From positions 1 to 38,639 of the forward strand of contig DGSJ01000054.1 of the NCBI GenBank assembly GCA_002393905.1: a stretch of 38,639 nt of DNA, given 5' to 3'. Position numbers and translations under genes: made by a program. Source of the DNA: Bacillales bacterium UBA4365. Lineage in GTDB: Bacteria > Bacillota_I > Bacilli_A > RFN20 > CAG-826. Positions 1 through 38,639 of this stretch are shown piece by piece (the first letter of the stretch is position 1; each line of letters opens with the position of its first letter). Below the pieces are notes generated by a model. That model worked only from the letters and a program-made list of their open reading frames with translations. It had not been told where the DNA came from and did not search any database.

Positions 1-48
1 AAAACAAATAATTGAACGATGAATAACATCGATAAAATGAACGCAACT

Positions 49-717
49 TTATAAGACATTAACCATTTCCTCCATCACTGTAATAATTCCAAATGTGACC
101 ATCACAATTAGGATGGAACTACCGACTAAAGGAAACGTGGACATTGAGGCTAATGAGTTACGTTTCTTGTTGATTTCTTTTTCATATGCGAGATCGCTAA
201 TCTTACCAAAAATGAGATCAAATTGAGATAGATGGGATGGGTTAGATCCATCATCAATCATTTGATAGATAGAGATCATCATTTCTTCAATAATTAAATC
301 GTTAAACTTTCGACCAAATCGAATAAATGGATTAATTGTCTTATCTTGATCGATGTCACGAATTAAATCGGAAAGATACAAAGCTAATTGTTTATCGGCA
401 AAAGCTTGAATCTCTTTTAACGCTGTATAAACAGAATAGCCATTATGGAGATAAATTTTGAAAAAGGTAAACAAAGAGACAAAATCTTGTTTTGCTAAAT
501 CATTTTGTTCTTTTTCCAATTTTGAATATCGTGAGAAATAGAACAAATTAAACAAAATAACAAAGACTAATCCAACACCTAAATAGATGTAAGAATTAAG
601 CATATAGAAGGCAACTATACCTAGAGCAAGTAAAACTAAACTAAAAGCTAATGCAGTTGTAAGCTCTTTTTTTATAGATAAGCCAAGATTTGCTATTCTT
701 TCTTTGAGTTTTTTCAT
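49..717 (-). CDS. T2SS-F domain (TadC-like) polytopic membrane platform protein
   Basis: ORF 49..897 trimmed to the internal ATG at 717 (MKKLKERI...). GGAGGA (revcomp of 724-729) lies upstream, and there is an ATGA overlap with the upstream stop at 714-717. Layout is an N-terminal TM pair, a helical cytoplasmic segment of about 100 aa, and a C-terminal TM, as in GspF/TadC family proteins. Confidence 0.6.
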   Translation of the reverse strand: MKKLKERIANLGLSIKKELTTALAFSLVLLALGIVAFYMLNSYIYLGVGLVFVILFNLFYFSRYSKLEKEQNDLAKQDFVSLFTFFKIYLHNGYSVYTALKEIQAFADKQLALYLSDLIRDIDQDKTINPFIRFGRKFNDLIIEEMMISIYQMIDDGSNPSHLSQFDLIFGKISDLAYEKEINKKRNSLASMSTFPLVGSSILIVMVTFGIITVMEEMVNVL

Positions 718-1412
718 ACTTGATCCTCCTTCACGATAATTGAGGAATAACGAACAATGAAAAGGTGAATTGAGAAGAGTACAACGAGAAAAAACATTGA
801 TAAAAAGAAGAGAAAAATCGACGATTTTGACATCGTTATGTAAAACGAACTGATTGAAAAGCGAATGAAGATTAGCACAGATACCGCCATTACCCATAGA
901 AGTATAAATTGACCCAAATAGCGGTTCGATTCTGCTAAGGAGTCGCTGATACTCTTCTCAATTCTTGTTGATTCGCTAATCAGTTCGTCAGACATGCTTA
1001 AAATATTTCCGCCTTGATCTTGGTATAAACCAAGGACATTTATAAACATTTTGAATACAGCTAAGTTAAAGAACTCTCTTAAATAAGCAATACGATCACT
1101 AACATTTAAGTTCTCTATCTCAGGTGTAATCTCATTTAATTCTTTATCTTCAAATCTAATTCCACTTTGATAAGCATCTTCTAAAGATTCTTTAACAGAC
1201 ATCGAAATAATAAAGGCATTAATAAAGTGATAACAAGCATGACAACGTCGAACTAATCGATCTTTTTTAATTAAATATTTTCGACCAATCAAAAAATAAT
1301 AAGCGTTAAAGAGCAACACAATTCCGATTGGGAGATAAATCGTCGGACTAGTAAAATAGCTCACAACAGCAAGCGCAAAGGTTATTAAAACATAAAAGAT
1401 ATCTCTTACCAT
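714..1412 (-). CDS. T2SS-F domain (TadB-like) polytopic membrane platform protein
   Basis: ORF 714..1427 trimmed to ATG 1412 (MVRDIFYV...), preceded by AGGAGAG (revcomp of 1416-1422). Has N-terminal TMs, a helical soluble segment and C-terminal TMs. Lies directly downstream of the secretion ATPase. Confidence 0.55.
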   Translation of the reverse strand: MVRDIFYVLITFALAVVSYFTSPTIYLPIGIVLLFNAYYFLIGRKYLIKKDRLVRRCHACYHFINAFIISMSVKESLEDAYQSGIRFEDKELNEITPEIENLNVSDRIAYLREFFNLAVFKMFINVLGLYQDQGGNILSMSDELISESTRIEKSISDSLAESNRYLGQFILLWVMAVSVLIFIRFSISSFYITMSKSSIFLFFLSMFFLVVLFSIHLFIVRYSSIIVKEDQV

Positions 1413-1420
1413 AAACTCTC

Positions 1421-2368
1421 CTAACAATGGAATTTTTCAACTAAAACTTTGTTTTCGACTTCTCCAATTGCCTCAATATAACGATGGACATTTCCATCTT
1501 TTGTAATATCTCTACGAACAAAGACATAAACGGGGATATGAGAAAGTAAATCTCCCATAATGTCGTCATACGACTCTCTTGTATCAGCCATTTCAATCAT
1601 TCGAACTAATCGATGAGGCATCGACATTAGTGATTTAGCGTGCATCGTTGTAATAATTGGGTGCCCGGTCATTACACTTGTAAGAACATCGTTCATCTCT
1701 TTTCCACGACTTTCCGCGACAACGAGCCAATCTGGATTTGATCTTAAAGCCTGACGAATTAGGTCATTTATTGAGGAATTGACGTGGTTTTCATTCGCTT
1801 CCCAAGAAGTTATGTCTAAATTTGGATTAGAGCGAATGAACTCTAGTTCTTGGACGTTATCGATAACAATTACCCTGCTGTTATCCTCTAATGAGGTTAA
1901 TAAGTATTTCTGAAGTTCTGTTTTTCCCGATCCAGTTGGGCCTCCAATGACAATTGATTTTTGCTTCTTTAAACAATCTAGTAAAAAGGCCTTCATTTTT
2001 GGATTCATAAAGGATTTGCTGGTTAAAATGCGATTATTTGGCGACGCAATACGAATTGAAAATGAGATTGATTTTTCGTTTTCAACACGAACAATTGACT
2101 GGTGAATTGCGTTAATGCGGTATTTGCCTTCAGAAACATCAATTGATGGGTTAGTATAGGAAAATTGCTTCTCTGCTAAATTAGCGATTTGACGGATAAA
2201 CACCGCAACCTCATCTTTTGAAACTTCAATGTTCGATTTCTTCCTTCCGAATTGGTTGTGAAGATAATAAACATCCTTTCCGTTATAAGAATTATCAGTA
2301 ATTTCGGTGTCACTTAAAAGAGGTGACAGGAAAGATGATTCTAAATAAGTAACAAGCTCTTTATTCAT
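1421..2368 (-). CDS. CpaF/TadA/VirB11-family type II/IV secretion ATPase (short form, about 315 aa)
   Basis: Walker A GGPTGSGKTE, Asp-box RVIVIDNVQELEF, Walker B-like PDWLVVAESRG, His-box GHPIITTMHA. Start ATG 2368 (MNKELVTYL) follows AGAGGTGA and overlaps the upstream stop by 8 nt. Confidence 0.8.
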   Translation of the reverse strand: MNKELVTYLESSFLSPLLSDTEITDNSYNGKDVYYLHNQFGRKKSNIEVSKDEVAVFIRQIANLAEKQFSYTNPSIDVSEGKYRINAIHQSIVRVENEKSISFSIRIASPNNRILTSKSFMNPKMKAFLLDCLKKQKSIVIGGPTGSGKTELQKYLLTSLEDNSRVIVIDNVQELEFIRSNPNLDITSWEANENHVNSSINDLIRQALRSNPDWLVVAESRGKEMNDVLTSVMTGHPIITTMHAKSLMSMPHRLVRMIEMADTRESYDDIMGDLLSHIPVYVFVRRDITKDGNVHRYIEAIGEVENKVLVEKFHC

Positions 2369-2765
2369 TGATTTCACCTCTTGAATTGATCCGAAATTCA
2401 CGACTGTGTTTGTAGGTATAAAACATATTGATTTTCGAAGTTAAAGAAATGCGAACTCCATCGGCGTGATGATTGGTATTGACTGCATTTGTGCTAACAT
2501 CGAAATAAATAATTGACGCTTTATAATCTGTCGTATATTTACCAACATTATCTTTTAGATAATCAATCACGTATTTTTCGAGTTGAGGTTCATTAAAATA
2601 TGGTTTTACATCTTCTCCGTCATCCCCAATTGTGACAACGCTAATTTCAAGAATGCTGCGATGCATATTTAAGAACGAACGATGAATACTTGATTGCGTC
2701 ATTCCTCCAAATGAAAATGTCAAAAAGAGAACAAACCCAAAAGTGAAGAAAAGACAGTTAGTCAT
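2361..2765 (-). CDS. Small N-terminally membrane-anchored protein, unknown function (134 aa)
   Basis: ATG at 2765. Hydrophobic N-terminus MTNCLFFTFGFVLFLTFSFGG followed by a soluble domain of about 110 aa. Has 8-nt overlaps with both neighbours. No family recognised. Confidence 0.5.
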   Translation of the reverse strand: MTNCLFFTFGFVLFLTFSFGGMTQSSIHRSFLNMHRSILEISVVTIGDDGEDVKPYFNEPQLEKYVIDYLKDNVGKYTTDYKASIIYFDVSTNAVNTNHHADGVRISLTSKINMFYTYKHSREFRINSRGEINE

Positions 2766-3789
2766 GTTTTAACTCCTTTCCAATATCACTAAATTCGACA
2801 TCATTTGTCTTAATGCAATACTCCGAAGAAACGCAGTTCCCCATTCGTGATCGTTCTGCTTCAATGGAGAATGAGTAGCTAAAATCAATTCTCATCGTTC
2901 CGAGTTTTTCACCCAGAATTGTAAAATCGAGCTTTTGAAGATCCTTAAATCCGTTTTTTGGAAGATAAAGATACTTTGTTTCAACAAACCCTGGAAGCTG
3001 GCTTCTTGCCATTTCATATGTATAAGGATTTACATAGAGTTTATCCTTAAATCGAAGTTGATATTGATGGTTACCAACATCAACAAAATCGAGGCTCAAT
3101 TCAACTCTGTTATAAGCGATTTCGTCATCCCTTAAATCACAAAATAAACCGTAAATTGCTGGGATTCCTATAGAAATTATGTAATATTCGATCTCGATTG
3201 GAATATCGTAAATTGTCTCAGTAAAACTAAACATTCCAACATCAAGTTTGTTATAAATATTCATCTCATTTATCGCGTACCAATTTTTAAATTCGTACTT
3301 ATCTGATGAGGTGAAATAACCTCTACTTTTGGTGTATGATGCAACATTAAAACTTTCATAGGTTGCTGTTTGAAGTTGGTCAACAACTAAACGAGGTGGA
3401 TTGTTTGCCTCAATCATGTCAAACCAGTGATTTGTCGTCTGACCATCACCGTCGCTAAAAAATATTTTGATTCGGTTTTGTTCGCCAGATCTCATTAAAG
3501 TCCCGGTTGATGTTTCACTAATTAGACCACTTTCATCACTCGGACGAAGGTTTTTGATCTTTGTTCCGGTTTTATATTTCGAATTATAAAGGTAAAAATT
3601 AACTAATTTTCTTGTTACTGGACCATTGCTTGATAGTTTTGCGAAAACTTTTACACTTCTGGATTTATCAGCATAAAAAGGAGTAATGTGAAAATAATCC
3701 AACTCATAACGCTGTACTTCCGTCGCACCAAAGGAAACTCCACACGTGAGCATGCATAATACTAATGGAATAAGCTTTTGTTTTATCAT
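2758..3789 (-). CDS. Exported protein with N-terminal signal peptide, unknown function (343 aa)
   Basis: ORF trimmed to ATG 3789 (MIKQKLIPLVLCMLTCGVSFGATEV...). AAGGAG lies upstream and there is an ATGA overlap with the upstream stop. Composition is beta-rich. No family recognised. Confidence 0.55.
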   Translation of the reverse strand: MIKQKLIPLVLCMLTCGVSFGATEVQRYELDYFHITPFYADKSRSVKVFAKLSSNGPVTRKLVNFYLYNSKYKTGTKIKNLRPSDESGLISETSTGTLMRSGEQNRIKIFFSDGDGQTTNHWFDMIEANNPPRLVVDQLQTATYESFNVASYTKSRGYFTSSDKYEFKNWYAINEMNIYNKLDVGMFSFTETIYDIPIEIEYYIISIGIPAIYGLFCDLRDDEIAYNRVELSLDFVDVGNHQYQLRFKDKLYVNPYTYEMARSQLPGFVETKYLYLPKNGFKDLQKLDFTILGEKLGTMRIDFSYSFSIEAERSRMGNCVSSEYCIKTNDVEFSDIGKELKHD

Positions 3790-4121
3790 AATGAGTGATA
3801 CTCCTTTAAGAATGCTTGAATCGCACAATGGCGTAGGCGATAAAGAGTAGATTTTTTGTAAATTCCCTTCCACCACTCGTTATAAACCTTGTTATCGCCA
3901 CGAAATGACTGAGTTATAAGATAAGATTGGAGTGGTTTAATGCTATCGAGAGCGACATGAATTTTACGAACATCATCTCTAAACTTGGCTAATGTCTCAT
4001 CTTTCCCCTGTGAAGAGAATTTGAGATTATTACGGATGTAACGATATTTCAGATGGACGTCTTTGAATATCGAGACCATTTCTCTTGTTTCTTCGATGTG
4101 GTAATCATGTTTTTTATGCAT
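3786..4121 (-). CDS. Small basic protein with sigma-70 region-4 / ArpU-like C-terminal HTH (putative operon activator)
   Basis: ORF trimmed to ATG 4121 (MHKKHDYH...), preceded by GGAGGGG. The C-terminal segment KKSTLYRLRHCAIQAFLKEY resembles the recognition helix of region 4.2 in small phage-type sigma-like activators. It is the first gene of the coupled operon. Confidence 0.35.
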   Translation of the reverse strand: MHKKHDYHIEETREMVSIFKDVHLKYRYIRNNLKFSSQGKDETLAKFRDDVRKIHVALDSIKPLQSYLITQSFRGDNKVYNEWWKGIYKKSTLYRLRHCAIQAFLKEYHSL

Positions 4122-4226
4122 AGTTTTTCCCCTCCGCAAAAAATTGCTTATATTAACTTAATCCGCAAAATCGCACCATTTTTTGCACTAATTTTTTTCA
4201 AAAATATTTTTAATATAAAAATTTTT

Positions 4227-4256
4227 TTGTTTTTTTGACCTTGGGACACTTATAAT
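4227..4256 (+). promoter_or_regulatory. Putative promoter of the gmk-like gene (possible leaderless mRNA)
   Basis: TATAAT at 4251-4256 lies only 6 nt before ATG 4263, with no Shine-Dalgarno (SD) sequence. A weak -35 TTGTTT at 4227-4232 gives an 18-nt spacer. Confidence 0.3.
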
Positions 4257-4262
4257 TGAAAT

Positions 4263-4796
4263 ATGCTTATTCTTTGTGGCGCTTCAGCAAGTGGAAAAAC
4301 AGTCACTGCTCTTAATCTTCAAAAACGTTTTGGATTAGTAAAAGCCATCACCACAACTACCAGAGCAATGCGTGAAGGTGAAAAAGATGGAGTAGATTAT
4401 TTTTTCATCTCCAAAGAAGAGTTTGAAAAGAAGCTTAAAGAAGGAAAGTTTGTTGAATCATCCTTATATAATGGAAATTATTATGGATGTGGAAAAGACC
4501 AAGTCGATGATAACAAAGTTATCGTACTAGATCCGAATGGGTTACATGCCTTCCAAGCTCTAAATGATCCTCGAGTAATCACTGTTCTATTAATCTGCGA
4601 TCCAAAAAAGAGAGAAGAAAGAATGGTTGGTCGTGGAGACAAAAAAGAAAAAATTGAAGAACGATTAAAAAACGACCAATACGACTTCTCATTAGACAAA
4701 GTTCAAGGTGTTCATTTAGTTGTTCATACAGATAATAAAAACATCGACCAAGTGGCCGATGAAATTTATTCATTTTATCAATCAAAGATGAGATAA
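4263..4796 (+). CDS. Guanylate kinase family protein (short, 177 aa)
   Basis: P-loop CGASASGKT. The segment TTTTRAMREGEKDGVDYFFISKEEFEKKLKEGKFVESSLYNGNYYG matches the Gmk core pattern (TTR..R.GE.dG.dY.F.s.eeFe). It is the only plus-strand CDS. Confidence 0.65.
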   Translation: MLILCGASASGKTVTALNLQKRFGLVKAITTTTRAMREGEKDGVDYFFISKEEFEKKLKEGKFVESSLYNGNYYGCGKDQVDDNKVIVLDPNGLHAFQALNDPRVITVLLICDPKKREERMVGRGDKKEKIEERLKNDQYDFSLDKVQGVHLVVHTDNKNIDQVADEIYSFYQSKMR

Positions 4797-5672
4797 CGAT
4801 TTTAATAAACGAGCATACCTTTTCTCGTTTAAATGAAGTCGTTTTTCTTTTGGAATTCCACGGATATGGAAGAAGTGTTTTGGATAAAAGTAACCAAGAT
4901 TTGCTGGTGATTTTATCGCCGCTTCAACTAAACATAATGAAGATTTGTCAGCGCTATTTCCGAATTTATGCATGAACTTCTTGCCAAGGTGTTGGAAGCG
5001 TTTGGAGAAGGTTGTGGCTTCACCGCCAACGATATTTGTTGAGGCTAAACCTGGGTGACAAAGAGTCACTTCGACTTGTCCATAAAGTTCATTTGATAAA
5101 TATAATCCATACTCAAGAATCATTCTCTTAGAAACAGCGTATTGTTTAAATGAGGAACGATGTTCTTGTTTAAAGTATTTTTCATAGTGCCTGGAACGAC
5201 CTTGATGAGAAACGATGCTTGAAACCAAGACAAGACGTTTAAACTTTCCAGCCTTAATTTGATCTTTTAAAGCTTCAACAGCAAAATACATGCCAATAAA
5301 GTTTGTTCCGACAGTTAAACTATAACCATCTTTTGTAAAAAGATTCTTTCCTGGATGGAAAATTCCAGCATTAAGAATTAAGGCATCGATGTGTTCATAT
5401 TTTTCTAGATGTTTAGGAAGTTCATTGATTGAAGCCTTGTCAGCCTGATCAAAGGGGACAATATCGATTTTTCCGTTTGGAAATAATTCGAGTAGTTTGT
5501 TCTTAGCGTTCTCAGCCTTTTTAAGATTACGGCATGCCATAATCACTGCTGCACCTTTAGCTAAAAATGTCTTACAGGCAGAATAGCCTAAACCAGAGTT
5601 TGCACCAGTCACAAGGAAAAGCTTTCCTTCTAAGGAAGGAAGATTCTTCTCAACATAGACTTCGTACTTCAT
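4782..5672 (-). CDS. Short-chain dehydrogenase/reductase (SDR) family oxidoreductase
   Basis: Cofactor motif VTGANSGLG, NAG motif LILNAGI, catalytic YAVSK. The start codon shares 1 nt with the upstream stop (TAATG at 5670-5674). Confidence 0.8.
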   Translation of the reverse strand: MKYEVYVEKNLPSLEGKLFLVTGANSGLGYSACKTFLAKGAAVIMACRNLKKAENAKNKLLELFPNGKIDIVPFDQADKASINELPKHLEKYEHIDALILNAGIFHPGKNLFTKDGYSLTVGTNFIGMYFAVEALKDQIKAGKFKRLVLVSSIVSHQGRSRHYEKYFKQEHRSSFKQYAVSKRMILEYGLYLSNELYGQVEVTLCHPGLASTNIVGGEATTFSKRFQHLGKKFMHKFGNSADKSSLCLVEAAIKSPANLGYFYPKHFFHIRGIPKEKRLHLNEKRYARLLKSLSHL

Positions 5673-6937
5673 TATTTTTCTCTCTTTTTGTGAACTGTTA
5701 CTTCGACTTTTTCAACAGTAAAGTTTGTTGCATCAACAACTTTCACATCAATGTTTTTATATTTAAACTTATCACCAATTTTAGCAAATTTTTCTAAATA
5801 ATCCAAAACCCATCCACCAACAGAGTTATAGGCTTTATCTTCACTAATATCTAATCCACATAAATCAAAGAAATCATCAATGTTCATATTCGCATCAACA
5901 AGATATTTGTTACGTGAAATCTTTGTATAAGGTTCTTTGATCTTATCCATTTCATCATACATTTCGCCAACAAGTTCTTCTAAGATGTCTTCCATGGTTA
6001 ATAAGCCATCGGTTCCACCAAACTCGTCTTTAACAATAACAATGTGGTTTTTATGGGATTTCATCCATCGTAAGATTTCCGAAATGCCCATTGCTCCAGG
6101 AACAAACTTCACCGGAATAATTAAAGATTTCAAATTAATCTTTTCTTTAGCCAAAATAGACTTTAAAAGTTGTTTGGTTGGTAAAATACCAACAATGTTA
6201 TCAATTGTGCCTTTATAGACCGGTACACGTGAATGCATAAAGATATCATCTCCAGCTAGGAGTTTATAAATATCGGCATCCACTGGAATCGCAAACATAT
6301 CAACTCGTGGAGTCATGATTTCTTGTGCTTCAGTATCTTTAAAATCTAAGACAGATTTAATTAGTTCAGATTGATCTTCATCAATGGTACCGTCTTCTTC
6401 AACTTTTTCGACAAGCTCTTCTAGTTCATCATCACTCATTTCATCAACATCATTATGTTCTTCACGGATAAAGATTTTGGCGATGAGTTTTCCTAAATTA
6501 GATGTTACAAAAACAATTGGGAAAAAGATGATTCTTAGCACGTAGATTGGATAGGCTAAAACAAGAGATAAACGGTAAGAGAAAGCTCGACCGATTACCT
6601 TTGGCAATAATTCACCAAAAAGAAGAACAATAACAAGGAGAATAATTTCGGCAATTGTTGTAGATAATGGTGAATCAGAAATGGATAAAGCTAAAACGGT
6701 TGCTAAGGAAGATGCAGCAATATTAACTAAGTTATTACTAAAGAGAATTGTGGAGATTGTTTCGTTATAGTTTTCAGCAAAACCTAGAGCAATCTTTGCC
6801 GCTTTCGATTTCTTTTGTGCTTTCTTCTTTAAACGTAATTTATTAACAGTCGCATAAACAATATCAGATGCGGAAAATGTCGCTGAAAAGAAGACTAAAA
6901 CAATAATCGCAATAATTAAACCGATTTGCTCAATCAT
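5672..6937 (-). CDS. CNNM/DUF21 - CBS pair - CorC_HlyC domain protein (hemolysin-family putative divalent cation transporter)
   Basis: N-terminal 4-TM DUF21 region, acidic linker, CBS pair, and a C-terminal CorC/HlyC-like beta domain. GGAGGAGAGGAG lies upstream. ATGA overlap at 6934-6937. Confidence 0.8.
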   Translation of the reverse strand: MIEQIGLIIAIIVLVFFSATFSASDIVYATVNKLRLKKKAQKKSKAAKIALGFAENYNETISTILFSNNLVNIAASSLATVLALSISDSPLSTTIAEIILLVIVLLFGELLPKVIGRAFSYRLSLVLAYPIYVLRIIFFPIVFVTSNLGKLIAKIFIREEHNDVDEMSDDELEELVEKVEEDGTIDEDQSELIKSVLDFKDTEAQEIMTPRVDMFAIPVDADIYKLLAGDDIFMHSRVPVYKGTIDNIVGILPTKQLLKSILAKEKINLKSLIIPVKFVPGAMGISEILRWMKSHKNHIVIVKDEFGGTDGLLTMEDILEELVGEMYDEMDKIKEPYTKISRNKYLVDANMNIDDFFDLCGLDISEDKAYNSVGGWVLDYLEKFAKIGDKFKYKNIDVKVVDATNFTVEKVEVTVHKKREK

Positions 6938-7959
6938 TTCGATTCATTCTCCTCTCCTCCGCGAGGTTCAGCAATTTTACCAACAAGTTCTTCTAAAACG
7001 TCTTCCATCGTGATTAAACCAATCACACGTCCTTCATGGCGAACAATCGCAATGTGGGTGTGATGATTTTTAAAGCCATCAATCATTTCATCCATCTTAA
7101 TTTTGGTCGAGACAAAATATGGCTTTTGAACCACATCTTTGACTTGGACATTTGGATTCTTTAAATATTCTTTAATATAGGATTTTACGTGCAAAACCCC
7201 GACAATTTTGTCTAAAGAGCCATAACAAACCGGAATACGAGAGAATGGAATTGTTAAGATTTTGTTTTTAATTTCTTCACCACTTAAATTTTTAATATCA
7301 AGATAGGCAATCTTGTTTCGACGAGTGAAAACTTCTTTCACAGAAGTATCGGTAAACTCTAAAGAAGCATAGATTAAATCCGATTCATCATCGTTTAAAA
7401 CATCTTGTTCTTCGAGTTCATCAACAACGTTGGTAAAGTCTTCTTCGGTCATGACCATTTGTTCACCGGTTTTAAAGATTTTATTTGTTAAACGTGCAAT
7501 AGCGTTAAACACAACCACAAGTGGGTAAAATAAAAACATAAAGAAACGAGCAATATAAATGTTGTTTTTGGCCACTCGATTTGGCATTGCTCGAGCAATC
7601 ATCTTCGGAACCATGTCAGAAAACATGTAGACAATCACTGCCATTACGATTGAGGAGATTAAAGAGATGGCTGTGCTAGTTAATCCCGAGTTTCTTAAAA
7701 TATCGAAAAAGAAAAACGCCGAGAAAGTTGAAATAGCAATACTCGAGATGTTGTATCCTAATAAGGATACAGTGAGTACTTTTTCAAATTTCTCGTGCGT
7801 TTTTAATATGTGTTTAGCTTTCTTATTTCCGTCATCAGCTTCAACTCGAAGTTTAAATTGGTTTAAGCAAGCGAAGGCTGTTTCCGTAGAGGAAAAGAAG
7901 CCACTAAGAGCAACCAATACAAGAATAATAGCTAAATAAAGCCACGACAAGGGATCCAT
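6934..7959 (-). CDS. CNNM/DUF21 - CBS pair protein lacking the CorC_HlyC C-terminal domain
   Basis: Same N-terminal DUF21 plus CBS architecture as its neighbour. It ends right after the CBS pair (..LEELVGKIAEPRGGEENESK). Confidence 0.75.
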   Translation of the reverse strand: MDPLSWLYLAIILVLVALSGFFSSTETAFACLNQFKLRVEADDGNKKAKHILKTHEKFEKVLTVSLLGYNISSIAISTFSAFFFFDILRNSGLTSTAISLISSIVMAVIVYMFSDMVPKMIARAMPNRVAKNNIYIARFFMFLFYPLVVVFNAIARLTNKIFKTGEQMVMTEEDFTNVVDELEEQDVLNDDESDLIYASLEFTDTSVKEVFTRRNKIAYLDIKNLSGEEIKNKILTIPFSRIPVCYGSLDKIVGVLHVKSYIKEYLKNPNVQVKDVVQKPYFVSTKIKMDEMIDGFKNHHTHIAIVRHEGRVIGLITMEDVLEELVGKIAEPRGGEENESK

Positions 7960-7973
7960 ATTGGAATTAAATA

Positions 7974-10900
7974 TTATTTAACAGTACGTTTTTTGCGTTT
8001 TGCTAAAACGATTAATAACCAAGCAGTTGTTGCTTGAACTGCTAAAGTAGCAGCAGCGGCAACAATGAGGTATGGAGCTGGATTACTTCCAGCAACATGA
8101 GTTTCCACTAATCCATAAATGGATAAGTGGTTAGTAGTAAAGACCATGTAGTTACCGTCTCTTTCTCCTTCAAGACGGCTAACTTCACCAGCCTCGTTAA
8201 CATAGGCTAAGACAAGTTCATGATCCTTATAGGTATCAGGAACAAGAATACGGATGGTAAATTTAAAGTTTGGATCGATAATCTTTCCATCAGCATCAAC
8301 ATTGATGTGGGCAAGCGAACCATCAGCATTAAATAAATTAATGTCATATAGGACAGCAACATCAACTGTACCGGTCTTCACGATCTTACTAAAGTCATAT
8401 TTAGAAGCATCAGTAGCTTCAGCGTGTAAAGTGTAATCACCTTTAATACCACTACTTAATGAGACCCAGACAAGAGATGTACCGGCTTCATTTTGTTCAA
8501 CAGAGTAGAATTCACTACGAGTTGGAACTGGTGCGCCTTCGGCGATCTTCCAGACTAAGGTTAATTCGACTGATTCACGAATTTCACCATTATAAATGAG
8601 TTCATTTCCACTTGAGGTGTATAAACGAGCATAAGCAATGTATGTGCCTGGATCTTTAGCACTGGTTGTACCAGTGTACTCAACTTTAACACCGGTTGGG
8701 ACATCAATGACGCTCACCTTGTGGCTATTGCCATCATAGGTGAATGGGTTGGTGTAATCCCATGTGACGTTAGAAACGTCAATTCGGTGTAAAGTAATTT
8801 CCCAGTTAAATTCTTTTTGGTAGTTTGGATCAAGACGGTAGTTAGTATGATCGTATGAATACGAAACCTTGACAGTGTATTTGCCAACTTCGGTCGCACT
8901 ACGTGTCTTGCTATAGTTAACACCAGTAATTTCTTCTGGTAAGAGGTCTTCCTTGATAGAAACCGAGATTTCTTGTCCAGTGTATTCAAACTTATCTTGG
9001 ACAAGGCTCATGTCTGCTGGAATTTTAATGACTGCTCTTTCAATTTCCCAGCTTAAGTCACTAAAGTCAATACCTTTAAGTTCAGTTGTTTCTGGATTAT
9101 CAGCAACAATGTGGGCTACCGCTTTATAAGTGCCAGCGTTGGTCATCTCGTTGTCGGTGTATTCAACATGTACTCCTGCAGGAAGTTGTGATTCAACAAG
9201 ATGGACACTTTGAGTTTGACCATTATAAGTAAATGGTCCTTGGTAATCCCAAATGATATCTTCTTGGTGAACAATGATTAGTTGTTTGCCAATGCTCCAA
9301 TGATATTGACCATCATTTGGTGCGCTCCAAACATAGTTTTCTGGATCGTTTAATTCAATGTCAACGACATAGTCGCCTGGCATTGATTCTTTCACATCAC
9401 CAGTTCCATGGAAAGCGAGTTCATCTTCACTAGTTGCTCCAAAGGAGGTGTAGTAATCGTGTTCGATTCCATCATAAATCATTTCTTCAGTTTGTGTTGG
9501 GAAATCAACGACAACTTGGTCGATTGTCACAACAATCTCTTCTTGTTTGACTCCGTCAACAACACAGTAATATGTTCCGCTATCCTTGTGGTTTTTCACA
9601 GTGATGGAGGATTCAGTTTGATCAGTTAATAAGACACCATCTTTGTACCACACAAATGAATATTGATGATTCATTTCGATGTTTGGTGTCACTTCAATGG
9701 TGGATTCTAATCCATCATAAGTTTTACTCACATCTGCGCTAGTTGTGAACCAAACTGGGTATGCATCTACGTCATGAGCAGGCATGAGGTAGAGATATTC
9801 GTATGAAGCATCACTAAGTTGTTCGGCCCAGCCAACAATATTGTGGAGCTGACCACCTTCATAAACAGTTTCACGGTTAGCAAAGAATGGAGCTTCCACA
9901 TCAATTGGAAGAGCACCGGTCTTCACTTCACCAGCAACGTGGTAAGAAATACGATATAAATCGTGTCCAGTGAATGTTAAATCAAAGCTTAATGATTCTG
10001 GAAGTTTATCAAAGAATGCTGAAAGTAAATCGGCAATCTTTGGACCAATCTTTGGAATCTTACGAACGAGTTTGGTGATATTAAAGGTAAAATCACCAGA
10101 GCCGGCCCATACGCTATCGCCAACATAATAATCCATTAAGGATTTTTGACGGTATCTTTCTGGGACATGGGCATAGAGTTTTTCGAGTAATCTTTGGAAA
10201 CGATTGTAGTACGAGGTAACTTTCGCGTTTTCTAAGTATTCATCAATCTTGTCGTTGACACGGTTATTAAATTCTTCAGATGTGTATTCACTTAATAAAT
10301 CGTGTAAATCTTGAGCATTATAGTTACGATCAGCAATCTTCTTAAGAAGTTTTTGAGCTTTTTCATAGATTTGGTTGATCTTGTCCTTCATGTCTTCAGG
10401 AATTTTGTAGAACTTATCAACGAGTTCATAAACTTTTTCAATATCAAGTTCGGCGCCTTTATTAATGGCTTTGAAAAGAAGATCGATAAATTTATCGACT
10501 CTTTCTTGAGTCACAAAACTGCTGATACCGAAGAATTTTTTAATTTCGTCTGCCGAAATAATTGATTCAGCAAGCATGTGGTAATCAACTTGAGCAGCGT
10601 TTTCTTCTAAATCATAGATGGTCTTAGCGTGAACATGTTCATAGGCTTCATCAACTGTGGAGAAGGCTAAGTCAAATAATTCATGCTTTAAGTCATCATC
10701 AAAGATGTCGCTTTCAATCACATAACGATACATGTTCGCTAAGAAGTTTGGCATATCAATGCTCACGACATAGCGACCATCAACTTCGCTAATCTTCACA
10801 TGGTCATCTAAGATGCCAGCAAGTTTACGAAGATATTTACAATTTCCTTTGAATCCGAAATTGACATCAAGAGTCACGGCTTCAACAGAGGTATCTAAAA

Positions 10901-12191
10901 CAATGTGGAAGTTATGTCTCCACTTGCTATCCTCAAGGTTACGAAGTTTATTAAGTGAGGCGGTTTTGCCGAGTAATTCAACAATACCATCCCATTGGAA
11001 TACTTTGTCCTTCATGATGAGAATTTCATCAATGTGGATGTTCTTAATCGCATTCCAAACGTCTTTAGCCTTAGTTAATTTAGTAACTTCTTCAATAAAA
11101 TCAGTTTTATCAAAGTCGTTAACGTATTGAATGATTTCACGTGTTTTATCAACACCGATATCACCAGCAATTTCAATGAATGTGGAAATACCAATGTTTT
11201 CTAACATGTCATTTAAATCAGTTCCAGTAAAGTCAATTTCACGAAGGATCGCTTGAATAACTTTTGTTGGGCAGTTAGCAAAGAAATTCTTGATTTCACC
11301 TTTACTGGCATTATTGACAACTTCAAGAATGGCGTTCTTAGCGCTTGTTCCGCCTATGGTGGCTAATAAGTCACGAACACCAGTTTCATGTGTTTGAGTT
11401 GGATCATCTTGAACAAGAAGAAGCATCGCGCTAATGTGATTCAAATTAATTTGGAATGAATCAGAAATAATTTGTTCACCAGCGAAATGGAATTGGGCGT
11501 ATGTTTGATTAATTGTTGCGTTAAATGGACTATAGGTTCTAAAAGCAAGTAGGGTACAGAAGTCATTTAAGACATTTGCACGAACTTCGCTAGTGTTCTC
11601 TAATCCATTACGTTTAATGTATTCTTGGACATAGAAGTAGGCATAACCAGTCACGACTTGTTCAGTTACTTGAGCAAGTTCGTGTCCACCACCATCAACT
11701 TGAGTGTAATCAAGGATCATTTCTTGATAGACACTTAATGTACGATAGGTGTTTTCTTCATAGACCATTTGTGGGTTACCTGGTTCAATTGGACCAGTGT
11801 AAGCTTGGACTGGATGGCCTTCTTGACCGCCTTTACCGTCAACGGAAGATGTGTCGACGTCTGTTTCTACTTCAGATAGTTCAGTAATTTTTGTATGGAC
11901 AATATCCTTAAGAATTTCCTTTATGGAATTTTTTAATTCATCTAAGTTTTTCTTACGGAAGTTTTTGTATACTCTTGGATTGGCGTTGAATAAAAGTTCG
12001 ATGGAGTGATCACCAGTCTTACGAATGGTGTACATCTCGTTGTCAACATCGTATTCAGATTCGTCAAGAGTAGTTCCTTCAGCACTTACTGGTTTAACGT
12101 CGTGTAAGTGACCGACTGAAAGACTGCACGCTAAAAGGGCAGGGAGAACAACAAATACTGTTCGTTTAAAAAACATACTAAACTTCTTCAT
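7974..12191 (-). CDS. Giant surface protein: signal peptide, helical N-terminal region of about 800 aa, five MBG/Ig-like repeats, C-terminal TM anchor
   Basis: ATG 12191 (MKKFSMFFKRTVFVVLPALLACS...); the ORF track start at 12209 is TTG. Five repeats of about 75 aa (roughly aa 826-1222, nt 8535-9752) share F/YxYxG...(V/I)..Y....(A/P)GxY. The C-terminus is a hydrophobic helix followed by KRKKRTVK. Confidence 0.8.
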   Translation of the reverse strand: MKKFSMFFKRTVFVVLPALLACSLSVGHLHDVKPVSAEGTTLDESEYDVDNEMYTIRKTGDHSIELLFNANPRVYKNFRKKNLDELKNSIKEILKDIVHTKITELSEVETDVDTSSVDGKGGQEGHPVQAYTGPIEPGNPQMVYEENTYRTLSVYQEMILDYTQVDGGGHELAQVTEQVVTGYAYFYVQEYIKRNGLENTSEVRANVLNDFCTLLAFRTYSPFNATINQTYAQFHFAGEQIISDSFQINLNHISAMLLLVQDDPTQTHETGVRDLLATIGGTSAKNAILEVVNNASKGEIKNFFANCPTKVIQAILREIDFTGTDLNDMLENIGISTFIEIAGDIGVDKTREIIQYVNDFDKTDFIEEVTKLTKAKDVWNAIKNIHIDEILIMKDKVFQWDGIVELLGKTASLNKLRNLEDSKWRHNFHIVLDTSVEAVTLDVNFGFKGNCKYLRKLAGILDDHVKISEVDGRYVVSIDMPNFLANMYRYVIESDIFDDDLKHELFDLAFSTVDEAYEHVHAKTIYDLEENAAQVDYHMLAESIISADEIKKFFGISSFVTQERVDKFIDLLFKAINKGAELDIEKVYELVDKFYKIPEDMKDKINQIYEKAQKLLKKIADRNYNAQDLHDLLSEYTSEEFNNRVNDKIDEYLENAKVTSYYNRFQRLLEKLYAHVPERYRQKSLMDYYVGDSVWAGSGDFTFNITKLVRKIPKIGPKIADLLSAFFDKLPESLSFDLTFTGHDLYRISYHVAGEVKTGALPIDVEAPFFANRETVYEGGQLHNIVGWAEQLSDASYEYLYLMPAHDVDAYPVWFTTSADVSKTYDGLESTIEVTPNIEMNHQYSFVWYKDGVLLTDQTESSITVKNHKDSGTYYCVVDGVKQEEIVVTIDQVVVDFPTQTEEMIYDGIEHDYYTSFGATSEDELAFHGTGDVKESMPGDYVVDIELNDPENYVWSAPNDGQYHWSIGKQLIIVHQEDIIWDYQGPFTYNGQTQSVHLVESQLPAGVHVEYTDNEMTNAGTYKAVAHIVADNPETTELKGIDFSDLSWEIERAVIKIPADMSLVQDKFEYTGQEISVSIKEDLLPEEITGVNYSKTRSATEVGKYTVKVSYSYDHTNYRLDPNYQKEFNWEITLHRIDVSNVTWDYTNPFTYDGNSHKVSVIDVPTGVKVEYTGTTSAKDPGTYIAYARLYTSSGNELIYNGEIRESVELTLVWKIAEGAPVPTRSEFYSVEQNEAGTSLVWVSLSSGIKGDYTLHAEATDASKYDFSKIVKTGTVDVAVLYDINLFNADGSLAHINVDADGKIIDPNFKFTIRILVPDTYKDHELVLAYVNEAGEVSRLEGERDGNYMVFTTNHLSIYGLVETHVAGSNPAPYLIVAAAATLAVQATTAWLLIVLAKRKKRTVK

Positions 12192-12233
12192 AGTTATAAT
12201 TATATACAAAGATATAATTTAATAAATAGAAAT

Positions 12234-15200
12234 TTAATGTTTAATTATTTTTCTAAAAATAAAGAATAATCCAACTGCGAGGCCAACGGAGAGGCCACCA
12301 ACAGCAACATAGCCAGCGATTTCAACAGCTTTAGAAGTCTTTCTTTCACTCTTTTGCTGACGTTCAACTTTAATAAATTCTGCACGTAAAACAGTGTCGC
12401 TTGTCACGGAGATTGAATCAGCACTAATTCCCCAACCTGTAAAGAGGTATTCATAGGTCTCATCGCCCACTTTTTTGATGTAGGTTGGAAGGGTGATTGT
12501 GTCACCGTAGTTCACTCGATATGATGCATACAATGCATCATCAACATAGAGTTCTAATGAATATTGAAGCCTTGTACAAACAAAGTTAATGATGACGTCA
12601 TCTGATGGCATAACAAAGTTATTTTCAGCGTCAATTACCACCGCACTTCCGCCTCTTGTACGAGCGATCATGTACTCGAGTTTATAACCTTTTTGAACAG
12701 TATATTCGATATGAACTGTCTCACCAACTTGACCACCTTTTTTCGATAGACTAACGTCAACAGAACTTGAGGCACTAACTAAGACAGAATAGGCTGGAAT
12801 AACTTCGTAAGTAAGATTAATTTGTGCTCTAAATTGCACTAATCCATCGGATAAAGAAGCGTTTACTTCTTCGCCGTCAAGATAGACTTGAGAATGAAGG
12901 TAATCGACATTTTTATTGATTGTGACTTCAGGATAGAAATCTGGAATTAAAACATCATTTCCATTTTCATCTTTAACAACAATTTCAATCGAATAATGAC
13001 GATTTGATAAATCAAGGAATTCAATTCCGATGGTTTTTGCATGACGCATGATTAAATATTTGACTTGGGTTGAAGTTAAAGTAACTTCTCCATCGTTAAA
13101 CATTAATCGAAGCGGACAAACACTCAGGTCTCCTTGACCCATCATTGTTAAAAGATAGGAAAGATCAACTTCGTTTAAATGAGAGAGCGCGGCATCAACT
13201 TTTAAGGTTTCTCCAACATAGTTGTAGTAGATTCCACCACCAATGTAAGGAGTTTTTGTGTAAGTGGCGATGTAACTAGTACCACTCTTGGTCCATCCAG
13301 TAATGTCGTAATGGTAAAAACCATTAGAGTAGGTTGATGGTTTATCGATTTCTTCGCCTGGTAAATATTGACCAGTCAGAATAATTGTTTGGCCATCAAT
13401 CTTTAATAAGATTTCTGGATAAGCATGGTTGACATAGGTTGCTTTAATGGTACGGTTTGATGTCGCTGTTCCTAAAGCTTGGTCAAATGTGAAGACACTA
13501 TAGTATTGTTCTCCACGAATTGGATCAGGAATGTTTCCTTTATAGGTCACGGTTTCTCCCGCGAGATATTTTTCTTTAGAAATCTCACCAAGAATGTTCC
13601 ATGTAATCGTGTAATATTTATCAAACGAAGCGTGATAGGTTGTCTCTTTTGTGACTATGTGAAGACCTGGAAGAGTTTCTCCTTCTTCCATCCAACTATT
13701 AATCACATAAGTTGTGCCATCTTCAAGTTCGAATGTTTTTGGAGCATTTGGATCGTAGTTTTCTTTTTCTTTTTTGTGGATCAGATTTCCATCAATTTCG
13801 TAGGTAATATCAAAGATATCGTATTCTTTAAATACTGCTGTATAGGTTTCAGCTGAGTCAACTTCTTCTAAAGAAGGAGACCAACAATCGAAGACATAAT
13901 AATGCTCATCAGTCTCTTCCTTCTTTGGAGCTTTTGGAGCACTTGGAATACTTCCAGAAGTAACATTCGTTGTTAATGTTTCATCTGGATAGACCCAGGT
14001 GATTTCATAACGTTGACGATCACCAGTGTCAAAGACAGGGTAGAGGTTTATTGATTCAGAGATTGTTCGTAAATCAACTGGGTTTGCACTATTATCAGAC
14101 CAATAGTCAAAGAAATATTCGATGAAATATTCGTCTCCTGGTTTATATGGAACTTCAAATTCGTAGTTCACTCCGGTTCCAGTAAAGAAGACAAAGTGAG
14201 ATGGATGATCTTGATAATCTCTAAAGATAACGACTTTATCTTGGTTAAGATTAACTTCACGACTTCCATTAATGGAAATCTTGACTGATTGAGTGAGAGG
14301 TTCTTTTTCATGAACTTTATCATTTCGATAAGCATCTAGTAGGTCAGAATAAATCTCTCCTTCTAAAATGGAAGGGTAATCTGGCGCAACAGCGCTTGGA
14401 TCATATGGAATTGGTTCAAGAACTTCTTCTGGAGCAGTTGGTTCACTAACCTCCGCTGGAGCAACTGGTTTTTGGACAATTGTTGGTTCAACTGGAACTG
14501 GTAATGTTGGAGGTTCTGGAATTAATACAACTTGTTTAGTTGGTAGAATTCCGGATGATGGGGTTGCCGTCATGCTTGTATTAATAAAGTCATAACCTTT
14601 TAACCAAGTTAAATAAGTTGATCCTTCGATTTGGAAATTTTCATCTAAGATTTGTGCTCCTGGTTTAGACATGTCACCTTTTCCAGTGACTGGATTAAAG
14701 GCTTCGTAGTTATAAATCGGAGTATCACAAACAGCGTTAGCAAAATAAATCAGTTGAAAAAGAAGGGTATAGAATTGCGGGAGTTTCCCACGATCTTTAG
14801 CGACGTTTTTAACTGATTCATATCGACCAAGACGTTCTAATGAACGAAGTAGAACATTTGTATTTGATTTGATGTAGTTGTAGTTGATGTAATAGTAAGA
14901 ATAACGAGCTTCATCAGTTGTGAGTTCGTTATATTCTCTAAAGCAGGTTCTAAGTTTCACTGTGGCTGCATCCGCTGCATCAACTAGATCGGTTGGAACG
15001 CCTAAAACGGATAATTCATCTTTTCTAGCAAGAACAGAAGCAACAGTGTTACTAAGTAAATATTGTGCTAACGAAGAACTACGTTGAGTATCCTGCTCAT
15101 AAGCAGCCTGCATGGCGCTAAGTTGGTAACGAGAGTTCTCGTATTTAATGCCGAATTCTTGGTAGTCTTTGAGATTTTGTTCATGATTAGCTAGGTAATA

Positions 15201-16004
15201 AGCCCAATCTTCTTGGTTTTGTTTATAATTAGCAACATCGATTTCGTATTGAGCTTTGGCTTGTAAATATGCGTTATATTTAGCTAAATCTTCTTCATAT
15301 TTCGACTTGTTTACTAAGTAAGTCTCGTAGTTTTCTTTCTTGTTGAGATAGGATTGGTAATCTTCTAAGTATTTGTTATATTCAGCAAGTTGGCTGTCGT
15401 ATTCCAGTTCGCTTGTTGGTCTTCTGTTATAGTAAGCGAGATCATCAAGATATTGTTCATATGTATTATCTAAAGATAATGCCGCTTCATACGAGTCATT
15501 AATAAACGAGTTAAAAACTTGACTAGAGACATCAAGTTCAAGTTGGTAATTAATTTTCGCTTTTTCTAAACCAGTAGCAGCATCAAATTCCGCAACATAA
15601 AGTCCGTCATAGTTAACAAACGAAACATTAGTTTCTGCTTCAACAGTTAAAGGAATCCAAGTCCAGGTTCTTCCATTACCATCAAGGTAGGTTGACTCAT
15701 GAGCGAAAACATATTCTTTGTCCCCAATGCGAGATGTTTTAACATCATCTTCTAAGAAGGATTCCGAATATGTTAAAGATTTAGCTGAAGTTTCATTTAG
15801 ATAATTTACTTCGGATTGATCAAGTTCAATCCCACTTTTTGATAGTAGGTCACCAGCTTTTAAAATAGCTAGATGAGTTCCATCAGAATAATCAAAAAGT
15901 CCTTCCGCATTTCCTATGGAGAGGCTGGAAGTAGAAAGCGCTAGCGGAAGCGCACAAGCTAGTATGCTTAACGAATAAACGAATCTAAAGCGGGACTTAT
16001 TCAT
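12234..16004 (-). CDS. Giant surface protein: signal peptide, Tyr-heptad coiled coil, globular insert, Pro-rich segment, Listeria-Bacteroides (Flg_new-like) repeats, C-terminal TM anchor
   Basis: Signal peptide MNKSRFRFVYSLSILACALPLALS. Tyr-heptad region aa 170-305. Pro-rich PEPPTLPVPVEPTIVQKPVAPAEVSEPTAPEEVLEPIPYDP at aa 495-545. Repeats of the type Y.ItW......v..G...P..P......Y.F..W aa 595-920 and 1147-1213. The C-terminal helix is followed by FRKIIKH. Confidence 0.8.
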   Translation of the reverse strand: MNKSRFRFVYSLSILACALPLALSTSSLSIGNAEGLFDYSDGTHLAILKAGDLLSKSGIELDQSEVNYLNETSAKSLTYSESFLEDDVKTSRIGDKEYVFAHESTYLDGNGRTWTWIPLTVEAETNVSFVNYDGLYVAEFDAATGLEKAKINYQLELDVSSQVFNSFINDSYEAALSLDNTYEQYLDDLAYYNRRPTSELEYDSQLAEYNKYLEDYQSYLNKKENYETYLVNKSKYEEDLAKYNAYLQAKAQYEIDVANYKQNQEDWAYYLANHEQNLKDYQEFGIKYENSRYQLSAMQAAYEQDTQRSSSLAQYLLSNTVASVLARKDELSVLGVPTDLVDAADAATVKLRTCFREYNELTTDEARYSYYYINYNYIKSNTNVLLRSLERLGRYESVKNVAKDRGKLPQFYTLLFQLIYFANAVCDTPIYNYEAFNPVTGKGDMSKPGAQILDENFQIEGSTYLTWLKGYDFINTSMTATPSSGILPTKQVVLIPEPPTLPVPVEPTIVQKPVAPAEVSEPTAPEEVLEPIPYDPSAVAPDYPSILEGEIYSDLLDAYRNDKVHEKEPLTQSVKISINGSREVNLNQDKVVIFRDYQDHPSHFVFFTGTGVNYEFEVPYKPGDEYFIEYFFDYWSDNSANPVDLRTISESINLYPVFDTGDRQRYEITWVYPDETLTTNVTSGSIPSAPKAPKKEETDEHYYVFDCWSPSLEEVDSAETYTAVFKEYDIFDITYEIDGNLIHKKEKENYDPNAPKTFELEDGTTYVINSWMEEGETLPGLHIVTKETTYHASFDKYYTITWNILGEISKEKYLAGETVTYKGNIPDPIRGEQYYSVFTFDQALGTATSNRTIKATYVNHAYPEILLKIDGQTIILTGQYLPGEEIDKPSTYSNGFYHYDITGWTKSGTSYIATYTKTPYIGGGIYYNYVGETLKVDAALSHLNEVDLSYLLTMMGQGDLSVCPLRLMFNDGEVTLTSTQVKYLIMRHAKTIGIEFLDLSNRHYSIEIVVKDENGNDVLIPDFYPEVTINKNVDYLHSQVYLDGEEVNASLSDGLVQFRAQINLTYEVIPAYSVLVSASSSVDVSLSKKGGQVGETVHIEYTVQKGYKLEYMIARTRGGSAVVIDAENNFVMPSDDVIINFVCTRLQYSLELYVDDALYASYRVNYGDTITLPTYIKKVGDETYEYLFTGWGISADSISVTSDTVLRAEFIKVERQQKSERKTSKAVEIAGYVAVGGLSVGLAVGLFFIFRKIIKH

Positions 16005-16049
16005 TACTTTACTATTATGAGTGATTGGGACTTAAATTACAATTTAAAC

Positions 16050-16083
16050 AAAAAAGAAAAGGTGAGCAACAACTCACCTTTTT
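16050..16083. terminator. Rho-independent terminator (bidirectional form)
   Basis: GGTGAG-caacaa-CTCACC hairpin extended by A/T pairs, flanked by an A-run and a T-run. Lies 19 nt downstream of the stop at 16102. Confidence 0.7.
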
Positions 16084-16101
16084 GCTTGTAATTAATTTAG
16101 C

Positions 16102-17385
16102 TTAGGCTAATTCTTTGGCCCAGTTATGAGCTTCGACTTCGCCTTGGACTAAGCCATCTTTTGCAGCAGCGTCAGCAATTAATTGTTTTGCACGACGAAC
16201 TGAAAGTTCGGATTTGACTTTGAAGACAAGTGGAATTTCTTTGTAAAGACCCTTGTTAGAAGCATCACCGATTGGGAAGGTGCTATCCTTGTAGTCTTTT
16301 GGATCAAGAGCAAAGTAGAGTTTTAATGCTTTACCGGCAACAACCATCTTGACATAAGTCTTGGTATGGAGACGGAAAGTATCACCACTATTGGAAACAC
16401 GGGACTTAATACCATAAGAGAGAATTTCACTCTTAAGTTCATTGTAGTGTTCTTTGAGTTCTTTTTCGGCTTTGCCTAAACGTTCTGAGAAAGAAATTCT
16501 TTCGAATGGTTCAGCAGCTTTTGGTGCTGGTGCAACTGGAGCTGGATCTGGTTTTGGTTCTGGCTTTGGCTCTGGTTTTGGTTGTGGAGCAACTGGAGCT
16601 GGAGCTGGTTTTTCAATCACGCGTTCAACGACAACAACCTTCTTTTCGACTGGTTGTTCGCCACGGCGTTTTCTAAAAATTGGTAATTCGTTGATGAGGT
16701 TTTCATAGTAATCATCATTACTATCCTCATGACGACGTTTTAAATTGAGCTTGTCATCATAAACTGACATATCGATATCCTCCTTAAGAATTGCGTTACG
16801 TTTTTCATCGTAGACGTCTTGAGCTTCTTCGCGAGCCATTTTGCGAATTTCGTCTTCTTCAGCACTTCTTTCGTTAGCGCGAGATTCAAGCGATTGCAAG
16901 ATATCGCTGTAAGCACAAAGTGTGGTAAAGAGCACACCAAAGAAGCAGAATGCTAATGAAGCGGCAACAAAGGCTTTTCCAATAAGTCCACCATCAATGG
17001 CAAAGACTTGTTTTAAAGCAGATTGACTACCATCAACGGTAACTAATAATCCGCAAAGTGCAAAGGCATTTACTAAAAGTAAAACAAAGCTAACACCGAA
17101 CCAAATGAATGATTTCCATTTCTTGCGGATGATAATGACGATGAGCCACCAAATGTAGCACACCACAAACAGAGCAAAGATGATAAAGAATACCAAATAT
17201 TTGCCACTGTCAAATGCAAATGAAAATAATGTTTTTGCTCCGCCAAGTAAGGCTGTTGCGCCAGAATAAATTGCGGCAACTTCGCTAACTAAAATTGGAG
17301 CAAGGAAGAAGAACAACAATGCGAATACAAAAAATGCAGCTGCAATCGCAAAAGAGATGATCTTCATTTTTGATTTAACTTCCAT
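16102..17385 (-). CDS. Polytopic membrane protein with charged linker, PEPKPEPKP proline-rich spacer and an unassigned C-terminal domain of about 130 aa
   Basis: ORF trimmed to ATG 17385 (MEVKSKMKIISF...) with GGGAGGA upstream. About 6 predicted TM helices, then an acidic/basic helix, a Pro-rich tract, and a conserved-looking soluble tail (ISFSERLGKAEKELKEHYNELKSEILSYGIKSRVS...). Confidence 0.6.
   Translation of the reverse strand: MEVKSKMKIISFAIAAAFFVFALLFFFLAPILVSEVAAIYSGATALLGGAKTLFSFAFDSGKYLVFFIIFALFVVCYIWWLIVIIIRKKWKSFIWFGVSFVLLLVNAFALCGLLVTVDGSQSALKQVFAIDGGLIGKAFVAASLAFCFFGVLFTTLCAYSDILQSLESRANERSAEEDEIRKMAREEAQDVYDEKRNAILKEDIDMSVYDDKLNLKRRHEDSNDDYYENLINELPIFRKRRGEQPVEKKVVVVERVIEKPAPAPVAPQPKPEPKPEPKPDPAPVAPAPKAAEPFERISFSERLGKAEKELKEHYNELKSEILSYGIKSRVSNSGDTFRLHTKTYVKMVVAGKALKLYFALDPKDYKDSTFPIGDASNKGLYKEIPLVFKVKSELSVRRAKQLIADAAAKDGLVQGEVEAHNWAKELA
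16532..16603 (-). repeat. 15-nt direct repeat flanking the PEPK-coding tract
   Basis: GCAACTGGAGCTGGA occurs at 16532-16546 and 16589-16603, 57 nt (19 codons) apart. The copies bracket imperfect 12-nt units GGTTTTGGTTCT / GGCTTTGGCTCT / GGTTTTGGTTGT. Confidence 0.7.
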
Positions 17386-17479
17386 AATTTTCCTCCCGTT
17401 GCTCATATTGTAGAACAATAGAAAAATAAATTAAAGAATATTTTTAAAAAATAATTGAGTTTTGCTGGGAATTTTGAAT

Positions 17480-18349
17480 TTATCGAGAGTTTTTGAACTG
17501 ACCAAAAACACTAATGTGAGCCGGAAGAACATCCAAAACAAGATTTCCTTTCATTCCTTCCTCACCATCAAGGCACCAAGAACCAGTTTCTGATGTCGTG
17601 ATTTCAGCATGTTTTGTATTGATAACAGTTATCTTATTACGATGGAAGATATAGTTAGTTAAACCATTAAAAATGGTTGTTGGAGTAATATAGATGTTCA
17701 TTTTTCCATCAAAAAGTGAGTTGTGTGGGTTAACTCTAAAGCCACCAACATTGACTCCGTTTAGACACATCAAAAATGGCGTTTCAAAATCATATTCACC
17801 CTGATCACATTTGATATGAACGTTGATTCTCTTTTTAGTGAATACTTCTTTCACTGCCACATTGTAGTAAGCAAAGCGACCAAGAATCTTCTTTTGTTTA
17901 CGTGGGACAATGTAGGAAATATCAGTGAATTGACCAATGGCGGCAACAAATGTCCAGTACTCATTATTTGCTCTGCAAATATCGATGTCATAAACATGTT
18001 GTTTTTCAATAACTTTGAGGGCTTGACGAATGCTTCCTTTAACTCCAAAAGATTTACCAGAATCATTAACCGTACCCATTGGAATGTAACCAATAATTGG
18101 ACGTTCTTCTTTCTTTAAAGGAGCGATTGCGTTAACAGCATCTTTCAAAGTACCATCACCACCACAAACAATAATGGCATCGTATCCATTTTTCTTTGCA
18201 TCACGACAGCACACTAATAAATCATCAACAGAAATTGTTTGATGTGCATCTAATTCAAATGATTTTGAAAGACGTTTAATAATCTTTCCATGTTTTTTGA
18301 ATTTACTTTGTAATCCAGTTTTGTTCGAATATAGATACAACGCTTTCAT
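17480..18349 (-). CDS. Diacylglycerol/lipid kinase family protein (DagK/YegS/BmrU type)
   Basis: The catalytic-domain signature IIVCGGDGTLKDAVN and the length (289 aa) fit the LCB5/DagK lipid kinase family. Confidence 0.75.
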   Translation of the reverse strand: MKALYLYSNKTGLQSKFKKHGKIIKRLSKSFELDAHQTISVDDLLVCCRDAKKNGYDAIIVCGGDGTLKDAVNAIAPLKKEERPIIGYIPMGTVNDSGKSFGVKGSIRQALKVIEKQHVYDIDICRANNEYWTFVAAIGQFTDISYIVPRKQKKILGRFAYYNVAVKEVFTKKRINVHIKCDQGEYDFETPFLMCLNGVNVGGFRVNPHNSLFDGKMNIYITPTTIFNGLTNYIFHRNKITVINTKHAEITTSETGSWCLDGEEGMKGNLVLDVLPAHISVFGQFKNSR

Positions 18350-18391
18350 TACAATTATTTTAATACATATAAATTAATATAGAAGATAAAG

Positions 18392-18416
18392 AAAAAAACA
18401 GAACAACAGCTCTGTT
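18392..18416 (-). terminator. Rho-independent terminator after tRNA-Glu
   Basis: On the minus strand: AACAGAGC-tgtt-GTTCTGTT (7/8 pairs) followed by TTTTTTT. Confidence 0.6.
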
Positions 18417-18421
18417 TTCTT

Positions 18422-18496
18422 TGGTGACCCTAGAGAGAATCGAACTCTCGATTCAACCTTGAGAGGGTTGCGTCTTAGCCGCTTGACCATAGGGCC
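18422..18496 (-). tRNA. tRNA-Glu (anticodon CUC)
   Basis: 75-nt cloverleaf GGCCCTA..TAGGGTC-A-CCA with anticodon stem CAACC/GGTTG and loop CTCTCAA. Strong resemblance to Bacillus-type tRNA-Glu. CCA is encoded. Confidence 0.85.
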
Positions 18497-18503
18497 AATG
18501 TGA

Positions 18504-20168
18504 TTATTTTAAACTAGTCACAGCTAAATTGATACGACGATTTACTTCATCCTGACCTAAGATTTGGAGGACACAGTAAAGGTTTGGAGAATTTTTCGCA
18601 CCACAAAGAGCAACACGAATCATTTCTGCTACATCTCCAACGTGACCTTTGTATTGGTCTGGAGCTTGTTTATAGACTTTGTTTGATTCAGCAAATCCAT
18701 GGCGAACGCCAAGTTCTTTCACTGTTGAGAACCAAACATCATTAGCTAAGGAGTAGTCATTGGATTTAGCAAAATCTAATAAAACTTCTTTAATAACACT
18801 AGAGTCAATTGTTTCGTTGAATGGGTATCCGTTAGAAACAATTTCCTCGTATCTTTCTGGGTAGAAGAAACCAATGATTGGATAGACTTGAGAATAGTTG
18901 CTAAAGTCTTTTCTAGCCTTCTCTCCACCACGTTCAATATTGAGTGCTTTAACAGAGATTTGCTGGTATTTTTTCAAAAATTGATTGAGTTTTGCATCGA
19001 ATTTTTCTGACCAGGAAAGAAGGCGATTGTAGAGTTCTTCAGCACTAAATAAAGCAATCACTTCTTTGCTGAAGAAATCGAGTTTGTCTTGGTCAAACAA
19101 GACACCATCGAGACTCATCTTGGAGAAGGAGAATTTAAAATCATCAATGTTATAAGATTTGTTTTCGGCAGTCCATTCTTCAAAATTAGAGTTAGCAATA
19201 CTCATTAAGTAAGCTTTAAGAGCTTCGGCAGGATAGCCACCTTCGATAAAGTGGGAAACACTAGCTTCTGGATCTTTACGTTTGGAGAGTTTTCTCTTAT
19301 TTCCGTTATCTAGTTTCATAATAACTGGAAGGTGAGCATAACGAGGAAGTTTAAATCCTAAAGCATCGAATAATTCTAAGTGAATTGGAGCAGATGAAAT
19401 CCATTCTTCACCACGAATAACAGTTGTTGTTCTCATGAAGTGGTCATCAACAGCGTGGGCAAAGTGGTAAGTTGGAAGTCCATCGGACTTCATAATGACA
19501 ATATCAAGATCGTTTTCAGCAATGGAAATATCTCCACGAATTTCATCATGGAATGTAACTTTATTGTTATGGTTTCCTAAAGAACGGAAGCGAATAACAT
19601 AAGGTTCACCGGCCTTAATACGAGCTAAGGCATCACTTGGATCGATGTTACGACAAATTGCATAATCACCGTAATATCCAGGAATTTCTTTATTCATTTC
19701 CTGAATTTCACGTGTTTCTTCGAGTTGTTCGGCAGAACAGAAACATGGGTAAGCACGACCTTTAAGCATTAACTCTTTAATACAGATACGATAAATGTGT
19801 TCACGTTCACTTTGACGATATGGTCCATAAGAACCAACGTCTTTATCACCGAGGTAACCTTCTTTTGGAGCAACATCAAAGAATGAGAGTTGGCGAACTA
19901 ATTCTTCACCACTGCCTTCAATTTCACGTTTAGTATCAGTATCTTCTAAACGTAAGTAGAAAACACCTTTTGTATCTTTAGCGACTTTGTGAGCAACTAA
20001 AGATGTGAAAAGTGAACCTAAATGAAGGAATCCAGTTGGGCTTGGAGCGAAACGAGTAACCTCTGCTCCTTCTGGTAGGTTTCTTTGTGGATATTTCTTT
20101 TCTAAATCAGCGATTGTTTCGCTGATATCTGGGAATATGTAGTTTGCTAATTCTTCGAAGTTTGCCAT
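18504..20168 (-). CDS. gltX: Glutamate--tRNA ligase (long form, 554 aa)
   Basis: RFAPSPTGFLHLGS (HIGH-type motif), KLSKRK (KMSKS-type motif), and the overall class I GluRS pattern. Confidence 0.85.
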   Translation of the reverse strand: MANFEELANYIFPDISETIADLEKKYPQRNLPEGAEVTRFAPSPTGFLHLGSLFTSLVAHKVAKDTKGVFYLRLEDTDTKREIEGSGEELVRQLSFFDVAPKEGYLGDKDVGSYGPYRQSEREHIYRICIKELMLKGRAYPCFCSAEQLEETREIQEMNKEIPGYYGDYAICRNIDPSDALARIKAGEPYVIRFRSLGNHNNKVTFHDEIRGDISIAENDLDIVIMKSDGLPTYHFAHAVDDHFMRTTTVIRGEEWISSAPIHLELFDALGFKLPRYAHLPVIMKLDNGNKRKLSKRKDPEASVSHFIEGGYPAEALKAYLMSIANSNFEEWTAENKSYNIDDFKFSFSKMSLDGVLFDQDKLDFFSKEVIALFSAEELYNRLLSWSEKFDAKLNQFLKKYQQISVKALNIERGGEKARKDFSNYSQVYPIIGFFYPERYEEIVSNGYPFNETIDSSVIKEVLLDFAKSNDYSLANDVWFSTVKELGVRHGFAESNKVYKQAPDQYKGHVGDVAEMIRVALCGAKNSPNLYCVLQILGQDEVNRRINLAVTSLK

Positions 20169-20236
20169 AATTTTTGTTTCTCAATATTTATCTTGAAGTA
20201 TTATACATCATTCTTTATAATAATAAACGCTGAATT

Positions 20237-20310
20237 GCAGATGTAGTTCAGTGGTAGAACACTACCTTGCCAAGGTAGTTATGCGGGTTCGATTCCCGTC
20301 ATCTGCTCCA
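20237..20310 (+). tRNA. tRNA-Gly (anticodon GCC)
   Basis: 74-nt cloverleaf GCAGATG..CATCTGC-T-CCA with anticodon stem CTACC/GGTAG and loop TTGCCAA. Confidence 0.9.
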
Positions 20311-20315
20311 AATGA

Positions 20316-20348
20316 AGAAAAAACAGTGCATAGCACTGTTTATTTTTT
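20316..20348. terminator. Bidirectional rho-independent terminator
   Basis: AACAGTGC-ata-GCACTGTT perfect 8-bp stem, flanked by GAAAAAA on the left and TATTTTTT on the right. Serves plus-strand tRNA-Gly and the minus-strand CDS ending at 20340. Confidence 0.75.
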
Positions 20349-21416
20349 ATCTTCGGAAGGTTGTTCTGGGTTTTCTTTTATAGCGTCATCTGCTTCTTTA
20401 AGCATTTTATCCAGCTCTTCTTTACTACGTTGAATTTCTTCTTCGATTTTCTTCCGATCTTCTTCAGAGAGTTGGTTTGTCCTTTGTAGATCATTCAGAG
20501 TCTTTTCACTTAAGTGAATCGAAGCTTTTGAATAATCATCAGTTGATGCAATAAAAATCATTCTTAAAACATCGAAGTAATAAGGAATGAATGGCAAAAG
20601 TAAGATTAGTGAAACGAACAAAGCAACAAATAAGGTTCTTGTCGCATCAAAGTTAAAGACAAAACCAGCGACATATGTTGCACCAGCAAATGTTAAAAGG
20701 AACCATAAAGTAACATACCAAACAGCTCCATAATATTCTTTATAAAATTCTTTTCTTCTCATGTGAGCAGCAACCATGTAAAGTCGGTTCACTGCTTTCA
20801 TTGGCATTGGTTTATTGGTCATCAAATTGATATAGAATTTTTCACTGTTGAGTAGACAATGACGGATAAAGGTATAAGAACCAAAACAAGAACCGACAAG
20901 AGAAGAAATTTTCATTGTCAAATTTGCTGGTTCAAAAGCCCAGAAATGATCCATGGCAACTGACATGGATTTTACGTCATTTGCTAGCTCAATTTCTTTC
21001 AAAATCTCCGCAAATCCTGGTTGTCCTCTCAAAAATGTGTAATAAAGAATGATGGTTAAAAGTGTGCTAAAAATGATGGATATTAGGATTGCTTTGAGTA
21101 ATCCGATTAATGCCTTAAATCCACCAAAAAAGATACCTTGAAAATAGAGTGGATAAAAGACAAAAAATGACTTAATTGGAGCACTTTTAGAAATGTTTAA
21201 TCCAGCAAGAGTTGAAAGGTAAGCAAAGGTAAATGGAAGAACAAAAAATGGGATCGTGATCACCATTGTAAATCCAACCCAGATGTTAAGAAGCAAACAA
21301 ACAGCCAGAATAAAAACATACATCGCTGTTAAAGTTGATTTAGCACCGAAGTCTTTTTTATATTCTTTCCAAGCTTCTTTTCCAATCATTTGACTCTGTC
21401 TCTTAAATTGATACAT
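20340..21416 (-). CDS. Polytopic membrane protein with charged coiled-coil C-terminal tail, unknown function
   Basis: About 7 hydrophobic helices followed by LSEEDRKKIEEEIQRSKEELDKMLKEADDAIKENPEQPSEDKK. An alternative start at ATG 21389 forms an ATGA overlap with the upstream stop. Confidence 0.55.
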   Translation of the reverse strand: MYQFKRQSQMIGKEAWKEYKKDFGAKSTLTAMYVFILAVCLLLNIWVGFTMVITIPFFVLPFTFAYLSTLAGLNISKSAPIKSFFVFYPLYFQGIFFGGFKALIGLLKAILISIIFSTLLTIILYYTFLRGQPGFAEILKEIELANDVKSMSVAMDHFWAFEPANLTMKISSLVGSCFGSYTFIRHCLLNSEKFYINLMTNKPMPMKAVNRLYMVAAHMRRKEFYKEYYGAVWYVTLWFLLTFAGATYVAGFVFNFDATRTLFVALFVSLILLLPFIPYYFDVLRMIFIASTDDYSKASIHLSEKTLNDLQRTNQLSEEDRKKIEEEIQRSKEELDKMLKEADDAIKENPEQPSEDKK

Positions 21417-21988
21417 GAAATGTCATGAACCGCATACATCATTTGTTCTTGATTTAGTGGATCGACATTTTTACTTTCATAGAAGTTAACTACTTCTTTG
21501 AGTTTACGAACATAAACAAGCGAATTGTTATCATCATAATTGATGATGTTACATGAATCATTAACCAAAGCGATTGGCACAAACAATGATTCATCTAAAT
21601 TGATAATTGATGATAGTTCTTTTAATTGTTGTCTAGCTAGTAATACAGGATTATCAGTGTAGGAATTCTTTTTCTTTCCTTTTAGTAAAAAGGAGTTATC
21701 AGAACTTTTACCATATAAATCTGCTTCTGAGTAGAAGTCATAAAAGACATAAATAAACTTGTTTCCAAACATTAAATGATCAATCACAAGCATTGTGTCA
21801 TCATGACTTTTTAAGGTCAGTAGATTAATTAGATAATAATCCTTTCGCATTGCTAATCGATAAACCTTTCGCCCATAGATTTCACGATAATGTTTACGAT
21901 AAACAATTCGATACAAATAAGGAAAAGCAATAGTAGAAACTATTGCGATTCCGAGTAATACGATTAAAACAACAAATAAGACTGGCAT
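21386..21988 (-). CDS. N-terminally membrane-anchored NERD-like (nuclease-related domain) protein
   Basis: One N-terminal TM. The segment GRKVYRLAMRKDYYLINLLTL...LVIDHLMFGNKFIYVFYDF...NPVLLARQQLKEL follows the NERD pattern (G..E..v...L...y.v..n..l....eiDh..i....i.vie.K......P..Q......L). Confidence 0.45.
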   Translation of the reverse strand: MPVLFVVLIVLLGIAIVSTIAFPYLYRIVYRKHYREIYGRKVYRLAMRKDYYLINLLTLKSHDDTMLVIDHLMFGNKFIYVFYDFYSEADLYGKSSDNSFLLKGKKKNSYTDNPVLLARQQLKELSSIINLDESLFVPIALVNDSCNIINYDDNNSLVYVRKLKEVVNFYESKNVDPLNQEQMMYAVHDISCINLRDRVK

Positions 21989-21993
21989 CCTAA

Positions 21994-22710
21994 TTAAGCG
22001 AATGACTCAGCAGTTTCGATAGCAACATCAATCATGTTGAATAGACCTGTTTGACGTTGTTCAGCAGTTAAACGGCCTTCTTTAACAAAGCTATCTGTGA
22101 CTGTTAACATAGTTAACGCACGTTTACTAAGTTCCTTGGCTGTCACATAAAGAGCGTAAGATTCCATTTCAACACCCATGACACCTAATGCAGCCCATTT
22201 CTTCCAGATTTCTTTATCGTGATCATAGAAGACATCGGCAGCAAAAATGTTGCCAATATGGTGAGGATATTTCTTTTTAAGCAAAACTTCTCTTGCTTTT
22301 AATAAAACATCGAAATCAGCTAAAGCTGAGAATGTTCCGTTTAAGCCAAATTGTGACATCCAGTTGGAGTCTGTTGATGCACCTGCACAGAGTAAAACAT
22401 CAAAGAAATCAATGTTTGGTTGATATGATCCACATGTTCCAACACGAATAATTGTCTCGACATCATATTCAGCATAAAGTTCATAAGAATAAATACCAAT
22501 GGATGGATGTCCCATACCAGAAGCCATAACAGAAACACGTTTACCGTTTTTGGTGTAACCTGTGAAACAGAGGTTTCCACGAACTTGGTTAACAAGTTTC
22601 ACGTCATGTAAAAAGTTTTCGGCAATCCATTTCGCACGATTTGGATCACCAGGCATTAAAACGACTTTTGCAATATCGCCTTTTTTAGCCTCATTATGTG
22701 GTGTAGCCAT
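21994..22710 (-). CDS. deoD: Purine nucleoside phosphorylase, DeoD type
   Basis: MATPHNEAKKGDIAKVVLMPGDPNRAKWIAENFL...IRVGTCG is near-collinear with E. coli DeoD. ORF trimmed to ATG 22710 with AAGGAG upstream. Confidence 0.9.
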   Translation of the reverse strand: MATPHNEAKKGDIAKVVLMPGDPNRAKWIAENFLHDVKLVNQVRGNLCFTGYTKNGKRVSVMASGMGHPSIGIYSYELYAEYDVETIIRVGTCGSYQPNIDFFDVLLCAGASTDSNWMSQFGLNGTFSALADFDVLLKAREVLLKKKYPHHIGNIFAADVFYDHDKEIWKKWAALGVMGVEMESYALYVTAKELSKRALTMLTVTDSFVKEGRLTAEQRQTGLFNMIDVAIETAESFA

Positions 22711-22768
22711 ATAAATCTCCTTATTGTTCGCTTGATATTTTATCAAATGCGTTAATAGATTTCATTAT

Positions 22769-23377
22769 CTAATCAAAAATTGTTGTTCCGTTTCGATAAG
22801 CTTCAAAGATTCGATCAAGCTCATCCTTAGACATCTTTCGAGACATTTCAGGAAGCTGATCCATTGGGAAGAACTTCACATCTGTTGTTTCATGACAATG
22901 TTCATGGAACTTCTTGTGGTCAATTGAACCTTCAAAAACCATCACATATTCTGGAACATTTTTGCTTGATTTAAATGGGGTTCTCTCTAAGAGAGCGACC
23001 AATCGAACAATCTTTGGCTCGATTCCGGCTTCTTGAGAAACCTCATTAAATGCCGCTTTGCTTGGTGAATCATACAAATCCGCCCAGCCACCAGGCATTG
23101 ACCACAAACCTGAATTAGCTTCACGAACTAACAAAATTTCACCTTTATCGTTGGTAATAATTGTTCGAGAAGAAATGGATGGAGTTGGATAAATATCACG
23201 TTCAAACATGCTTGGACGGTCAAACTTCACATCACAAAATTTCTCTAACATTTCTTTAGATAATTCATTAAGTTCTTTGTAGTTATCAATCGCGTATGGA
23301 TCCTTCGAAAACGTTAATCCGATTTTTGCAATTGAGTGGACTTTTACCACAAAATCATAGAATTCTTGATATTTCAT
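22769..23377 (-). CDS. NUDIX hydrolase with Nudix_N-type N-terminal domain (ADP-ribose pyrophosphatase-like)
   Basis: The N-terminal IAKIGLTFSKDPYAIDNYKEL resembles the Nudix hydrolase N-terminal domain. Nudix box GGWADLYDSPSKAAFNEVSQEAGIE. ORF trimmed to ATG 23377. Confidence 0.7.
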   Translation of the reverse strand: MKYQEFYDFVVKVHSIAKIGLTFSKDPYAIDNYKELNELSKEMLEKFCDVKFDRPSMFERDIYPTPSISSRTIITNDKGEILLVREANSGLWSMPGGWADLYDSPSKAAFNEVSQEAGIEPKIVRLVALLERTPFKSSKNVPEYVMVFEGSIDHKKFHEHCHETTDVKFFPMDQLPEMSRKMSKDELDRIFEAYRNGTTIFD

Positions 23378-23414
23378 AACGAAATTATAACATAGTGATA
23401 ATTTCAAGTTAAAA

Positions 23415-23447
23415 CAAAATAAAAAATACCCAGGAATTGCTGGATAT
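23415..23447 (-). terminator. Rho-independent terminator after cdaA
   Basis: On the minus strand: ATATCCAG-caattc-CTGGGTAT (7/8 pairs) followed by a T-rich run. Confidence 0.5.
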
Positions 23448-23466
23448 TTTTATGTTTTATTAAGTT

Positions 23467-24240
23467 TTATTCGGCCTTATCGTTTTCAGCTAACATGTAA
23501 TCCTCAAGAACTCTCATAAAGGAGTCTGGAGTCACATGAATTAATTCTCCGGCAACAGCAAGAGAGATGCGGCCAGTTTCTTCGCTAACAACTACTGTCA
23601 CCGAGTCAGAAACTTCACTAATACCAATTGCGGCACGGTGACGACTTCCGAACTTACCAGTTAAAGGTTTAGTTGTTGGAGTGTAATATACTGAAGCGGC
23701 AGCAATCAGATCACGACGAATAACAACGGCACCATCGTGAAGTCTTGTACCCGGATAGAAGATGGTTTGCAGAAGTTCTGGAGTAACAGGAGCGTTCACC
23801 ACTGTACCAGACTTCATAAAGTCATCTAAGTTTGTATTACGTTCAAAAGTAATAATCGCACCAATTTTTGATTTGGATAAGTTCTCCACTGCTTGGAATA
23901 CTCTTGTATACAAAGCATGACGATCAAAAACTTTTTCAGTGCGTTTGGATTTAATTGATAATGTGTTCGCCACAAAAGGACGAAGATCACCTTGGTTTAT
24001 AACCAAGAAAGTTGTTACAAGACCACAAGTAACAATTAACGTTGCAATCCAAAGTGCACTTAAACCAAAGAACCAAGCCACCACTGTTGCGCTTAAACCA
24101 ACAACAGAAATAACGAATGGAACTTTTCGACGTAAAAGCTTCAAGAGAACAACGATTGAAGCAACTAGAAATAGCACAAAAAGTGCTAACTCAATCCAAA
24201 GAGCAACATTATTAGTAACAAATTGGCCACCAACAAACAT
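23467..24240 (-). CDS. cdaA: Diadenylate cyclase CdaA (membrane-anchored DisA_N domain)
   Basis: Three N-terminal TM helices. DAC motifs LHDGAVVI and GSRHRAAIGISEVSDSVTVVVSEETG. Confidence 0.9.
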   Translation of the reverse strand: MFVGGQFVTNNVALWIELALFVLFLVASIVVLLKLLRRKVPFVISVVGLSATVVAWFFGLSALWIATLIVTCGLVTTFLVINQGDLRPFVANTLSIKSKRTEKVFDRHALYTRVFQAVENLSKSKIGAIITFERNTNLDDFMKSGTVVNAPVTPELLQTIFYPGTRLHDGAVVIRRDLIAAASVYYTPTTKPLTGKFGSRHRAAIGISEVSDSVTVVVSEETGRISLAVAGELIHVTPDSFMRVLEDYMLAENDKAE

Positions 24241-24242
24241 AA

Positions 24243-24728
24243 TTATTTAACCCAACGGTGAGCGAAGCGGCTAGCAGCAGAAGCGGCAATTGCACCAACA
24301 ATATCATCAATGAAGGTGTTAACAACGCCGGTGTCTTTTCCGTCTTCGTTTAATTTAGCAATAATGCCGTATTTCTTTTTATCGATGAATCCGAAGTTTG
24401 TTAAGGCGATGGAACCATAAAGGTTACAAATACCATAAGCTAAAACTTCATCAACACCATATAAGCCTTCATCACGAGTAAGGATTGAGGCTAAGTCTTT
24501 GTCTTTCATATAACCTTGTTCAGCGGCAACATCAAGTTCAATACCAGTCATAATGGCGTTTTGAACTTCACGTTTAGAAAGAACAGACATGACCGATTCA
24601 AGAAGTTCTTCTTTCTTAAGATCAACGTGGTAATCAGCTTGTAAGAAACGAGCACAATCAGCGATATCGCTAACGGTGACACCACGAGACTCAAGTAATT
24701 CAATGCATTTTGTACGGTAATCTTCCAT
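24243..24728 (-). CDS. Phosphatidylglycerophosphatase A family protein (YutG-like)
   Basis: Length 161 aa. LYGVDEVLAYGICNLYGSIALTNFGFIDKKKYGII and the C-terminal DDIVGAIAASAASRFAHR resemble Firmicute PgpA/YutG proteins. Confidence 0.55.
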   Translation of the reverse strand: MEDYRTKCIELLESRGVTVSDIADCARFLQADYHVDLKKEELLESVMSVLSKREVQNAIMTGIELDVAAEQGYMKDKDLASILTRDEGLYGVDEVLAYGICNLYGSIALTNFGFIDKKKYGIIAKLNEDGKDTGVVNTFIDDIVGAIAASAASRFAHRWVK

Positions 24729-24831
24729 TTAAAATTTCTCCTTTTCTATAATTAATCAAAATTTTCAACTTAAGTATTATAGCACGAGTTATTTATTTAA
24801 ATAAAGCAAACTATATTAGAAATAACTAACC

Positions 24832-24857
24832 GAAAAGAAAAGGTTCCATAGGAACCT
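24832..24857 (-). terminator. Rho-independent terminator overlapping the pepF-like stop codon
   Basis: AGGTTCC-ata-GGAACCT perfect 7-bp stem at 24841-24857, followed on the minus strand by TTTCTTTTCG. Confidence 0.65.
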
Positions 24858-26574
24858 ATTCAAATTTTGATTCATCAAATCCTTTGAGGATTTTTCTTAA
24901 TGGGCGAATCACTTTCGCGACATTGCCATCCTCGAATGGATTTCTTAGATGAGCTTTTTCTAAGAGATGAACGAATGGATATTTACCACCCATTTTGCAG
25001 AGTTTGATGTACTTTTTCCAAGCTTTTTCTCTGTTCTTTGTTGACTCAACATAGAACTGGAAGGCGCAAACTTGAGCAAGGGTGTAATCGATGTAATAGA
25101 ACGGAGATCCAAAGATATGGGATTGTCTCATCCACCATCCACCATGTCCAGCAGCTTTCATTTCCTTTGGATACTTCTTTTGTGGAAGGTATCTAGATTC
25201 AATTTCTTTAAATGCAGCACATCGTTCTTCGTGAGTTGCAGTTGGGTGCTTATAAACCCAGTGTTGGAATTCATCAATAGTAATTCCATATGGTAAGAAG
25301 CAGATGGAATCACTTAAGTGATAATAACGATATTTTTCCGCATCTTTTCCAAAGAAGAGTTCCATCCATGGAGTAGCGAAATATTCCATTGACATAGAAT
25401 GAATTTCGCAAGATTCAAGAGTTGGAGAACGGTATTCACTTGGTTTGATATTACGGGATAAATAACCTTGTAATGCGTGACCAAATTCATGGGTTAACAC
25501 ATCAACATCGTGAGGTGTTCCATTGAAGTTAGAAAAGATGAACGGATATTTGTATTCATCAAAGAAAGTCATGTAGCCTCCAGGTTGTTTACCAGGGCGA
25601 GCTTCTAAATCAAGAAGATGACGTTCGTTCATGAAATCCCAGAATTCACCGGTAATTGGTGACATTTCGTGGTACATTTTGCCAGCGCTTTCCACTAAAT
25701 AATGGGAATCTCCAGCTAATTTTGGATTACCACTCTTGAAGAACAAGTTGTAATCGTAGTTATACATCTTATTAAATGGAATACCGATTCGTTTTGCTTG
25801 AGCACGGTATAACTTTTGAGCAACAGGAACAACTTCCTTCGCGATTTGCTTACGATAGTTAGCAACCATTTCTGGATTATAATCAACACGACCTAAAGAG
25901 AGATAACCAAGTTCAGTGAAGTCTTCAAAGCCAAGTTTTTTAGCAGCCTTGTCTCTTAATAAAACGAGTTTTCCATAGATATCGCCAATTTCTTGTTCGT
26001 GATCTTGGAAGAATTTATCCACCGCAATAGCCGCCTCTTTTCTTGTTTCGCGGTCAGCGCTAGAAGAGAATTTTCCCATTTGTGGGATGTTATAGGTTTG
26101 ACCTCTAAATTCGATTTGAGCAGAACCCATAACTCGGTCATATTGGGAACTTAATTTATTAATTTCAACAAGTTCTGGAATGATTTTTTCATCAAATGAT
26201 TTGAGTTCGTTTTCAATCATTTGGAAGTAGTATGAACCATACTTTTCTTCGATTTGTTTACGATATGGAAGAGCAACAAGAACTTTGTTCCACTCGTTAG
26301 CTAAATTAGAAATAAGAGGTGAAATTTCATCAACTAAATCTTGGTATTTAGCAATGACTTCGTCTTGAGTATTTAAAGTAAAACGAACAGAAATAATTCC
26401 GAAGTTTGTGCCCATTTTTGAGCCAAATCTTTCATAAGCTTTTATAACCTTAAATCCGGTTTCAAAATCAGGAGCAGCTTTTAGCTGTTCAATAAATGAT
26501 TTCATCTTTTTCTCAATTTGTTTAAATGAGAATTTTTGTATAGGAATATCTTCAAATTTAATTGTCTTTTCCAT
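24856..26574 (-). CDS. M3B family oligoendopeptidase (PepF-like)
   Basis: Zinc motif HEFGHALQ with a downstream E. Length 572 aa and a helical N-terminal half are typical of the M3B pepF family. Confidence 0.8.
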   Translation of the reverse strand: MEKTIKFEDIPIQKFSFKQIEKKMKSFIEQLKAAPDFETGFKVIKAYERFGSKMGTNFGIISVRFTLNTQDEVIAKYQDLVDEISPLISNLANEWNKVLVALPYRKQIEEKYGSYYFQMIENELKSFDEKIIPELVEINKLSSQYDRVMGSAQIEFRGQTYNIPQMGKFSSSADRETRKEAAIAVDKFFQDHEQEIGDIYGKLVLLRDKAAKKLGFEDFTELGYLSLGRVDYNPEMVANYRKQIAKEVVPVAQKLYRAQAKRIGIPFNKMYNYDYNLFFKSGNPKLAGDSHYLVESAGKMYHEMSPITGEFWDFMNERHLLDLEARPGKQPGGYMTFFDEYKYPFIFSNFNGTPHDVDVLTHEFGHALQGYLSRNIKPSEYRSPTLESCEIHSMSMEYFATPWMELFFGKDAEKYRYYHLSDSICFLPYGITIDEFQHWVYKHPTATHEERCAAFKEIESRYLPQKKYPKEMKAAGHGGWWMRQSHIFGSPFYYIDYTLAQVCAFQFYVESTKNREKAWKKYIKLCKMGGKYPFVHLLEKAHLRNPFEDGNVAKVIRPLRKILKGFDESKFE

Positions 26575-26592
26575 TTCTATGATCCTTTCTTA

Positions 26593-29028
26593 TTAATACC
26601 AACTAAATGTTCCGTAATTACGGTTCATGTCACACCAAGTAGTAAATTTCGAGGTATAGACATAGTCGGTGTGGTTGTAATTTGATTTGCTAATTTGCAT
26701 GGTATAGCCAGATGGAGCAAAAGCAACAAAGGCATTTAATCCTGATGGCTTTTTGGATTGATAATCACTACAACTATTACAGTATTCGTTTGATGCAATT
26801 AAGTTATCAAAAGCACTAACAACCGTTGATGTTTCCGCAGCGCCTAAATTTAGAAGTAAGCCACGCATATCGACATCGCCGAAGCATGCTTTATCCCACT
26901 CAGAGAAACGAAGGGTATTTAAAGCTTTATTCTTAACATTGTCAAACGACTCTTGATTATCGTAACCAGCAGTAAATTCGTTAAAGGCATTAATAAATGC
27001 TGACATATTATCAAGCTTAATTGCTGATAAAACTTGCTTATTGCGATAGTTATTTCCATATGCGCTAACAAAATCTTCGCAAATTGTATTAAGTAAATCA
27101 GTAGTGACTAATTCTGTGCCATCCTCAACATTTCGATAAAGCTTACTGACCCAGTTGGTGTAAGACCAGCCGTTTCCATCTTCTAGTTCTTGTGAAGCAA
27201 TTTGATAGTGGAAATAATCAGCGTTAATAGAAGCAATATCAGCCACCTGCATCGTACAGCAGTCATAACCAATCCACTCTAATTTTGTTTTACTAGAACC
27301 AGTTCCAAGAACTTTCTGTAAGGCTCGGTAAAGTTCGGCTGGAGTCAATGCATCGTTATAATAATTTTCGTCATTACAGCACCCATTCATTCCGCCGCCA
27401 TGGTTCCAAAGAATAACTCCAGTTTTATCAGCTGGATAGTTTGTAAGACCCCATTGTAAGAATGATTCAAATGTGGATGATTCTCCCATGCTAGAATCAG
27501 TTGGTTGTTGATTAGCACTGACTCTTTCAAGTTTTGCAGAGCTATTCAATTTCCAACGAGTTAAGGCTGTAGGAATTTTACTAGCATCACTTGTGATCAT
27601 TTTTGAAGAAGAACTCCAAGAAGTTGTACCACCAGTTTCAAGAACAATATTTACATCATCTGGTATAGCGCCAGCTTTAACAATTTCTTTTAAATCTGTT
27701 GTAGCATAACCAAATCCAGATTCAAGATCTGATCCACAAACATAAAGAAGAATTGTATAAGCATCCTGACTGGAAGGTTCAATGACACTAATTTGTGCTG
27801 TAGCACTCTTATATGTGCCATCTGGGTTTTTAAAGACGGATGTTGCAGTAATTGTGACTGGTCCGCCAATTTGCTTACCAGTAATTTCACCGGTTGATGG
27901 ATTAATTTCAGCAATCGATGGATTAGATGAACTCCATGTGACTGCTTTTTGAGCAGGAGTTAATCCTGTTCCTAAAACAGTTGCTTCGGCTATAGTTGTT
28001 TTTCCTTCTTTCACTTTATCAGCAACGCTAATCGAAATGTTTGAGACTCTTGGAGTAGTATCATTAACGCTAATTTTGACGCTCGCAAACTTTGTAGAAT
28101 CAAAGGTTGAAGTTGCAGTAATTGTTACTGGGGAAATGGTTAAAGCTTTTGCTGAAACTAATCCAGTAGAAGCATTAACTTCGATCTTATTTGGATCACT
28201 ACTTGTCCATGTTACAGATTCTGGAGCACCATATGTAACAGAAACTTTAGCAGTAAATTGCACGGATTTTTTGTTTAGTGGTTCATATAAATCAAGGGCA
28301 TAGGAACCGGAGACTTCTTCACTGCCGTTCATGATTTTGACACTTTCAATTGTTGGAGTTGTATTAACGACTCTTACAGTAACAGTGTACTTTTTGCTTG
28401 GATCTTTAGCTGACGAAGCAGTAACAATTCCGTTACCTACTTTTGTTGCAGTTACTAGACCATTTTTATCAACGCTAAAGCAATCATAACCATTATAAGT
28501 CCAGTTAACTAATTGACTTGGCGAATTCTTGCCTAAAACGGTTGCTGTTAATTGAAGGGTGCTTTCTGTTTTTAAGTCAATCACTGGTTCAGCAGGATTA
28601 ACAACAACACCTTCAATGACAGGAACATCATTTATTACGCTAATTCGGCAAGTTGCATAAGCTTCTTCATTTGATTTAGAAATAGCAGAAATCGTTGCTT
28701 CACCGATACCAACAGCAGAAACAACACCGTTTTCAACGGTAACAATTGATTGATTGGATGTAACCCAAGAAACAGTGCGGTCATAGTTGCCAATTCCACT
28801 AACAGTAGCAATTAATGTTTCAACTGTATAAGGATTTTCTTGGTTTAAATTAAAATTGATTTCTTCACGATTAAAACTAACAGCTGTAACTTCACTAATA
28901 ACTCCTTGCCCCGAGGTCAAAGACGTAGAAGGGATTTCTGAAGACGGTTGTTGTCTCCTTCTTGGTGTACCAGCTGTACATCCCGCAAGAAGCAGAGCCG
29001 ATAATGTTAGAGCAATCAATTTCTTCAT
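26593..29028 (-). CDS. Lipoprotein with four Big_2-like Ig domains and a C-terminal clostripain-like (peptidase C11) domain
   Basis: Lipobox LLAGC (Cys17). Four repeats of about 90 aa with V.W.SS....(A/V)....G.V.A...G...ItA (aa 47-416). C11-like half (aa 425-811) has the YTILLYVCGSDLE start, His motif ILWNHGGG and Cys motif WIGYDCCTMQ. Confidence 0.7.
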   Translation of the reverse strand: MKKLIALTLSALLLAGCTAGTPRRRQQPSSEIPSTSLTSGQGVISEVTAVSFNREEINFNLNQENPYTVETLIATVSGIGNYDRTVSWVTSNQSIVTVENGVVSAVGIGEATISAISKSNEEAYATCRISVINDVPVIEGVVVNPAEPVIDLKTESTLQLTATVLGKNSPSQLVNWTYNGYDCFSVDKNGLVTATKVGNGIVTASSAKDPSKKYTVTVRVVNTTPTIESVKIMNGSEEVSGSYALDLYEPLNKKSVQFTAKVSVTYGAPESVTWTSSDPNKIEVNASTGLVSAKALTISPVTITATSTFDSTKFASVKISVNDTTPRVSNISISVADKVKEGKTTIAEATVLGTGLTPAQKAVTWSSSNPSIAEINPSTGEITGKQIGGPVTITATSVFKNPDGTYKSATAQISVIEPSSQDAYTILLYVCGSDLESGFGYATTDLKEIVKAGAIPDDVNIVLETGGTTSWSSSSKMITSDASKIPTALTRWKLNSSAKLERVSANQQPTDSSMGESSTFESFLQWGLTNYPADKTGVILWNHGGGMNGCCNDENYYNDALTPAELYRALQKVLGTGSSKTKLEWIGYDCCTMQVADIASINADYFHYQIASQELEDGNGWSYTNWVSKLYRNVEDGTELVTTDLLNTICEDFVSAYGNNYRNKQVLSAIKLDNMSAFINAFNEFTAGYDNQESFDNVKNKALNTLRFSEWDKACFGDVDMRGLLLNLGAAETSTVVSAFDNLIASNEYCNSCSDYQSKKPSGLNAFVAFAPSGYTMQISKSNYNHTDYVYTSKFTTWCDMNRNYGTFSWY

Positions 29029-29147
29029 AACTTTTTTCTTCCACCCTTTTGGAGTGGAAAATTATTTTAGAATATTTTTATTTATAAAACAATCAAATAA
29101 ACACATGTTTTGTGTTTTTTGAATGCGATATAGCGATTAATACCAAA

Positions 29148-29175
29148 TAAAAAAAGCAGAGCAATTAAACTCTGC
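29148..29175 (-). terminator. Rho-independent terminator after tRNA-Gly(CCC)
   Basis: On the minus strand: GCAGAG-tttaattg-CTCTGC followed by TTTTTTT. Confidence 0.65.
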
Positions 29176-29179
29176 AAAT

Positions 29180-29253
29180 TGGAGCACCTGGCGGGAATCG
29201 AACCCGTACAATCAGCTTGGGAAGCTGATGTTCTACCACTAAACTACAGGTGC
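29180..29253 (-). tRNA. tRNA-Gly (anticodon CCC)
   Basis: 74-nt cloverleaf GCACCTG..CAGGTGC-T-CCA with anticodon stem TCAGC/GCTGA and loop TTCCCAA. Confidence 0.85.
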
Positions 29254-29255
29254 AT

Positions 29256-29284
29256 AGAAAAAGCCTACAAATCGTAGGCTTTTA
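29256..29284. terminator. Rho-independent terminator after CDS 29293..30660
   Basis: AGCCTAC-aaatc-GTAGGCT 7-bp stem flanked by an A-run and a T-run. Confidence 0.65.
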
Positions 29285-29292
29285 ATTAAAAA

Positions 29293-30660
29293 TTAAAGAG
29301 AACTAATTTTGCCTTCGGAATCATGAAGACGAACAGCGACGCCATAGACACGTTTCACTGCTTGACCATATTTGATGGCTTCTTCTTCTGAATCATAGAC
29401 AGCAAAAGGCTTCTTTTCACCAACTTGTTTCAGTTGGTATTTACCTTCTTTGTTCTTAGAGATGTGCACTGGTTTATCACTACTGACCTTTGGTGCTTCA
29501 ACCTCTTCTTCAACTTTTTCTTCTGGTTTTTCTTCTGGAACACGGATGATTTCTTCAACGTATTCAACTGGTTCTTCCTCTTCATGTTCACGGAAGAATG
29601 GAAGGTCGACATATTCGTCATCTTCCTCTTCGTGGTTTGGACCATTGTAATGGCTCATAGCACGAACAATTTCGAGCTCTTCTTCGCTAAGTTCATCATC
29701 TTCTTGAGGTTTGCTATTTAAGAAAGCATGAATACTTTCAGGAACAGGTTCTTCTTCGGCTTCAACCTTTGGCTGACAGTTACGAAGTGCTTCAATAATA
29801 CGAAGTTCATCATCTGTATAAATTGCTTCATCTTCGTGACTTGGAACAAAGTTTGGATCAAACATTGGAAGTGTTTCTCCTTGTTCTTCAGCTTCGTGTT
29901 TTGCATCTAACCAAGCAAGAATTTCTTCTGGAATTTCATCTTCATAACGATACTTTGAAGCAGCTAAAATAGCATCAATTTCATCGTCACGGACATAGTG
30001 TCCTTTTAAGACATGGTTTTCACCACGTTCAATGTGGTCAACCTTATGTTTAATAACTTCTGGTTCACGTTCAATATGGTGTGATTGTTTTTCAAACAAA
30101 ACTGGTGGGAGATCGTCATAGTTAATTTCGACCTCTTCCTTTTCTTTTGCTTTAGCAGCTTTCTTAGCAGCTTTACGAGCCTTAGCGGCCTTAAACATAA
30201 TAATGACGTGGATAACAAATGCCGCAATGAATAAGACAATTGCGCCAATCTCAACGTATTGCATAATCACATAACCGGCATTATCAATTTCCGCAGCAAC
30301 AGCAGCGGCATTAAAAACAGCATCAACAAAAACGCCTAAAGCGCCAAATGTTAATGTAATAACAGCGATAAATCCGAATAAAATACCAATGAGACGTTTT
30401 TTAACGATTCCAAAAACGATCCAAAGGACAAGTAAAAGCGATCCAACAAGTGGAGCGACAAGCATGATTATAATAGCAAGTCCAAATAGTTCAATTGCAG
30501 CTGAGAAATCTTTGAAGATATCACCAAGTTTTTCAAAAATTCCACCAAAATCAAACTCAGCACCAGGTAAAGGTGAGACTAGTGGATAAACTAGTGGCAA
30601 AATGGCAGCAACCACCGCAACAGGAATGAGGATTGCTAAGACGATTTTTAATACTTTCAT
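29293..30660 (-). CDS. Polytopic membrane protein with lysine/alanine patch, long acidic region and C-terminal DUF2188-like domain
   Basis: AAGGAAGG upstream of ATG 30660. About 5 TM helices, then KAAKARKAAKKAAKAKEKEE and a Glu/Asp-rich region. The tail KPVHISKNKEGKYQLKQVGEKKPFAVYDSEEEAIKYGQAVKRVYGVAVRLHDSEGKI fits the DUF2188 pattern. Confidence 0.6.
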   Translation of the reverse strand: MKVLKIVLAILIPVAVVAAILPLVYPLVSPLPGAEFDFGGIFEKLGDIFKDFSAAIELFGLAIIIMLVAPLVGSLLLVLWIVFGIVKKRLIGILFGFIAVITLTFGALGVFVDAVFNAAAVAAEIDNAGYVIMQYVEIGAIVLFIAAFVIHVIIMFKAAKARKAAKKAAKAKEKEEVEINYDDLPPVLFEKQSHHIEREPEVIKHKVDHIERGENHVLKGHYVRDDEIDAILAASKYRYEDEIPEEILAWLDAKHEAEEQGETLPMFDPNFVPSHEDEAIYTDDELRIIEALRNCQPKVEAEEEPVPESIHAFLNSKPQEDDELSEEELEIVRAMSHYNGPNHEEEDDEYVDLPFFREHEEEEPVEYVEEIIRVPEEKPEEKVEEEVEAPKVSSDKPVHISKNKEGKYQLKQVGEKKPFAVYDSEEEAIKYGQAVKRVYGVAVRLHDSEGKISSL

Positions 30661-30712
30661 AAGAAAAAACCTTCCTTTTATGCGCTAACATTATAACACG
30701 CACACACCAAAA

Positions 30713-30742
30713 GCAAAATAAAAACTCCAGCAAACACTGGAG
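30713..30742 (-). terminator. Rho-independent terminator after the tRNA-Thr/tRNA-Val pair
   Basis: On the minus strand: CTCCAG-tgtttg-CTGGAG followed by TTTTTATTTT. Confidence 0.65.
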
Positions 30743-30754
30743 TATTTATGTTTT

Positions 30755-30830
30755 TGGTGGATGCTACAGGGCTCGAACCTGTGACCTTCTGTACGTCAAA
30801 CAGATGCTCTCCCAGCTGAGCTAAACATCC
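30755..30830 (-). tRNA. tRNA-Val (anticodon GAC)
   Basis: 76-nt cloverleaf GGATGTT..AGCATCC-A-CCA with anticodon stem TCTGT/ACAGA and loop TTGACGT. G at position 37 is atypical for Val. Confidence 0.75.
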
Positions 30831-30839
30831 ATGGGAATT

Positions 30840-30915
30840 TGGTGCCGTCAGACGGAATTGAACCATCGACCTACTGATTACGAGACAGTTGCTCTACCTG
30901 CTGAGCTATGACGGC
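30840..30915 (-). tRNA. tRNA-Thr (anticodon CGU)
   Basis: 76-nt cloverleaf GCCGTCA..TGACGGC-A-CCA with loop CTCGTAA. GAGCAACTG...TAATCAGTAGGT matches Bacillus-type tRNA-Thr. There is a U-U mismatch at 31-39. Confidence 0.85.
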
Positions 30916-30991
30916 AGAGGGCGTGATTATATTAAATGATTCCTTAGAACATTTCAATAATAACTTTTGAAATCTTTAGCTCAAAAATCAA

Positions 30992-31786
30992 TTAATAAAG
31001 TTTTCCGACCACCCAGTTAAAAAATCTGGTTGGGAAAATCTTGGCTAAGAAACAGAATAATTTGTATTTTCCACCACCGACATAAAGTGGTTTTACCCGA
31101 GATTTGCTGGTTATTTTGCATAATTTCTTCGCCATTTTGTCAGGACTCATTCCGTGTGTTTCGTCGTGTTCCATGGTCTTAATTGATTTGTCTAAACGAG
31201 TATAGACATCACTACCTTCGATCGACTTTTCTCGAGCAGCAGTAAAGCCGGTTGAAACATCTCCTGGCATTAAAGCACAAACAGAAATATGGAATGGACG
31301 GAGTTCATTAGCTAAAGCAAGTGTTAATGAATTCATTGCTGCTTTAGCGGCACTATAGAAACTCTGGAATGGGATTGAGAAAATAGCAGCGACTGAACTA
31401 ACAAAGATGATTCGACCACGTTGTTCTTTTCTCATATGAGGAACAACAGCCTTCACCACATTTAATGCACCAAAAAAGTTCACATCAAATTGCTTTTTAG
31501 CGTCTTCAGTCTTCGTGAATTCGATTGGTCCTGAAATACCAAAACCGGCATTATTGATTAAAACATCAATATGACCTTGTTCACTGATAACTTGTTCAAT
31601 GGCAGCTTTGACTGTATCTTCGTTTGTGACATCACAAAAAATGTGCTTTACGCCATCAAAAGATTTGCCTGAACGAGATAACTCATAGACAACGTGTCCT
31701 TTGGATGCAAAAAGTTTCACTGTGGCTAAACCAATGCCACTAGATCCACCTGTTAAAACGATGACCTTAGTCTTCTGTTTTTTCAT
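30992..31786 (-). CDS. Classical SDR oxidoreductase (candidate 3-keto-sphingoid/dehydrocapnine-type reductase)
   Basis: TGGSSGIG cofactor motif, NNAG, catalytic YSAAKAA. ATG 31786 lies 20 nt inside the 3' end of the upstream alpha-oxoamine synthase gene. Confidence 0.75.
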   Translation of the reverse strand: MKKQKTKVIVLTGGSSGIGLATVKLFASKGHVVYELSRSGKSFDGVKHIFCDVTNEDTVKAAIEQVISEQGHIDVLINNAGFGISGPIEFTKTEDAKKQFDVNFFGALNVVKAVVPHMRKEQRGRIIFVSSVAAIFSIPFQSFYSAAKAAMNSLTLALANELRPFHISVCALMPGDVSTGFTAAREKSIEGSDVYTRLDKSIKTMEHDETHGMSPDKMAKKLCKITSKSRVKPLYVGGGKYKLFCFLAKIFPTRFFNWVVGKLY

Positions 31787-32948
31787 TATTTACGACTTCA
31801 GCAATAATATCCGCTGCTTCATCGATGAGTTTTTCATTATGTGTGGCCATTAAGGTAACACGTAATAAACATTCACCTTCAGGTGCAGCTGGAGAAACTA
31901 CTGGATTAACATAAACTCCTTTTTCAAAGAGTTTTTGAGCAATAATAAATGTTCTACGAGCAGTGTATGTATAAATTGGAACGATTGGAGTTGAAGCTTC
32001 AACGATTTGAAGTCCTCTCTTGCGGAAGGCATCACGGGCATAGTCTCCAAGTTCTTTTAAACGAGTAACCATCTCTGGTCTAGCTTCAAGTTCTCTTAAT
32101 GCTTGAAGTGCCGAGGCAGTAGAAGCTGGAGTTAATGAAGCAGAGAAAATGAATGGACGAGAGACGTGACGGACATAGTCACAAACCTTCTTTGAAGCCG
32201 CCATACATCCTCCGATGGATGCTAAGGACTTCGAGAAGGTATTCATAATGACATCGACCTGGTCTTCTAGACCAAAGTATGAAGCAGTACCACGACCACC
32301 TTCACCTAAAACACCTAAGCTATGAGCATCGTCAACCATGACACGAGCGCCATATTTCTTTGCCAATGCGCAGATTTCTGGAAGCTTGCAGATATCTCCT
32401 CTCATTGAGAAGACACCATCAGTAACAATTAAGATACCAGCGGTTTGAGGAATACTTTTAAGTTGGGCTTCTAAGTCTTCCATATCGCTGTGACGATATC
32501 TTAAAACTTTGGCATAGCTGAGTTTACAGGCATCATAGATGGAAGCGTGGTTTTCACGGTCATTTAGAATGTAATCTCCAAATCCAGCTAGGGCAGAAAT
32601 AATACCTAAGTTAGATTGGAAACCAGTCGAAAAGACCACTGCATCTTCTTTGTGTAAGAATTTAGCGATTTCGCCTTCTAATTCTTTGTGTAAATCTAAA
32701 GTTCCATTAAGGAAGCGGGAACCGGAACAACCAGAACCATACTTTTCTAAAGCTTTGATCCCGGCATCAATAACGTTTTGGTTTTCGGTTAAGCCAAGAT
32801 AGTTATTTGAACCAAGCATAATAACGCGATGGCCTTCCATAACTACTTCTGGGGCTTGTCTAGACTGTAATTCGTGAAAGTATGGGTAGATACCTTCTTT
32901 ACGAGCCATTTCAAGCAATGGGTGATTGTATTTTGAAAATAAATCCAT
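31767..32948 (-). CDS. PLP-dependent alpha-oxoamine synthase, serine palmitoyltransferase-like
   Basis: ORF trimmed to ATG 32948 (MDLFSKYNHPLLEMARKEGIYPYFHEL..). Motifs: GSNNYLGL, GSGCSGSRFLNGTLDLHKELE, ENHASIYDA, DDAHSLG and the PLP-lysine motif NTFSKSLASIGG. Collinear with my recollection of the Sphingomonas and Bacteroidetes SPT sequences. Confidence 0.75.
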   Translation of the reverse strand: MDLFSKYNHPLLEMARKEGIYPYFHELQSRQAPEVVMEGHRVIMLGSNNYLGLTENQNVIDAGIKALEKYGSGCSGSRFLNGTLDLHKELEGEIAKFLHKEDAVVFSTGFQSNLGIISALAGFGDYILNDRENHASIYDACKLSYAKVLRYRHSDMEDLEAQLKSIPQTAGILIVTDGVFSMRGDICKLPEICALAKKYGARVMVDDAHSLGVLGEGGRGTASYFGLEDQVDVIMNTFSKSLASIGGCMAASKKVCDYVRHVSRPFIFSASLTPASTASALQALRELEARPEMVTRLKELGDYARDAFRKRGLQIVEASTPIVPIYTYTARRTFIIAQKLFEKGVYVNPVVSPAAPEGECLLRVTLMATHNEKLIDEAADIIAEVVNNEKTED

Positions 32949-32981
32949 TGTTCTAACCTCACTTTTCAAAAAAGCACGAGT

Positions 32982-33010
32982 ATTATATTCATAAAATATG
33001 AAACTGTAAA
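32982..33010 (-). promoter_or_regulatory. Sigma-70-type promoter for the SPT-like/SDR operon
   Basis: On the minus strand: TTTACA (33010-33005), 17 nt, TATAAT (32987-32982). GTGAGGT SD lies 8 nt before ATG 32948. Confidence 0.6.
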
Positions 33011-33073
33011 ACATTTTCTTTCAAATATATAAAATAATTTGAGAATTGCTGGAGATAAATTTAATGAGCAAAT

Positions 33074-33096
33074 AAAAAAAAGATTGTTAACAATCT
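33074..33096 (-). terminator. Putative rho-independent terminator
   Basis: Palindrome AGATTGTTAACAATCT (33081-33096) followed on the minus strand by TTTTTTT. Lies about 120 nt downstream of the stop at 33214. Confidence 0.5.
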
Positions 33097-33213
33097 CCTT
33101 TTGTCTAAGTACTACGAGAATGATACAAAGAACTTTTTATGGGGCAAAAGAACTTTTTTGGCCTAATAAACTTTTATTTTATCTTTACAAAAAGTTTTTC
33201 ACTGTTGCTTATT

Positions 33214-33828
33214 TTAATATCTTTCTTCTTCTCCCGTTGGGTAAAAATACATTGCTCTATCATTTAATTCTTCAATATTTATTGGGTCATCAAATTCAGA
33301 ATATTTCTTAATATCAAAATTCCAAGGTTTATATATTCCTCTATCTTCATCTTCTCCATCGAAGTCTTTATCTATTTCGCCTTCAAAATAAGCGTATAAA
33401 GATCTGATATTGTCTTCCCAAATTCCCATGCCTTTTGCGTCCAATACAAAACCAACAGGGAAACCTTCGTCATCTTCATATTCTTTTGTGACAATTGTTT
33501 TATAGATTTTACAATCAAAATCCCAGCCATCACCTGTGTCATATTCGAAAACAAAGTGTTCTGGTAGGTCTTTAATTGTTTTATCTTTAAATGCTTCATT
33601 ATCCCTGTTGCCCATATAATTCCATTCATCTACCCATGATGAAGGAAGAAGGGATTTATCTTTTAATCTATATAAGAAAAAATGCTCTAATGTACCACCA
33701 AAGATATCAACAATTAATTCTCCTAATTCTCCAAGATTTATATCTTCTCTCACTAAAAATGTACGATAGAATCTTCCTTTTTTAGCATATTTGAAATCCG
33801 CTCTTATTTTGAAATATTTAATTTCCAT
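33214..33828 (-). CDS. pRiA4b ORF-3-like (MM3350-like) domain protein
   Basis: The opening YFKIRADFKYAKKGRFYRTFLVREDINLGELGELIVDIFGG..HFFLY and the later FEYDTGDGWDFDCKIY fit the family signature (..wR.i.V....tl.dLh..Iq...gw...HL..F ... Y.YDfGD.W.H.i). Start is either ATG 33828 (2 nt after the upstream TGA) or GTG 33834 (GTGA overlap). Confidence 0.6.
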   Translation of the reverse strand: MEIKYFKIRADFKYAKKGRFYRTFLVREDINLGELGELIVDIFGGTLEHFFLYRLKDKSLLPSSWVDEWNYMGNRDNEAFKDKTIKDLPEHFVFEYDTGDGWDFDCKIYKTIVTKEYEDDEGFPVGFVLDAKGMGIWEDNIRSLYAYFEGEIDKDFDGEDEDRGIYKPWNFDIKKYSEFDDPINIEELNDRAMYFYPTGEEERY

Positions 33829-33830
33829 AA

Positions 33831-35159
33831 TCACTCAATAATCTTCCAATATCCATCCTTATTAGATCCAACTCTAGTTATTAATTTTTTGTCTATTAAT
33901 GACGCGATAACTCTTTGAACCGTTTTTTCGGATTTGTTAATTCGCTTAGCAATTTCGTTTTTTGTTATTCTTTCGTTATATCTAATCAAATTGTAAACTT
34001 TTTGTTCTTGTTCTGTTAATTGCTCTTTTATCTGGACATTTAAATGGACATTTGTCCTGATAAATTCAAAAAAGAACCCGTACGCTTCTTTCCTATAATT
34101 CCAAGAAATGCCTTGTGATAAGCAATATTCATTAACTCTTTGGAATCCGGTGCCACCTTTTTCAACATCTTTGCTTCTAAACAATACATCAAGAATCAGT
34201 TTATTTCTTTTATATGATGGTAAGTTTTTATTAATAAAATCTAAAGGGGTTAAATCTTCTGGAAACGTTCCTAAATTATAAATTTCAATAATGTTAGGGT
34301 GAATCCCTATTTCAATTTCGGCCATAGATTCATAATTAGCATGAGCAAATGCATTTACAATTATTTCTCTTAAAGCTTCTTCTGGTATTTCAGGTATCTC
34401 TTCTCTTTTTCTAGTTCCGATTTTAACTTTCCAATTTATATGACTCAAAACATAACTAAGAGCTTCACCTACTAAATTATAGATGTTTCCATTTAATAGT
34501 TTTAAATCTAAAATGGTCACTTTGTTTTCGGTTGCGTAAACCGCTAGTTTTAGACTGATTTTTGCGTTTTTTCCAAACAAAGCATATCCACCATTTTTAA
34601 TATAGCCATCTTTCGAAAGTTCAAGGATCGAAAGAAGCTTTTCTTTATGATATTCCTTGAGTTCTAGTCTTCCGCATTCACGAGCAGATTTATAAAAATC
34701 AATTAATGCATTATCATCCAAATCTTCCGAAGTATAATTCGTTAATTCTTCTTCCCATTTTGAAGAATAATCATCATTTTTAATTAGTTTTTTTAATTCA
34801 TCGTTTGACATTTTTCTATTTTCAGTGCCAATTCTAATTAAATATCTTCCGTTCACAGAATAAGGTCGATTATTACCATAGAAAGAAACTTTTATAACAT
34901 CTTTCCCTTCGATATTGATTATTTCAATAGTTGGCACAATTTTAGGTTCAAGCATTTCATTGATTGTTCTAGATATATCTTTTTTTGTGGAATCAGTAAT
35001 TTGTTTTTGACCAACCACAAAACCTTTATCATCTACACCAAAATATAATGTACCTTTAGTATGCTTGTTTAAAATAGCGCAAATGGATTCAACCGCTTCT
35101 TTTCTTTCGCCTGTTGAAACTTTAAATTCTAATATTTCTGATTCTTCACCGATTTTCAT
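33831..35159 (-). CDS. AlbA_2 (Schlafen-like) - HATPase_c_4-like - winged-HTH protein (COG2865-type putative regulator)
   Basis: N-terminus ESEILEFKVS...AILNKHTKGTLYFGVDDKGFVVG (AlbA_2 pattern). Middle REIIVNAFAHANY...IEIYNLGTFPE...YKRNKLILDVLF...EKGGTGFQRV. C-terminal wHTH ITKNEIAKRINKSEKTVQRVIASLIDKKLITRVGSNKDGYWKI. Confidence 0.7.
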   Translation of the reverse strand: MKIGEESEILEFKVSTGERKEAVESICAILNKHTKGTLYFGVDDKGFVVGQKQITDSTKKDISRTINEMLEPKIVPTIEIINIEGKDVIKVSFYGNNRPYSVNGRYLIRIGTENRKMSNDELKKLIKNDDYSSKWEEELTNYTSEDLDDNALIDFYKSARECGRLELKEYHKEKLLSILELSKDGYIKNGGYALFGKNAKISLKLAVYATENKVTILDLKLLNGNIYNLVGEALSYVLSHINWKVKIGTRKREEIPEIPEEALREIIVNAFAHANYESMAEIEIGIHPNIIEIYNLGTFPEDLTPLDFINKNLPSYKRNKLILDVLFRSKDVEKGGTGFQRVNEYCLSQGISWNYRKEAYGFFFEFIRTNVHLNVQIKEQLTEQEQKVYNLIRYNERITKNEIAKRINKSEKTVQRVIASLIDKKLITRVGSNKDGYWKIIE

Positions 35160-35165
35160 GTAAAT

Positions 35166-35220
35166 ATCTTAACATTAATTTACCGTTTTGTCCATATAAA
35201 TGTCCAACAATTTGTCCATA
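35166..35220 (-). promoter_or_regulatory. Putative promoter with three phased TGGACA repeats upstream of the AlbA_2 gene
   Basis: Plus-strand TGTCCA at 35189-35194, 35201-35206 and 35213-35218, exactly 12 nt apart. The proximal copy reads as a -35 (TGGACA), then 17 nt, then TAAGAT (35171-35166), then 6 nt, then ATG 35159. No SD is present. Confidence 0.4.
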
Positions 35221-35240
35221 TTAGTAAAATAAGATTTTCT

Positions 35241-35276
35241 AAAAGAAAAAAGCCTTGATTTATGCGTGTCAAGGCT
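35241..35276 (-). terminator. Rho-independent terminator after the tRNA-Leu pair
   Basis: On the minus strand: AGCCTTGA-cacgcataaa-TCAAGGCT followed by TTTTTTCTTTT. Confidence 0.7.
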
Positions 35277-35287
35277 GTTTATAAACG

Positions 35288-35372
35288 TGGTGCCCACGGT
35301 CGGACTCGAACCGACATGGATTTCTCCGAAGGATTTTGAGTCCTTTGCGTCTACCAATTTCACCACGTGGGC
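35288..35372 (-). tRNA. tRNA-Leu (anticodon CAA)
   Basis: 85-nt class II tRNA GCCCACG..CGTGGGC-A-CCA with anticodon stem AAGGA/TCCTT, loop CTCAAAA and a long variable arm. Confidence 0.85.
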
Positions 35373-35382
35373 ATACTCATAG

Positions 35383-35466
35383 GGTGCAGTGAGCGAGACT
35401 TGAACTCGCAACCCTAACGGGATGGGCTTCTGAGACCCACGCGTATACCAATTCCGCCATCACTGC
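35383..35466 (-). tRNA. tRNA-Leu (anticodon CAG)
   Basis: Class II tRNA GCAGTGA..TCACTGC-A with anticodon stem TGGGT/GCCCA, loop CTCAGAA and variable arm TCCCGTTAGGGTT. The 3' CCA is not fully encoded (the genomic sequence reads CCC). Confidence 0.8.
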
Positions 35467-35495
35467 GTTGGGTAAAGTATACACTAAATTACTTC

Positions 35496-36194
35496 TTATA
35501 AATAAAGTTTCTTAATTTTTGCTAATGTTGAGGCATCAGCAGGAGAAAATTCGAGCTGATCAAGCTCTTCTTTGTTTGACCAAGCCATATTAATGTGTTC
35601 AGTTAAGGTTGGAGTTCCTTCGAGAAGCTCACAACGATATGTATCAATATGAAGAATTTGTGTTGGATACTCATCAATGATGTTTGTAATACGTTCATGA
35701 ACTTTAACTTTAATTTTCAGTTCTTCTTGTAGTTCGCGAGCAAGTGCTTCTTGTGGAGTTTCTCCTGGTTCAATCTTTCCGCCAGGGAATTCCCACTTAA
35801 ATTTTGTTTCGCCTTTATTGCCTCGTTGTGCTGCAAAAACATAACCATCTTTAATAATTGCACCAGCAACAACAAAGACTTCTCTTTTCTTATTTTCACC
35901 AGCATTTTTCGGTTTATTTACAGTTTTTGCGGATGATTTTTGTTTAATTAAAGCTAATGTCAAAAGCACTACTAAACCAATAAATGCAGCAATTCCTAGA
36001 ACAACAAAAATCCAGAATATAACGCTAAAACGTTCAGCCAATTTTTCTTTGCCATCTTTAACAAGACTGTTCATTTTTAGTTTTAAAAATAAAGCAATTA
36101 GACCAGCGACAATTGTGCCAGCGCCGCAATTTCCAGCGATAATATAGAGTTTTGAGAGAGGACTTTCTTTTATTTTTGGTTTCTTTTGTTTCAT
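35496..36194 (-). CDS. MutT/NUDIX (8-oxo-dGTP diphosphatase-like) domain fused to an N-terminal two-TM membrane segment
   Basis: The N-terminal 100 aa contain two hydrophobic helices and a basic linker. This is followed by FVVAGAIIKDGYVFAAQRG...WEFPGGKIEPGETPQEALARELQEELKI, a MutT-type Nudix box. Confidence 0.7.
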   Translation of the reverse strand: MKQKKPKIKESPLSKLYIIAGNCGAGTIVAGLIALFLKLKMNSLVKDGKEKLAERFSVIFWIFVVLGIAAFIGLVVLLTLALIKQKSSAKTVNKPKNAGENKKREVFVVAGAIIKDGYVFAAQRGNKGETKFKWEFPGGKIEPGETPQEALARELQEELKIKVKVHERITNIIDEYPTQILHIDTYRCELLEGTPTLTEHINMAWSNKEELDQLEFSPADASTLAKIKKLYL

Positions 36195-36245
36195 AGGACA
36201 AATTATAGTTCAATCACCAAGACAATTTCAATTATTGAAATAATC

Positions 36246-36734
36246 TTATTTTTTCTCTTCTTCCTTTAGGATTCCAAAATTAATGTGACAATACCCATGT
36301 GGGTTTTTATCTAAGTAGTTTTGATGATACTCTTCAGCTAAAAAGAACTTATGCAAAGGTAAAATCTCAATTTTGTAGTTCTTTTCTAAATATTTATCGA
36401 AGTATGTACGAATTCTATTCTCATCCTTAATGTCTACAAAGTAGACTCCGGAACGATACTGGATTCCTTCATCTTCTCCTTGTTTGTTTAAGGAATATGG
36501 ATCAACAAATCTTAAAAAGAGTTCTAGAATCTTTTCTAAAGAAAGAACATTTTCATCATATTCAATTTTTACAGTCTCAGATGCGTTATCTTTACCATGT
36601 TTTAAATCTTCATAACTTGGATGATCTTTGGTTCCGTTAGCGTATCCAACCTCAGTCGAAAGAATGCCTTTAACCATCGAAAAATATTTTTCAACTCCCC
36701 AGAAACATCCACCGGCAATATAAATTGTTTTCAT
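36246..36734 (-). CDS. msrA: Peptide-methionine (S)-S-oxide reductase
   Basis: MKTIYIAGGCFWGVEKYF active-site motif. ORF trimmed to ATG 36734; the longer ORF start would run through a terminator hairpin. Confidence 0.9.
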   Translation of the reverse strand: MKTIYIAGGCFWGVEKYFSMVKGILSTEVGYANGTKDHPSYEDLKHGKDNASETVKIEYDENVLSLEKILELFLRFVDPYSLNKQGEDEGIQYRSGVYFVDIKDENRIRTYFDKYLEKNYKIEILPLHKFFLAEEYHQNYLDKNPHGYCHINFGILKEEEKK

Positions 36735-36790
36735 GTGAAGTATTATATTTGAAAGTATACGATTCTCAATTAAATAAATTGGATTAAAAC

Positions 36791-36822
36791 ATAAAAATCG
36801 CCGCATTTGACGACGATTTTTT
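36791..36822. terminator. Rho-independent terminator after CDS 36846..37553
   Basis: ATCGCCG-catttga-CGACGAT (6/7 pairs) flanked by an A-run and a T-run. Confidence 0.55.
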
Positions 36823-36845
36823 AGAATAGCAAAGAAACGTTATTC

Positions 36846-37553
36846 TTATTTATAACAAGAATAATTAATTTCTAGATTTTTGAATTCAGCTTGGAACACC
36901 ATAAAAGGCGCTATCGTGGCATATTTGTCGAGATCAAATTCGAATTTGATTGTCGAATAATCATCATCATTTACAAATGTTGGTGCAACATTAATATCAC
37001 GTGTGTAGTAGTTACCTTCGCTACTATCGTACCATTTTATTTCAACAAGCATATTTCCATTTGGAACTGGTGTAGTATCGACAATCTTATAATCGAATTC
37101 TCGTTCGCCTTCCATTTGTAAAGTTAACATTATTCCAATGCGGCGTACTTGGTCTAATCCTTCGTTAGCATCTTTAATACCAAAATAAATGTCATCCCTA
37201 GTGTAGACAGAAAAATTGTTATTTTCTAATGAGCTATCCCAGCCGATACCGGTTTGAATAGTGTCTAATGATGTTGAATCACCTTGAATGGTGTGAAGTA
37301 AATGGGTTTCACTTTCTTCTAAGTCGAATGTTGAGATGCCAGTTTTAACCGTAGATCCTGGGTTTTCTCCAGGAATTGTTGGCATTCTTGTAATAGCAAA
37401 ATCCGATTTGTTAAATACATATTTTTGACTATTACCTATTGCCATTAAGTGATTAATAAATGAATTGTTACCGCTTTTTACGGCTATTCCTGCAACTGCA
37501 GCGACAAAGCCTAACGAAATTGAGCTGAAGACAATTTTGATAAAACGATCCAT
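36846..37553 (-). CDS. N-terminally anchored/exported protein, unknown function (235 aa)
   Basis: AGAGGA upstream of ATG 37553. N-terminal hydrophobic helix IVFSSISLGFVAAVAGIAV followed by a beta-rich soluble domain. No family recognised. Confidence 0.5.
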   Translation of the reverse strand: MDRFIKIVFSSISLGFVAAVAGIAVKSGNNSFINHLMAIGNSQKYVFNKSDFAITRMPTIPGENPGSTVKTGISTFDLEESETHLLHTIQGDSTSLDTIQTGIGWDSSLENNNFSVYTRDDIYFGIKDANEGLDQVRRIGIMLTLQMEGEREFDYKIVDTTPVPNGNMLVEIKWYDSSEGNYYTRDINVAPTFVNDDDYSTIKFEFDLDKYATIAPFMVFQAEFKNLEINYSCYK

Positions 37554-37599
37554 TTTATCCTCTTTTCTACCCCGTCTGCTCCCCCAAAGCAGAAACGTT

Positions 37600-37627
37600 A
37601 TTCTACAACTCTGTTTTTTTAATTCAA
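37600..37627 (-). promoter_or_regulatory. Sigma-70-type promoter for CDS 36846..37553
   Basis: On the minus strand: TTGAAT (37627-37622), 16 nt, TAGAAT (37605-37600). The predicted 5' UTR of about 40 nt contains the small hairpin CTGCT-ttggggg-AGCAG. Confidence 0.45.
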
Positions 37628-37663
37628 CTAATCACGCTATGAAAGTGCTTTACTATGTAAATA

Positions 37664-37716
37664 AAAAAACAAAAAACCCTCAATCTAGTGTGCCAATTTG
37701 GTCCAATAGATGAGGG
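37664..37716 (-). terminator. Putative terminator after tRNA-Ala
   Basis: On the minus strand: CCCTCATCTA ... TAGATTGAGGG (10 bp with a 1-nt bulge and a loop of about 19 nt) followed by TTTTTTGTTTTTTT. Confidence 0.45.
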
Positions 37717-37731
37717 TAATTTCAGTCACTT

Positions 37732-37807
37732 TGGTGGATCTGACCGGGCTCGAACCGGCCACCTCCTCCATGCCATGGAGGCGCTCTCCCAGATGAGCTA
37801 CAGACCC
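37732..37807 (-). tRNA. tRNA-Ala (anticodon GGC)
   Basis: 76-nt cloverleaf GGGTCTG..CAGATCC-A-CCA with the G3:U70 identity pair, anticodon stem CCTCC/GGAGG and loop ATGGCAT. Confidence 0.85.
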
Positions 37808-37840
37808 AGGTGCCTAACTATATTATCTTTTAATAAATAA

Positions 37841-37875
37841 AAAGTAAAGAAAAAGCCCCAAAGAATTTTTGAGGC
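37841..37875 (-). terminator. Putative terminator between tRNA-Arg and tRNA-Ala
   Basis: On the minus strand: AGCCTCAA-aaattc-TTGGGGCT (8 bp including one G-U) followed by TTTTCTTTACTTTTT. Confidence 0.5.
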
Positions 37876-37877
37876 TC

Positions 37878-37954
37878 TGGCGCGGCCAAGACGAGTTGAA
37901 CGTCCAACCCCCTTCTTAGGAGGAAGGTGCTCTATCCAGTTGAGCTATGGCCGC
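37878..37954 (-). tRNA. tRNA-Arg (anticodon CCU)
   Basis: 77-nt cloverleaf GCGGCCA..TGGCCGC-G-CCA with anticodon stem CCTTC/GAAGG and loop CTCCTAA. Confidence 0.85.
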
Positions 37955-37960
37955 AAATAA

Positions 37961-38036
37961 TGGTCGGAGCGAGGAGAATCGAACCCCTGACCTCTTGGTC
38001 CCGAACCAAGCGCACTACCAACTGTGCTACGCCCCG
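37961..38036 (-). tRNA. tRNA-Pro (anticodon CGG)
   Basis: 76-nt cloverleaf CGGGGCG..CGCTCCG-A-CCA (C1-G72 is typical of bacterial Pro) with anticodon stem CTTGG/CCAAG and loop TTCGGGA. Confidence 0.85.
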
Positions 38037-38037
38037 A

Positions 38038-38639
38038 TTACAAATCTAAACCAAACTCAAAGAGTGACATTTGGTCACTATCGCCCATTCCATCAAGGGT
38101 GCCGATCTTACTAAGATCTTCGACGTTTGTTGAAGAGAGTTTGGTTCGTTTAAGAAGGTCTTCTTTAGAAGAGAATGGTCCTTTCTCGCGAGCTTCAACA
38201 ACACTAATAGCAGCGTTTTCGCCTAATCCATCAATAACAATGAATGGACAAATAAGAGATTTATTTTCATGATCAACAACGAATTCAGTTGCTTTAGATT
38301 TGTATAAATCAACTTTTTCAAATTTATATCCACGTTCAGTCATTTCAATCGCCACAGTAAGCATCTTTAAAATATCTGTCTCCTTTGGAGATAGTTTTTC
38401 GTGCTTATTTTTACGACCTTTCAGTTCATCATAACGTTGAATAATGGCTTCTTTTCCGCCAAGCATTGGTTCAATGTCATATTGTTTACAACGAGCAGAG
38501 AACCACACAGCGTAGAATTCAAGTGGATAATAAAGTTTAAAGTAACCAACACGCACCGCCATTGTAACGTAAGCAACAGCGTGAGCTTTTGGGAACATAT
38601 ATTTAATCTTGTTACATGAATCAATGTACCATTCTGGAA
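38038..38639 (-). CDS. polC: DNA polymerase III PolC-type alpha subunit, C-terminal fragment (5' end lies outside the window)
   Basis: ..IKYMFPKAHAVAYVTMAVRVGYFKLYYPLEFYA.. is the conserved PolC C-terminal region. The frame stays open to the window edge (..PEWYIDSCNKIKYMFPKAH). Confidence 0.9.
   Translation of the reverse strand, partial: PEWYIDSCNKIKYMFPKAHAVAYVTMAVRVGYFKLYYPLEFYAVWFSARCKQYDIEPMLGGKEAIIQRYDELKGRKNKHEKLSPKETDILKMLTVAIEMTERGYKFEKVDLYKSKATEFVVDHENKSLICPFIVIDGLGENAAISVVEAREKGPFSSKEDLLKRTKLSSTNVEDLSKIGTLDGMGDSDQMSLFEFGLDL

Follow-up and report, generated by a model that had tools for sequence, protein, structure and literature searches.

Eight genes on the minus strand form a compact operon that starts inside the window (the whole 38,639-nt stretch analyzed) and runs out across its left edge. 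The first gene, g1 (3786..4121; 111 aa), overlapped g2 (2758..3789; 343 aa) by 4 nt (ATGA); overlaps of 8 nt joined g2 to g3 (2361..2765; 134 aa) and g3 to g4 (1421..2368; 315 aa). An 8-nt gap separated g4 from g5 (714..1412; 232 aa), and g5 overlapped g6 (49..717; 222 aa, a polytopic membrane protein) by 4 nt (ATGA). The preliminary description had placed all of these junctions exactly, and its six coupled genes are real. A clear Shine-Dalgarno sequence of the GGAG/GAGG type preceded five of the six starts, with AAGGAG at g3. As had been predicted, the operon continued beyond the left edge, where two pilin-like genes were found on a public scaffold (L001) identical in sequence. The 5′ end of g7 lies at 1..59 and the rest past the edge (L001:12310-12651; 113 aa). 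Its true start is the ATG at 59..57 (MSYKVAFILSMLFIVQLFV…), which gives an 11-nt overlap with g6; the ATG at 29..27, formerly taken as the start, is an internal Met codon. The last gene, g8 (L001:12666-12869), encodes a 67-aa pilin-like protein and has, besides a strong RBS, a terminator to itself, a hairpin 3′ of the gene (-23.5 kcal/mol, z -3.98). At the other end, g1 and a guanylate-kinase-like gene diverge from an AT-rich intergenic region (4122..4262), which is presumed from its sequence to be the promoter region of the operon. It contains a -10-like hexamer, TAATAT, and a promoter consensus scan reported no site in it.

The eight-gene operon is conserved among uncultured RFN20 bacteria from the gut and rumen. 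Examination of 80 related RFN20 species genomes showed the same gene order and like protein lengths, so the calls for g1 to g6 are not chance ORFs. By clustering, a g1 homologue (~108 aa, upstream of g2) was present in 60 loci and g3 in 77; g2 was present in 68 loci and g8 in 73. In about 60 species the chromosomal context was the same (gmk-like gene, operon, acpP), a sign of vertical inheritance. Only the ATPase is named in the public annotation, and the six partners checked are each listed as "hypothetical protein." At least one locus-bearing genome is that of Candidatus Alloenteromonas, which we take to be the former Ca. Enteromonas. Candidatus Alloenteromonas has been placed in the RFN20 family CAG-826 (PMC8035907). 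Peptidoglycan is predicted to be absent from families CAG-826 and CAG-288, the RFN20 order lacks srtA/B sortases, and genome reduction is under way in the lineage (PMC10868615). The earlier guess of a wall-less host thus agrees with the literature for the family of that genome.

The product of g4 is a hexameric-type secretion ATPase of the GspE/VirB11/TadA/FlaI superfamily, as judged from its Pfam T2SSE score (82.5 bits; cutoff, 24.9) and from all four motifs already noted in its 315 aa: Walker A (GPTGSGKT, aa 143-150), Asp box (aa 166-176), Walker B (DWLVVAESRG, aa 213-222), and His box (TGHPIITTMHA, aa 234-244). Every NCBIfam equivalog cutoff was above its score. The best NCBIfam scores were 120.8 bits for the TadA-type TIGR03819, 109 for FlaI, and 103 for VirB11, and the top match bears the name "TadA family conjugal transfer-associated ATPase." Among PDB profiles, afGspE (89.8 bits), HP0525 (83 bits), and FlaI (72 bits) outscored CpaF (57 bits), which was the lowest of the close structural relatives. 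In a rough neighbor-joining tree of bacterial sequences, the RFN20 ATPases were sister to the "VirB11-like" (pLS20 p37-type) ATPases of Firmicutes plasmids (bootstrap 100), and the CpaF/TadA proteins formed a separate clade (bootstrap 98). The label CpaF given to g4 is therefore not supported; "Tad/CpaF" is apt for the architecture of the operon and not for the clade of its ATPase.

That the genes make up one operon centered on such an ATPase and a pair of platform-like, paralogous membrane proteins was borne out. Hydrophobic stretches of the polytopic g5 (aa 1-43 and 164-228) surround a soluble domain of ~120 aa. Against Pfam T2SSF, g5 gave no match and g6 gave E = 0.22, both short of the threshold, whereas S. 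meliloti TadB and TadC themselves scored 70-75 bits. T2SSF was the commonest weak Pfam match of g5 homologues (6/46, best E 0.045) and the top weak match in 11/46 g6 homologues (best E 0.0016). The g5 and g6 profiles matched each other (hhalign, 48%, E 1.8e-4, 137 columns), which weakly suggests paralogy, and matched neither the bona fide S. meliloti TadB/TadC nor any PDB sequence. When the AF2 model of g6 (pLDDT 81.7) was compared with the PDB, the top 12 Foldseek matches were EpsF, OutF, and PilC domains together with SpoIIIAB (probability 0.97-1.0, TM 0.60-0.67, E 0.1-0.5), with TcpE 15th. The profile of g6 also matched a P. larvae plasmid protein annotated "FlaJ" (hhalign, 97%, E 1e-10). 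The preliminary description had called the two proteins T2SS-F-like and tied its reading to T2SSF matches. Because both fall below the T2SSF threshold, that reading formally fails by its own test; HMM significance is wanting for the pair, and structure saves the assignment for g6 only; the recurrent subthreshold matches agree with it. We regard g5 as putative platform subunit A, the counterpart by sequence of pLS20 p38, and g6 as putative platform subunit B, modeled with a GspF/PilC-like cytoplasmic helical bundle and the counterpart of p39.

The homologues of g7 were 113 aa nearly throughout, with the N-terminus MSYKxG-FILS, and g7 matched the N-terminus of Pfam TadF at E 6.5e-4 (20.1 bits; cutoff, 27.3), which makes it a putative TadE/TadF-like minor pilin. 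In 73 loci g8 showed an invariant MSE[IVL]KG, ~20 hydrophobic residues, and a variable tail (45-74 aa in total; here, MSEIKG/QLLGI…). Thus g7 and g8 share a six-residue polar leader that ends in Gly and precedes a hydrophobic helix (KxG/F and KG/Q). The KG/Q leader of g8 may resemble a class III signal peptide of archaea that has Gln at +1. No match of g8 was found to pilin families or PDB pilins, and it lacks Glu5/Tyr6 of Flp. We infer that g8 is cleaved after Gly6 and that it polymerizes. A linked prepilin peptidase, TadZ/CpaE, CpaB, and a secretin are absent from the locus, as had been reported. An A24 prepilin peptidase was sought by motif scan and tblastn in the window, L001/L087, and the ±8 kb around 80 loci, and none was found. 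Neither TadZ, VirB4, nor VirD4 was found within 8-10 kb of the operon, and neither an EppA/FlaK-type peptidase nor a FlaH/KaiC-like partner was found nearby.

The g1 protein has no hydrophobic stretch; it matched the C-terminal domain of NCBIfam MG284/MPN403 (E 4e-8, 33 bits; cutoff, 37.3) and, weakly, DUF1492 and FliA, having earlier been called "sigma-r4-like." With its conserved C-terminus (WW…YSKxTxYRxR…F), it is a cytoplasmic protein, possibly a regulator with a C-terminal helix-turn-helix. Neither g2 nor g3 matched Pfam or NCBIfam. The single hydrophobic segment of g2 is N-terminal (aa 5-25), its C-terminal motif YVNPxTxEM…FYLPxN…GxCxxSxYC is conserved, and its AF2 model was all-beta (pLDDT 81.7, pTM 0.76), with Foldseek returning only generic Ig-fold tandems (Fabs, transglutaminase beta-barrels, and an ice-binding adhesin). 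On this model g2 consists of three Ig-like beta-sandwich domains in tandem; it would be exported or anchored by its N-terminus and is a candidate for an adhesin or an accessory part. By sequence, g3 is a bitopic membrane protein (hydrophobic segment, aa 1-23, N-terminal; consensus, SGINRxF…E…PYFD…Y) that is translationally coupled to the ATPase; its profile resembled neither g7 nor the plasmid p36-like proteins.

Among annotated proteins, those closest to the ATPase were encoded by Firmicutes conjugative plasmids (E down to 4e-46; 30-37% identity over the full length). In pLS20 the corresponding genes 36-41 form a block, found also on pXO2, E. faecium pEMA120, and a P. larvae plasmid, that is collinear with the RFN20 operon: a small TM protein, the ATPase, membrane proteins of ~268 and then ~245 aa, a ~120-aa protein with an N-terminal TM segment, and a ~47-aa hydrophobic peptide. 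In pLS20, p37 is described as a "putative VirB11" and p38-p41 as proteins of unknown function (PMC8557374). Profile alignment linked g5 to p38-like (75%, E 2.5e-5, 191 columns), g6 to p39-like (96.8%), and g7 to p40-like proteins (89.6%); with the similarity of the ATPases, this shows the ATPase/g5/g6/g7 core to be homologous to the p37-p40 block; g3 and p36, and likewise g8 and p41, had no significant similarity. The plasmid ATPases are longer (372-475 aa vs. 315 aa), and the p41-like peptides have the pattern N…R…G…P without a conserved Gly at -1, unlike MSEIKG of g8. An adhesin-type gene lies upstream of the plasmid blocks (encoding a thioester-domain protein, a SpaA-like protein, or, in pLS20, "Tie"), and in some cases a TrbC/VirB2-family gene comes after the block. 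The RFN20 operon differs in being chromosomal, syntenic, and devoid of T4SS genes.

Taken together, the product of the operon is probably a type IV filament-like machine that is minimal and highly divergent. The ATPase g4 would assemble into a hexamer on the cytoplasmic side of the membrane and dock on a platform of g5 and g6, each contributing one GspF/PilC-type cytoplasmic helical bundle, in a split design as in Tad and archaeal Epd pili. ATP-driven motion of the platform would raise g8, with its one hydrophobic helix and short tail, out of the membrane, and g8 subunits would pile into a thin helical fiber, probably primed by g7. The bitopic g3 and the exported, Ig-like g2 would be accessory or adhesive parts, and g1 a small regulator. 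In a bacterium of the gut or rumen, probably devoid of wall and sortases, the most likely use of such a fiber would be attachment to feed particles, to other cells, or to the host. Support comes from the coupled genes and terminator, the conserved order, the T2SSE match and motifs of the ATPase, the EpsF/OutF/PilC/TcpE-type fold of g6, the weak T2SSF matches, the weak g5/g6 paralogy, the Gly-ended leaders of g7 and g8, the weak TadF match of g7, the Ig-like tandem of g2 (typical of surface proteins), the split platform and short pilins that define the Tad/Epd branch (PMC6668835), and the predicted lack of peptidoglycan and the absence of srtA/B sortases (PMC10868615). Against it, curated family thresholds were reached by the ATPase alone, g5 and g6 matched neither TadB/TadC nor PDB sequences, the Foldseek E values of the top 12 g6 matches were 0.1-0.5, g8 has neither Glu5/Tyr6 nor a pilin match, and an A24 peptidase and a TadZ-like ATPase were not found. 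Filament formation, pilin processing, and function are what we infer from sequences and models.

A competence pseudopilus for DNA uptake, ComG-like in function, that would provide an organism of reduced genome with DNA or nucleotides is unlikely. Transformation is a common role of monoderm type IV filaments (PMC6668835), the lineage is undergoing genome reduction (PMC10868615), and g4 matched ComGA weakly. That match (64 bits), however, is far under the NCBIfam cutoff of 300, and no comEA- or comEC-like gene was found among the conserved neighbors. ComG pilins carry Glu5, which g7 and g8 lack, and standard models recognize them but neither g7 nor g8; ComGB joins two T2SSF domains in a single protein, whereas the RFN20 platform is split between two genes. 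As to likeness, both are monoderm type IV filament operons with an ATPase, platform, and small pilin-like proteins, and the ComC peptidase is encoded outside the comG operon.

We give little credence to a conjugation module in which g4 would be a traffic ATPase of the VirB11 type and the membrane proteins would belong to a DNA-transfer or mating-pair apparatus, the role assumed for the homologous block of pLS20-family plasmids. The plasmid affinities of the ATPase in the tree, in its annotated relatives, and in its top NCBIfam name, the naming of p37, the collinearity and profile homology of the block, and its position between VirD4 and VirB4 on the P. larvae plasmid all point that way. The constant gmk-like/acpP context on the chromosome argues against it, as do the failure of tblastn to find VirD4, VirB4, or p028-family homologues in 1.09 Mb of loci and the absence of a relaxase-like gene among conserved neighbors.

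It is also improbable that the ATPase and platform drive the export, membrane insertion, or display of g2 or other proteins without a fiber, with g7 and g8 as small subunits. The large adhesin genes ahead of the plasmid blocks, the surface-type g2, the failure to find a peptidase around the loci, the p41-like peptides lacking a conserved Gly at -1, and the appearance, among the top structural matches of g6, of SpoIIIAB, which is GspF-like and belongs to a channel that is not a pilus, would all suit such a translocon. With an N-terminus that is invariant and a tail that varies, however, g8 suits a polymerizing subunit, and its strong RBS and own terminator are the arrangement expected of a major subunit. 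To our knowledge, no known system couples this ATPase family and GspF-like platforms without a (pseudo)pilus, which we count against it.

An ordinary Tad/Flp (type IVc) pilus diverged beyond HMM reach, with TadV and TadZ elsewhere in the genome, is very improbable: the tadA-tadB-tadC order of ATPase and platforms, the short pilin, and the weak TadF match of g7 fit it, and compact Tad loci are reportedly on record in monoderms, but in the tree the ATPase falls apart from the CpaF/TadA clade, among close structural relatives its score is lowest for CpaF, the Flp motif is absent, and real TadB/TadC are not matched.

Compared with known systems, the machine we favor, a divergent type IV filament, is like Tad/Flp in that two distinct platform genes of one domain each come after the ATPase gene, and in having a very short pilin and a TadE/F-like small protein. 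It differs in the clade of the ATPase, in lacking the Flp G/XXXXEY motif and, in or near the locus, TadV and TadZ, and in platforms below the T2SSF threshold, unlike those of S. meliloti. A secretin is unneeded in a monoderm (PMC6668835). The canonical Gram-positive tad locus of Bulleidia, from a related order, is quite unlike the RFN20 operon, with 13 genes of which tadV is the first (PMC12786226), and this too argues against an ordinary Tad pilus. The Epd-like pili (EpdL ATPase, EpdJ/EpdK split platform, EppA-cleaved short pilins) and other type IV pili of archaea differ in that the RFN20 host is bacterial; they share with the operon the split platform and short pilins, and the best solved-structure matches of g4 were likewise archaeal, GspE and FlaI.

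The operon at the left edge of the window probably encodes a minimal type IV filament-like machine. Its six minus-strand genes between 4121 and 49 (g1 to g6, numbered 5′ to 3′) had exactly the junctions claimed in the preliminary description: ATGA overlaps at 3786-3789 (g1/g2) and 714-717 (g5/g6), 8-nt overlaps at 2758-2765 (g2/g3) and 2361-2368 (g3/g4), and an 8-nt gap at 1413-1420 (g4/g5). A clear Shine-Dalgarno sequence preceded five of the six starts, and because TGA is the stop codon of two operon genes, the standard code applies and not the Mycoplasma code. The exact sequence of the g4 ATPase was found on an 89-kb public scaffold (L001) that is identical to the window and reaches to its left, where the operon runs past the edge, as had been proposed, with two further genes. 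The ATG at 29..27, previously taken as the start of the gene after g6, is an internal Met codon of g7, whose true start is the ATG at 59..57 (MSYKVAFILSM…), with an 11-nt overlap with g6. g7 encodes 113 aa, and g8, which has a strong ribosome-binding site ahead of it, encodes 67 aa (MSEIKGQLLGIVLAIALFGVVFGILVNSF…). A 14-bp hairpin with a U-run lies 3′ of g8 (-23.5 kcal/mol, z = -3.98). Thus, the operon comprises eight genes. Beyond the hairpin are acpP, two apparent tRNA genes (recognised by eye as tRNA-like sequences after acpP, at approximately 13240-13410 of L001), and unrelated genes. A consensus scan of the region upstream of g1 returned no promoter. NCBI labels g1, g2, g3, g5, g7, and g8 "hypothetical protein," JGI labels the homologues of g6 in the same way, and the operon has been missed by standard pipelines, with seven of its eight proteins having no above-threshold match to a curated family.

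When one genome per GTDB species was surveyed, 208 stretches encoded a relative of g4, and 80 loci were kept. The eight proteins were collinear by tblastn in related genomes wherever the flank sufficed, and homologues had near-constant lengths (g5, approximately 235 aa; g6, approximately 222 aa; g7, 113 aa). Clustering of all flanking ORFs gave a single common chromosomal context, with a divergent guanylate-kinase-like gene upstream (63 loci), two CNNM/CorC genes farther upstream, and acpP downstream (58 loci). This maintenance of gene order and chromosomal context across loci indicates that the operon was inherited vertically, not as a mobile island. In the window, the guanylate-kinase-like gene (177 aa, PF00625) occupies 4263-4796 on the plus strand, divergent from g1, and its recurrence beside the operon suggests an old linkage or a common control region. 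Immediately upstream of the CNNM/CorC genes are two very large minus-strand ORFs (7974-12209, 1411 or 1405 aa; 12234-16004, 1256 aa), neither with a Pfam family in the public gene calls for the scaffold. At approximately 33000-37000, G+C content decreases to 0.29-0.31 and GC skew is strongly negative; the scaffold counterpart of this segment carries SLFN_AlbA_2/HATPase_c_4 and PRiA4_ORF3 genes. Acquisition as an island is one possible origin of the segment, and a defence-related insertion is another.

The nearest genome was "Bacilli bacterium RGIG3288" from goat reticulum (98% ATPase identity). Named carriers included Candidatus Fiminaster equi and Candidatus Alloenteromonas pullicola, the latter genus being, we assume, the former "Candidatus Enteromonas." The order RFN20, to which the host of the window belongs, is frequent in rumen and gut metagenomes; to our knowledge, it has no cultured member to date. 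Candidatus Enteromonas corresponds to GTDB UBA733 (order RFN20, family CAG-826; PMC8035907). Peptidoglycan is predicted to be absent in the RFN20 families CAG-826 and CAG-288, and srtA/B sortases are absent from the order (PMC10868615). Because of the former prediction, the earlier guess that this host is wall-less is plausible. The same operon and synteny also occurred in five loci (L015, L027, L028, L029, and L054) with record titles of Oscillospiraceae, Coriobacteriaceae, Bacteroidaceae, Lachnospiraceae, or Gemmiger formicilis; these are probably mislabelled or contaminated bins, not true occurrences in those taxa.

The g4 product (315 aa) contains a Walker A motif (GPTGSGKT), an Asp box, a Walker B motif (DWLVVAESRG), and a His box (TGHPIITTMHA), and it matched Pfam T2SSE at 82.5 bits (cutoff 24.9), as expected of a type IV filament ATPase in general. 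It scored under the cutoff of every NCBIfam equivalog model, including the TadA-type model TIGR03819 (120.8 bits), FlaI (109 bits), and VirB11 (103 bits). Among solved structures, the g4 family profile scored highest with archaeal GspE (2oap, afGspE; 89.8 bits), followed by HP0525 (83 bits), FlaI (72 bits), Brucella VirB11 (66 bits), and CpaF (57 bits), and a single-sequence search was concordant. When 72,556 plasmids were searched, g4 was best matched by ATPases annotated as "CpaF/VirB11 family" and encoded by conjugative plasmids of Firmicutes. These plasmids included one from P. larvae (ATPase identity 33.6%, E 4e-46), one of 72 kb from B. velezensis that has the pLS20-type block (31%), pXO2, and several from E. 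faecium, whereas rhizobial CpaF and proteobacterial VirB11/TrbB were matched only at approximately E 1e-9 to 1e-14. In a rough neighbour-joining tree restricted to bacterial ATPases (314 columns, 100 bootstraps), the RFN20 ATPases formed one clade (bootstrap 100), with those of the Firmicutes plasmids as its sister group (100); a separate clade (98) comprised S. meliloti CpaF, one Rhizobium ATPase, and an actinobacterial TadA. The CpaF label originally given to g4 is therefore not retained, the protein lying outside the CpaF/TadA clade of this rough tree and scoring 57 bits with CpaF vs. 90 bits with afGspE. Precomputed annotations recorded Pfam PF27713 ("UCP018868") on g4-type ATPases.

Directly after g4, g5 and g6 stand as two separate platform genes, in the order known from Tad, with T2SSF membership below threshold. 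The two proteins are alike, with two N-terminal transmembrane segments, a soluble domain of approximately 120 residues, and one or two C-terminal transmembrane segments, and their families aligned at a level consistent with weak paralogy (hhalign 48%, E 1.8e-4, 137 columns). Their description as T2SS-F-like did not carry over to the HMM searches, in which neither reached the Pfam threshold: g6 of the window matched T2SSF over the whole profile at E 0.22, g5 of the window had no match to this family, and genuine S. meliloti TadB/TadC scored 70-75 bits. When homologues were scanned singly, T2SSF was the commonest weak match in both families (11 of 46 g6 homologues, best E 0.0016; 6 of 46 g5 homologues, best E 0.045). 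In a Foldseek search with the AlphaFold2 model of g6 (pLDDT 81.7), the 12 best PDB matches were the cytoplasmic domains of EpsF, OutF, and PilC, together with the GspF-like SpoIIIAB (probability 0.97-1.0, target-normalised TM 0.60-0.67, E-values only 0.1-0.5); TcpE appeared at rank 15. On this model, g6 as a putative GspF/PilC-like platform protein is well supported at the level of fold, and g5 is presumably one as well. Sequence profiles gave no bridge from g6 to T2SSF, either when 5.8 billion proteins were searched (260 family members, all lacking a recorded Pfam domain) or among the matches listed when 1.84 billion representatives were searched exhaustively by HMM (354 clusters found). Likewise, hhalign of the g5 and g6 profiles with genuine S. 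meliloti TadB/TadC produced no significant alignment, and PDB sequence searches with both profiles returned nothing meaningful. A SpoIIIA system, raised by the SpoIIIAB match, was rejected because similarity to SpoIIIAA was just E 0.0012 and the AC-AH genes are absent.

The two last genes encode candidate pilin-like subunits. Homologues of g8 numbered 65 distinct sequences of 45-74 aa, in which M1, E3, K5, G6, and F18 are invariant. After the consensus MSE[IVL]KG[QTHNS]LL… come approximately 20 hydrophobic residues and then a short tail that varies greatly among homologues; g8 itself begins MSEIKG|QLLGIIL…. Homologues of g7 are nearly all 113 aa long, with the N-terminus MSYKxGFILS… and Gly6 predominant, and g7 matched the TadF N-terminal model weakly (20.1 bits, cutoff 27.3). 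Because a leader, Gly6, and a hydrophobic stretch occur in both families, the sequences of g7 and g8 resemble those of proteins with a class III signal peptide and a Gly at -1 (KxG|F and KG|Q). The KG|Q form of g8 presumably recalls archaeal EppA-type substrates, which we regard as a lead. Neither g7 nor g8 has the bacterial-pilin Glu5 or the Flp-type EY: Flp_Fap gave no match at E ≤ 10, and Glu/Tyr at +5/+6 occurred in none of the 65 distinct g8 sequences. No match of g7 or g8 to pilin models or to solved PDB pilins was found. The preliminary description had seen no prepilin peptidase, TadZ, CpaB, or secretin, and these absences were borne out for the window and the flanks of the locus. No A24 prepilin peptidase was detected in the operon, the window, L001, the further scaffold L087, or within 8 kb on either side of the 80 loci (search by GxGDxK motif in membrane context, tblastn of 1.09 Mb with a Rhizobium A24 query, and recorded Pfam calls), and TadZ, CpaB, and secretin were found neither in the operon nor in the conserved flanks examined.

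The g2 product (343 aa) has an N-terminal hydrophobic segment and a confident model (pLDDT 81.7, pTM 0.76) of three tandem beta-sandwich domains matching generic Ig-like folds only. As modelled, g2 is not a pilin, and its predicted fold is typical of surface or adhesive proteins. Its classification as a lipoprotein was rejected because the Cys of "LLTCG" varies in distant homologues. The g3 product (134 aa) is bitopic and strictly conserved beside the ATPase; family searches found no relatives, and a fused g2+g3 query returned 15 homologues, all of g2. Paralogy of g3 with g7 or relationship with plasmid p36 was dismissed for lack of similarity. In most g3 homologues, two Cys residues (Cys…Cys) are conserved in the C-terminal half; the clade of the window has …NTNHHADG… in their place, and this sub-lineage seems to have lost a putative disulphide. 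The g1 product (111 aa) is cytoplasmic, and its conserved C-terminus gave a sub-threshold match to MG284/MPN403_C and weak matches to DUF1492 and FliA region 4; from these, a regulatory role is possible. The literature on MG284/MPN403 contained nothing relevant that we could find, and PDB sequence searches with the g1 and g8 profiles returned nothing meaningful.

The Firmicutes plasmids with the nearest ATPases (B. velezensis, pXO2, and E. faecium pEMA120) carry a collinear block. It consists, in order, of an adhesin gene (thioester-domain or SpaA-like) and genes for a transmembrane protein of approximately 126 aa, the ATPase, membrane proteins of approximately 268 and 245 aa, a protein of approximately 120 aa with an N-terminal transmembrane segment, and a hydrophobic peptide of approximately 47 aa. 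The pLS20 counterparts are genes 34 and 36-41, described as the adhesin Tie, "putative VirB11" (p37), and "Unknown" (PMC8557374). The order and sizes of the RFN20 genes match this block (ATPase identity 30-37%). Profile comparisons with the plasmid families agreed for g5 and p38-like proteins (hhalign 75%, E 2.5e-5), for g6 and p39-like proteins (96.8%, E 2e-10) as well as a P. larvae protein annotated "FlaJ" (97%), and for g7 and p40-like proteins (89.6%, E 1.9e-6). The comparison of g3 with p36-like proteins was not significant. Nor was that of g8 with p41-like peptides, which agree with it in architecture alone. Given the collinear block and the profile homology, the RFN20 operon is, as judged by sequence comparison, a chromosomal, free-standing relative of the plasmid p37-p41 block. 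On pXO2 and pEMA120, a 92-aa "TrbC/VirB2 family protein" follows the block (L090 8508-8786 and L091 8461-8739, respectively) and an additional p41-like peptide precedes the ATPase; these plasmids may combine two kinds of pilin-like subunit.

In the machine that we favor, an ATPase hexamer would act on a split GspF-like platform to polymerise the ultra-short g8; g7 would serve as a minor pilin, and accessory or adhesive roles would fall to g2 and g3. The likely use of such a machine would be attachment by a wall-less, sortase-less gut bacterium. Several RFN20 families are predicted to lack both a wall and sortases; if this conserved, vertically inherited operon builds a fibre, it would be the first candidate surface organelle of RFN20. 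It is also a natural test case for the minimal size of a type IV filament machine, and it raises the question of whether such machines can truly not do without Glu5 and a dedicated prepilin peptidase. Homology to pLS20 genes 37-40 suggests that pLS20/pXO2-type plasmids also encode a type IV filament-like device. Gram-positive conjugation is commonly stated to work without pili, a view that such a device would contradict. We found no paper that links RFN20 with pili, interprets the pLS20 block in terms of type IV filaments, or describes a conjugative pilus of Gram-positive bacteria involving VirB11 and PilC.

A broader reading, which we advance tentatively and consider doubtful, is that the type IV filament superfamily contains a distinct branch, so far overlooked, made up of the RFN20 operon and the p37-p41 block of pLS20/pXO2-type plasmids. 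This branch would stand apart from Tad and from the VirB11 of diderm T4SS and would combine a split GspF-like platform with ultra-short pilin-like subunits that have an archaeal-style KG|Q signal or do without a dedicated prepilin peptidase. The RFN20 form would then be the free-standing version of a machine co-opted by Gram-positive conjugative plasmids, and the "VirB11 plus unknowns" genes of the pLS20 family would build a pilus-like mating fibre. A competence pseudopilus is improbable, since g4 scored only 64 bits against the ComGA cutoff of 300 and the RFN20 platform is split in two genes, whereas ComGB is a single two-domain protein. A conjugation-type VirB11 module would accord with the plasmid affinities of g4 and is quite improbable: VirB4, VirD4, and relaxase genes of a surrounding conjugation operon would be expected of a pLS20-type block, the RFN20 operon instead has a conserved chromosomal context, and no VirB4, VirD4, or p028-family gene was found in 1.09 Mb of RFN20 loci. 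Fibre formation, g8 processing, and the function of the operon are what we infer from these data, and to a non-fibre export or display system we give little credence.

An ordinary but diverged Tad pilus is highly improbable: the two-platform order is shared, but the ATPase falls outside the CpaF/TadA clade of the rough tree, the Flp motif is lacking, and a TadZ/CpaE ParA-like protein and a dedicated TadV peptidase, both present in the S. meliloti tad locus, are absent among the eight RFN20 genes and their conserved neighbours. A possible relationship to the archaeal Epd-like pilus is indicated only by the PDB scores of g4 and the KG|Q leader of g8. In architecture, the RFN20 system resembles both Tad and Epd, and because of the ATPase clade, Flp motif, and TadV/TadZ results, the best-supported placement of the RFN20 operon is as a variant machine filed outside Tad.
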